A stretch of DNA of 57,564 nt, the filler included, from Asterionella formosa (Eukaryota), in the NCBI GenBank assembly GCA_002256025.1. It is 5 parts of 5 records of this genome, joined end to end, with 100 filler letters (N's around TTAATTAATTAA, not from the genome) between each part and the next. Parts side by side here need not be neighbours in the genome. Positions count along the whole stretch, not along the records: positions 1 to 11,442 come from NKIB01008511.1; 4 more parts are not named here. One strand, written 5' to 3'. Shown here piece by piece: positions 1 to 57,564 of the stretch. Position numbers and translations under genes: made by a program. Each line of letters begins with the position of its first letter. The stretch's first letter is position 1. The notes beneath the pieces were generated by a model that was not told where the DNA came from, searched no databases, and was given only the letters and a program-made list of their open reading frames with translations.

Positions 1-139
1 TACTAGTGCCTACGAGGACAAAAAGAATTATAGCACGTTACTTTGTCTATGACAAGAAAATTATTGGGTGTTTGGTTCCACCTCGAGAAAAATGTACAGG
101 GGGGTCCAGCAACCATAGGGGGGGTCCAGGACAATGAAG

Positions 140-810
140 TATACGGTACTTCTAGTTAGATACTTCACCAGGTACCAGGTACCGTACTGTACGCCGGGGT
201 AAACTAACAATGCTACATACCGGTACCTATACATGAGGTATTAATTAGACTACCGGTACCGGTACGTACAAGGAAATGTACAGGAGTAGGAACCATTGTA
301 CCTGGTACCTGGTACCTGTTTATCATGGTATGAGTACCAGCAAGTTGCGGTCATTTTGCTTTAACTAACAATTTAATCTAGGATAAAGATAGATAAATCT
401 TTAGTTTCAGCAAAATTACCGAAACTTGCAGGTACTGTACTGTATGTACCTTATGTGATTGCGCACATGGTTACCGGTACAGTAGGGAAATTGAGCCGGA
501 GAAAGTCGTTGGAATGAAAATTGCCCCGGAAAATTTGAACAATCGCTGCAATGATTTTTTTAACGAGAGGGAGAACCAGCAGTTTTGCAAGTTGCATGTA
601 TTTTTACCGAATAGGATGAAGATACCAGGTACACCAAATACAAAGAACAGTACAAAATCCCAAACGTACTGGTGATCCTACCAGTACCAGGGTACCTGGT
701 ACCAGGTACCGTTAGGTATGTGATACACACCTCCTGTATACGGTATGTTCGTCTGTCATACCAAAACCTGTAACAAATTTGAATATATTTGATGTACTAC
801 CGGTATCGGC
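140..810. repeat. Island of TA-CCAGG-TA / TA-CCGG-TA / TA-CTG-TA palindromic micro-repeats
   Basis: e.g. 173-191 TA CCAGG TA CCG TA CTG TA; 299-316 TA CCTGG TA CCTGG TA CC; 678-712 several more. Confidence 0.75.
337..432. mobile_element. ~96-bp Tc1/mariner-type (Stowaway-like) MITE, copy 1
   Basis: 24-bp TIRs with 3 mismatches (CCAGCAAGTTGCGGTCATTTTGCT vs revcomp of right end CCTGCAAGTTTCGGTAATTTTGCT); TA at both 335-336 and 433-434; AT-rich non-coding core; homologous copies at 5976-6092 and 57472. Confidence 0.8.
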
Positions 811-1035
811 ATTCATATGGTCGTGTAGGATGCATGACGATCGGTTTGAGCGATTTCTTTGTGAGGCTCATACGTGACACAAACTGCGCATTTGTTCCTA
901 TCATCACAGAATTTCACTCCTGTCATCAACTCTTGACACAATCATAAATTTCCTTTTTTCTTCCTTCTACGACTGTTCTTTTCATTGCTCTTGGGCTATC
1001 ATCAAGTTGAATCACAACACGCTCCACAAACTGCA

Positions 1036-1230
1036 ATGTCTATCGATTTGGCAACCTCCATTTCCGCTCTGGTGGGAACTTCGTTACTGTTGTTCTTTGC
1101 TACATCGCCTCGATCATCAGTCGTCAACGACGAGACTGAAGGAGAAAGGCAACTCAAGGGCTTTCTGAAATACAGCAGCTACCATCGGAGGAAGTATTCA
1201 AGCACCTCGAGCAGTATCGCCAGCAACTAG
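1036..1230 (+). CDS. Possible small (64 aa) membrane-anchored protein
   Basis: ATG at 1036 after a CA-rich leader; N-terminal hydrophobic stretch (SISALVGTSLLLFFA) then a basic/Ser-rich tail; no recognised homology. Confidence 0.3.
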   Translation: MSIDLATSISALVGTSLLLFFATSPRSSVVNDETEGERQLKGFLKYSSYHRRKYSSTSSSIASN

Positions 1231-1443
1231 TTCCTTATTCAACAAGACATCTCGAAGCGGTTCGCCGCGATTGCGATTGGACGACTGAAGAACAGAAGTG
1301 AAAGTTGCTAAATGGTTTAGGAACTTGAAAGCCCCAAACTAGTGCTCCGAGAAGCTTATCGTAACAACAATACCACCTATAAAACGAAGTAAACGCAGTA
1401 TATAACATATTATAAAGTACATTGCAGTGTCCAACAATCCAAC

Positions 1444-4400
1444 TTAAACCGGAACAATCTTCCAATCTTGAGACTTCCCGATGTCATACAAATGATTCAG
1501 AAATATGTCGAACACTCCAGTCCTCTTCATTTCCAACGCTCGCTCGTACAATTCGAATGCAGCCTTTGCATCCTCCACTGAATCGTGGAATTCTTCTTGC
1601 ATATCTCGCCTCAATACGTAATTGGCGAGATATCGAAGTGACATGTATCGTAACTGGGGAAAATGGAATAGCTCGACAGTATCAATAATGTGTGTTGGTG
1701 GAACGTACAGGTTGGCCATCAAAAAGTCTTGGGACAACCCGTGACCGACCCAAATGCAACCTCGCTCCATGAGGAAACGTAACTTCAAATAGGCAGCCCT
1801 AGTGGAGATTAAGTTATGAGGGGATGTCTTCGGATCCAAGTCGCTCGCGACAATGCCTGAAAAGCGGGTGAGATAGTCGACTACTGGTTCACGCGGAAGG
1901 ACATGATCATCGATGATAACTCTCCCGGTTGAGCAGTCGATGATCGAAATACGACCCAAGGCGCGGCGAGAGTCCCTAACTGTCACCTTTCCCCCCGATT
2001 CGTCCATCAAAGCAATTTCTTCCTGGACAGACACGAATTCAGCATCAAAAGCTATCAACTCTCCTTTCCCCGGGAGGTCTGATGGGCAAAGAACAATTTC
2101 GTTAGATGCTCACTTTGACGGGCCAGACACACCTTGCACGTTTCAAGCATACCAATGGAATTCTTCACTGAAAACTTGAGAGGTTTCAGGGAGCGTGTTT
2201 GCATGACACTGACAGGCAGTGGAGACGGCTTTTCATCAAATTTCACTGGCGGTGTTCCCATTGCTCGAAAAACCACCAAACAAGGCTCCTTAAACTCAAC
2301 ATTAAAACCACGTGCATCGTCCACGAAGGTCGGATTGACGACGAAGCCATTAAACAGAACCCAATCTTCCGACCTTTCCTTGTCTCCTGCTGAAATGCGA
2401 TCCTTCGCGATCTCGGCTCGCTTCTTGACGAGCGCGGGATCTAGGCTGCCTGTCATGGTGAGTTTCTCGGCGCATATCTGATTCTCGGCAACTTTTTGCA
2501 AGGATTTTACTAACTGTTCGGCATTATCACGCTGGCGAGTTAGACAGCGCTTCTTATACGTTTGAGGCACTCGTACGTGAAGAACGTGATGGCCATCAAC
2601 TCCCTCCCCGACAATCTTGGGATCCATATCATCTCGAATGAATGATAAGACGGCTTCGAGGCGATATTGGTACTTTTTCGGAGAAAATATATCCTTATCT
2701 TTCGTTAGTAGGTCCGAGATTTCCTTTGGCAGCTTGAGGTCCCCATGGAATTCAGTCCATTCTTTTTTCCCATCATCCAAATCAATTAATTCTCGGACCA
2801 CGACATTCCCATCATCTTGGATCTCTACCTCGACGAACTCCGGTAACCAATGGCCATTATTGATACCATGGCCTCGCCACAAGAACATGCCATCCTCTTC
2901 CTTGCGACCTGCACACGCGCATGAAAGGGAAAGAATTTCTGGAAGTGACGTAGCCAACTTTCGTTGGACAATTGTCTTGAATGATTTTGTTGATTGGCAC
3001 CAAGCCCGAATGCGTGATTCTCGACACAAGGCGTGCTGGAGAACTTGTCCGAACCGATAGGTGTGCTGCGTTGTTGAATTCTTTGTTTGTATGAAACGAT
3101 CGTAGTCTAACCCAACTGTTAGTGCTCGATTTGACTGGAAAGTTGGCTCGCCGGACACATCAATGAATTGATTGATACTGACAAAGTTAAGACCATGTAA
3201 GCTATCCATTAGCTTGGATCCATTTGTTTTCCTCCATCTGGCCTCTTTGTCAAGTTGATGAAGGAGGAAGCGATAAAAGGCTTCTGCGCGTTGCGCTCTA
3301 TCAACTGCAGCAGGGTTGTTGTCGAGCAGCGCCAAAGCATCTGCTTCAGGCATGGTAGTAAAAGCAGAAAGAAAGTTGATAGGAACAAAAGCGTCGACAT
3401 AGGGCGAAGTGTCACCATTAGGGTATATTGTCGCACTTTTGGAAATGCTTTCAATGTGGTGATACAAGAAACCAAGTTCTGTACTCAAGAGTGACATCTT
3501 ATCAACATAATTGGAGACACGAAAATTGTCAGATTGCGCTGCTAACATTGCAGAGCGTATTTCAGGAACAAAGTAAGTCAACATCAAGACGCTTGGAGCA
3601 TATGAACTAGGCATCGTGGAAGGATAGTCCCAACCAGGCCAGATTCCAGTCTTGTTGTAAGGTCCATGCTCAAAGAAACGTATTGACACATAGTGAGGGC
3701 GAAGTGTTGCTTTATAGCGTGCTGGAATTGAAGCACATTCGGATGCTGTGGTGTTTTCCAACGAATCTTTATCCTCACCCTTTGTTCTATTCTCACCCCA
3801 TCGAACGTCTGCTTGAAAGCAAATTCTTGCTAATTTCTCAGTGTACAACAGTTTGTTGGGATTAGGCAACTTTTCTTTCTTGTGTCCCTGGAGCTCCAAA
3901 GAACTCTGGTCTTCAAGTAAATCCAAGTGCAATGCAGATGTTGGTATAGTTTGTACAATATCACCGTCGTTCTGTAGAGCCTCCCGAATTAGAGTTGATG
4001 AGACCACCCGTTTACATCCACCAATCATAGGTGCGTCGGCTAGTGGACCAAACGTTGACGGTTCATTGGGGTTCCCTAATGGAGTCACGACTGGATTCGT
4101 GCACATCGTGTAGGCACCGAAAATACTCTTGATTCGATCTGTTGGTCCATTTCTTAGCCCATTAGGTTGATTCATCAAGACAACCGGATCAATCGAAAGA
4201 GCAGGAATCGGGGGCACGTAGTTTGGAAAATCAAGCAGTTGTCGTTCTTCCGGCTGATCATGTCGCATCTTGGTTCTTTCATATCCGGATAACTGATACT
4301 GAAATACATTGCTCTTGGAAGTTCCTACAGCTAGATATTCGTCCGAAACACACATGCCAGTCATTCTTTCTTCCAATTCAAGGGGAGGAATCATGAAACT

Positions 4401-5798
4401 GCTCGATGATACGTTAGTTACCGATCCAAAAGGTTCCAGAACTTGCAGGCCACCTCGTATTTGACTGCTTGCGGCAATGATTCGGTTTCTTGGCATCCCT
4501 TCCATATCTGGCATAAACTCCACAAACCTTGGCGATCCTCGAGTTCCAGAAAATGAATGCATGATTCCACCTCTGCCAAGATACCTTGCATCATAAACAA
4601 GCAAATGCTGATCGGGTAAGCAGTGCGGTAGGTTATAAATGTTGCTCCGTGATGAAAACCCAGTAGTTGCAATTAATACACCATCTTCACTGACTGATAT
4701 TGAGTTTACACCACCATTGTGAGATTTGACGTTGGCAACTTGGCCGCGCTTGATCCGTCCCGACCCATCGAGAAAGCGTATAGTTCCATCAGAGCATCCT
4801 GCCAGGACAGTATTGTTGGAATGATTGGAAGCCGTACACATGACGCCAAGAGTATCTTTATCCATGGATGTGGTCAAGGCTTGAGAGGAAACGATTCGAA
4901 GATTTTGATACAAGTCCATGCAATGTACCTGTGCCTTGTTTTGTGCCCCGGTGGAAATGCCCCCCACGGATATATGTGTCACGGCATCACCGACATGCGG
5001 ATGAGGCGTGGCACATATCATGCCTTCAATCTCATAGTCACTCACACAGAGCCCACCCTGAGTGTGCACCCTGACTGCGCCTGGAGATACGGTTACCAGG
5101 TATCCATTTGTTGCCAGAATTTCTGATATCCCCCAATGCGACGTGTTGGGAGTGAAGCTGGCCAAGTCCTTGGGCTCTGAAGCGCTTAGTGTATACGAAT
5201 AGCACGGTTCTATTGCACGTGATGGTATGGGACGATGTGTCGACTCAACACGCTGGCCTCCATAGAAGGTAGTGTATACCGCTTTGAGGGTGGAGATAGT
5301 CGCTTCCGGATGAGCGGCGCAGCTTGAATAGAGCATTCCATCCAAGGTCGAATGAGCAACTAGCATGGATGCCTTGTGGTGGCTGAATCTTCCGGTCTTT
5401 CCGAAGGTCTGTGTCAGAGAAGCCACATGCAGTGCGTGGTGGCTATCCGAGTAGCAAAGAGCCGAAACGGGCGAGCCGTACAGTGTTGGTTGAAGCGAAC
5501 CCAGAGCATCGTAGTACCCATATTCCACCGACGCTGGAGCTGACGCATCTTGATTCTGACCGTATTGCAGATATAGCTCTGATTCCTGGTATCCGTAGAG
5601 TTCCGAGAAGTCTTGGAATGGCTGCGTCGGATCTGAATGTGGATCGCCGACTAGACTTGGCGGCATTCCTTCTTGTTGCTGGAAGCCCCCTGTTGCGAAT
5701 CCATCCGGGCATTCTTCCTGATGGCGGTCATAGCTTGCGTTGTATCCGCCTTGGGGTTGCTGTCTGTATGGATTGTATTCACCCGCACCTGGGTTCAT
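1444..5798 (-). CDS. PAN2: PAN2 poly(A) nuclease catalytic subunit (WD40 + pseudo-UCH + DEDDh exonuclease), 2 exons, ~1426 aa
   Basis: Exon1 5798-2153; intron 2152-2079 (GTATGC...CTAAC...CAG); exon2 2078-1444; spliced reading NSI-D-LPGKGELIAFDAEF; exonuclease motifs AFDAEF, GHGLSQDF, HDSVEDA; PAN2 motifs VVDYLTRFSGI and AWCQ..K in the UCH region; WD-like N-terminal part. Confidence 0.95.
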
Positions 5799-5975
5799 GT
5801 TGATAGAACGAAGAATGGCGGCGCAGATATGTGTTCAATAGATGGAAGTAAATTTTGTTCCATCAAACATACACCTATATATCAATGAAATACCGGCATA
5901 TGATATAAATACAAAAAGATTTATAAATAAATATGCCAAGCATTCATCCGAGTCTACAGGTACCTGGTACTGGTA

Positions 5976-6092
5976 CCAGAAAGTTGGGGTCATTTGGCTT
6001 AAATAAAGCGGTAATTGTGCTAAACTAAAAGTTTAGCTATTTTTATCCGATATTAAATTGTTTATTTAAGCAAAATGACCGAAACTTGGAGG
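5976..6092. mobile_element. MITE copy 2 (reverse orientation relative to copy 1, with an extra partial end)
   Basis: 6008-6092 aligns to the reverse complement of 337-432; TA flanks at 5974-5975 and 6093-6094; embedded in a TA-CCTGG-TA-CTGG-TA chain. Confidence 0.75.
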
Positions 6093-6294
6093 TACCAGAG
6101 TACCTAACACGTATTACCTGGTATCAAAAAATCCAAATGCATCTTGCTTTCCATTCAATATATGTAGTAGCTCTCACTCCAATCTTGATTTGTCAAAAAA
6201 ATCCAAGCTCCCAATGAACCTGACAACATTCTATGCGGAAATCCCATTGGTATAGTCGTAGCAGGTTTTTCGTTTCCATCAACATAGTAGGAGT

Positions 6295-6518
6295 ATCCTT
6301 ACTTCAGTTTGTTGTACATGTTGCCTTTGATCTGAAGTTGTGTGGTTCGATTCCCACGAATTTTTTGTTAGAAGCAATTGTTGGGTTTGACTCCCCCACT
6401 CCTTACCATCCCACATGGTCATGCCTGGTGGTGTGCAAGAAATAGTGGGTTTGACCCCCTAGATATCAAGTAGCTTGTTGTGCCGCCTTACTAGGCAGTC
6501 AGAGTATCCCCTGATGCT
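6295..6518 (+). mobile_element. tRNA-derived SINE-like repeat, copy 1
   Basis: Degenerate tRNA-like head (TACTTCAGTTTGT...CCTTTGATCTGAAG..GTGGTTCGATTCCCAC) with a B-box, followed by two more B-box-like hairpins; homologous to 14701-14887 on the minus strand. Confidence 0.55.
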
Positions 6519-6850
6519 AAGGCGCTCACATGCATTGAGCATTGTCTAAACATAGTAACATCAAATCGGTATGAAATTATATTGCCACCACGAGTGGCAG
6601 TATTTCATGAAACCAAACCCGAGATGCTGTCAATTTCAATGATATTCCAAAAATTGTTCATATTTTCGATATTCTTTTGTTAGCTAAGAAAACAAAAAGA
6701 GTTGTGTAGAATTTAGTTAGGAAATTTTCTACATTGATAGAAAGGATTATTGATTTGCTAGATATTTAGTCAAGAAAGGTAGTCCTGAGTTCCCTGAAAA
6801 AACTCATTTTGCATTTTCGGACACACATATACAAGAAGTGTAGGGTACCT

Positions 6851-7046
6851 GACAGTGATAGTGATACTAGTGACAGTGATAGTGATACTAGTGACAGTGA
6901 TAGTGATAGTGATACTAGTGACAGTGATAGTGATACTAGTGACAGTGATAGTGATACCAGTGACAGTGATAGTGATACTAGTGACAGTGATAGTGATACT
7001 AGTGACAGTGATAGTGATACTAGTGACAGTGACAGTGACAGTGACA
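6851..7046. repeat. 21-bp minisatellite (GACAGTGATAGTGATACTAGT)x~8 plus AGTGAC units
   Basis: Directly visible tandem array; translates as (DSDSDTS)n in one frame but not within a gene-sized ORF. Confidence 0.95.
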
Positions 7047-8275
7047 TTGATGTTTTCTTCTGAAAGTTGGAGTGAGTGAGCAATGAACTGGCATTTTTGT
7101 CGGATGGTTTACATGTGGTGATGGGTGATGTTATAGGGTACATATATAAATATTATATATATATATATATATTTATAATAATTAGTAACAATATCACCGG
7201 ATTTCAAATGATCCTAGCTATGATTGTTACCAGTACTTTTAATCTAAAACACATATCCAAAATACTCCTACCAGATAATTCATATAATGTCTAACACACT
7301 GTCATGAATAAATTTGCAGTTAGGTGTACCAGTAACACATCTTGCATGGCTGTGCACATTTTCAAATCAGTGAAATTTACCTTTCCATGTCGATTTCAGC
7401 AACTACGATAGTTGACAGAAAATAAATATAATTTGTTGCCATGTACAAGGATGCATTATAGAATGGCCTCATAAATGGTTCAGCCAGCTCAAATATATAT
7501 TCATATATTATCTGCCACAGAATCACAATACACCTAATAGTCACTTCATCACCAATAGTTTTCCTTTAAATAATAAAATGAATGGCTGTAAAAGATGCAT
7601 TTGATTAAGTTGTAACGATGCATAAAACCAGTGCAGCTTGAAATTGACAAAAAAAGGAAATGGAAAATGATAGAAACCTGATAGCGATTATTTCGTGTAA
7701 AATCTAAGCGTGTTTTTCAGTTGATAGGATTGCAGCAATTTGAAAATCGATAGTTAGCAACTTACCACTAGCTCCATGAAAGATTGGAATGTCGCATCCC
7801 CTGTTCTTATTATTGTAGTAGATGGAGCTATTCAGTTGCAGTGTAATTAGGAAGAAGTAGTTTGAGCCATTCAGTTGAAAAGGAAGACCTCAATTGATCT
7901 AATCATGATAAATATTGATGCTGAGATTACGATGAATGGTTTTGAAAAACAGATAGTAACGATTTTCAATGAAAAAATAAAATTTTATTAATGGATATAT
8001 CGCAACACCAACTCATTGCGTTTTGAATACTAATAGTATCGCTCGGCCTTTTCTACAAGATATGTAAAAGAATCTACCAATTGCAACAAAGTTTGCGAAG
8101 AAAGGATAAAACCTAATGTCGACAATGGATATTGAACACCTCGATAAGTTGTTTGCATTTTTGTATTCTCAAAGCAAATATACATTCATGACTGCAAAAA
8201 TCGCTCAGTTTTGTCATCATAACGCAGACCGACAACTTTATGCGTTTTGAGCACATGCTCGGTTTCGTCTAAAAC

Positions 8276-8875
8276 ATAGCTATGTGAACAAGGAATATAC
8301 ACAATTGTACAAAATTGGACAAGAACGATAATTTTTTTCTGCAAATCCACGTCTGTGAATAGATTTTCCATTAGATCTAACGTTTTACTCAGCCAGCATA
8401 CATAAAAAAACTGATTGATAATTCAAATATTTTGACATGTTGATAATAATTTTGATATATCAATGGCAGTGTCTGCATGATCAATCAAATTTGTACATTA
8501 GGTTAGTAGCATACACCTGTTAGGTTATGTGTATATAAGAACTCGTATATATTAGTTACCAAATCTAATCAGTTAACCAAAATTGTTGATATATTGATCA
8601 AATGTTGTGTTATGTTGATGATAATTTTGATATATCAATGACCGAGTTGGTGTGGTCAATGAAATTTGTTTGTCAGATTACTTTCTTACACACGTCAGGT
8701 TACGCATAGATAGAAGTCATATATATTAGTTATCAAAACTAATAGGCTAACCAAATGCTTTGATATATTGATATGTAGTTTGATTGATCAATAGCATATG
8801 TGAACAAGGAATATACACATCTGTACTAAATTGGACAAGAATGATAAAAAACAATTTCTGCAAATCCAGTCTGAA
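8276..8875. repeat. Nested direct repeats: ~80-bp pair (8276-8358 / 8791-8875) enclosing a ~175-bp tandem pair (8436-8605 / 8611-8775)
   Basis: TATGTGAACAAGGAATATACAC...TTTCTGCAAATCCA occurs twice; TGTTGAT.ATAATTTTGATATATCAATG...TGATATATTGAT occurs twice. Confidence 0.7.
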
Positions 8876-9688
8876 CACCTTAATTGATTTCTTTTTTAAA
8901 AATGCAAGTAGCTACACTGCTTCATCAAATTAGATAAATTATAGGGCATACAAACTCACTCAATATCGTCATAAAACCACCAACTTGTTACGATTTGCTT
9001 GTTTGAATAGCTACCTTGTGTATGTGCCCCTTCCTTGTCTGATTTCTTCCAACTCACCTCTAGCCGTAAAAAAATTACACCACCAGGACATGTAAGCACG
9101 ACCACGCCAGCTGGTTTTGATCTAATTGTACAATGTTGTGCTACAAATGAGTACGCATCATGGCCCTGCAAGGATGTTGATAATGAGCTAAAACGAAGTC
9201 TAAACAATTGAAAATAATCGACTAATATAGTGATGGTCTTTTACAGCATTTATTTTGTTCAAATCAACCATATAAATTTACATGAAGGTCCATTCAGGTA
9301 ATACGTGGCTTAGATGATTGTTTCAAAGATGAATCATTTCCGCTGCAAGAAACATGAAGGTTTGGATAAAAAGTGGACAGTGGAATAATTGTGGGCTTAG
9401 TATGGCAGTTCAGTCTCAACTGGTGCATCGCATTAAACCAAGCAATAAATCTAAGAAAAAGCAGGGATGGGTGACAAAACAGAAAAAAGCCTAGAAACGA
9501 AAAGAGTTGTTCAAAACAGAGGACAGTGGTGCAGAGAAATGATGCGAAAACTCTGCAGCAAAAACAGCTTTGAATTCAAATGGTGGAGGTAATATGAAAG
9601 AATTAGTGAGGACAGATGGAGGGAAGCAAGATCATTCAGATATTGGTATGGGAAGCAAACAATACTTTAGTCATGCTATCACTCAAGG

Positions 9689-11442
9689 TCAACCATTGCC
9701 AACTTTCCTTGACCCATTTGTATGATCTTGCTCATGGCTTTTATACCAAGCTATGTCCAATACTCGAGCAGCATCTCTAATTATTGCGAAATTTGACAGA
9801 GTAGAGTGGATTTTCATATGAGAGAGAACACCGATTCCATCATTAAAAGACTGGCAACAGAATGGGCATAAACGTTTGCAAGTCTTGGCTAATCTTTTCC
9901 GTTTAAGAGGAATGCTCCAGACCCTTTTCAGACCAACAGCAAGAGCTGCTGCCACCTTAGCAGAAGGTGAGAGAGGGATCTTGGCTTCTGGGGTTGCTTC
10001 AATTTCCTTCAACAACTTCTCCATTTTATATTGTCGAATAAAATTTGGGTCAAAAATGTTTCGTTCTGGTTCCCAAGTGCAGTCATTCAATGTAAACCCT
10101 TTCCATTTAATACAATATTCTCGACCACCATTCCCAATAGTACGGTCATCAATAATGGCTTCTACTTCAAAAATCCCTACCAATTGGAACTTTTTATCAA
10201 CCTTTGGTGCCGAGAATTTCTCTGGCATTGAATCTACTGAATCATTGATACTCTTGACGTCGTCTGTTTCATCCATTTCATCACAGCCTTTATGGATCCC
10301 ATCCTCTGATTCAACATGGTCCAGCATTTCTTCGTCATCAATACTTCCTCTCGTGCTGCTTACCCGATATTCACTTTCACCGGTTTCAGTATCACCATCA
10401 TCGTTTGATGCTCTCTTTTGGGGTTTTAAATTTGGAGCACACCCAACTGCATTGTTCTGGTGCATGGCTGTTGTAAGGACGGGATGTGCCACCATGATGA
10501 TTTCTGCGATCATATTGGCGTCTTCGCTTGCTAGGACTTTCTCGAATGGAGGTAACTGGACATGTTTTAGAGATGCCGGTCGCGTGAGAATGGGATCTAC
10601 GAAGCAACCTGGTATCATGTTTGAGTCTTCACTGACTTGGACTCTTGGTGATGGAACCATTGCGTTATGTTGACGCTCGGGAATTGTGAGCGCAGAATTG
10701 GCCGCTGCAACTGTCGGGATTTCTTTGACGTCTACATATTCGCTTGCTACGCGTTGTGATGATAGAGCTACCACCTTTCCTATAGATGCAGGTGTTGTGT
10801 AAACAGGATCTCCCACAATGATTTCTGTCATCAAATTTGTGCCTTGTTCGCTGGCTTGGACTTTCTCTAATTGCGGACTCTCGATCGCGTTTACCAAGCT
10901 TTCAGATTTCACAGTTGTGATTTCAATGCATGGGACTCGATGTTTCTCCAATACCGTATAAGTTTGAGACAAACGGTTTTGGAAAATAGGATCTTCCACG
11001 TTATCTGAGATTCTACAGGTTTCCCCTTTTCCTGAAGCTTGTCCTGTACAGTCCTTCGCATGCTTCTTATCCTTGTGTTTTGCGAGCCCATTATCTGTCA
11101 CGCTTTCAGATATATGATTACTGCCTCGGTAATCTCTCTTTGATGGTAGTAGAATAAACGACTTAATTTCAGGCGCGAAGGTCTTAGGAAGTAGTTGAGC
11201 CAACGTTTCGTTGATGGTTGTGATTTCGTTAGCTGGCCATTTTTGTGGCAAGAAGGAGATGTTTTGAGTACGAGACAAAATCGGCGGAATTTGCAGCACA
11301 GCGGCCTCTTGTTGTATTTGTACTGGAAGCGCCGGCTCGTTCTCCAGATTTATGTTGATATCGGTTGTTCGTACAGAAGGAAAATGCGCTTGCGATTCAT
11401 TGAAACAAGTATCAATTAGATCTTCAACCTGTTTGCAACCGT
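9689..11442 (-). CDS. Chromodomain + C2H2 zinc-finger protein, 5' end lost in the gap
   Basis: Chromodomain FEVEAIIDDR...EYCIKWKGFTLNDCTWEPERNI; C2H2 CPFCCQSFNDGIGVLSHMKIH; the frame stays open from 11299 up to the gap at 11443. Confidence 0.8.
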
Positions 11443-11542
11443 NNNNNNNNNNNNNNNNNNNNNNNNNNNNNNNNNNNNNNNNNNNNTTAATTAATTAANN
11501 NNNNNNNNNNNNNNNNNNNNNNNNNNNNNNNNNNNNNNNNNN
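11443..11542. other. Artificial contig linker (N44-TTAATTAATTAA-N44)
   Basis: Identical 100-bp structure occurs four times; TTAATTAATTAA gives stops in all six frames. Confidence 0.97.
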
Positions 11543-11669
11543 AACTATCTTGAAGAAGCCAGGGAACTATTTAAATTAGAGGGAAAAGGAAGGAAAATGG
11601 GTAGAGAATTCCTGTTCGAAGGGTGTTGGCGAATTTTGAAGGATGCCCCAAAGTGGAAGGGTGGGTGTG

Positions 11670-12916
11670 CATATGCCAATTTGGGTAGATTCCGTCAACC
11701 AAATAATACCCCAGATTGTGTTGTTGGTTGTTGATGGCAAACTGTACTTTTGGAGTCCTTCCAGCTGACAAATCATGGAAAAACGGTGAACGATCCAAAA
11801 TATTAAGATCATTGTTTGCCCCGGGCATTCCAAACCATGCATGCCAGAACCAAAGTCTACAATCAACCGCAGCTTCCAAAGCAATTGTCGCCACTCCTTC
11901 TTTTCCTTGATATGCTCCTCTGTGTGCTTTGGGACAGTTTTTCCACTCCCAATGCATGACATCCAATGAACCAAGAAGACCCGGCCAACCCTTTCCTTCA
12001 TGCAAACGTAGAATCATCTCAAGGTCCTCTTTGGTCGGAGCTCTAAGATACTCTTTCCCATACCTGTTGATTATTGCGTTACAGAAGTGTTGCAAGTTGT
12101 TGAGTGTTGTTGACTCTGACATCCTTGTTAAATCATCCAACTGATCAGCCGATGTTCCATAGGCTAACATGCGAAGCGCCGAGGTAAGTTTTTGGTGTGG
12201 CGAAAATCCCAGTAAACCCAAGGCATCCTTCTTCTGAGAAAAGTAAGAATCCGAAGAAACCAAATCATCAAGAATCTTCTCAAACAACGAACGTCTCATC
12301 CGGAAGCGCCTCCTGAACATTGCTGACGAGTAAATCGGATTTTCACCGAAATAATCCTTTTTCAAAAGCTTGTCATAGTCTGTCCGAAAACGATTGAGAT
12401 TGGATGCCTTTCCCACCTTTGATCCTCCTCCCTTGTTTCTTTCTTGCTTGGCATTCTCGCGTTGCTTCCGCATATCGCGGAAGTGGAAGAAGCGATCGTC
12501 ATCTGATGAGTCGCTATCATTGCTCATTTTCGCTGTGTCGAAACAAAAGTCATATTTATTGGTAATAATAAAGAAGCCACAATTCTCTACGAACAATATT
12601 CAAGTACATAGTTGTAATATTTTTTGATGGGCAGTACCAGATAGTACCGGTAGGAGTATTGCTAGCTGTTTAAGAATAAGGTATGTATGCGGCTACTTCA
12701 TGAATTAAAAGCGATACACACGAAACTACAGTCTACCTTTATTTCTATCGGCTAATAATTTAGGCGCGAGATTTGACTAATATAAGATTTGGTCGATGCG
12801 GTGGGAAAAAAAAGAAAAATTCGACTATTGATAAAAAATTTCTCGACCAAGTGACGTGTATTGATATTTTCAACTGCAATTGGCTTTGGTATTTGGTCGA
12901 TGCGGTGGTGATGCTC
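11670..12916 (-). mobile_element. PIF/Harbinger DNA transposon (5' end + transposase, 3'-truncated)
   Basis: ORF from ATG 12527: FRRRFRM, QKLTSALRMLAYG, GSLDVMHWEWKNCP, HAWFGMPGANNDLNIL, YYLVDGIYPNW; terminus GAGCATCACC at 12916 flanked by TAA/TTA (12917-12919); subterminal repeat TTTGGTCGATGCGGTGG x2. Confidence 0.9.
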
Positions 12917-13289
12917 TAAGCCATGCAACCCAAAACAGATTCACCCCGATTGTTCAATCCACAAGTTCGGACTGTATTATATTGTGTCTGTAAGACAACA
13001 ATGGACAGAAGACAGTCTACAGGGGAGGCTTTATCGATGTAAACCCGATAATTAATAAAGAATAAGCAGAACTCATGTACCGGTAACTATGTATATATAC
13101 CTACTCATTCAGCCACGTAGCCTTGACTGTGGACGTGGCTTCTTTCTTCTTTTTCTTTCCTTGTACTTTAATCCATTCATCGTCTGTATCTTGTACGTCC
13201 ATATTTCCGAACACCGATTTCGACCAAAAGCAACAACTACTACCTCCACAAGCGTCAAGAAGAAGGGTGCCTTGTTGGTTGTCGCATCT

Positions 13290-14034
13290 ATGGAGTCCAT
13301 TCACGTGCGGTTCCCTGTTTCACAAGACGAGCTTGCTGTAGTCGTGTGTACACTGCCACATGTATCTTCTCTGACTGACGAAGATCGCAGGACACGTTGG
13401 CTCCAAAAGCGTGATTACCACAAGTTTTATTTGACCGCAAGAGCCATTGCAAAGGAGACTTGTGAGTTTGGATTTGGCGGCTCCCTTCTGGAAGATTGTT
13501 TGGGCGATATCAATGATGACCGACAACATCGAATGAATCAATGGTGCCAACAAGGTCTCTCAAGGAGAGGGACTAGAACGATGGTCGAATCGTTCCCTTG
13601 AAGATCGCAGAGAAGCATCGAAGAAACACGCCATTCAGAAGTTATTGTCCTTGCAAGAAGTAATGCGCCTTACTGGACACAGGTGTGTCGATAAGGACGA
13701 ACTGGGCCGACAGTATGTAGAATTGACCCAAACAGCCAAGAACTTTGCTCTCCTGTTGGGTCATGCGGATCATCATGCTGTCGTGAGTTCCACCGACATG
13801 GAGGGACGCAGCCCCTCAATGTCTCGGCAGCAGCTGTTGTTGAGAGCATTCCGACAATGTCCAGAGCCAAGGATTTCGCTCCAAACAGCCAAGAACGTTT
13901 TGTTGGGTCATGCGGATCATCATGATGTCGTGCGTTCCATCGACATGGAGCCCCTCAATGTCTCGGCAGCAGCTGTTGTTGAGAGCATTCCGACAATGTC
14001 CAGTGCCAAGGATTTTGCTGATTGTATGAGGTGA
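13290..14034 (+). pseudogene. Diatom-type hypothetical protein (VRF...W...RGLE family) with a +1 frameshift and a 3' tandem duplication
   Basis: MESIHVRFP...RWLQKRDY...GLSRRG|LERW requires a frameshift at ~13568-13571; ~140-150 bp tandem duplication 13728-13880 / 13882-14019; family recognised from memory only. Confidence 0.55.
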
Positions 14035-14700
14035 AGTAGAAGCAAATCAATATTAGATGAGTACGGCCCCAGTAGGTGTACGCATCATTGACAAGTCTGA
14101 GTTGCAACCTCTGTCAAGAGCGGTAGATGCAGATTGTAAAGCTCCCAGCACCAATTACCATGTGTTTTCTGACAAGCCACCCTGTGAAGATGGATGTGAG
14201 CGATACTAGTATGATATGATGCTCATTATCATCGTCATCATTATCATCACCATCACATTAATTATTATTGTTCAATGTCTGCTTGGTAATCAAACCCATT
14301 GCACAAACTAATTGTTCACAGAGATACACCAAAGACCATGGATCCTACTTTATTACAGATTGAATACTATTATAGATTGAATTGAAGTTGAACACAGAAC
14401 TATGTGTAGTTGCTTATCTCACAATGTGGTCCATTTGTCATCAGGTACACAAACATGCTAACAATGTTGTAACAAACATAATATATGCTATCATGTCATA
14501 ATACACGAAACTCTTTTTGGTCACCTTTTGACAAAGCATGCATCATGAAAATGATAATCTGTTTTATAGCCCATTTGTACTCCCCTTTTTTAAGGCATGT
14601 ATTCATTGTGCTTCCTGCCAACAAAACCTGTGCTTCCCTAATTTTGTTAGTATAGGTTAGTCCCCAACCACTTTTCGTGAAAGGTGATAGTCTTAGCTGC

Positions 14701-14887
14701 AGCATTAGGGGAAACTCCGACTGCCTAGGAAGGCAGCACAGCTGCTTGCAGTGAGATAGGGGCAAACCCAATATTTCTCGCACACCAGGCAAGACAATAA
14801 GGAGTGTGGGAGTCGAACCCAACAAATTGCTTCTCAAAAATATTGTGGGAATCGAACCACACAATTTTGCTTCAGATCAAAGGCAAT
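14701..14887 (-). mobile_element. tRNA-derived SINE-like repeat, copy 2 (5' end abuts a DNA transposon end)
   Basis: Reverse complement aligns with 6321-6518: TTGCCTTTGATCTGAAG, GTGGTTCGATTCCCAC, GGGTTCGACTCCC, CTGCCTTCCTAGGCAG, CCCCTAATGCT. Confidence 0.6.
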
Positions 14888-14889
14888 AT

Positions 14890-15533
14890 GATGGCTGGAT
14901 GCAATTTTTGGGGCCACCGGGTAGACCCTGTAGGCCTAGTATTAGCATAAACCCTAAACCTATGGTATATAATATTTTGTGCCTGTATTGGCATGTTATA
15001 ATCACATCCACCATGTTGTTATTATTCTGTTGCTTTACTCAACAATAGAACATCCTCCTGTGCCGCTTCAAATAGCTTTATTTCCTCCATGAGTAACGCT
15101 ACTATTAAGCACCAGAAGCGGCATGGGACAACACATTTTGCTTTTTATATGAACTATTTTGTGTTGGGCACGGAGATCCACGCCTACATGACCAATGGTT
15201 TCACACTCTTGAGCTTGATAGTGGGCAAGCTGGAGTTGAAACTGTACAGGAATGTCTCAAATAATATCATGTAGAAGTTGCAATGAAGATACAATAACGA
15301 TTACACACCCATCGCTGCGCAATGGACTTCGATTTCATGTTCGTCATGAATGAATGCAACAACAACAACAACGAGATCGCGGATGCATGTGTACATAAAC
15401 TTTAAACAAATGTATGTTATTTATATAGAACATTTTACTTAAGCTAAAATATGTTGTACTGGTAGCCAGAATTACTTTGTACTGGTAGCTACAACGGCTA
15501 CCCAATGTAGTTTCATGATGCATCCAGGAAGGT
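14890..15533 (+). mobile_element. Internally deleted non-autonomous derivative of the Tc1/IS630-like family at 47135-50583
   Basis: Left end ATGGCTGGATGCAATTTTTG..GGGTAG..TGTAGGCCTAGT..AACCCTAAACCT matches 47138-47210; remnant codons THRCAMDFDFMFV match 50340-50380; right end GGCTACCCAATGTA..TGCATCCAG matches 50545-50578. Confidence 0.7.
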
Positions 15534-15709
15534 CCGGTAATCAGCGTACATAGTGTGAAGGTTGCTCGTTTTCTGTTCATTGATTCACATAAGAGAAAAG
15601 GTAGGGGTACACCCCCAAAAATTGTCGAACCCCTTAATTTTGCGCCACTCCGTTATTCTTTAAATAGTTGTTCACATAGACGTTAAGCCGTTAGTCATTT
15701 CATTGTCAA

Positions 15710-15885
15710 AATGAACTTTAAGTCATGAGTCAGTAAGTTGAAGTCAACAGTCAGCGATTTTATATCATCAGTCAGCAAAAGAAGTCAGCAGTCAGCGATT
15801 TTTTCAAATTTTCAGCGAATCAAGTCTGCAGTCAGCGAAACGAAGTCCGCAGTCAGTAGTCAGCAAGTTGAAGCCAGCATCTCAA
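15710..15885. repeat. Array of AGTCAGC(GA) motifs
   Basis: About 8 imperfect copies of AGTCAGC/AGTCAGT within 170 bp. Confidence 0.7.
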
Positions 15886-17357
15886 CGATAGCACCGGTAC
15901 TTAGTTGTAGCAATATGAAGAAGTAGAAAGCAATGATTTTTTCAGGCATCGATGTCTATTTCACAGTTTTTAATTATGTACGGAGTACCAGGTACCTCTT
16001 TGTTACTCCCGATAGTATGAGCGTAGCTAGAAGGCATCGCTTTTAGTATCCCAACAACGAAAAGATGCTTCCATCCTTATTAAATATGAAAAGATGATGC
16101 TATTGGCTCAAACATATGTACTAATGACAATAGTGTACTGTAGTATCATTTTACTTTAGTACAATGTATGTGTGTATACAGCACTGGTAAAAATTCTTCT
16201 GTGCGCGCAGTTTCACAATGCTGCCCTTTTCTGTTGTCTCAATGCTCTTGATGCATGCCTCCCCTTGCCTCCTCCATTTACCTCTGATCCTGAAACTCAT
16301 CTAACTGCCTTCTGCCTCTTCCCTTTCCTTTCGTTGCTCCGATTCTGAATTCACATGCGCTATTCTATTTTTTGTCCATTTTGATAAGTTTCCCTTTCAT
16401 GCATTCCGGTAACACATCCTGAAATGAAAGATCAAATCAGCCACATGACAAGGAAAACTGAAGAGACGCTGCAAAACAATGATAAACCTTGTGGCTTAGA
16501 AGGATTGAAAATGGAAAAGTGAGTGGAATCCATCTATGGTATGTCAAGGGTATATGCCAAGATGATCGATTTTGGGATTCACAAACAAGGCTAAACTTCC
16601 TTCTCAAGTGATTCAATAGCGCATTTTTCATTGGCGGTTACAAAAATATTGGTAAGGGCTCTCATTAGATCAATGCTCAACTGTCAGAACATATCTGACT
16701 CATGAGTGGTTTTTATCTTTCAGGATAATTGTAATCAAACAATATTTGTTGTAAGTTAGTATAAATGACATTGATGGAGCTATTTATTGATGTGTACTCA
16801 GGCGATCCTGGACTGACACATTATTATTCAGAAATGTTAGAAAATATATCAATATTTTGTAAGCCAATCCATAATCGGAAGCGTTTGTTGTGTTGTAAAC
16901 TAGCAAACCATAACTAACAAATTGCTGCTTCTCATTGTCACTACGATGACGATAGCAATAAAAATTGTAAATGGATCCGAGTATCATTTCGGTAGGGCTC
17001 AATGTTGGCTGGGTTTGAAGAAGAGTTGAGTACAAAGTTAATCTTTGAAATACAGGAACCTTAAATATCATTTTTGTTTGTTAAAATGGAACTCTATCAA
17101 TCTGGTGCCGCTTCCTATTTAATTCAAATATTCAATTGGACACTCAAATCATGGGATTTCATAGAAGCGAACTCCTTATTTCCTGCCGTTTTTACAACCC
17201 TAGCGATATTTTCTCCAAACTAGGGTTAAGGCGGGGCCGCAACCTTAAATTATTCTTGTACATAGCATACGTGTAATATGGATTACCTGTCTCCTTGACA
17301 TCATCACTTGCTCAGCCAAAAGAAAGAGCAGCATCAACAGAAGAAAGCAAAGAGAGG

Positions 17358-20300
17358 ATGAAGCTTGTTACAGCTACATTGTGCCTTGTTCTGTTGATTA
17401 GTACCGAACAAGCCCCCCTTCTTACACTTGCCTTTGGGTATAATAGTAACTTGATGCTGAGATCTCCGTTTCATCATTTCACTTCGTTTTCCGCCAGAAC
17501 CGCTGTTTTTGCTTCCACGCGTCGCAGAAGTGTTGGAACTACATCGTCGGTATTATTTTCCTCCTCCTCCTCCTTCATTGCCAACAGCAATACCGGTAGT
17601 AGCAATAAGAAGCACGGACTTTGGAGCCATCAAAAGCCTCGTATCCACCACATCTTGGCATCATCTCTCATGTCCACTCGCGGAGGAACAACCTCCGCCA
17701 CAACGACGACCGCACTCAATAGCGTCGTTGTCGCGGCACAAGATGCTCCACCTGCTGAAACATTCCGCTCGGAGTATCAGCCACTTGTATATCTCGTCTC
17801 CAACATCTCCATGGACTTTGTCATTCGTGATCGCAAGACCACTGTCACGTCGGAAATGACCATTCGTCCCAACAACAGAAACACAAGTAACAGCAACCCG
17901 AACGACGACATGGTCCTCGATGGGGATGAGACATGTGTCAAACTCTTGCGAGTGGCACTGAATGGACGGGATTTGATTCCAGGAACTGAATTTACATTGG
18001 CACCTGGAAAACTCATTATCAAGGCAGCAGCTTTGCACATTTTGTCCCCCTCGGACAAGACCGTCCTGACGACTGTTGTGGAAATTGTACCTGAAGACAA
18101 TACGCAATTAAGCGGACTGTACAAGTCGGGGCCCATGTATTGTTCCCAATGTGAGGCCATGGGATTTCGTCGCATCACGTACTATCCAGACCGTCCAGAT
18201 AATATGGCTGTCTTTGACAGAGTTAGAGTAGAAGCAGCAACCAAGGAATATCCTATTCTACTCAGCAATGGGAATCTACTAGAACAAGGCACTGTCATGA
18301 TGAACAACAATGACAACGAGGATCGACATTATGCCATTTGGAGTGACCCTTTTCCGAAACCATCCTATTTGTTCTGTGTTGTGGCAGGAAACCTGGGATC
18401 TATACAAGATTCATACACCACCACATCAGGACGTGACGTTAAATTGGAAATTTTCTCGGAACCGGAGAATGTGGGAAAACTGGCCTATGCCATGGAAAGT
18501 CTCAAGCGAAGCATGAAGTGGGACGAAGACACGTTTGGATTAGAATACGATTTGGGCATTTATAACATTGTGGCAGTGAATGACTTTAATATGGGGGCCA
18601 TGGAAAACAAGGGACTTAATGTATTCAATACGGCATATGTTTTAGCGGATCCGGCCACGGCTACGGATGGGGACTATGAGCGAGTCGAGGGAGTTATTGG
18701 ACATGAATATTTTCATAATGTAAGGACAAATATGAGATTGAACTGGAATGACTATACTCAATACTAACATTTTCTCCTTTCTATGGAATGTCTTAGTGGA
18801 CAGGGAATCGTGTGACATGCCGTGATTGGTTCCAATTGACACTCAAGGAAGGTTTGACTGTGTTTAGAGATCAGCAGTTCTCGGGAGACATGGGATCGAA
18901 TGCTGTCAAACGTATTGAGGATGTTCGAGCTTTGAGGGGCCGCCAATTCAATGAAGATGCCGGCCCAATGTCTCATCCCATTCGACCAGAGTCGTACATT
19001 TCCATGGACAATTTTTACACTTCAACGGTTTACAGCAAGGGGGCTGAAGTCATTCGTATGTATAGAACATTGTTGTCCGAAGCCGGATTCAGAAAGGGCA
19101 TGGACTTATACTTTCAACGTCATGATGGAGATGCTGTCACCTGTGATGATTTCCGGGCTGCCATGGCTGATGCCAATGAGGTCAATTTAGACCAATTTGG
19201 GCTCTGGTATTCGACTAATGGAACACCTACCGTGACGTACTCGTCCACTTTCAAGTCGGGAACATTCTCTCTCACCCTATCCCAACGAAGCAATAGTGTC
19301 TCACCTATGCATATCCCCGTCTCCGTTGGTTTGATTGATAAAGAAACTGGTAAAGAAGTCCTCGCGACTCAAGTATTGGAATTGAGGGAAGACGAACAGA
19401 CGTTTACCTTTGACAATCTCCAGGGGGATGTGGTTCCTTCGATTCTCCGTGATTTCTCTGCTCCTGTCAAGCTTGTTCCTGCGTCAGGGGTGGAAGACGA
19501 AACGGCTCTCGCGTTTCTTGCTGCATACGATACAGACGGATTCAACAAGTGGGAGGCTGGCCAGAAACTGTACACATCTGCCATTCTACAGAGTATGGAT
19601 ATGTCACTTTCGGACGCAACTGCTGAATTTGTGTATGAAGCCTTCGGAAATACACTCGTGGACAAGGAGACCACTGACTATTCGATCCAGGCATACGCAC
19701 TTACCCTCCCTAGTGAATCTACTTTGGCCGAGCAAGTTGATGTTGTGGATCCTGTTGCCATCCGCAAGGCTCGCGGTTCCGTAAAGAAGGCTATCGCTCG
19801 CAAATTCCAGGAGCAGCTCAAACAACGTTATGACGAACTCACGGCAGCCATGGAAGCCGAAGGTGGAGTATTCAAGGTAGATGCCACAGCTGTTGGACGG
19901 CGACGAATTCGCAATGTCCTTCTTGAATACCTTTGCTCGATCAAAGAGACTCCGGAAGAGCAATTGGCTGCTGCTGCCTTGGCAACTGCTCACTTTGAAA
20001 ATGCGTCGGGCATGACAGATAAAATGGCGGCATTCGGTGCCCTTGCATCCATGGACGGTGAAGGTGCTGCAGCTCGTGATGCTGCAGTTCAAAAGTTTTA
20101 CGACGACGCCAAGGGTGATGCACTTGTTTTAAACAAATGGTTCACAGTACAGGCTGTTGCTGACTTGCCAGATGTCCTGGACCGTGTCAAAAAGCTGACG
20201 GAACATCCGGACTTTACTCTGTCCAACCCCAACCGTTGTCGTTCTCTGGTATCTGCGTTTACTATGAATGCCGCACCCTTCCATGCCCAAGATGGTGCTG

Positions 20301-20503
20301 GATACGAATTCCTCGGAACTATAGTTGCCGACCTTGACAAGCTAAATCCTCAAATTTCGTCTAGAACGGCAGGAAGTCTCATTCAATGGAGACGATACGA
20401 TGAGAAGCGAGGTGCATTAATGAAAGCCCAACTTGAACGACTTGCTGCCATGTCGCCAATCTCAGATGATCTCTTTGAGGTTGTTACTCGTGGTTTAAAG
20501 TAG
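17358..20503 (+). CDS. pepN: M1-family aminopeptidase N (bacterial PepN-like), predicted plastid-targeted, 2 exons, ~1022 aa
   Basis: Exon1 17358-18719; intron 18720-18796 (GTAAGG...CTAAC...TAG); exon2 18797-20503; GAMENKG and HEYFHN|WTGNRVTCRDWFQLTLKEG motifs; C-terminal NPNR/LNPQ motifs; signal peptide followed by LA-FG and a Ser/Thr/Arg-rich transit peptide. Confidence 0.95.
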
Positions 20504-20863
20504 TGGGCTTTCTTTTCTTCTCAAAACACAATGAGACAACCGCCTTTTGGATATAGCGTCCTATATTTTTTATTTTAAATTAGGACACTCTGCGCTTTGG
20601 TATTTAGGTTGTCGCCATTTTTCTTTCAACCAATGTGCACGGGCTAGAAATTTATCCTGTTTGGCATTGACGTGAACCTTCTCCGATGAATATATAATAG
20701 CTATGAAGCGTCAAGATCATAGTGTGTATTATATGTAATATTTATGCCGCGATCATTTTGTGTAATCGGTTCAAATCGTCGTTTCTTTACCTGTTCGATA
20801 TTCATCATCAAGCGACGTGCATGAAAAAAGCCCCTGAATGTTTTCATGTTCTAGTCAGCTATA

Positions 20864-21754
20864 TTACGCCGCTGCGTTGTTCCCCTTCAAAGCGGTAAAG
20901 CTCCATAGCGCCGAAAGTGAAAACGAAGAGGATAAATGTTCTTCCTCCTCGAGTGCTTTACTTTTGACACTCTGTCCAGCCGAACTAGTGTGGGTGGTTC
21001 CCTGAGGTTCTAGTTTTTCCAAAAATTCATTGAATGTTTGAGGCTGTGGTGCTGTTCTTCTTATTGAAAGCTCCTCTTCACAGAAGCTATCTTCAAAGCC
21101 AAGTGTGTCATATAGCTTAAGCATTTCTTCGTTTTGCTGTCGCATGACCTGACGAAATGAGTTGGATAGCCTCTCATCTTCCATTTGAAGGCGCAGCATA
21201 ATTTCCATTCCTTCTTGTTGCACTTTTGATTGTTCAAGCAATAACTCAAATTTCTCTTCCTTCATTGCGGCAATCAAGTGCTCTGTCTGCTGTTCGGCCA
21301 GTTTCAGCTGACAGTCCATAATGCAAAAATGATGTAAATTGCGAAGTACCTTGGCTTGGAGTATCAGTATATACGATGGAGTTTTGGTGTCCTTCAACAA
21401 CTTGGCATATTGATGCAGGGCCATATCTTCCTTGAGCTCCGCATTCTTCACGTCCAGGGCCTGATGAATCATTTCAAGACCATGTTTCATTGTAGTGACC
21501 ATTTCCTCGTGGCGTTGGTTTTGAATGAATCGTTCTTGTCGGATGCGAACAATCTCGTCTTTAGCAGACTCTACTTTTGCTTCCGTGCCTACGAACAAAC
21601 GATGAGATGTAGTAATAGCCATAATATGATTGTGGAGAGCTCCTTCTTCTTTTTCGTGCTGCTGCTGTTGCTCGTCGTCGTCTTCGTCGTCGTCTTCCTG
21701 TTGCAGTTTCTGACAAGGAGCTGTATTTCGGAGAGGGGAGAATGGCTTGTTCAT
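20864..21754 (-). CDS. Hypothetical coiled-coil protein (296 aa)
   Basis: Uninterrupted ORF, E/Q/K/L-rich helical composition, acidic N-terminal tract, convergent with pepN. Confidence 0.75.
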   Translation of the reverse strand: MNKPFSPLRNTAPCQKLQQEDDDEDDDEQQQQHEKEEGALHNHIMAITTSHRLFVGTEAKVESAKDEIVRIRQERFIQNQRHEEMVTTMKHGLEMIHQALDVKNAELKEDMALHQYAKLLKDTKTPSYILILQAKVLRNLHHFCIMDCQLKLAEQQTEHLIAAMKEEKFELLLEQSKVQQEGMEIMLRLQMEDERLSNSFRQVMRQQNEEMLKLYDTLGFEDSFCEEELSIRRTAPQPQTFNEFLEKLEPQGTTHTSSAGQSVKSKALEEEEHLSSSFSLSALWSFTALKGNNAAA

Positions 21755-22262
21755 ACTTTCTAGAGAAAATGAGAAACAGGGAAACGAGAGTGCTAATCAC
21801 TATAATAGTATAATAATTGGAGAAGTTGACAACACCTTCACTACTATATATTTCCGACAGAGTAGTATTAGCTAGAAGCGTTTGCTTTGTGGTTGGAAAA
21901 AATCGAAAGTATACGCTGGCAAGGAGACCAACTTTTTCCACTCATGATCAGGCAGTTCTTACATAAAATCTGTATGTAAACAGGTGCTCCTATGAACTAT
22001 AAAATACTTAGCGTACCAATGTATCGGTAGTTCGTACTTTTGACATGATTTGGATGAGAACCTCATGAGGATTCTGTTGTGAAGATTGTTTCAAGCAGTT
22101 TTGCTTCTTTGCTACACTTTTGTACACCAGATTGATTCATATTACATTTCTTCGTAGGATAAGTTGTAGCCATGTACCGTAGTAGGATAGCCATGACCAA
22201 AAGGAATATCGTCCAGCAGGATTCTAAACAAAAGTTTTCCGAAATCTCCTGAAGTTCAAGTT

Positions 22263-22288
22263 ACACACACACACACACACACACACAT
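22263..22288. repeat. (AC)n microsatellite
   Basis: About 12 AC units. Confidence 0.9.
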
Positions 22289-22981
22289 GAACTTGGTCAT
22301 CCCATAAGTAAATGCTGTAGTTTTTTGTCATTTGTGAATGTATAAAGAAAATGCTTCTGGAGGTGGCTGTGTTGGGCCTTCCCCAATGATGGGTAGATGA
22401 CTGACAAGGTAGCTACTAATAAACTAGTTACTATAATTTGCCATTGTTATTGTGGGTCACCATAATGGTTCTCATGGATTAGTTCAAGTTTACTTCTTCT
22501 GGGCATCAGGGGGACATAGGACTTCAATGCCTACAAACAAGTCCACTCCCAGAATTTACTGTTATTTGAGGAGGATTAAAGAGAGGTTCATTCGTCCTTA
22601 ATGGGTAGTACTGTGATGAAACTGTGATTGTCAAGTGGGCATGCCCATATGTAATGGGATCCCAATCGGTGAATCAACTGAGGGTTAGAGATAGGTGTGC
22701 GCAACACAATTGTTAGTTGGTAGATGCTACGTATCTGTAGCTCTCACGCAGTAAAATTTGCTAGAAAAATGTTTCTACACAATTTGTTTGTTTTACTACC
22801 AAAATTGTTTTTATAAAAGAGTGAGCTTAATGTAAATGTAAATTTGAATGTATAATTTTGAAACTTCCAAGCTCATGCATGTTTCAAAATAGAGGTGATC
22901 TTCGGAGGCGAGGTTCATTTGTGTTCCCAACTTGAACTGAGAATAAACTACATCCTCTTCCTAAATACACATTTGTCTTAA

Positions 22982-23081
22982 NNNNNNNNNNNNNNNNNNN
23001 NNNNNNNNNNNNNNNNNNNNNNNNNTTAATTAATTAANNNNNNNNNNNNNNNNNNNNNNNNNNNNNNNNNNNNNNNNNNNN
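22982..23081. other. Artificial contig linker
   Basis: N-TTAATTAATTAA-N, 100 bp. Confidence 0.97.
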
Positions 23082-23239
23082 GAAAGGGCGAGAGGAGTCA
23101 TCCATGCACCTGTATAGTATGAAATATGGAAATGATCAATTATAGCTAGTCTACACAAGGAGCAGTGCATCATATATGCCCTGTTATTTTAATTCCTATG
23201 AAATCTCTTGATCTGTTCTGCGCTTTTTCGCCAACACAA

Positions 23240-24100
23240 TTGTTTTCATTGGCTGTTTCACTGGACAGCATTCCAATTGATTGTGCTTTGAACGAAGCAA
23301 TGATCAAAGTCCACCCCATTGCAGAATGGTGAGTCTCACAACTAAGTATCAGCCAGTCGATTAAAATTGGACTGTCTTTTGTGCACCATTGCTTGTTGTG
23401 TTTGTACTTCTTGACTTGGCAGCTGTCAGCCAAGAGCAGCCATGGCATGCCACGCACCATTTATTGTCTATACAAGTTTCGAATGCATTCAGCTATGATA
23501 TCTTCTGCTCCCCCCTCCTAAACACTATCTCAGCCACCACCCTTGTCGTATATTTTTCTTTATCATTCAGCTTCACAGGCCCAGATTACTCAATGCCTTC
23601 ATCTGCAAGGAGTTCAGCCAAGCAGATCCACGTTGGCGTCAAGAAAACCTCAACCCCGATTTTCCTCACAAGCTCCACCCATTGACTTCTTCATTGATGA
23701 AGTCAAGGGAGCTATACTGACGACATCAGGTGGCGCAGGCTTGTGTATAGATTGATGATGCCGAAACCAATGCTTCCTTTTCCTGTAGGTATCTATTTAT
23801 CAACATTGTTTGGTTCAATCCATTCTTGTTCCCGCAAGACAAGAAGCAATTATCCCTTTACTTCTATTTATTTTTCACAATTGTCCTGATGTTTGCAGAG
23901 CATTTTTAGTTCCCTTTTGATTTTTCCACTGGTTTCGATCCCTTTGCACCATTCAAGTCAAGAAACAAGCAACTCATTGAGATTTCTGGAGGTCTCGGTC
24001 AGTGGCACCATAAAGCAACAATCAACAGATCATGGCGGCTGTTCTACATTTTCTGTAGCAAGTGACGTTCAAAAAGGGTCTGGGATCATTGGGGAGAAAA
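23240..24100 (-). mobile_element. Heavily decayed Tc1/IS630-like transposase remnant (same family as 47135-50583)
   Basis: Broken frames give TSLRHLM, RKIGVEVFLTP..AELLADEGIE and THHSAM, matching TSLRHMM, QKVGVEVILTPKCHAELAGDGVE and THRCTM of the longer copy. Confidence 0.6.
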
Positions 24101-24479
24101 ATTAGTAGGATTCTCTGTGTTTGCCGCCGCCCGTTTGGCAGCCATTCTACCATTGCTTCCTCTCAATCAATACTAGTATAGCTAATGAAAACCGTAATAA
24201 GATGAAATGTGACTTCCGGTTTCTGATATTTTACATTGTTGCACTACTGAAACTTGAATCCATAAATGGGCATTCAACTTGTGCTTTCTTCTTGCATTTT
24301 TGCAGTATAGACTGGCTGGTGGTCGATAGGCCAAAGTGTCTTGGCGCTTTTCATGAACATCTACAAAGTACTAGTGGTTCTTTTGTTGAGGTTTGTGTCT
24401 AATCCAACTGCTGCCATCCATTGAAATATTCCAGATACATCAAAGAATAGCTATGCTCCTGTCTTCAAAGGTAAGGAAC

Positions 24480-25192
24480 TAGAACGATGACAAAGGAAAT
24501 CTAATGAGACATGAAAATTACGAAACTAGAATCACTGTTACAATAAATAGACAGTCTCATGCTTCATTGTGCATATCGCCTGCTAAGCTGTGTTTCAATT
24601 GTAGATGTATTACGTTCTTGTTAGAGAGACGATGTTATGGAGAAGTAGATATTATGCTGTTCTATAATGAATGTTGTTTAGCTATGATTGAGGTTGCAAC
24701 ACTGATTGATGCTCTGGTGACAGACCGGCGGGAAATATTCGTCTTGTGTGATGAGCCATTTCGTTTTCATTGGATTTCTTTTCAAGCTCTTAACGGGTTG
24801 CATAGTACGAACATACTGTACAATGTAGATGATGATTCATCGAAGACATATGATGACTTGAATGACAAATGAAGATTTTATCACTCACAATCGTTCCTCT
24901 CGACATGGCTGCTTTGTTGTTGTTGCAAGAATCAAAGTGAGGACTGGAGAGGATGATGATGAGCCAAACCACATTTTTTTTAGCTGGTACATTATCATAC
25001 CAAGAAATTCAAATACTGGAATCTAATAGAAGCAATACATATAATGATTAAATATACATAGTCAAAAGGGTTACTATTTAAATTACAAGGGCATTTGAAA
25101 ATTATTAGATGATATAACGAAAAATAATGATCAGATGATCATAATTCCTTGATGCATCATAGGAATCATATGATAGCTTTTATTTGCAGACG
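24480..25192 (-). mobile_element. Terminal segment of an unclassified repeat element (inverted homolog of 39329-40040)
   Basis: 25000-25192 is a clear reverse-complement match to 39329-39540 (e.g. TAGTCAAAAGGGTTACTATTTAAATTACAA); homology ends at TTTATTTGCAGACG. Confidence 0.7.
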
Positions 25193-25520
25193 TAGCTGAA
25201 AACCCCGGTGCAGACCAGCTTCCAATGCCAGTACATTGACACATGCACTCTTCAATTGAATGATGCATGTTGTTGCATTCCCTTCATTTTCGTCAAGCTC
25301 GTTGAGTTTCTTGTTGTTTCTGTTGATTCTTTCATATGTTTGTAGCTCATTGCATACGCTGTAGTTATTGTGTAGCTGAAAACCCTGGTGCAGACCCGCT
25401 TCCAATGCCAGTACATTGACACATGTGCTCTTCAATTGAACGATGCATGATGTTGTTGCATTCCATTCATTTTTGTCAAGCTCCTTGAGTTTCTTGATGT
25501 TTCTGTTGATTCTTCATGTG
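25193..25520. repeat. 180-bp tandem duplication
   Basis: TAGCTGAAAACCC..GCTTCCAATGCCAGTACATTGACACATG...TTTCTGTTGATTCT at 25193 and 25373. Confidence 0.85.
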
Positions 25521-25659
25521 TCAAAAGGGATATGATTTGATTGTGCGTCTGTAAACATGTATCGCCTTCCATTGCTATGATAGTACTTGCCTAGTTTCTT
25601 TTGTTTACATTTTGATTCTTTGACAAAATTGTAAAATGTGCATCCTTCATAGCACTTCG

Positions 25660-27036
25660 TTTTTATGGTATTACAGCTGTTCCAATAAATAACACGTTCT
25701 CACCCCCCTTCTGCTGTCCATCTTTTGCTTGACTGGTGTTACTTTCGAATTCATCAACAAATATGAGTTTGTTGGGATGATTCAAGATGTACTTTGGGGT
25801 CATTCCCAGGGCTCCTTCCTCATTTGCAACAACATCTCCTGATTTGTTCAACCACACTTCTTCATCCAGCTTTTCCGCAATACCCATCTTGTCCTTTTCT
25901 TCATACACATCGCTATACATCTGCTCAAAGTTCCGTATTGTGCACCACCAGGCAGCACGCTTCCTATCGAATTTGACACCTTTCTTTGCCTTGACATGAA
26001 GCCAATTGCGACTCATGAATCTCCTCCAGTGCTTTGATCCCAGTTGTTTAGGCAATCTTGGATCCTCTCTGAATGACACAAGTGACTTTGCAAGTTCCAG
26101 CCCTGCTGCCATGTAATTGGGACTCGCATTTTGGAGAGTTGGTCAATCAGCACAGCAATAATGTATGGCTCAACTTCGAGCGTTAGTAATGTTGAAGCTT
26201 TGTTTTTCCCTGTTTTTTTGCGTTTTGCCCAAGATCTCACTGTTTCTATATTAATTTCAACTCCAGGAGGAATATCAAGCGCCTCTTTTCTCCCCCCAAT
26301 TATGCAGGCAAGTGTGAATCTACTGCTTTCTTATTCTTCTACTGCAGCTCTTCTCTAACCCTCATGTATTCTGTGGCTGACTGAACAATGCATTCTTCGA
26401 TTTTTCTTTGCATCGATGCTGATGCCATTTGAATGGTTCCCTTTGGCCGACCTCCAGTAAGTATGGTTGGTTGTGGGGACAATGACTGTAGGAACACTAA
26501 CTGCACCAGCAGTAGTCGTAGTTGTAGACAATAATTCAATACTATTAATAGCATTGATATTGTCATCTACTGTCATGTCGTCATCCTCTCTTTTTGTCAA
26601 ATTAGATGTTCTACTACTTGAATAGTAAAATGAGCGCATATCTGCCTTGCTAGAATCTCCTGATAGTATAGCCATGTGGGAGACAGAACTAGCACCTGCC
26701 TTTCATAACTAGTAGTCGACTTTCTTTCAGCCAAGGTAAATATCCCTTTTGAGCCTTCACCATGTTGGTAATGGCTCCATATGGGAGCTTTTCATTATTG
26801 TTGGCCTTGATTGCTTCAATTTCTGTAACAATGCCAAGCATGTTGCATTGAATAACCACCAGAGCATAATGACGTGATTCTGTCTCCTTCTTGATGTTGG
26901 AAGCTCGACTTTTTCCTTGGCTTCGGCATGGTGGTGCTGGTTTGCGTGATAGCTGTCTACTGTTTTTCATATTTTGTGGACTGACGGATACAGATATATC
27001 AAAATCCTCAATCAGATATAGGCATGCCCAAATCAT
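25660..27036 (-). mobile_element. Decayed pogo-like (HTH-CENPB + DDE) transposase, 5' part
   Basis: Fragments PYGAITNMV..LPWL, GGRPKGT, EVEPYI..QLSKMRVPI, WRRFMSRN..GVKFDRKRA, LIFVDE..NTSQAKDG; multiple stops and frameshifts. Confidence 0.8.
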
Positions 27037-27835
27037 TTGCCATCTCTGTACAAGTCAATACCAAACAAAATCTATAGTGTTGTTAATCCGGTTAATGTTC
27101 AGACACTAATTAAATCAATGTTGAAATATTTGTATATTTCGCTGTATATTATATGACGTTGAGAACTCTAACTTACCCTAATCCATGTTCTCCATGTTTT
27201 TTGTCGATTCACTTTTTCCTGCAATTACAGAGATGAACACCTGACTCCAAATCTCAAACTAAATACATAGTTGACTAGCCTACATGCTCGAGAAGGAGCC
27301 AGAACTCTCAGAATCTACATTTACTTAAGTTTTGATAGCAAAACTTGTTATTATGCATTAAATGGGTCATGGCAGTTTTTACTGGTACCCTTTTACAATA
27401 CACACACAACTACCATGGAACCCATACGTAGTAAGACATATACATGTACACAAGACTGATCATGAGTAGTACGTGATGCCATATACATGGGTACTTGTAT
27501 GTAGCTTGTAGTACATATTGCATTTTATACCGGCAGCTACATTGGTACAGATGTACCTCTAGAATAGACGTACCACCTATAAACTGGCTGAGAGTCATAC
27601 AAACTTTCAGTTTTGTACTGATATTCATAACAAAACGGGGTAATCTCACGGTTTGAGACGAATATTTGTAATATTATAAATCTGTATTAGACAAAGTTCT
27701 TCCTGTGCATGTAAGGAACAGCATTGTTCGTACTTGAATACTGCAATCTCGTACCAGTTCTTTAGTTATAGTTGCCCAAAATTGGTTGTCAACGGTTTTT
27801 GGTCCAAATCAGTTTTACCCCATTGAGCCTGCATG

Positions 27836-30740
27836 ACTTTTTCAACACATAGGAGAAGCTGAAGCTATATAAATAAATAGCTTGTTTCAACAATGTAATT
27901 CGAGAGTTAAAGCTATCAAGGCTTACAACGGAGGTAAAATGCCATATGGCACTATTTCTAAAGTGGTGGAGGCTAGAAAAAGATTGCTCCCATGGCTATC
28001 AATTAACCATGTCAAGTACCAGATGAAGAAGAACAACCAGCACTTTCTCAGCTGCTATGGGTAATGCCGCCTCATCCTCTCTGACTTTTGTTTCCCTTTC
28101 CACAATGTCAACCAGTGACTTTAATGCTCCTAGGAATCTTGCCCCTGCCATCACCACCAATTATGTTTCCTCACCAGTAGCACCAGCAACCAACCCAGCA
28201 ATTTTTTATTTTATTTGTTTCAAACAAAGCAGAACGAAGAGGAGGGTGGTGGTGAGATATCATTAGATAGCCAGCTAAATGAGCTGACAAGCTCAGAGCA
28301 GAATGACACACACAATATTAAACATACCTGTGAGAATTTTGGTGAGGGCGAGATGAGAACAGCAGATGAAGAAGGCAGTGTTAGTCAACAAACAACCAGT
28401 ATAATAACCGGAGGAAGACCAAAGGGTGCCACTGCAGCTGCTGTACAAGATGTTGGGCAACAACATGAAATTGCCATGAGGGAAATATGTGATTTGTATG
28501 CTGTTGCTCAAGAAAATTTCAAAGATGCCGATAGGTGAGTAAAAAATGGAACACTTGCGATGATCATAACAGAAGCGAAGGCAAGGAATGGACTACCAAA
28601 AGAAACTTTCATGAATAGAAGCACAATTGTCAACAGAGTCTCACAAAAAATGGGGCACTGACATGGAAGGGTAAGCCCGATGCTTGCAACAGAACCATAC
28701 ATGGTGGAATTGATTCATCAACTTGCCGAATGCGAAACCCTATATCTGTCAGTGATGATCTTTGAGTTGCCAACTCCCTAATATCTGGAACTAAAATAGG
28801 AGACAGCATCAATTCACAAAGACAAACTCATTCTTCTGCACACCGATCTAACAAAAATCCGAAACTTGGGATGCATTACTGTAGAGGGTTCATGAAAAGG
28901 AACAAAGATTGGTGACCGCTAAATGAGGTGTCAAATTTGAAAGGAAGCGAGCCGATTGGTGCACTTAAACAATTTTGAAGCAATGTATGAGCAAGTGTAC
29001 AAGGAGATGGTTGTGGGAGGGACTGCTGTTGAATTACCAAATAAGGAATGGTTGAATAAAGAAGGAGTAGCGGTACTTGAGGAAAAGGATGCATTGGGAC
29101 TCCAGACAAAGTATAATGTGACTTGTCCTGACCGGCTGCTTTTTGTTGACGAGGTGGGATCAAACACATCTCAAACTAAAGATGGCAATGTGGGGGGAGA
29201 GTTATTTCTCTGTGGAAAGGGTGAGCGACCACAGCAAAGATCGGCACATAAAGATGCACACTTTACCGTTCTTGGGTTTACAGCTGTAAATGTTAATCCA
29301 ATTATGTGTGCTATCATTTTTGCTGCTAAGACTCTCGAAGATGAATAGGTACTTGGTCTTGATCCTTTTGCATAGTGGGTGGGACGAGATGAAAACAACT
29401 TGTTAGCGAACAGTGGAAAGAACAAAAGGTACCCGCAAGGACCAGTGTGCACAGTTGATGGAGTCAACTTACCTACATACTCTGGTGCCTCTGAAAATGG
29501 AAGTATCACAGCAGAGCTACTTGTTGGAATGCTTGCACACATGGACAAAACCGGAATTTTTGCACGGGACACTGGCCCACCACCTTTCTTAATTCTTGGT
29601 CACGGAAGCCGTTTTGACTTGCTCTTTCTTGAATACATCAATAATCCTGAGCACAATTGGAATGTCTGCATTGGTGTTCCATAGGGGACCTCCTACTGGC
29701 AAGTCGGTGACTCCACTGAACAAAACGGTTGCTACAAGATGGCCATTACAAAAGCGAAGCGGGAACTACTCACCAAGAAAGCGGACCATCGTCAGGAATT
29801 CTCACTCAATAAAGTTGACATTGTCAGAATAGTAAGCACTGCATGGGATGAATCATTTGGTCAAGTTACCTCCAACAGGACTGCAACTGCCAACCGAGGA
29901 TGGGGCCCACTCAACTTTAATGTTCTCAATCACTCTGAAATCCAACTTACAAAGACAACATTGCAAAATGGCACAAAAAAAACAACACTAGAAATGCTAC
30001 TTCTCCCCAAGAATTAAATCTGTCAGATAGATATGCTGGCACTCTAGTTGACCGTGTTGTTGACTACAGGAATCGTGAAGATGCTCGAAATGGAATCAAC
30101 CTTGATGCCCAAGCCCATCTCGACTTATTGCCATTTGTTTGCATTCATGCTCTTGGACCAAATGTGCTTGCATCCTCTGCAATGGTGAGAAAGAGAAAGG
30201 CAGAGAAACTGGTTACTGAGCATAAAAACCAAAGGCAGCATGAATTTATGAAGCTACGAAGCAAATTTATGGCTCTACACGCAGCCAACAAGCCTGAGCA
30301 TATGCTGTCCTCAGTTCCTGAAATTAAGATCCTTGTGTGATGGTTTCGACGCAACGGAGATTTCCTGGCACCACAAACAAGACAAGCCCTACTTACCCAC
30401 TTGGGAGAGACCTCACACTGAGGAGACCAGCAGGCGCCAGCAGAAGAGATCACAACTGCTGTGGTTCTTCCTGCGAGTCGCTCCCATCCCCCCAATTCTC
30501 CCCCCTTGGCCCGCAGTTGACTATTGTGCTGACACACAAGAGGGAAATTGACATTCCATCTGCACTGCATTGCATGCTTCGGGCAAGGAAGATGGAATAT
30601 GAAGGAAGCAACAAAACAAGGAGGCCGAAGCAAAGCGAGGTCGAGGCGAAGGTGGAGAAGCAAACATGCAATCAATCAAAAAATTCTCGCTTGGCTGACA
30701 TGATCTGTCATAGTAGTAATGCCAAACCAGTAGCCTGATG
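27836..30740 (+). mobile_element. Decayed pogo-like transposase, near full length
   Basis: PYGTISKVV..LLPWL, GGRPKG, NFEAMYEQVY, LLFVDEVGSNTSQTKDG, HFTVLGFTA, SENGSITAELL, PFLIL(D)GHGSRF, CIGVP*GTSYWQVGDS; several stops and frameshifts. Confidence 0.85.
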
Positions 30741-31629
30741 TAAGCAGAACACTAATTAGTGACAAACGTAAATAATCCCTATCTAAATCTATATGAAACC
30801 ATCATCAAAACGAATGAAAGTAAGATAATTGACACTAAAACTGAAATAAGATTTGAGTTAAAAGGCAAATGCATTATTTTTTTAAACAATTAATAATAAA
30901 TAGGTAGACGTTGCAACGGACAAATAATATTGTGGCAGGAAAAAGCTTTAGAGTGAACAATAGGGTGATCGAAACCAGAATTTGAATATAAAATTGTCTT
31001 CAAGTACCTATCTTGACAATCAACTTTAGCGGACCAGTTTTACCAACACTTAAAAGGAACAAGAATCGAAGGCCTCCTCCCAAGTCTCAATCTCCCCTTC
31101 GCTAGGTATAGGTGCACCTGCCTTCTGTACAAGACACGAAGAAGAATACCACCATACCACCGGCACTGCACTGTACCACAACCTACAGATGGATTGATGT
31201 CCAGAGGCGTGCGCATCGGACCAGTATGGAATTAATAACAAAGTGCTTATACCATGGAATGGGGTCTTGATGATAGTAGGAAATTCCTCCTTCTTGATTT
31301 TCCCCACTGGTGGTGTCGAAGTTCCTGCTAAAGAAGCAAGCTTCGGAATCAGCTGCTTTCAAGCTCTGGAAACAACTCAATAAACAAGTTAAATTAGCTA
31401 GTTAAATCATTGTTGGACCAGTGCGATGCGATCCATTCACTTTCCCTTTGAAAGAAAGCTCTGCCTAGAAAATTTGGCTGCTGCATGCTGCGCGCTAACA
31501 TTCTCATGATGGCTTATGAAGGACCTGATGGTCACGCATGGCATTGGGAAATTCTATGCATAAACTAGGTACTATCCTTGGCTGGAAATCGACTCACATG
31601 GATTTCAGATGCATTGTTGGTGGTTTAGT

Positions 31630-32077
31630 TTCACCAACGCCATCACCTACTGCGCAACCGACGCTTTTACCCACACTTAAGCCGACTGTTTGCCCTAGCG
31701 TCCCACCTACTGTAAATCATACAGCAAGTCCGACTTTTTATGTGGCACCACCAGTGATGGCAACTGCATTCCCAAGTAGCATTCCAAGCAGCTTCCCAAG
31801 TTTGGGTCTCGGTTCCATATACGGAAATGTCTCAGAAGACACAGATAACAATGATGTCAGTTACGTAAACATAAGAGGCGTTCGCATCACTCTGCTCGAT
31901 TCTTCCAAAAATGCGGTGACATCTACATACACCAATTCGAATGGCAACTATTGTTTCTACGACTTGCCTTCGGGGAGCTATTATGTCGTGGAAGAGAATT
32001 TGAGTGGATACATTGACGTGAAGGACTTGGATGGCCATATTCCAAACGGTAATGCAGTGACGTTGGGTAGTGTGCAG
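31630..32077 (+). pseudogene. Inverted partial duplicate of the SdrD-B/PT-repeat gene (one PT linker + one B domain)
   Basis: Sense-strand match to the minus strand of ~33795-34260 (PTVNxTASPTFYVAPPVMATAFPSSIPSS...GNVSEDTDNNDV...YYVVEENL); diverged but frame open; no signal peptide or C-terminal domain. Confidence 0.8.
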
Positions 32078-32429
32078 ATTGTGATCTTACAGCACTTCCT
32101 GGCCGGCTAATTCTATCCCGAAGCCTTCTATTGCTTTCTTGTATCTTGTAAGGACATGTCAGGGACCAACTAGGCTGTAGATATAAACGACGATGCTACT
32201 GATCGATTGTAATCCTTCTTAAAAGTTTTAACAGAACATCCAAAAAGTTGAAATTACCTGACTCCTCCACAAGGGAGTCACAACCATACCAACACCCTTT
32301 TATCTTGGCCATTGATACAATGCATAAGAAGTTGCAATGAAACTAAGTACTAATGCCCTATAAAAATTTTTATTTATGAATTTCCCCAAAACAATCTCTT
32401 CTTACTTTGAGGATGTTTATTGCAGAGAT

Positions 32430-34511
32430 TCAGTTTGTTTGGCCATTTGTTCCACCAACAGAGTTCAAGTTGCTAGTATTACCTCTCAATCCCTTTTCAT
32501 TCCCTCTGTCTCTAGCTTCACATTTGCTAGGGTAACACTTAATGACATAACGGAAGTGACACAATGAAGCATCAATTCCAGTTTCATCACAAGCCTTGGG
32601 AATTACAAGGGAAGATCCATCCGTTTGTCTATATTGATCTCCATGTTTGTATAGGTCCACAATTGTCACACCATCTACACACAAGGCAGTGTATTCTTTC
32701 GAAATTCCACACTCCTCATCCTTTTGACATGTTAGGTCATTGTTCCTGGCAATAAAATCAGTGGCAACCCATGCACTGGTGCAATCATGCTTCACCATGA
32801 AAGTCATGGTTTCACCATCTTGAGAGATAATCTGGATCTGATCCTCTGTCATCTTTGTCATACAGTTATCAACAGGAATTCTGTGGAAATCAATGGCTCT
32901 GGATAGGCTTTCGCAACTAACTTTGAATTCCTCAGGAAGAATATTTGCATCAATGTTAACGCCATTCAGGAGGCGAAATGAATTGGACTGAGCCGTTGGC
33001 CATGGAGTAGGTTGCACAGTCGGCCATGGAGTAGGTTTCGCAGTCGGCCATGGAGATGGACTAGCAGTGGGTTCACGTGTAGGTGCTGCAGTCGGCACTG
33101 ATGTGGGAAAGAATGTAGGATTGGAAGTAGGATTGAAAGTAGGATTGAAAGTAGGATTGAAAGTCGGTTGGGAAGTAGGATTGAAAGTCGGTCGGGAAGT
33201 AGGATTGAAAGTCGGTTGGGGAGTAGGATTGGAAGTAGGATTATAAGTAGGATTTGGGGTTGGACTCGATGTTGGTTGTCTGGAGTCAGATGGTGAGGAA
33301 CTGGGGAATGAACTTGGATTTTGACTCATACTGGGAAATGCGCTCGGTAATCCTGTCGGACGAGGTGAGGGCAAGTAAGTGGGAAATGCAGTGGGAGAAA
33401 GAGTAGGCCCTTCCGTCGGTTTTGCTGTTGGTACTCCAGTGGGTGGTAATGTCGGTGTTGTGGTCATTCTTCTATCAACAAAGTAGTTGTCCAAATTGTT
33501 TCCTTTTGTGATATCAACGGAAATGCTGTTGAGATTTCCTCCATCACTGTCTCCCACATCCGTATAGCCGTGAGGAGTATCCTCAGTGACGTAATAATTT
33601 CCAGGAGGGGCAATGAATGTGAAGTTTCCATTGGAATCAGTGAGTACAGTCACCGTGGTTCCATTAGGATAATTCAACGTCACGCTTACGCCAGGGATCG
33701 GTGTGTCTCCCTTGCCGTCGTTGTTGGTATCCTCTAACACCTGTCCTGTAATCAAACGCAACTGTTCGTCAACAAAGTCGTTGCCAGTGCTGTTCTGCGC
33801 ACTACCCAACGTCACCGCGATACTGTTTGGAGGAGGGCCGTCCGAGTCCTTCACGTCGATGTATCCATTCAGATTCTCCTCCACGACATAATAGCTTCCC
33901 GAAGGCAAGTCGAAAAAACAATAGTTGCCATTCGAATTGGTATATGATGATGTCAAGGCATTTTTGGAAGAATCGAGCAGAGTGATGCGAACGCCTCCGA
34001 GGTTAACGTTACCGACATCATTGTTATCAGTATCTTCTGAGACATTTCCGCAAATGGAACCGAGTCCCAAACTTGGGAAGCTGCTTGGAATGCTACTTGG
34101 GAATGCAGTTGCCATCACTGGTGGTGCCACATAAAACGTCGGACTCGCTGTAGGATTTACAGTAGGTGGGAGGGTAGGGCTAACAGTCGGCTTAAGTGTG
34201 GGTAGAAGAGTGGGTCCTGGCGTTGGTGAAGGTGTTGGTCCAGGAGATGGTTTCAGTGTTGGCTGAGGGGTAGGACTAGGTGTTGGGAGTGGTGTCGGTG
34301 ACGGTGTTGGTCCAGGGGATGGCATAAGGGTAGGTAGAAGAGTGGGACCTGGCGTTGGTGATGGAGTTGGTCCAGGAGTTGGCTTAAGCGAGGGTTGAGG
34401 TGTGGGACCTGGCGTTGGTGGCAATGTCGGTGATGTGGTCATTCTCTTATCAACAAAGTAGTTGTCCAAACTGTTTCCTTTTGTGAGATCAACGGAAATG
34501 CTGTTGAGATT
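32430..34511 (-). CDS. Extracellular adhesin/mucin-like protein: SdrD B-like (Cna-B) domains, Pro/Thr repeats, C-terminal Cys-rich domain; 5' end lost in the gap
   Basis: B-domain motifs G.V.EDT.N...GV..TL...T.SNGNY.F..L..G.YYV.E...GY.DV.DSDG (two complete, end of a third at 34440-34511); long PTPxPT/PTFN repeats; 8-Cys C-terminal region; frame open to the gap. Confidence 0.85.
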   Translation of the reverse strand, partial: NLNSISVDLTKGNSLDNYFVDKRMTTSPTLPPTPGPTPQPSLKPTPGPTPSPTPGPTLLPTLMPSPGPTPSPTPLPTPSPTPQPTLKPSPGPTPSPTPGPTLLPTLKPTVSPTLPPTVNPTASPTFYVAPPVMATAFPSSIPSSFPSLGLGSICGNVSEDTDNNDVGNVNLGGVRITLLDSSKNALTSSYTNSNGNYCFFDLPSGSYYVVEENLNGYIDVKDSDGPPPNSIAVTLGSAQNSTGNDFVDEQLRLITGQVLEDTNNDGKGDTPIPGVSVTLNYPNGTTVTVLTDSNGNFTFIAPPGNYYVTEDTPHGYTDVGDSDGGNLNSISVDITKGNNLDNYFVDRRMTTTPTLPPTGVPTAKPTEGPTLSPTAFPTYLPSPRPTGLPSAFPSMSQNPSSFPSSSPSDSRQPTSSPTPNPTYNPTSNPTPQPTFNPTSRPTFNPTSQPTFNPTFNPTFNPTSNPTFFPTSVPTAAPTREPTASPSPWPTAKPTPWPTVQPTPWPTAQSNSFRLLNGVNIDANILPEEFKVSCESLSRAIDFHRIPVDNCMTKMTEDQIQIISQDGETMTFMVKHDCTSAWVATDFIARNNDLTCQKDEECGISKEYTALCVDGVTIVDLYKHGDQYRQTDGSSLVIPKACDETGIDASLCHFRYVIKCYPSKCEARDRGNEKGLRGNTSNLNSVGGTNGQTN

Positions 34512-34611
34512 NNNNNNNNNNNNNNNNNNNNNNNNNNNNNNNNNNNNNNNNNNNNTTAATTAATTAANNNNNNNNNNNNNNNNNNNNNNNNNNNNNNNNN
34601 NNNNNNNNNNN
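34512..34611. other. Artificial contig linker
   Basis: N-TTAATTAATTAA-N, 100 bp. Confidence 0.97.
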
Positions 34612-34714
34612 GCTGCTTATTATCGATTTTTATTTTTATTTTGCTACACAACCTATAGTACCATTATTTGCAATTGCAAATGCGTTCATTTTGTGAGCGA
34701 GACAGTAAAACCCA

Positions 34715-34920
34715 GGAAGGTCCCGTAAAACACTTTTTTCACTTAAAAAAAGATTAAGCTAAATATCTCGATGACCGGTCCTTCCAGGGAAGGTCTGGTA
34801 AAACACGTTTTTACTGTCAGAAAAGATTAAGCTTAATATCTCGATTACCGGACCTTCTAATGGAAGGTCTATACTTAAGTAAAGATTAAGCTAAATTTCT
34901 CGACAACGGGACCTTCCAAG
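34715..34920. repeat. Three ~47-bp direct repeats, each ending in a (full or partial) GACCTTCC..GGAAGGTC hairpin
   Basis: AAAGATTAAGCT(A/T)AAT(A/T)TCTCGA...CCTTC at 34749, 34822 and 34881, plus a partial unit at 34715. Confidence 0.8.
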
Positions 34921-35517
34921 CCGAGAATATGTGTGTACACCTTGCTTAGAAAAGAGAGATATATAGCCTTATTACGTATCCACGACGTCGGATTTTGATA
35001 TACCGGTATGTCGGAGGAGGCTCGAGTCGTTTTATAGACGTCTAAATATGTACCGGTGACAGACGGAAAATGATATTTCCGATACATGTTGATAATATAG
35101 CTTTATCCTGTTTTTAAAAGCATTTTGGTTCCGTGAACGAACACATAACACACATGTAGGTTATGGTGGAATGGAGAGGTGGCTGGTATTGATATTCCCT
35201 CTGGGCGAAAGTAGCTGCATCAATTATTGGAACAATCAGTGCCAAGAAGCTTTTTTTAGGACAGATTATGTGAACAACATACCAACTTTCTATGATGCGA
35301 GGGTTGGCTTAGTACTCGAAAAAAAAGCGTTCATGCAACCTTGCTTTTGTGCTTCAAAACAAAATAGGCAATTCAAATTATTGTAAAAAGAATCCTAATA
35401 GTCCTTTGTTTTTATAGATAAATTAATTTTGTCTCATGATGCCAATCGAGCGATGCAAAATGAGGGGTTGATTGCTGTTGTTTCAATTTTCAACTTCTTC
35501 ATGCATCTCTCAGTGAG

Positions 35518-35590
35518 GAATCTTGGCAGCATTCCAGACTTAGTAAGCTTTCCTATGAGAAAGCGTAAGTCTGGAATGCTGCCAAGATTC
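35518..35590. repeat. Perfect 25-bp inverted repeat (hairpin)
   Basis: GAATCTTGGCAGCATTCCAGACTTA (35518-35542) and its exact reverse complement (35566-35590); the loop contains a further GCTTTC/GAAAGC stem. Confidence 0.95.
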
Positions 35591-37759
35591 GCCATCGGGT
35601 GAAGAAGTCGAGAATCACAATGCGCAGTGATTTCATAATTTGGGAGATTCATCAGTCATTCTATGTTCCTACCTAGTAGGTAAAGCTAGTACAGTGTACA
35701 ATACACCATAAATATGATTGTACCATCACAGCACCTCGGCTCACATGTATTGTCATTCTGGTTAGTAGCATGTTGTCATCTCGTTTGCATTGATGATGTC
35801 TCACAGTGTGCACAGCAGTGCGCATCATCACACAGATTGATTGTAGGTTTTACATGGTGGCTTGCAGTGGAGCGAGTGAGATTTAGTCATTCAATGATGT
35901 GGCATACAAATGGCGGCGATACCTTTCAACAGTAAGTGACAAGCAGCAGACCAGAAATCGCCACTTGATTTTTGTCCACCAGAATCTCACTCAGTTGTCC
36001 ACTTTCATTCCTTCTCATCCTCGTTATCAGAAGCAGCGCTAACGATGATATGTCTGTGCAAGAAAACTGGGGTCGTGGAAGTCAAGGAAACAATCTTCAA
36101 GGCGGACATTGGAAACCAGACAAGGAGCCAACAATTCACGAAGATTTCATGCAATTCTACAATCAACAGGTCAGCACGGACAAGGAAAGCAGCGAACCGA
36201 GGAGTTCTCATGACAGCTATAGCAATGCAAGAGTGGCAAATTGCCATGCATTCGCAAATTAATTCTCTGGAGATCAACAATAGGAATGCGATTGCACGCA
36301 AATTGTCTATCAACTTGCCTACAGATCCATAAGATTGGCAAAGTGCCCCAAAACTTATTACAGTATTTAATATTGAATTCTTATAGTATGCTATCATTTA
36401 TACCCTTTCTACGAGGTCACTGACGCTACCAAAAGCACCACCATTGTCGATCAATTGATTGATTTAGCATTGCTAGTGATATCAATTGATTGATTTACTA
36501 TTGCTGGTGATTTTGTCGTGATAGTGCTCAAAGGGTATCTCAGTGGCCAATTTTTCCAAAATTTTCAAGGAGTAACATAAAGTAGCTACTATAGGAGACC
36601 GTTCTACTGTTATATACCTTGTATGTATGTTGAGAATAAATGGTTCGAAAAAAATGGGGCACGACATTTTGCTCGAGATAGCCATAAGTGAAAATCGAAT
36701 AAGCCGAAAAATGGTTTTTTAAAACATATTTGCCAAATTTAAAATTTAAATAGTAGCTTGTGTAATTGCGCACATTAGGGCAACTGAACCGGACAAAGTC
36801 GTAGGAGTCAAAATGCCTCCAGAGAAATGTTAAGAATTGTTGCAACTATTTTCATTCAGAGAGAGTACCTGGTATGATCAACAGGTAGTAGTCTACTATA
36901 TGTCAAATGTAAATACTATAAAACATATTCCCAGCAGAAAATTACCCAGTTGTTGTCTGAGGATGTACATGATAATATCTACAAATAGTCACCTACTAAA
37001 TCTCTGGAATGATGAATACCATGATACTCCGCCCTACCTCCAACAATAACAGTTACATTGTTTCTTACCTGTCTTTTTCATGTAGTCCCTAGGTTTCCGG
37101 GGGGGGGGGGGGCGGCTGACGAAAAGACAGGTCCCATCCATTGTACCTTATGGACATATAAAACCGGTGCTAATTGTGTCCATTTATTCATTTAGTTGGG
37201 CACGAGTGCGATTATTGGATAGCTTTAATATACTATAATTTAAAATTTCTCCAGGGCCAGCCATTTTGACTCCTAGTACGATTTTCTCCAGCTTAATTTT
37301 CTGATTGTGCAGTGCAGCTTGCCCTAAGCTAAAGATCCATGCATATAATATATAGAGAATAATTGAAATTGGAAACACGTATGTTTCAAAAAAGTGTTTC
37401 TGGCCATTTTCCATTTTCATTTATGGCCATCTGAGAAAAATGCAGACGCATGAGGACACATTTTTCTCTGAACCACCTATTCTCAACATACATACAAAGT
37501 AGGATATAACTACCTACTGGTTATCTCACCGAAAATAAGCTGCTCGGCATTTGGGTTGCGGAAAATCGATGCAACTGCTATGTTGTTGGACAGTGGGAGT
37601 ACCTCCTGGTACCAGTCAAAAAGTGCTTAAGACCACTATATTACCCCGTTTTTGGATTAAAATTAGAAAAATGTTCATGACTATGAAGGAAATGTGTGGG
37701 ACATGAGTACAAACTACACATGCATCTCATTTACTGAAGCAAAGACTTACATTAGCTAA

Positions 37760-39115
37760 TCACTGACTTGCGCCAGAACCTGCTCCTATTCTTGATGCAT
37801 TAGGCGTTGAAACTCCTGCCTCTGCCCTTTCTCGTGCTGAAGTTTTCGATGAACAAGCTCACGAAGACTCTTCACATTTGTGTAATATAATTGTGTCCCA
37901 TGTTGATGAATCAATTCTATTTGGACTTTGGGCATGTCTTGCATCATATGGAAATCGAGGTCCTGGTTTATTGTTATTTTTTGCTCTGGTTGATGATGTT
38001 ACTTCTGGATCTGCTCAAGTCATGGTCGATATTCACTCCAAGTTTCTATCGAACCTCAAATTGTCGGATTATCCAGGGGAAAATGTTCGTCTCCTCATTG
38101 AGGATGTGCAAACTACCTACAATCTATTGGCTGGTGGTGGTTCCATTCATCAAACTGCATCTACTATTCTTGTTAACAAGTTTCTATCTTGCAGCACTGA
38201 AGGTTTTCGAAGTGCATTTCATGTTCTCTCTGGAGAAATTGACATACAAGAGAAACGCTTCATTGGAAAAGACAATGCTGCAATGCTTCGCTTCCAATCA
38301 ACAGATCTTGGTGTAAATGCATTGTGTAACATCGCTCTCCGCGACTACAAGCGTCTACTTGACAATGGTCGCTGGATTGCTGGCTTAGATCTTCCCAAGT
38401 CTCAGCCAGACTCCCTCCCCGCCGCTTTCCAGGCATCTTCCAATGCTGCATATCAAGCCATTGTTGCAGAGTTGAAGTTCCTCCGCAACTCAATCAAACC
38501 TGGCACTGCAGTTCCTGATGATTCTGTCAACTTGAAACTTGATAATAGCATCTGGTGCTATCATTGTGGAAAGAAAAAAGGGCAGGCACATGAGAAACAA
38601 TTGTCCGCAATGATACAAATTTTTACTGGTGCACCAAGTGCAAACGTTCGGTTAAAACGCATACAGATGTTACTCACATTGCTCGTGATCCCAACGCTGT
38701 TGCCAATGCACCCATTGTGAAATTCACTGAGGTCAATAAGAGTCCTACAGCGAAGTTGGCTTGCGAAACTGTCTCTCAAAATAAGAACAATGCTCTTGTT
38801 CCTCAATTTACAAGTTTTGGATTTATTGCTACATGTGATGACTCTCATGTCACTTGGTCGGTTGATAATAATTTGTCTTTGATTTTTAATGATGATGTTA
38901 TATCGCCCCATGGGCATAACACTCATGCAGATACCCTCTGTTGGACTGGTGGTACTGTGCCAGACCTTTCTAACTCTACCACCATTACTATCATGTCGCC
39001 TTCCGATCCTCATCTCACTGACTCGCACTTTCTTGATCCTTTGACTTTGTCCATTGACTTGCTTATCATTGAACCCTACTGCCCCTTTTGCTACCAATCC
39101 TATGAATCAGTTTGA
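37760..39115 (+). mobile_element. Ty1/copia (CoDi-like) gag remnant
   Basis: GPGLLLFFAL..., LKLSDYPGENV, Y..L...GRW, then a frameshifted knuckle FYWCTKCKRSVKTHTDVTH; no RT or integrase nearby. Confidence 0.6.
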
Positions 39116-39328
39116 TTTTTTTCCCAAGGTTGGTGCTCCTTGCTTCTTTTGACCGACTTACCAACAGCGATGCATCTCTGTTGGTGTTTATCCAACGTTT
39201 GATATCTTTGGTTGTCGGCGTGCAACCAACATTAAATTACAGGGCTACCCTACAGTATGGTTGATTTTTGGTGGAATCATGATAAACATGTGGTTTACTG
39301 CAATGTTTCTTGGTGGCACATATGAAAA

Positions 39329-40900
39329 CGTCTGCAAATAAAAACTATCATATTTCCATGACGATGCATCATAGGATTGTGATCATCTGATCATAATATT
39401 TCGTTATATCATCTAATAATTTTGATAAATGCCTTTGTAATTTAAATAGTAACCCTTTTGACTACATATATTTAATTATCATATGTATTGTTTCTATCTA
39501 TTTGATTCCTGTATTCGAATTTCTTGGTAGGATAATGTACAAGCTCAAGTAATGGCTGTGATTTGGCTCGTCATTTCCATCCGTCATCACTCCGATTTTT
39601 GCAACAACAACGAAATACTAGCGATGACAAGCGGAATGAATGTTTGCGATAACGTCTTCAATTGTTGGTCAACTGATCATTATATCTTCGAGTATTCGTC
39701 ATGTGCAGTGAATCTTTGTTCATAATCATTCAATTAAGAGTTTACAAGAGAGAAAAAATCATTCGAACTTGTAATGGTTCCGCACACAGCACACATAGTA
39801 AATCCGTTTCGTCGACTTCAGCATGAGAATCTCGCCAATCAACCCGTAAACATACACATTCTACTTGTTCTCGTTGACATTTTCAATTCTTACATGATAC
39901 AACATCTACTATTTCGATTCAGCATAGAAGGAGATACGAAAATGTGCATAACAGACTACTGTCCACATAGCTCTAGTTATAGAATGATTCTGATTAGAAT
40001 GCATTTCATTTTCATATCGCTCGCTTGTTTCTGCATTTGGCATACTGTACTTGAATTAATTAACTATTCAAGAGAGCAAAAGCAAGTGGCTCTTTTCATT
40101 GTTGTTTGCTCGTAGGAAAAATTTGATATCCGTATCGTCACTGCTTGCTTGTTGGAATTGTCCGTTGCCTCAAGCCTGCTTGGCGTGTGCGTACACACAC
40201 TGTCGACTTGTTTTCATTGGTATGTTGTTCTTGTATTCACTGTTGAGCTTGTCCGCATCTTTGCTACCATCAATAGAGTGAAAAGTGGGTCTCTTCATTG
40301 TTGTTTGCTCCTGGAAAAGTCGGTGTCCGTGTCATCCTCATCAATAGAGAGACAATTCTTTTTATCATTACGGTTTGCCGCTGGAAAAATTGGTACTCAT
40401 GGTATCGTCATTTGCTCGTTGGAACCACTGTCCGTTGCCTCAAACCTGATTAGCGTGTGTGTATGTGCACTGTCGACTTGTTTACATTACAGGAGTGACT
40501 TAGCTACTAAAGTGCGTGATATAATAATATACTCCGTAGTATGATGCAGAATACAGTTGCTTCCCAATCATCTCATCATGATTGATAAGATGATAATGTG
40601 ATATCATGATAGGGTGACATCGATGCATACATCACCAAAGTATGATACGTAATATTGAATAAAGTACATCACATAGCTATGATACATTGATCATAAAACT
40701 ATGATGATTTTATAAAATGTTTATGATATAATTTTGATCAAAATATGATTATGTTAAAATAGTACAATGACAATAAAATACGATATATATGTACGCAAGT
40801 GTTATCAAGACATCATAGAAAATAAATCAAGCAATCATAAAGTATGTTAATTAATATATATGTTTGTCGTTTAATGTATACAGTTAGAGTCAACCTTTAA
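39329..40900 (+). mobile_element. End of an unclassified repeat element starting CGTCTGCAAATAAAAA, with internal ~130-bp repeats and ATCAT-rich tract
   Basis: Homologous in inverted orientation to 24480-25192 and 46141-46500; internal repeats 40090-40220 / 40381-40488. Confidence 0.65.
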
Positions 40901-42956
40901 TTTGAGAGTATTATACAGTGGATAGGATCTAAGTATACGGATGCGTTGATATGTACATCACTATAATATGATTTCTGACATGGATTGATGCATATCACAT
41001 ACCGGTATCCTCAACAACCAGCCATCACGTTCATTGTCGTGTCGTCTTTCGTTGTTATTGCTATATACCGGTATATGCCAGCATATGTATTTTGTAAACA
41101 CTACGCTGGCGGAACATGCATACTACACTGTGCTCTGTTCAACAATTACTACACTCAGTTACCATCACACCAGTTCCACCTCCAGAAGCGCCGCAAAAAG
41201 CTCCGCGTTTCCCTTCCACTGTTTTTCATCAAAGTCTTCTGGCCCTTTGACAACTTTCCAAATGGCATTTCACGGATTCCATGGAAAAGATCACGTCTGC
41301 AATTAAAAGTAACATGCATATAGGATCAAGGGTATTGTACGCTAAGTGGCACAGGATTTTCGTATATATGATAATTATCAAGGTATCTTGTAACTATGAT
41401 GATTTATTAATATTTTACCGACCTTGAAGTATAATGATAATTAGAACATTATCATCACACAATGTATATAAACTGATCAACAACACTTCCCATCAATATC
41501 ATAAAACCTTCTCATATTATTTTCACTTCTCGTGATCGCCCAATGTAAATTATAACTACAACCTATCCTAAAACCAGCTCAACTCTATGCTATCATGTGA
41601 ATTGTTTCATCGTAAATTTATCGTAAACATGATCATAATTCTAATCACAAGCATTGTTCAAAATAGATTGAAATGGATCTTAATTTAACTATCAAATTAA
41701 GCAATGCTAACAATTAATCAACAGCATGCCAGCGACCCAACGTTTCTCTCTCTACTCGGCTCAATGTATATTGTTCCTGTCTCACCCTTTTCTTCCTCTT
41801 TTCTGAATCTTGTACCGAGCAATGCATGCCTTACTAATGTTGTGTCTCTCTCCCTGCTGTTAGTGTCATTCTGAATTCGCCGGCTATTCCGTTTGATCGG
41901 TCTATTTTCCTATGCATGCAGTTACAGTAACAATGAGAAGGAATGATTTGTTAGCTAGTCATGTTACATTGACACAAGAACACGCAATTCCATCGTATCC
42001 TCGCTCTTGCTTTACTTACCACAAATCAATGCAACGGATGCATAAGTCTGTTATAGTAACTTGTCAGTAAGCCAAATTCTTGAATAAGTAAGTTTCGGGT
42101 ATCCAATGTTGTCGAATAAAACTTACCGGTTCATTTTTGTCATCTTAACTTTGAGAGAAGGTAAACGTTTTGTCAGCTTTATTCCAACAGAAGTGAATAG
42201 GTCCAACGAGTGACAAGAGCACTTACGCAATTTGGTTTTGTTTTACATTGGTGCTCCCCAACAAGCGAAACGAGCAGTTGAATCAACTGAGAAAAAGTAA
42301 ATGTGCATTTAGTTAACAATTTGTTGTTGTGCTGCCTTCTTTCCAACGATTGTCATCCAAGTACCACATTGATGGCTTCATTACCTTAAACATTTTCCAT
42401 CTTTCGAATGCGCAATGTTTCGAAGTCACAATGTTTTTCGTTATGTATTGCGTAAACTTTCTTTTCTTGTCATGTGCTTTACTACGACATATCTTTTCAT
42501 GAAGCAGCAGGCATTGTTTGTTAACATGACAGAACGATTTCAAAAATATATATGCCATGAATATAGTAATATAATTTGTAAATATATATATATATGAAGT
42601 GTTATGCATTTTATAAAATTCAAAGGCGCTCTCGATATGGAACATCTGATATGGTTGAGATGATCATACTCGCATATACATAATTCGAAAATACTCAATG
42701 CACTGAACACCATATGTCTATGACTGCTGCGACTGCAGCGGGACAGTAAATGAATTTAAGATCATTGAACTTTAAGGAAGACAACGACAACAGTTATCAA
42801 GTAGTACAATGTCTTCAAGAAACCATAAAGAGGTTCATGCTGAGGGAAAAACATTTTGCACTTGCCAAAGGATATTATCAATTGGTCAATGAGCTAAATC
42901 ACTACAAAGGTCGTAACTCGCGCGCTCGGTTCTAAACAGAATAGAACTTCCAGAAT

Positions 42957-43607
42957 ATGGATATTGATGACTTTATTAGGTGGGCGTTGACGCTTTATCG
43001 TTTTGCGCAGTCAAAGGACATTGACAGGGGAAGCCATGGATACCAAGTCTGGCGTGATGTTCTTGCTCCGGTGTATTTTATAGGCAGGACAAGCCCTGGA
43101 GAACTAATTTTAACAGGAGACAAATCTGGTGTGACCAAATTTCAACTCAGTCTTCGGGCACAGTGTGAATTGCAAACACGTTTTGTTGGTTCGCTGATCA
43201 ATGCCAGTACAGAAGCATTTTGCTTCTTGGTGCTGAAAGGAAAATTCCGATTACAACAAAAATATTTGGGTCTCAATCCAGATACCCATGAAATTTCAGA
43301 GAACGATAGATATTCGTCATTCTACCGATTTTGTCGACATTGGTGGGAAACCACTGATCAAAAACGTGTGAGGGAAGAAAGTTCAGTTTCAAATGGTCTC
43401 ACTGATCAATGGACTGCTGATGATTTACTCGGTTATTATAAGCAAATCTACACTGGACTTTCACAAAAGAATCGATCTGAATATGGAAGGAATCCTAGTG
43501 GAATTGCTACTCCCACCACAAATATCATCTACCCACACTCATACTTCTCATTTCCCAACGTAAGTAAAATGTTCCTGAAAAGAATATTGAATACAATGAC
43601 CGCATAA
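42957..43607 (+). CDS. Orphan ORF (216 aa), probably a transposon accessory gene or fragment
   Basis: Long ORF in AT-rich repeat context; STEAFCFLVL resembles the SDEAF.LL motif of TE-associated ORFs (from memory). Confidence 0.35.
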   Translation: MDIDDFIRWALTLYRFAQSKDIDRGSHGYQVWRDVLAPVYFIGRTSPGELILTGDKSGVTKFQLSLRAQCELQTRFVGSLINASTEAFCFLVLKGKFRLQQKYLGLNPDTHEISENDRYSSFYRFCRHWWETTDQKRVREESSVSNGLTDQWTADDLLGYYKQIYTGLSQKNRSEYGRNPSGIATPTTNIIYPHSYFSFPNVSKMFLKRILNTMTA

Positions 43608-43930
43608 ATCAACGGGACATTGATGACGATGTTGATTTTGAATGGATCTGATAGAATCCAATGCATATTTAGTAAATACATAATAATTATAGTAAGTGTG
43701 TGACTTCTTCAATGCAAGCCATATCATAGATGATAGGAAAACATTGAATCTGCTAATTTTTATGTTGCCATGCCTCGTCCACGACGTAATTTATGGAAAT
43801 CAATCAGGTGGGACCAAAAACTAACAAGCGAACATTGATAAATATATAAGAATAATATAAATTATAATGGTAACAATATAGTTTCGCATACTAAATTGGT
43901 TATTATGAGGTTTTCACAAACTACCATTTC

Positions 43931-44465
43931 CTAAGAAATGATTATCCAATGGTCCATTATTTGTTCTTTTTCACTCCCAAAGAACCTAAGATGGTCCTTC
44001 TCGTTTCTTGTTTCGTCGGAAATTTTGCTTCTCCACTTTTCAACTGCAGTTCGATATGAGTCTGCAAAATTTTTCAAGTTGATTCCAGAAGGGCTATCAT
44101 CAGATACAAAATTTTCTTTCAACTTTTTGTCAATTTTGATGCATCCAGAAATTTGGCCAAGAGGTGCATGATTATACAATTTGAAGGGAGCAAGTTTGTC
44201 ATTACTTTGTTGTATCATGGATTTTACGTAGACAACTTCATCCTTCTTGAAAGAAGATTTGCAAGGAACTCGTCCAAATACTTCGTTCAACATTTTTAAA
44301 TCTAAATAGGATGTCAAAATTTTGTCGATACAAAATTGAAGAACAGTTATTTCCAACTGAAACATATCCTCACGAGAATTTGTCGTTGTCACTTGAGGCC
44401 AAACTGTTCCAAGATGAAAGTATGTGAAGAATCCAGAAGATACTTGGCGTATTGCTATTCCTACA
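43931..44465 (-). CDS. Orphan ORF 3' fragment, cut at its 5' side by the gypsy integrase fragment
   Basis: ~178 open codons in AT-rich DNA, ending where integrase homology begins. Confidence 0.35.
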
Positions 44466-44469
44466 TCGC

Positions 44470-45480
44470 TCATTATTGGATCCTACTATTAATTGGTATC
44501 ATCAGATGTTAGCTCATGTGGGTATGACAAGATTAAATGCTACAATTGCTACACATTTTTATCACCCTACATTAAAAGCAAAAGTGGAACATATTGTTAG
44601 CATATGTGAAGCATGTCAATGTACAAAATTCCCTGGTATTGGTTTTGGTGAACTTCCACCCAGGAATGCATTGTTATTACCATGGTCAGAAGTCGCAGTA
44701 GATCTAATTGTTCCATGGAAGATAACAGTGGCTGCTCAAGCGATTGAATTTCGTGCTTTAACTTGTATTGCAATAGTCAACAATTTAGCAGAAATTTCAC
44801 GTATCAACAACAAAGCGATGAAATTTGAAAATTATTGGTTAGCCAGATATCCCCGTCCAGAACGTTATATACATGACAATGGAGGTGAATTTACTGGTGT
44901 TCCTTTCTTAAACATGCTGTTAGTATTGAATGGAATTAAAGATGTGACAACTACAGTAAAGAATCCACAAGCAAATGCTATCTGTGAATATTTACATCAA
45001 TCTATCAGCAATAGTCTACGAGTTATGTTAAAGGCTCATCCTCTAATAAATGAATTTCAAGCCCAAAATATTGTTGATACATGTTTTGCAGCTGCGTCAT
45101 ATGCAGCTCGAGCTATATTCATAGTATATTACGTGTTTCACCAGGAGCATGGGTTTTTCAACGTGATATGATATTAAATATTCCTTTGATTACAGATTTA
45201 CAATTTATACATCAACGTTGACAAGTGATGATTGAGTTAATTTACGTCGTCGATCTTATGATTACAAAGTGGGTGACGAGATTTTAATACTATTGGATAA
45301 TCCTACTACTTTGGATGATCGTGGATGAGGTTGGCACTCCTTATACAATTATTCAAGTACATGCCAATGGTACAGTACTTTTCAACGTACTATACATATT
45401 ACAGAACGAATTAATATTCGTCGTATCAAACCTTTTCATAGGTAAAAGGTTTTCCCTCAAGTGTGGGAGAGTGAGCAATC
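44470..45480 (+). mobile_element. Ty3/gypsy integrase fragment with polypurine tract and probable start of the 3' LTR
   Basis: HHCC (WYHQMLAH...CEAC), D (VAVDLI), D (IHDNGGEF), E (NPQANAICE); frameshifts after ~45110; GGGAGAG-TG at ~45465-45473. Confidence 0.85.
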
Positions 45481-46040
45481 CTGGACATCGATACAGATGT
45501 ATATAGGGTTAGGGTTATATCAATTATATTGGAATTCAATAATGAGAGAACTCGACTAACACCCATTGTATACTTTGATGTCAGTTTAGGAAATGAGTTG
45601 TACATAAGGATTAATTAATAAGCTCATATTTTCAACAAATACTACTACTTCTAGTACGATACTTCAGATGGTAAAAAGTACCTGGTACCAGCTAGTATGA
45701 TATGTAGGGAGTAAATGTTGCGAATCTTTACAGTATTTGGTGTTATCACAGCATGCATCATGCCGTTTTGGCATACACACGACGTCCCACCGGATGTAGA
45801 ACAGTGTTTACCGGTATTTCGATCCACATGCATGTATGCACACTTAAACCTTTCAATATTTGCAATTAGCTACAACATATGTTCCTTACGATGCCTTGCT
45901 GCTAACAGAAGCCGATCCAAATACCAATTTCCAAAAATTGGGAACAATCAACGGTGTTTCAGCTAGATATTCTGCATAACCCAATTGATTTCCATACTTG
46001 ACTTTTGCCATTTCGACAGTCGTTAACATGGCACCAGTTG

Positions 46041-46140
46041 NNNNNNNNNNNNNNNNNNNNNNNNNNNNNNNNNNNNNNNNNNNNTTAATTAATTAANNNN
46101 NNNNNNNNNNNNNNNNNNNNNNNNNNNNNNNNNNNNNNNN
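46041..46140. other. Artificial contig linker
   Basis: N-TTAATTAATTAA-N, 100 bp. Confidence 0.97.
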
Positions 46141-46500
46141 ATGTACATTATTCAATATTACGTATCATACTTTGGTGATGTATGCATCGATGTAACCTTA
46201 TGATGATATCACATCATCTTATCAATCATGATGAGATGATTGGGAAGCAACTGTATTCTGCATCGTGCTACAGGGTATATTATTATATCACGCAATTTAG
46301 TAGCGAAGTCACTCCGCCTGTAATGTACTAAAGTCGACAGTGCACATACCGGGTACCGGTACTCAAACGCTAATCAGGTTTGAGGCAACGGACAGTGGTT
46401 CGAACGAGCGAATGATGATACAGTACCAATTTTTCCAACAAAAGAACTTGTCTCTCTATTGATGAGGATGACACGGACACCGACTTTTTATTTGCAGACG
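46141..46500 (-). mobile_element. Internally deleted copy of the CGTCTGCAAATAAAAA-terminated element
   Basis: Reverse-complement match to ~40315-40669, joined directly to the terminal motif TTTTTATTTGCAGACG at 46485-46500. Confidence 0.7.
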
Positions 46501-46703
46501 CAAGGAACGATTTTCTTGATTTTGGAAGGCTTCCGGGCATGGTCGAGAACTGATTTATTGGAGACCCTGTCGTACACATTGACCAACGCTCGCTTTGGCC
46601 TTCGTGTAGCATACAACGTTATACATATAGCTACCGGTAGCTAATATATATATTAATAGAAATAACTAGTACTGCTGTGTTGTGTGCATGCATATCTAGA
46701 ATC

Positions 46704-47030
46704 TCAAAATGAGAAAAAAGATTGCCAAGTTTGCTGAGGTTTAACTTGTAATACCGACCCAGGTATTCCTCCAATATTAGGGACAACAACAGCAGGAGCA
46801 GAAATACAATCGACTGTAACAAACATGAGCAGTTTTCTCTTTCCTGATTCATAACCCAGCAGGTGAGCTATCTCAAACATTTTAGAACGACGGCTATTAA
46901 ATAAACTCTCACTTGGATCCTTACATGAGTTCACAATTGCAAAGATTCCAGTTGTTTCGTTGCGGAGTGATGCACACAATCGTGGATCAGTAAAATCAAA
47001 TTCAGGCCCAAGCAATACAAAACCAAAGAT
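46704..47030 (-). mobile_element. C-terminal remnant resembling Plavaka-type transposases
   Basis: FVTVDCISAPAVVVPNIGG...VKPQQTWQSFF resembles the C-terminus of diatom Plavaka-like ORFs (from memory). Confidence 0.45.
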
Positions 47031-47134
47031 TTTCCCCTACACTATGTAACTAGCGCATCATCCGAATTCTATTTGTGCATATCAAGTGCTTCATGTGATA
47101 ATTTTAATCAAATAAAGAGATGAACGTTATCGTA

Positions 47135-50100
47135 GCTATGGCTGGGTGCAAATTTTGAGGACATTGGGTAGGCTCATGTAGACCTAGTGCAACGGATAAC
47201 CCTAAACCTTCTAAAATTTATGATTGCGCGCAAAAAAGCTTGCTGTTTTGCGTCCACAATGGCCATCATTGACCGTCGCTTTTCTTTATACCACATTGCG
47301 ATCTCGTGGATTCAACTCCGGTTCGAGATTCACAATCGTCTTTACTAAAAGAATGAGTCGATGGATCCGCAAGCGAGGGCACTCATTCTCATTTAATTTT
47401 GAGCTATTTTAATATCATCTGTTCAGAAAGTTCCTACCAACAAAATTGGATTCCAATCGAGCTCCTGTGTGACCACATGCACTTGAGATTCAACGTCGAA
47501 GATGACATGAAGTTCACCAAGACTATGTTGGCTGACAAAGAACGATTTTTAAAATTCATGGAAAGACAGGAAGAGAGGCAAACAAAGTGGTTCTGGCGGA
47601 AAATTTTCTGGTTGACATGTATCGGCATGGTCATCGTGAGAAAGGAAGTGGTCAGGTTGAGTTTGTGTAACTGACAATGGAAGGAGGAGTTAAGCCTGAG
47701 TTTCCATCTGGAATGAATGCATCTTTGTGGGTGGATACATGTGTTGCAAGGCGATTGTGTGGTGGGAGGAAGGATGGCAATGTAGTAATTGATGAAATTT
47801 TCACGAAGGTGATGACACCTTCTGCCAATAAAAGAAAATGCGACTTTGGTGGCAAAGAAGCAAGGAATAGTGACAATACAGCAGATGATTCTTGTCGTTC
47901 TGACTCACTTTATGATAGCTGTCAAACTCATGTTCCTGGATTTGTCGATTGGTGGACTTCTGGCGATGCCCGGCTCCTTTTTGCGCCATGTGGCAAATAC
48001 AACAATAATTGCAATGTGAAGGACATCGTCATGGACAGAATTGAACTACTTGAGTCAGTGAATCAGAATTCAAGCAATTGGAGACTTGTTGTTGAGGAAG
48101 GGGATAAGGAAAATACATGCAGCTCCAATGATATATTTTTGATTCGACAAAGATGTATGTATTTGGTGATTGCATTGCACAAGTTTGTAAATGAAGAACA
48201 AACTGGAATGAGATCGACTTCATAGAGTGCATCATGCACTCTATGAGTGAAATGAACGATGTTGGTGTTGAAGTCTACACTAACTGGCAAACTTTACAGT
48301 GATGGCATCATCGAATTGTTACTAGGTTCAACAATACTTTCTTGAAGGCACCATCTGCCAAGCAATTAATGCCACCATTTTTCCGGGAGCACCCAGATGC
48401 TATGGATGCATTTAAAAGATATGGAGTGGTTCACTTGAAGGAGCTGTCCATTGAATTGATGCATAGCTATGTGCATGATAGCTTGATTCCAGCGACAATT
48501 AGCTAAGAGTCTGGGACAGGCATTTGACAAAGACACAACAAGCAACAACAGTTTAGAGAAAAATTCCGTGACTGCAGCAACAAGCAAAGGAATCTTATCT
48601 AGTAAGGAGATATGGATTGAAGTGTATATCCATGTCTACGATTGTACGCTGGATTCATGTTGTTGGATTCAGGTACCAAAACAGAGCCAAACACTATTTT
48701 GTAGATGGTCATGAGAAGGCCACAACTTTGGAGTACAGACCAGCATATACAAAGAGGTATCTTGATTTGGAGGTACAGGCACACAGATGGATTCAGTTCA
48801 GTATTGATGAGTCTAAGATACTAGAGGTACAAGGTTATGTAGCAAAAGATACAGGCTATCACTAAAGCAGTTCTGGTGTAGACATGGTAGAATACCATGT
48901 TGATAATGTTGGGAAAATGCCAGATGATCAGTATGGCGGCAACCTAGCTAAGTGTCAGGAAGTGTCTCGATGACCCTGTGGGTTTTTTCGCCCAAGATGA
49001 GGCCATCTTCAAGCAATTCCTCCTGCCATCTAAGATGTGGACTGGACCTAGTGGTGAGAGACTACTTCTACCTAAAGGTGAGGGCTCCGGTTTACTGATT
49101 AGTTTCCTGATCTGATGAGAACATGGACTGATTATGGAACTAGACATTAATCTTCTAACTCAAGAAGTCAATCATTCTAGACTACATTCTAAGTACGCTG
49201 ACGAAGAAGCTGCAATAGAAGTCTATGGAAGTGCTCTAAAAGAAGATCTAAAGAAATCTCCTTTTCTGGTTTACTTTGAGTATGGAGAGAGTAAGGAGGG
49301 ATACTGGAATTATGCACATATGGTGTGTCAGTTCGAAGATTGTGTAGATGTCCTCAAGATACTACACCCCACTTACCATTTTGTATTCCTCTTCGACCAA
49401 TCATCTGGTCACTCAAAGCAACGCCCTGATGGTTTTAATGCAACCCGAATGAACAAGTCATTTGGAGGAAGGAACATGTTGATGAGAGAAACGAAAATAG
49501 AAACAGTACAAGGATACCTGGGAACTTACAATTCAATTCTACATCCAGGCGATACTCAATGCCTTACTTTTCTAAAATCAGATCAGGGTCCATTTTGGCT
49601 CACCCCTACTCAAGCTGAATTATGTCGCCATGATGTTGTGATTGGAACAAAAAATGCTGACCGAAATTGGCTGTCATTGACAATGGACCTGCTAAGAAGC
49701 AAAGGAGTTAACACGAAAGGGAAAAGTAAAAGAGAGTTAGTCGAACTATGTACACAGAATGCCATTGAAACAAAAGAACTTAATTGAAGCAAAGAAAGAA
49801 GGTTGGGTGGGTGGGTAAGTCGAAGGGTTTGTTACAGGTGTTATGGGAGAGAGGATTCATTGATGGGACGAGCATTGAAAAATACAAACTTACTGGAAAG
49901 AACGACGATTTCGGAATTGTTGACAATTCTACAAGCTTAAGACACATGATGACCATGTGCTCCGACTTCCTTCATGAGCAAGGAATGATGGAATTCATTG
50001 GACAAAAGGTTGGAGTGGAAGTTATTCTAACTCCAAAATGCCATGCAGAACTTGCAGGCGATGGAGTTGAGTATGTGGGCATGCTCCAAGAACCGCTATC

Positions 50101-50583
50101 GAAATCTATCCTTGAAGGAAAAGAAAGGGAAAGACAAATTTACAGAAGCAGTTAGAAAATGTTTGTCAGTCGATGTGATTGTCTTACATTGATGCGAATA
50201 AGAAAATTTGCAAAACGAGCGAGACAATATTTGATTGGCTGCTTACCATGCAATTGATAGTGGTCAAGTCAACATAATACACTCACAAAGCGACAGACAT
50301 GGACCTGTTGCAGTTGAGAAGTTGATTGGCAAGTTCAGAACTCATCGTTGCACAATGGACTTTGATTTTAAATTTGTAATCAGAATCGACGACGATGATT
50401 AATTATCAACATGTAATGATGAACCAGTAACTATTTCCAATAAAGGGAAATAACCATCTAAATCTAATATGATGATTCTTCTTTGATGTATGCAAAACAA
50501 ATATTTGGTGAAACTAAATTTCTAACATACCACAAGGCACGGGCGGCTACCCGATGTACTTTGCGGGTGCACCCAGCCATGGC
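47135..50583 (+). mobile_element. ~3.4-kb IS630/Tc1/mariner-superfamily DNA transposon, pseudogenised
   Basis: Imperfect TIRs GC(T/C)ATGGCTGGGTGCA...ACAT(T/C)GGGTAG at 47135 and 50583; transposase fragments YFVDGHE, QDEAIFKQF, YFEYG..KEGYW, FLFDQSSGH, KGLLQVLWERG, LTPKCHAELAGDGVEY; many stops and frameshifts. Confidence 0.85.
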
Positions 50584-50589
50584 ACCTTC

Positions 50590-50852
50590 CATACCAGTAA
50601 AATATTACTCCTGTACGGAATACACCTACGGCAGTACGGAGTGGGTCCTGGAGTAATGTACCGGTAACAGGTTACATGTGTAGTAAAGTATGTAGAATGT
50701 ACAAGGGGTGCCCCCAACTCAACTGGCTGATGGTCCGGACCGGTACCTGGTACCAGTACCCCGCTGGAAGTCTATACGTCCAATATGATACACTGTTACT
50801 CCGCACTCCAAGTACCAGGTACCTGGTACCAGGTACCAGATAGTTTCCCGGT
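50590..50852. repeat. Island of TA-CCAGG-TA / TA-CCGG-TA micro-repeats upstream of TUL1
   Basis: 50813-50842 TA CCAGG TA CCTGG TA CCAGG TA CCAGA TA; 50740-50760 similar. Confidence 0.75.
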
Positions 50853-51215
50853 AGGCTCTCATGTAAAGGCGGGAGTGAAATGGCCTGAGGCTGATCTCTA
50901 TGATTGCTCCTTCGCCTGTGAGGAATGTTTCATTGCCGTCTCAAGCTTAAATCAAAGCAAAGCATCACGAATAGCAATAAGGAACTGAAGGTGTGGTGTG
51001 GGTATTACGCGGGTGGTGAAATTCTAAACGTGAACGAAGTAGTCTAAAGGGAAGCCAGGTCCATCAAAGCATTGAAAACTTAGCATTGCACTTGATTCGT
51101 TGTCAACAATTTTCAAGGTTTCTAAGTGCAAATTAACACAGTGCGAGTTCATTCCCACGACCTACGAGTTCCACGTATTCAGCCACTCTTTCCAATACAC
51201 CTCTCGTCAGCTATT

Positions 51216-54200
51216 ATGTTCCCTCCGTCTGATTCTCCCGAGCCTTGGGAGATGGATCCTTCCACGGCCGAGGCGTGGCGCGAGCGGGAACGTCGCCAAC
51301 GCAGCGTCCGACTCCTCATGATGTTCCTCCTCATGTTGCTACTCATGGACGGCGAAGAACAATCAAACAGACGTCGCAACGAGCCTCTCCTTCGTCGCAA
51401 GAAGAATTCTAGGAAACCTGTCATTCTGGAACAGTCTGTTTTCCGGGCGAGACGCGATCAAGACGAAGCCATCTTGAAATTGACTAAAACACACCCGCGC
51501 TTTCTGGAACTACTGGCGCTGAACGGAAAAATTAATTATGAAGCGCAGGCTCGCAAATGGGCTGATCAATTTACTGCAGAGGATCAGGAAGACATAGAAG
51601 CCGATGACGATGGCGACGAAGATGAAAGGAAAGTATTTCATTATCCATGGAATGCAACTGGTTTCTACCGGGGTGAATGGATACGAGAGGAAATGGAAGA
51701 TGAGGAAATTGATGGCAAAAATAAGGAGGAAGATCACGAGGAATTCAAAGAAAAGCCCGTTCAATTCATGACTCCCTTAGAATTGGAACGAACCATGTCA
51801 GATATGCTTGCAAGGCAAGAGGAACAAATTGGAGTCTTTTTGCTCCCAGAGGGCATTCACGTACAGATGGAAAATTCAACCGCAATGAGTAGTGATCTCA
51901 CAGCAGCCGAGACAGATAGGCAGGGAAACGTGGAGCAGCCGTCCAATTTCAAGGTTGCCGTGGGTACATCAGTTGGCCGAGCAGCTTCTCCCTTTATGAG
52001 ATACTCAGATTTTACAACTCTGGTGGAAGAGGAAGATGATCAGTCCTCCATACGACTTCCCCTAACTAAACTGACAGGGCGAGCAGCGTTACAATTATAT
52101 TCCAGGTCTGTCCCTTCAATGAAGGAACTGAGCCTCGTGGAAGGCTTTGTTAAATTGTACGATTCCAATACTGTTGGTTACTCCACGAGGCGTGATATCT
52201 TACTACGAGCTCGGGGAGTTTTGATTCATAGTATTGGGCGGCTTTCTCTGGTGAGCAACGCAGCCCCTGGGAGAGCATTGTTCGTTGTATCGGACCAGTC
52301 TACTCACGAGAAAACGAACAAGAAAAGCAAAAGTGATCAAACAAAGAATGTACAAAGCACCCGTTTGCTGAAATCTCTCGAGGAAGTGCACAAATATTCT
52401 GATCCGAGTATGTTGGATCAAATTCGACAGGATGCCATGGACTTGTATCCCTATGATGCCCAGGAAGAAAATTTTAAAGGTTGGAACATCATGTCATCGT
52501 TTAGTCATTTTGATGATGACATTCAAAACTTGAACAACTCGAATGACAAATCTTTCAGCGACGAGCGTGGCACTTGGTTCAATGAGATATTGAAGAATTT
52601 TTTGCGTTTTGGCGAAACTTGGTCTGATATGATTCCGAATCAACGCAACCTCCGACAAGATGTGACGGCTCTTGGAGCAGCAATGAAATTCCCTTTGTCT
52701 GACAACGACGATGATGTTTTTACAGATGAAGGTCCTTTTTTAAATTTGACCCAGATCAACGAAACCATTGCTTTCGAGAACCGACGAGCACAAGTTGCCG
52801 ATGTGGATGACAGCGAAGAAGGTCATGAAGTTCTTGAATTAGTCAAGATGTCAAACATTGTCTTCCCCTTTCCATACGTTCGCGATGATAAAGGCGAGTC
52901 TGTTCGTAAGGCGAAAACACCAGCATCACGCCGGATGCCCCTGAGAGAACAAACGCTTGAAGCCAACGCCGGTAGTTGTGAATTTCAAATCAACTTGGAT
53001 GTGAAGGAGATTGAATGGACCATGGGGGAGTGGAAAAGACTGATGATTCGACGTGTTCAAGATACAAAGAACTCGGACCCGTCGATACACAAGAACGATC
53101 CCGATGAAGCTGATGAAATCGACGAGGGCGACGCCTCCAGAAACACTTCCCACTGGAAGCGAAAGCATGAGTCAAATGAAACACCAATCAAGGAACGTGC
53201 ACTCTTGAAGCCTATGCAAGATCAAGCACTCATCATGATGATGACAGGAGCAATCTCGTCCCTGAATTGCGATTTTACTGCTTCTCTCAATGTCACCGCC
53301 ATTCGAACTGACTGGGAACAGACAACTAGCAAAGCGATCAATTATAGTTTCTACATGATGCTGACATGTTTGACTCAAATAGTTGTTCTGCTTCGTCAAC
53401 TTCTTCACACCCAGGCTCAATCGACAGCCATACGTGTCTCACTTCTATGTATAGGATGGCAGACAGTACTTGACGCTTTGGTCTGTCTTGCCCATGTCTA
53501 TCTGAGCCTGGCCATACAGCCTCTGTTCACTGCTTTTGCAAGTGTCGCGTTCTTCAAACTTCTCATTTTCTGCGTGATAGAAATGAAATATATGGCGATA
53601 ATATTACAAGCGCGAAGCAGCGCTACTGGAGGCCAGAATTTGGCAGAATCACTGCGACGACAAGTGGCGTTGATTCACGTGCGCTTCTACGTTGCTCTAG
53701 TTTTTGCTTTTCTTGCTTTCTTCTACGCCGGACAGAAGTATCGCACTATTTACATCCTGGCCCTTTACTCGTTCTGGGTTCCTCAGATTGTTCAGAACGT
53801 TGTCACGGAAGCAAAACGTCCTTTGCATATATATTATATCTATGGAATGAGTATTACTCGAATGGTGGCTCCTTTGTATATTTTTGCAGTTCCAGACAAC
53901 TTTTTAAAAGAGGTTTATCCTGATTCTCCCACGAACATTTTTATGTGCGAAATTCTCGTTGTTTGGGTTGGAATTCAAGCCTTTGTCTTGATCGCACAAG
54001 GAAAATATGGAGCTAGATTTATGGTTCCTGCACGATTCCTTCCCCCGAAATTCGATTACAACCGTCCAGTTCCACCCTCAATGATGCCTACTGACGACAT
54101 TCTGGAGCCCCCTGTATCACGCCCAGACGCTGGTGAACAGACGTCCGAACCTGCTCTGCTGTCATCAGAAACCTCTCCGGAAAGAACAACGACAGGAACC

Positions 54201-54452
54201 AGAAACAGGACAAAGAAGGGCAAGGCACGAGTCAAGACGGAGACTACATCCATGATTACTGAATCTCTCACCGAAAATCCCACTGGTCCTACATTGGATT
54301 GCGTTATTTGTTGTAACGATATCAATCTTCACAATAGAAGAGGGTACATGCTGGCTCCCTGTGACCATATATTCCACCGTGAATGTTTGGTCCAATGGAT
54401 GGATGTCAAAATGGAATGTCCTGTCTGCCGAAAGGAGCTTCCCGCAATTTAA
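51216..54452 (+). CDS. TUL1: Transmembrane RING-H2 E3 ubiquitin ligase, Tul1/Dsc1/FLY family (~1078 aa)
   Basis: First ATG at 51216; N-terminal hydrophobic helix, NATGFYRGEW, multi-TM block (KAINYS...RQL, SFWVPQI, Q.KYGARFMVP.RFLP.KFDY), C-terminal CVIC...YMLAPCDHIFHRECL..WMDVKMECPVCRKELP. Confidence 0.9.
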   Translation: MFPPSDSPEPWEMDPSTAEAWRERERRQRSVRLLMMFLLMLLLMDGEEQSNRRRNEPLLRRKKNSRKPVILEQSVFRARRDQDEAILKLTKTHPRFLELLALNGKINYEAQARKWADQFTAEDQEDIEADDDGDEDERKVFHYPWNATGFYRGEWIREEMEDEEIDGKNKEEDHEEFKEKPVQFMTPLELERTMSDMLARQEEQIGVFLLPEGIHVQMENSTAMSSDLTAAETDRQGNVEQPSNFKVAVGTSVGRAASPFMRYSDFTTLVEEEDDQSSIRLPLTKLTGRAALQLYSRSVPSMKELSLVEGFVKLYDSNTVGYSTRRDILLRARGVLIHSIGRLSLVSNAAPGRALFVVSDQSTHEKTNKKSKSDQTKNVQSTRLLKSLEEVHKYSDPSMLDQIRQDAMDLYPYDAQEENFKGWNIMSSFSHFDDDIQNLNNSNDKSFSDERGTWFNEILKNFLRFGETWSDMIPNQRNLRQDVTALGAAMKFPLSDNDDDVFTDEGPFLNLTQINETIAFENRRAQVADVDDSEEGHEVLELVKMSNIVFPFPYVRDDKGESVRKAKTPASRRMPLREQTLEANAGSCEFQINLDVKEIEWTMGEWKRLMIRRVQDTKNSDPSIHKNDPDEADEIDEGDASRNTSHWKRKHESNETPIKERALLKPMQDQALIMMMTGAISSLNCDFTASLNVTAIRTDWEQTTSKAINYSFYMMLTCLTQIVVLLRQLLHTQAQSTAIRVSLLCIGWQTVLDALVCLAHVYLSLAIQPLFTAFASVAFFKLLIFCVIEMKYMAIILQARSSATGGQNLAESLRRQVALIHVRFYVALVFAFLAFFYAGQKYRTIYILALYSFWVPQIVQNVVTEAKRPLHIYYIYGMSITRMVAPLYIFAVPDNFLKEVYPDSPTNIFMCEILVVWVGIQAFVLIAQGKYGARFMVPARFLPPKFDYNRPVPPSMMPTDDILEPPVSRPDAGEQTSEPALLSSETSPERTTTGTRNRTKKGKARVKTETTSMITESLTENPTGPTLDCVICCNDINLHNRRGYMLAPCDHIFHRECLVQWMDVKMECPVCRKELPAI

Positions 54453-54843
54453 AACTGAAGCGGTAACGATGCTAACCCAAAATGTGACGAATCAGTCGTT
54501 GTAGAAATTGATCTTGAGTAAATCGATGATGAATTAAGACTTGTCTCCTGAAAAACTTTATGTCAATTACAACTTTAAAATCAATGTAGCGGCAAAAAAT
54601 TTCGCAAAACAAACGTATAACATAAAAATTTAAGTTGATGCTCAGAGAAAACCAGAGTCACGAACACACGAACAAATGCTCATGAGTTTGTCAACAATAT
54701 TTTTACCGGCATTTTCGTCAACTGTTGGATTGCTCAGACATGCATGTTTAGAATTTTATAAAAAGCGAACTAAGTTACTTCCCATATTAAAGCAGATCAA
54801 CATGAAGATCACTGTGACACTTGGCTTTGCGGATTCTTCACTT

Positions 54844-56271
54844 TCAAGATACAAAGCCGCTGATCGAAGGCGCACTCATTCGTCGCTTCATCTTGTTGTG
54901 CTGCCCAGAGCTTTGCCTACCAGGCTTCAAGTGCGCACGCGGTCTTGGCTTTCCCAGCTCCGTTTCCTTGTTTATCAAAGGCGTCCCATCCCATTTTGCC
55001 AAAATCTCACCCGACTGCAACTGTTTGCGACTCCTACTTGAATTGACCATGGTTTGTGAGTGTGATTTGGGAAGACCAATCCTCTTGTCCCATGTTTGCA
55101 AGGCCTTTTGGGTGGCTTGCGAGGCTTGCATCATGTTTTGTAAGCGTAGCAACATGGCGCTCGAATCAGAAACATTTGCTGGATCCTGCCCTTGGGCAGC
55201 AATTCCTGAATCAACTCGCAACGTTACAATAAAGGGATTTCCAGTCATAGGAGACTGTCCAAAGGCGCCGATGGCACTAGAACCAACGAAACTACCCGTG
55301 GATCCACGACGAGGCATGCGACCTCCAAATTTAATCCCGGGAATACCCGATGCTGTAACAGGAGTAGGTTCAGAACTGTTGTGGTCTCCGTACGTATTGC
55401 TCTGGCTGTCCACTCCATTCATACTGCAACGCACGTGCATGGTCGGCATACTGCCGCGTCGTTGAGCACGTCGTCTCTTCTCAGGTTGCACTGAATATGC
55501 ATCTTCATCTTCATCATCATCTTGACGAAGCTTCTCCTCCAACTGATGCTGGTGAAGAAAGGAATCAAGATCAACTTGTATAGTTCGTTGTTGGTTGAAG
55601 CCCTCTTGTATCGGCGTAGGCTCAAAGGGGTCCTCATCTGAGGCGTCCTCTCCATTTTCGAAACCGGAGCTGTACTCTCCAATGTGCATAGTGGGCATGC
55701 TACCTCTGCGTTGTGATTTCCGTCTTTTTCCGGGGTAGGCTTCTACAGGCTGATCTTCGACGTCATAATTATCTCGAATTGATGGGGCGGCATCGCCATA
55801 TCCGTAATCAACAGATTCATTGTCCTCCTCCCCATCGTCCTTTCCCCCTTCCTTTTCTATATTCACGCTGCGATTCATGAATTGATCCAATTTAGCTGAA
55901 TTGTGTTTGAATCGATCGTCTAGGTCAAAGATCAAATCGGGATCAGACGGAAGGTCGTCGAAATTAATTGGTTCTCCCGGTAAACCTGACAGGGAGTGTT
56001 CCATCATGCCCTTTTCATCGAAATGGACCTCTAATATTGGAACAGGTTCCAGTTCAAGTTCGCTATCAATCAGAAGGTTGGCGAAGCTTCCGTTCTTCTG
56101 AATGAAACAATCGTGGTTTGTCGCGTGCTCCAGAGCATTCAAGAGGCTGTCGACTTCTTGGTCCGTTGGTCTCAACATTTGCGCTGCATCTGACGAGTCC
56201 AGCAGCGACCCCAGGGAGTTGCTTGAGCCCAACGAATCCGGAAAAAGGCCAAGTCCAGAGTCTAGCGACAT
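54844..56271 (-). CDS. Hypothetical disordered protein with repeated RRGS motifs and a conserved-looking C-terminal helix
   Basis: Uninterrupted ORF (ATG 56271); QRRGSMPTMH x2, RRGST, RRMSAP; C-terminal QATQKALQTWDKRIGLPKSHSQTMVNSSRSRKQL. Confidence 0.8.
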   Translation of the reverse strand: MSLDSGLGLFPDSLGSSNSLGSLLDSSDAAQMLRPTDQEVDSLLNALEHATNHDCFIQKNGSFANLLIDSELELEPVPILEVHFDEKGMMEHSLSGLPGEPINFDDLPSDPDLIFDLDDRFKHNSAKLDQFMNRSVNIEKEGGKDDGEEDNESVDYGYGDAAPSIRDNYDVEDQPVEAYPGKRRKSQRRGSMPTMHIGEYSSGFENGEDASDEDPFEPTPIQEGFNQQRTIQVDLDSFLHQHQLEEKLRQDDDEDEDAYSVQPEKRRRAQRRGSMPTMHVRCSMNGVDSQSNTYGDHNSSEPTPVTASGIPGIKFGGRMPRRGSTGSFVGSSAIGAFGQSPMTGNPFIVTLRVDSGIAAQGQDPANVSDSSAMLLRLQNMMQASQATQKALQTWDKRIGLPKSHSQTMVNSSRSRKQLQSGEILAKWDGTPLINKETELGKPRPRAHLKPGRQSSGQHNKMKRRMSAPSISGFVS

Positions 56272-57419
56272 GGTGCGAATGACCTGTGTGTGTTCAGGTC
56301 GTGATGACAAGGTGCGGGTTTCGTCGAAAACAGAAGAAAACTACCGCAAGATCCCGGTACATAACTATACGGAATTTTATTTGTATGATGTTGAAACATA
56401 AGAGATGCGGGATTAATCTAGCATGCACATTAGCCTCCTTTAAAACGATGTGTTGAATTGATGTCCATATTTTTCACATGCATAGACTTAAAGAATGTCC
56501 TATAGATGAAAGTCATGGTCATTGTCGTGGTCGTGGTAATGATTTCAGGTATGATATTTTTGGTTGCCGTCGCCTGTCAACAAAAACGTCCTGATGATGC
56601 ACAGATTTGTCATATAGGTTGTACAGTAGCTATTGGGTGGTTCTGGGCTGTCAATAGAACCGTGATCGAGAAGACTTTGGAAGTCAAATATATTATAAAT
56701 AGGAACTCCATAACTCTAAGTGGGGCAATAGAAATCATAAACTAAGATTGAAAATAAACTATATTCATACTCCTAAAAGTGGTTAAATAACACTCAGTGC
56801 ATTGTAAAATAATAAATATTTGTCTTCCGTTGCAATTTGAGGAACTGCCTCCTGGAATTTATCAAGCAGTAATGGTCCTGTCAGAAAATTGACAATTGTC
56901 CCTCTGTTTTCCTCATGATGGGGTACCAGTAGTAGAGAAACCGTCTTTTACCGGTCATTCCTGGCTTTGTGTTCGCTCATTTTGGAAACCTGTTGCTTGC
57001 TGACGAGCTCGAAATAAAAGATGCAAGAAGTAAGGAAAGTGGGATAGAGGCAATGCCTCTGAGGATGACCCAGAATAACGCTACGGGCGGGTGAGTACCG
57101 GTAGGGTACCAGTGGTCAAATCGACTACCGGTACCAGGGACCAAGTATTCCAGTATTACTTGTAAAAATCAACCCAGGTTGTATTTTTCTGTAGGCCTCA
57201 AGTATCGTTCTACTGCGGATGGTAAAATACCTTGACGGTATTTTTCCGTACTTACTTGATCACGAGAAAATACAGTATTGTACAACAAGGAAAAAATCAA
57301 CCCGGTTGCATTGACGGTTGATTTTGTACTCCCTTTTTGGTTGAAAAATCAACTCTGATTAGTCGTAGAAAGGCCGGGATGTGCGTGATGATGCATAAAA
57401 ATATGCACATGAAGCAAGA

Positions 57420-57499
57420 TGGTTGTACCGGTACCATGTACCAGGTACCTGGTATCAGGGTACTCAGCATACCGGCAAGTTGCGGTAATTTTGCTAAAC
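57420..57499. mobile_element. Footprint-like chain followed by one end of MITE copy 3
   Basis: 57426-57462 TA CCGG TA CCATG TA CCAGG TA CCTGG TA TCAGGG TA; then TA|CCGGCAAGTTGCGGTAATTTTGCTAAAC at 57472. Confidence 0.7.
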
Positions 57500-57564
57500 G
57501 AGCAGTATCCAAACTTTAGTGCTACATACGTCATCGTGCTGGCAATAGTGATTCCAATTCCAAA

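Follow-up and report, generated by a model that had tools for sequence, protein, structure and literature searches.

The window analysed here is the whole stretch of 57,564 nucleotides from Asterionella formosa. It consists of five contigs joined end to end, the first being contig C8511 of a 68 Mb assembly of 15,436 contigs, with artificial N linkers, each enclosing a 12-base AT word, at 11443-11542, 22982-23081, 34512-34611 and 46041-46140. Three genes were located in the window: PAN2 (1444-5834, minus strand; Pfam WD40, UCH_1 and RNase_T), a TUL1-like RING ligase gene (51126-54452, plus strand; Pfam DUF2921 and RING) and a gene for an RRGS-motif protein (54844-56340, minus strand). Pfam matches bear out the first two names, which were given in a preliminary description of this DNA, whereas the RRGS protein has no Pfam family. 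A Plant_tran (Harbinger-like) ORF lies at 11571-12599 (minus strand); its occurrence in several contigs with identical scores and positions suggests young, near-identical copies, and related elements carry GAGCATC-type TIRs. A chromodomain ORF (9689-11442, minus strand) and an integrase zinc-finger ORF (44428-45171, plus strand) are probably pieces of LTR retrotransposons. We also observed a 446-bp inverted repeat (89%; 31633-32078 and 33794-34239) enclosing a portion of a 709-codon ORF that contains SdrD_B and PT repeats, three 70-bp copies with short inverted ends on each (34715-34916), and a 21-bp minisatellite (8.7 copies, 6850-7038) that begins just past a GGTACC at 6844.

Four islands in the window parsed as TA dinucleotides separated by short spacers, as the preliminary description had proposed. 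With spacers of up to 6 nt, CCGG (9), CCTGG (8), CCAGG (6), CCAG (3) and CTG (3) predominated over CAG (2), CGG (2), CCG (1) and CTGG (1); the units and islands were parsed from the sequence and carry no strand. For the most part, the islands do not consist of pure chains; island 1 (140-810), for instance, contains six CCWGG units (CCWGG denoting CC(A/T)GG) and five CCGG units in 670 bp. These comprise a TA-CCAGG-TA unit (173-181), with CCG and CTG spacers after it, three TA-CCGG-TA units (218-264, starting at 218, 251 and 257), a two-unit CCTGG chain (299-314), further TA-CCGG-TA units at 472-479 and 798-805, a lone TA-CCAGG-TA unit (623-631) and the mixed chain TA-CCAG-TA-CCAGGG-TA-CCTGG-TA-CCAGG-TA (679-708). 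An 88-bp MITE with inverted ends (341-428, plus strand) sits inside a TA-CCAGG-TA unit of this island, between direct CAG repeats at 338-340 and 429-431. In island 2 (5961-6123), units of the CCTGG and CTGG types accompany an incomplete MITE end (5980-6007) and a minus-strand MITE copy at about 6008-6088, and a CCTGG unit lies at 6115. In island 3 (50659-50835), a CCGG unit at 50659 and CCTGG and CCAG units at 50744 are followed by the chain CCAGG-CCTGG-CCAGG (50813-50835), 5' of the TUL1-like gene. Island 4 (57096-57454) has CCGG units at 57096 and 57126 and the chain CCGG-CCATG-CCAGG-CCTGG (57426-57454), which is one unit longer than in a 96% identical copy (L060); a MITE end at 57476-57564 (minus strand) is cut by the contig end.

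The genome was sampled as fetched stretches and search loci (labelled L001 onwards), a sample that is not random because contigs were picked for carrying MITE or transposase matches. Unit enrichment was analysed in 74 stretches (732 kb) of other contigs against an order-2 Markov model. This analysis revealed 326 TA-CCGG-TA units against 6.1 expected (54-fold) and 287 TA-CCWGG-TA units against 6.5 expected (45-fold). The CCAG/CTGG spacer (198 versus 27.4 expected), CCSGG (29 versus 2.1) and CCAGGG/CCCTGG (29 versus 1.1) were also in excess. The spacer list of the preliminary description thus held strongly for CCGG, CCWGG and CCAG/CTGG but only weakly for CCG/CGG (1.8-fold) and CAG/CTG (1.3-fold). 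When flanking dinucleotides other than TA were counted, a comparable excess was found only for words overlapping the TA-bounded units. By extrapolation from 1.2 Mb the genome holds ~26,000 CCWGG and ~28,000 CCGG units; exact genome-wide counts gave 5,576 adjacent CCWGG pairs and 1,141 CCWGG triples. An origin of CCWGG by CpG decay of CCSGG was ruled out by the scarcity of the sister product CCCAG/CTGGG (10 versus 441). CCAG/CTGG units may be in part CpG decay products of CCGG and in part scars of the CCA-ended family described below; GG precedes TA in 116 of 608 of their flanks. In the same 732 kb, TA-CTCCGAG-TA was 40-fold enriched, on 8 counts, and we take it to resemble Stowaway-type ends.

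Paralogous copies were compared in a final all-against-all BLAST of 1.9 Mb, which yielded 2,524 distinct indel contexts; because merging relied on local sequence, a few events may count twice. Non-tandem insertions at a TA accounted for 30 of 169 six-base indels in the case of CCGG plus TA and for 10 of 117 seven-base indels in the case of CCWGG plus TA. No unit lay near the empty site in 38 of these 40 events, and one did in the other 2. Empty paralogues outnumbered filled ones in 21 of the 24 informative events, with the reverse in 3 and ties in 16 (P = 0.0003). TA-CCGG-TA and TA-CCWGG-TA units are added one by one at plain TA sites, and the proposal that they arise as TA to TA-X-TA insertions is upheld. 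Other events that kept TA in the empty copy included CA/TG (8), CCAG (6), CCG (3) and CCA (3). Units also stack serially, as previously proposed: three paralogues show TA (L080), TA-CAG-TA (L064) and TA-CAG-TA-CCTGG-TA (L130) at one site, and, at a site where five paralogues show a single TA, L072 carries CCGG, CCTGG and a CCAGG occupied by a MITE. In the window, TA-CCGGG-TA-CCGG-TA (46347-46361) represents 13 extra bases relative to the single TA of its paralogues (window about 40440, and L116). In a candidate three-state series, comprising L168 (empty), L150 (filled) and L257 (TA-CCAG-TA), the match is confined to the left flank. Alignment of reads to positions 1-11442 was swamped by repeat contigs, and no unit-sized indel occurred among the indel rows listed. 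As a separate observation, insertions of the type TA to TA-GC-TA (34 events) and TA to TA-C/G-TA (72 events) were as common as those of the CC..GG type (L078:2260, L066:5318, L076:847); TAGCTA was 2.7-fold enriched in the 732 kb and had no 5' bias.

Two transposon families in this genome duplicate TA on insertion. A DDE_1 profile search of the genome returned 93 matches. Complete elements with TA-flanked CCG(T) TIRs were found at three loci and with CAGT at one; in L051, L054 and L056 the DDE_1 transposase lies within the TA-flanked TIRs, which identifies a pogo family. Empty paralogues with a single TA were found for two CCG elements (L051/L172 and L056/L281). The first 148 bases of the window (1-148, plus strand) are the right end of a CCG-ended pogo-like element, with a TIR at about 119-146 ending in CGG and a TA at 147-148. 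This end has the same TIR as the DDE_1-coding element in L054 and is identical to the first 148 bases of contig L073. The CCG-ended pogo element is likely the source type of the TA-CCGG-TA units. Genome searches with the DDE_3 and Transposase_1 profiles gave no match, the Transposase_1 search having been run without a positive control. Nine CCG-family copies (L035-L043) have identical scores and end at the same base at contig ends, which suggests recent activity.

The second family was found by searching for repeat ends after TA-CC and has TIRs of the form CCA(C/G)TTAAAAAC. One end pattern yielded 228 exact ends; copies are about 740 bp or 2.1-3.7 kb long, TA lies outside 51 of 57 ends, and the ends are paired and inverted, consistent with TIRs and a TA TSD. 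Single-TA empty paralogues were identified (L166-L291/L060, L170 and L033). The paired, inverted ends and the single TA at empty sites rule out another type of element with a 3-bp TSD. The CCAC end occurs in 49 of 67 cases in one subfamily, whereas CCAG ends prevail in the wider family. Within the window, a CCAG-type end with TA outside, in GG-TA context, lies at 27364-27387 (minus strand; like L091 and L240), and a CCAC-type end after G-TA at 27571-27610 (plus strand). Relatives were collected from 80 metagenome loci, 47 of which were long enough and were scanned. Complete elements of 3.5-3.8 kb bounded by CCA(G/C) TIRs were evident in about a dozen of the 47; TA adjoins the outside of nearly all of them, and two relatives sit inside CCWGG chains. 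Among 37 distinct ends in the metagenome loci, 27 were CCAG and 25 had G before TA. A relative from another organism (L419:203-3718) has TIRs starting CCGG.

Two long CCA copies carry a broken ORF without a Pfam match, with at least 152 matches in the genome among the matches listed and 244 database relatives; named relatives of a resident transposase occur in the diatom Fragilaria crotonensis. The fold predicted for the CCA ORF (pLDDT 82.5) is an RNase H-like DDD core. Superposition on the Mos1 and Metnase cores gave Z-scores of 8.5 (rmsd 3.1, 137 aligned) and 8.2 (rmsd 3.3, 138 aligned), values tied with those for retroviral integrases (7.9). In an alignment of 44 sequences, D13 and D200 are invariant and D162, which is not listed as invariant, stands between invariant L161 and G163. 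On the strength of the model, the ORF is a candidate DDD/E transposase with an RNase H-like fold (IS630-Tc1-mariner/pogo superfamily). Its match to the pogo profile was colinear but weak (E = 0.11). The DDE_1 profile matched none of the 44 family members, a PDB sequence search with the ORF returned nothing, and Foldseek with the model gave no match at E 0.001 or better.

The two families differ in the sequence beside their TA. GG preceded TA at 36 of 51 CCA ends and at 0 of 27 CCG ends (P = 2e-10), and the two main unit types were divided along the same lines: GG was found in 516 of 919 CCWGG flanks versus 125 of 994 CCGG flanks (counting both sides of each unit), compared with 6.9% of all TA. 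The CCWGG profile is not a product of chaining alone, because 248 of 639 flanks without an outer unit still had GG. At de novo CCWGG sites, G preceded TA on 13 of 20 sides (P = 0.0002) and lay two bases out on just 6 of 20. Consistent with their GG-TA flank profile, CCWGG units often had a neighbouring unit (229 of 441), whereas CCGG units seldom did (71 of 484).

These data indicate that the units are very probably excision footprints of the two resident TA-duplicating families, and that the CCWGG footprint would renew the target of its likely source. The preliminary description had predicted that spacers would reproduce the terminal nucleotides of resident TIR families, and they do, as CC+GG for the CCG family and as CCA+GG or CC+TGG for the CCA family. 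Tc1/mariner excision is described in the accessible part of PMC6943129 as leaving 3' overhangs of terminal bases that are fixed between two TAs by end joining, and we infer that excision followed by repair of such overhangs writes the units. CCG-ended pogo elements would insert at almost any TA and leave CC+GG on excision. The CCA family (about 3.7 kb, with derivatives of about 740 bp) would insert mostly at GG|TA and leave CCA+GG or CC+TGG, converting GG-TA-CC to GG-TA-CCWGG-TA-CC. Both TAs would then stand in the preferred context, so that one GGTACC target would become two and chains of random orientation would grow. The earlier idea that the repeat renews its own target is thereby restricted: CCWGG rebuilds the GG-TA-CC context of its likely source, but CCGG units are mostly solitary (413 of 484).

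Published footprints resemble the units in part. Sleeping Beauty leaves TACAGTA/TACTGTA (accessible part of PMC6943129) and Tc1 leaves taCATGta (as cited in the part of PMC3520976 available). As in those systems, TA is duplicated around terminal bases, and the two CCWGG forms are about equal (CCAGG 203, CCTGG 238 in the sample). Unlike them, the CCWGG unit retains five bases, rebuilds a preferred target and chains, and the units occur naturally in tens of thousands of copies by extrapolation. For the pogo transposon Passer, the available part of PMC9976928 reports footprints of 0-4 bp, a TA in a AAGTACTT palindrome and a bias to genes and promoters. The likeness lies in the TA within a GTAC-centred palindrome, the 5' bias and the DDE_1 transposases of the CCG family; the CCA family differs in its lack of a Pfam match, its preference for GG|TA and the 37 residues between its second and third candidate aspartates. 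Several findings weigh against the footprint reading: CCWGG, at 5 nt, exceeds the 0-4 nt (Passer) and 2-4 nt (Tc1/mariner) given in the accessible literature, although CCGG falls within that range; CCATGG, a 3+3 product, was rare in the sample (8 versus 441 CCWGG); and CCAGGG/CCCTGG exceeded CCACGG/CCGTGG there (54 versus 6) even though CCAC is the commoner end in one subfamily.

The unusual 5-nt length would also suit a process in which a transposase or host nuclease cuts at TA without full insertion and excision, the letters being supplied during repair (CC+GG and an untemplated A or T, for instance). The estimated tens of thousands of units of each type against 228 exact CCA ends would fit such a process too, but cut-and-paste elements would be expected to leave many scars per surviving copy, and no source of CC and GG letters besides the element ends is known; we regard this explanation as extremely unlikely. 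Growth of a simple-repeat family by slippage and template switching from palindromic seeds, with transposons merely landing there, is very unlikely as well. Adjacent CCWGG pairs shared orientation in 3,074 of 5,576 cases genome-wide (55%; 51 of 92 in the sample), and the first 50 listed CCWGG triples, some of which overlap, comprised 19 homogeneous, 27 mixed and 4 alternating cases, with 12.5 expected each for homogeneous and alternating. Three CCWGG indels in the 1.9 Mb were tandem, and the extra unit at 57434 adjoins a similar unit. The excess of same-orientation pairs and homogeneous triples and the three tandem indels indicate that some slippage or bias adds to the chains, but its share is minor because only 55% of adjacent pairs agree. 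The remaining 45% are opposite, chains mix unit types, and among indels observed at least twice there was no class of tandem CCGG. Slippage as the origin of the units is refuted by the insertions at bare TA at unrelated sites, 38 of 40 of them having no neighbouring unit to copy; it likely remains a minor amplifier. Variation solely by slippage of a fixed 7-mer, which the preliminary description had named among the outcomes that would overturn it, does not describe these arrays.

The preliminary description had assigned the role of source to the 88-bp MITE, taking it to be TA-flanked, to start CCAG and end AGG, and to generate the units by its own excision. Its ends are the commonest repeat ends after TA-CC, which would agree with a TA-duplicating element with CC(A/T)G ends, but the core at 341-428 lies between CWG direct repeats and TA was present at both proposed TSD positions in just 26 of 56 copies, the flanking CAG/CTG forming the direct repeat. 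Genome-wide, the left end was preceded by CCTG 165 times and by CCAG 159 times. A right end lay in range for 39 of the 56 distinct left ends, and the middle base was A or T in 37 of these; in 32 of the 37 copies the two ends carried the same base in direct-repeat orientation (P = 7e-6). The interiors of A-type and T-type copies did not fall into separate clusters (P = 0.07 and 0.32), and the two types thus form no subfamilies. One family of empty sites was recovered, for L030: its unoccupied paralogues contain a single CAG, and TA is missing on the right side of the occupied copy. The insertion target was reconstructed as GGTAC-CWG-GTACC, and 23 of 56 copies show a perfect 3-bp repeat; because this target does not vary, duplications of 1 or 2 bp would look the same as one of 3 bp. 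The MITE duplicates CWG, not TA, and inserts into existing units: it is a secondary user that duplicates the central CWG of its target, and the units are its targets. Its excision is highly unlikely to have made them, and its classification as a Tc1/mariner (Stowaway-type) MITE was rejected.

The MITE works like a PHIS/Harbinger element. Its duplication of CWG in a longer palindromic target resembles that of zebrafish Harbinger3_DR, presumably a comparable CWG-duplicating system. The same likeness extends to the NuwaI group of PHIS transposons, which duplicates CWG, has TIRs that usually start GGG and, in the accessible part of PMC4482050, is reported from animals only. The MITE differs from that group in its TIR start, CAAG (GCAAG under the 1-bp parse) instead of GGG, and in that its target is the likely footprint of another element. 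It was not assigned to NuwaI because of this TIR start and because no coding partner with its TIRs was found among the 11 stretches examined. Plant_tran elements with paired ends had different TIRs. Longer non-coding elements (L273:470-1862, L218, L221 and L229) share the MITE TIR and CWG flanks and have other interiors.

We also examined the position of the units relative to genes. Three of the four islands lie 5' of the PAN2, TUL1-like and RRGS genes, island 2 being located about 160-330 bp 5' of the first methionine of PAN2. Using non-repeat ORFs of at least 250 codons as a crude proxy without an intron model, CCWGG density per 1,000 TA was 21.5 within 1 kb 5', 2.8 within 1 kb 3', 6.7 far from ORFs, 4.0 in repeats and 0 in ORFs. 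The corresponding values for CCGG were 22.8, 5.4, 7.8, 2.6 and 0.8, and TAGCTA was flat (6.7 versus 6.4, 5' versus 3'). Unit density was thus 4-8 times higher on the 5' side of long ORFs than on the 3' side, which supports the earlier claim that the units concentrate near host genes, except that island 1 lies 3' of PAN2, at a contig end. Such a 5' excess is the pattern anticipated if the units were selected protein-binding promoter motifs, their likeness to transposon ends being incidental, as proposed for TACATGTA in Phytophthora. That motif, likewise a frequent palindrome bounded by TA in the upstream regions of a stramenopile's genes, was taken in the accessible part of PMC3520976 for a transcription-factor site, with a footprint origin expressly rejected; de novo insertion is what we observed for the units here. 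Binding motifs predict no insertion of whole units with TA duplication, units also arise de novo inside repeats, and each unit type shares the flank profile of one transposon family. Insertion bias suffices for the 5' excess, because Passer also favours promoters (PMC9976928, in the part available). Selection of binding sites is very unlikely to account for the units, although the host may later have co-opted them as promoter signals.

Our literature searches, which were partly narrow and mostly lacked subscription journals, yielded no description of these units from diatoms or of footprint chains on a genome-wide scale. Taken together, the footprint reading accounts for a dispersed simple repeat with a bias to promoters by a route that involves neither slippage nor binding-site selection and in which scar and target would form a positive feedback. 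Because the flanks tie each scar type to a family, the genome would therefore keep a countable record of past cut-and-paste events. The CCA transposase provides a testable family that is widespread in algal metagenome contigs, is absent from Pfam and has a narrow target preference. More tentatively, and with considerable doubt, we suggest a three-tier promoter-writing system, in which an unclassified diatom DDD transposase prefers GGTACC and its scar doubles the target, the resulting self-renewing landing pads upstream of genes draw transposons from coding DNA, and a CWG-duplicating MITE specialises on the scars, the host having possibly co-opted the units. The findings call for caution in motif-finding studies when frequent palindromes bounded by TA in the regions 5' of genes are interpreted as factor sites. 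By extension, if the three-tier reading is true, TA-bounded motifs taken for factor sites in other stramenopiles could be footprints.
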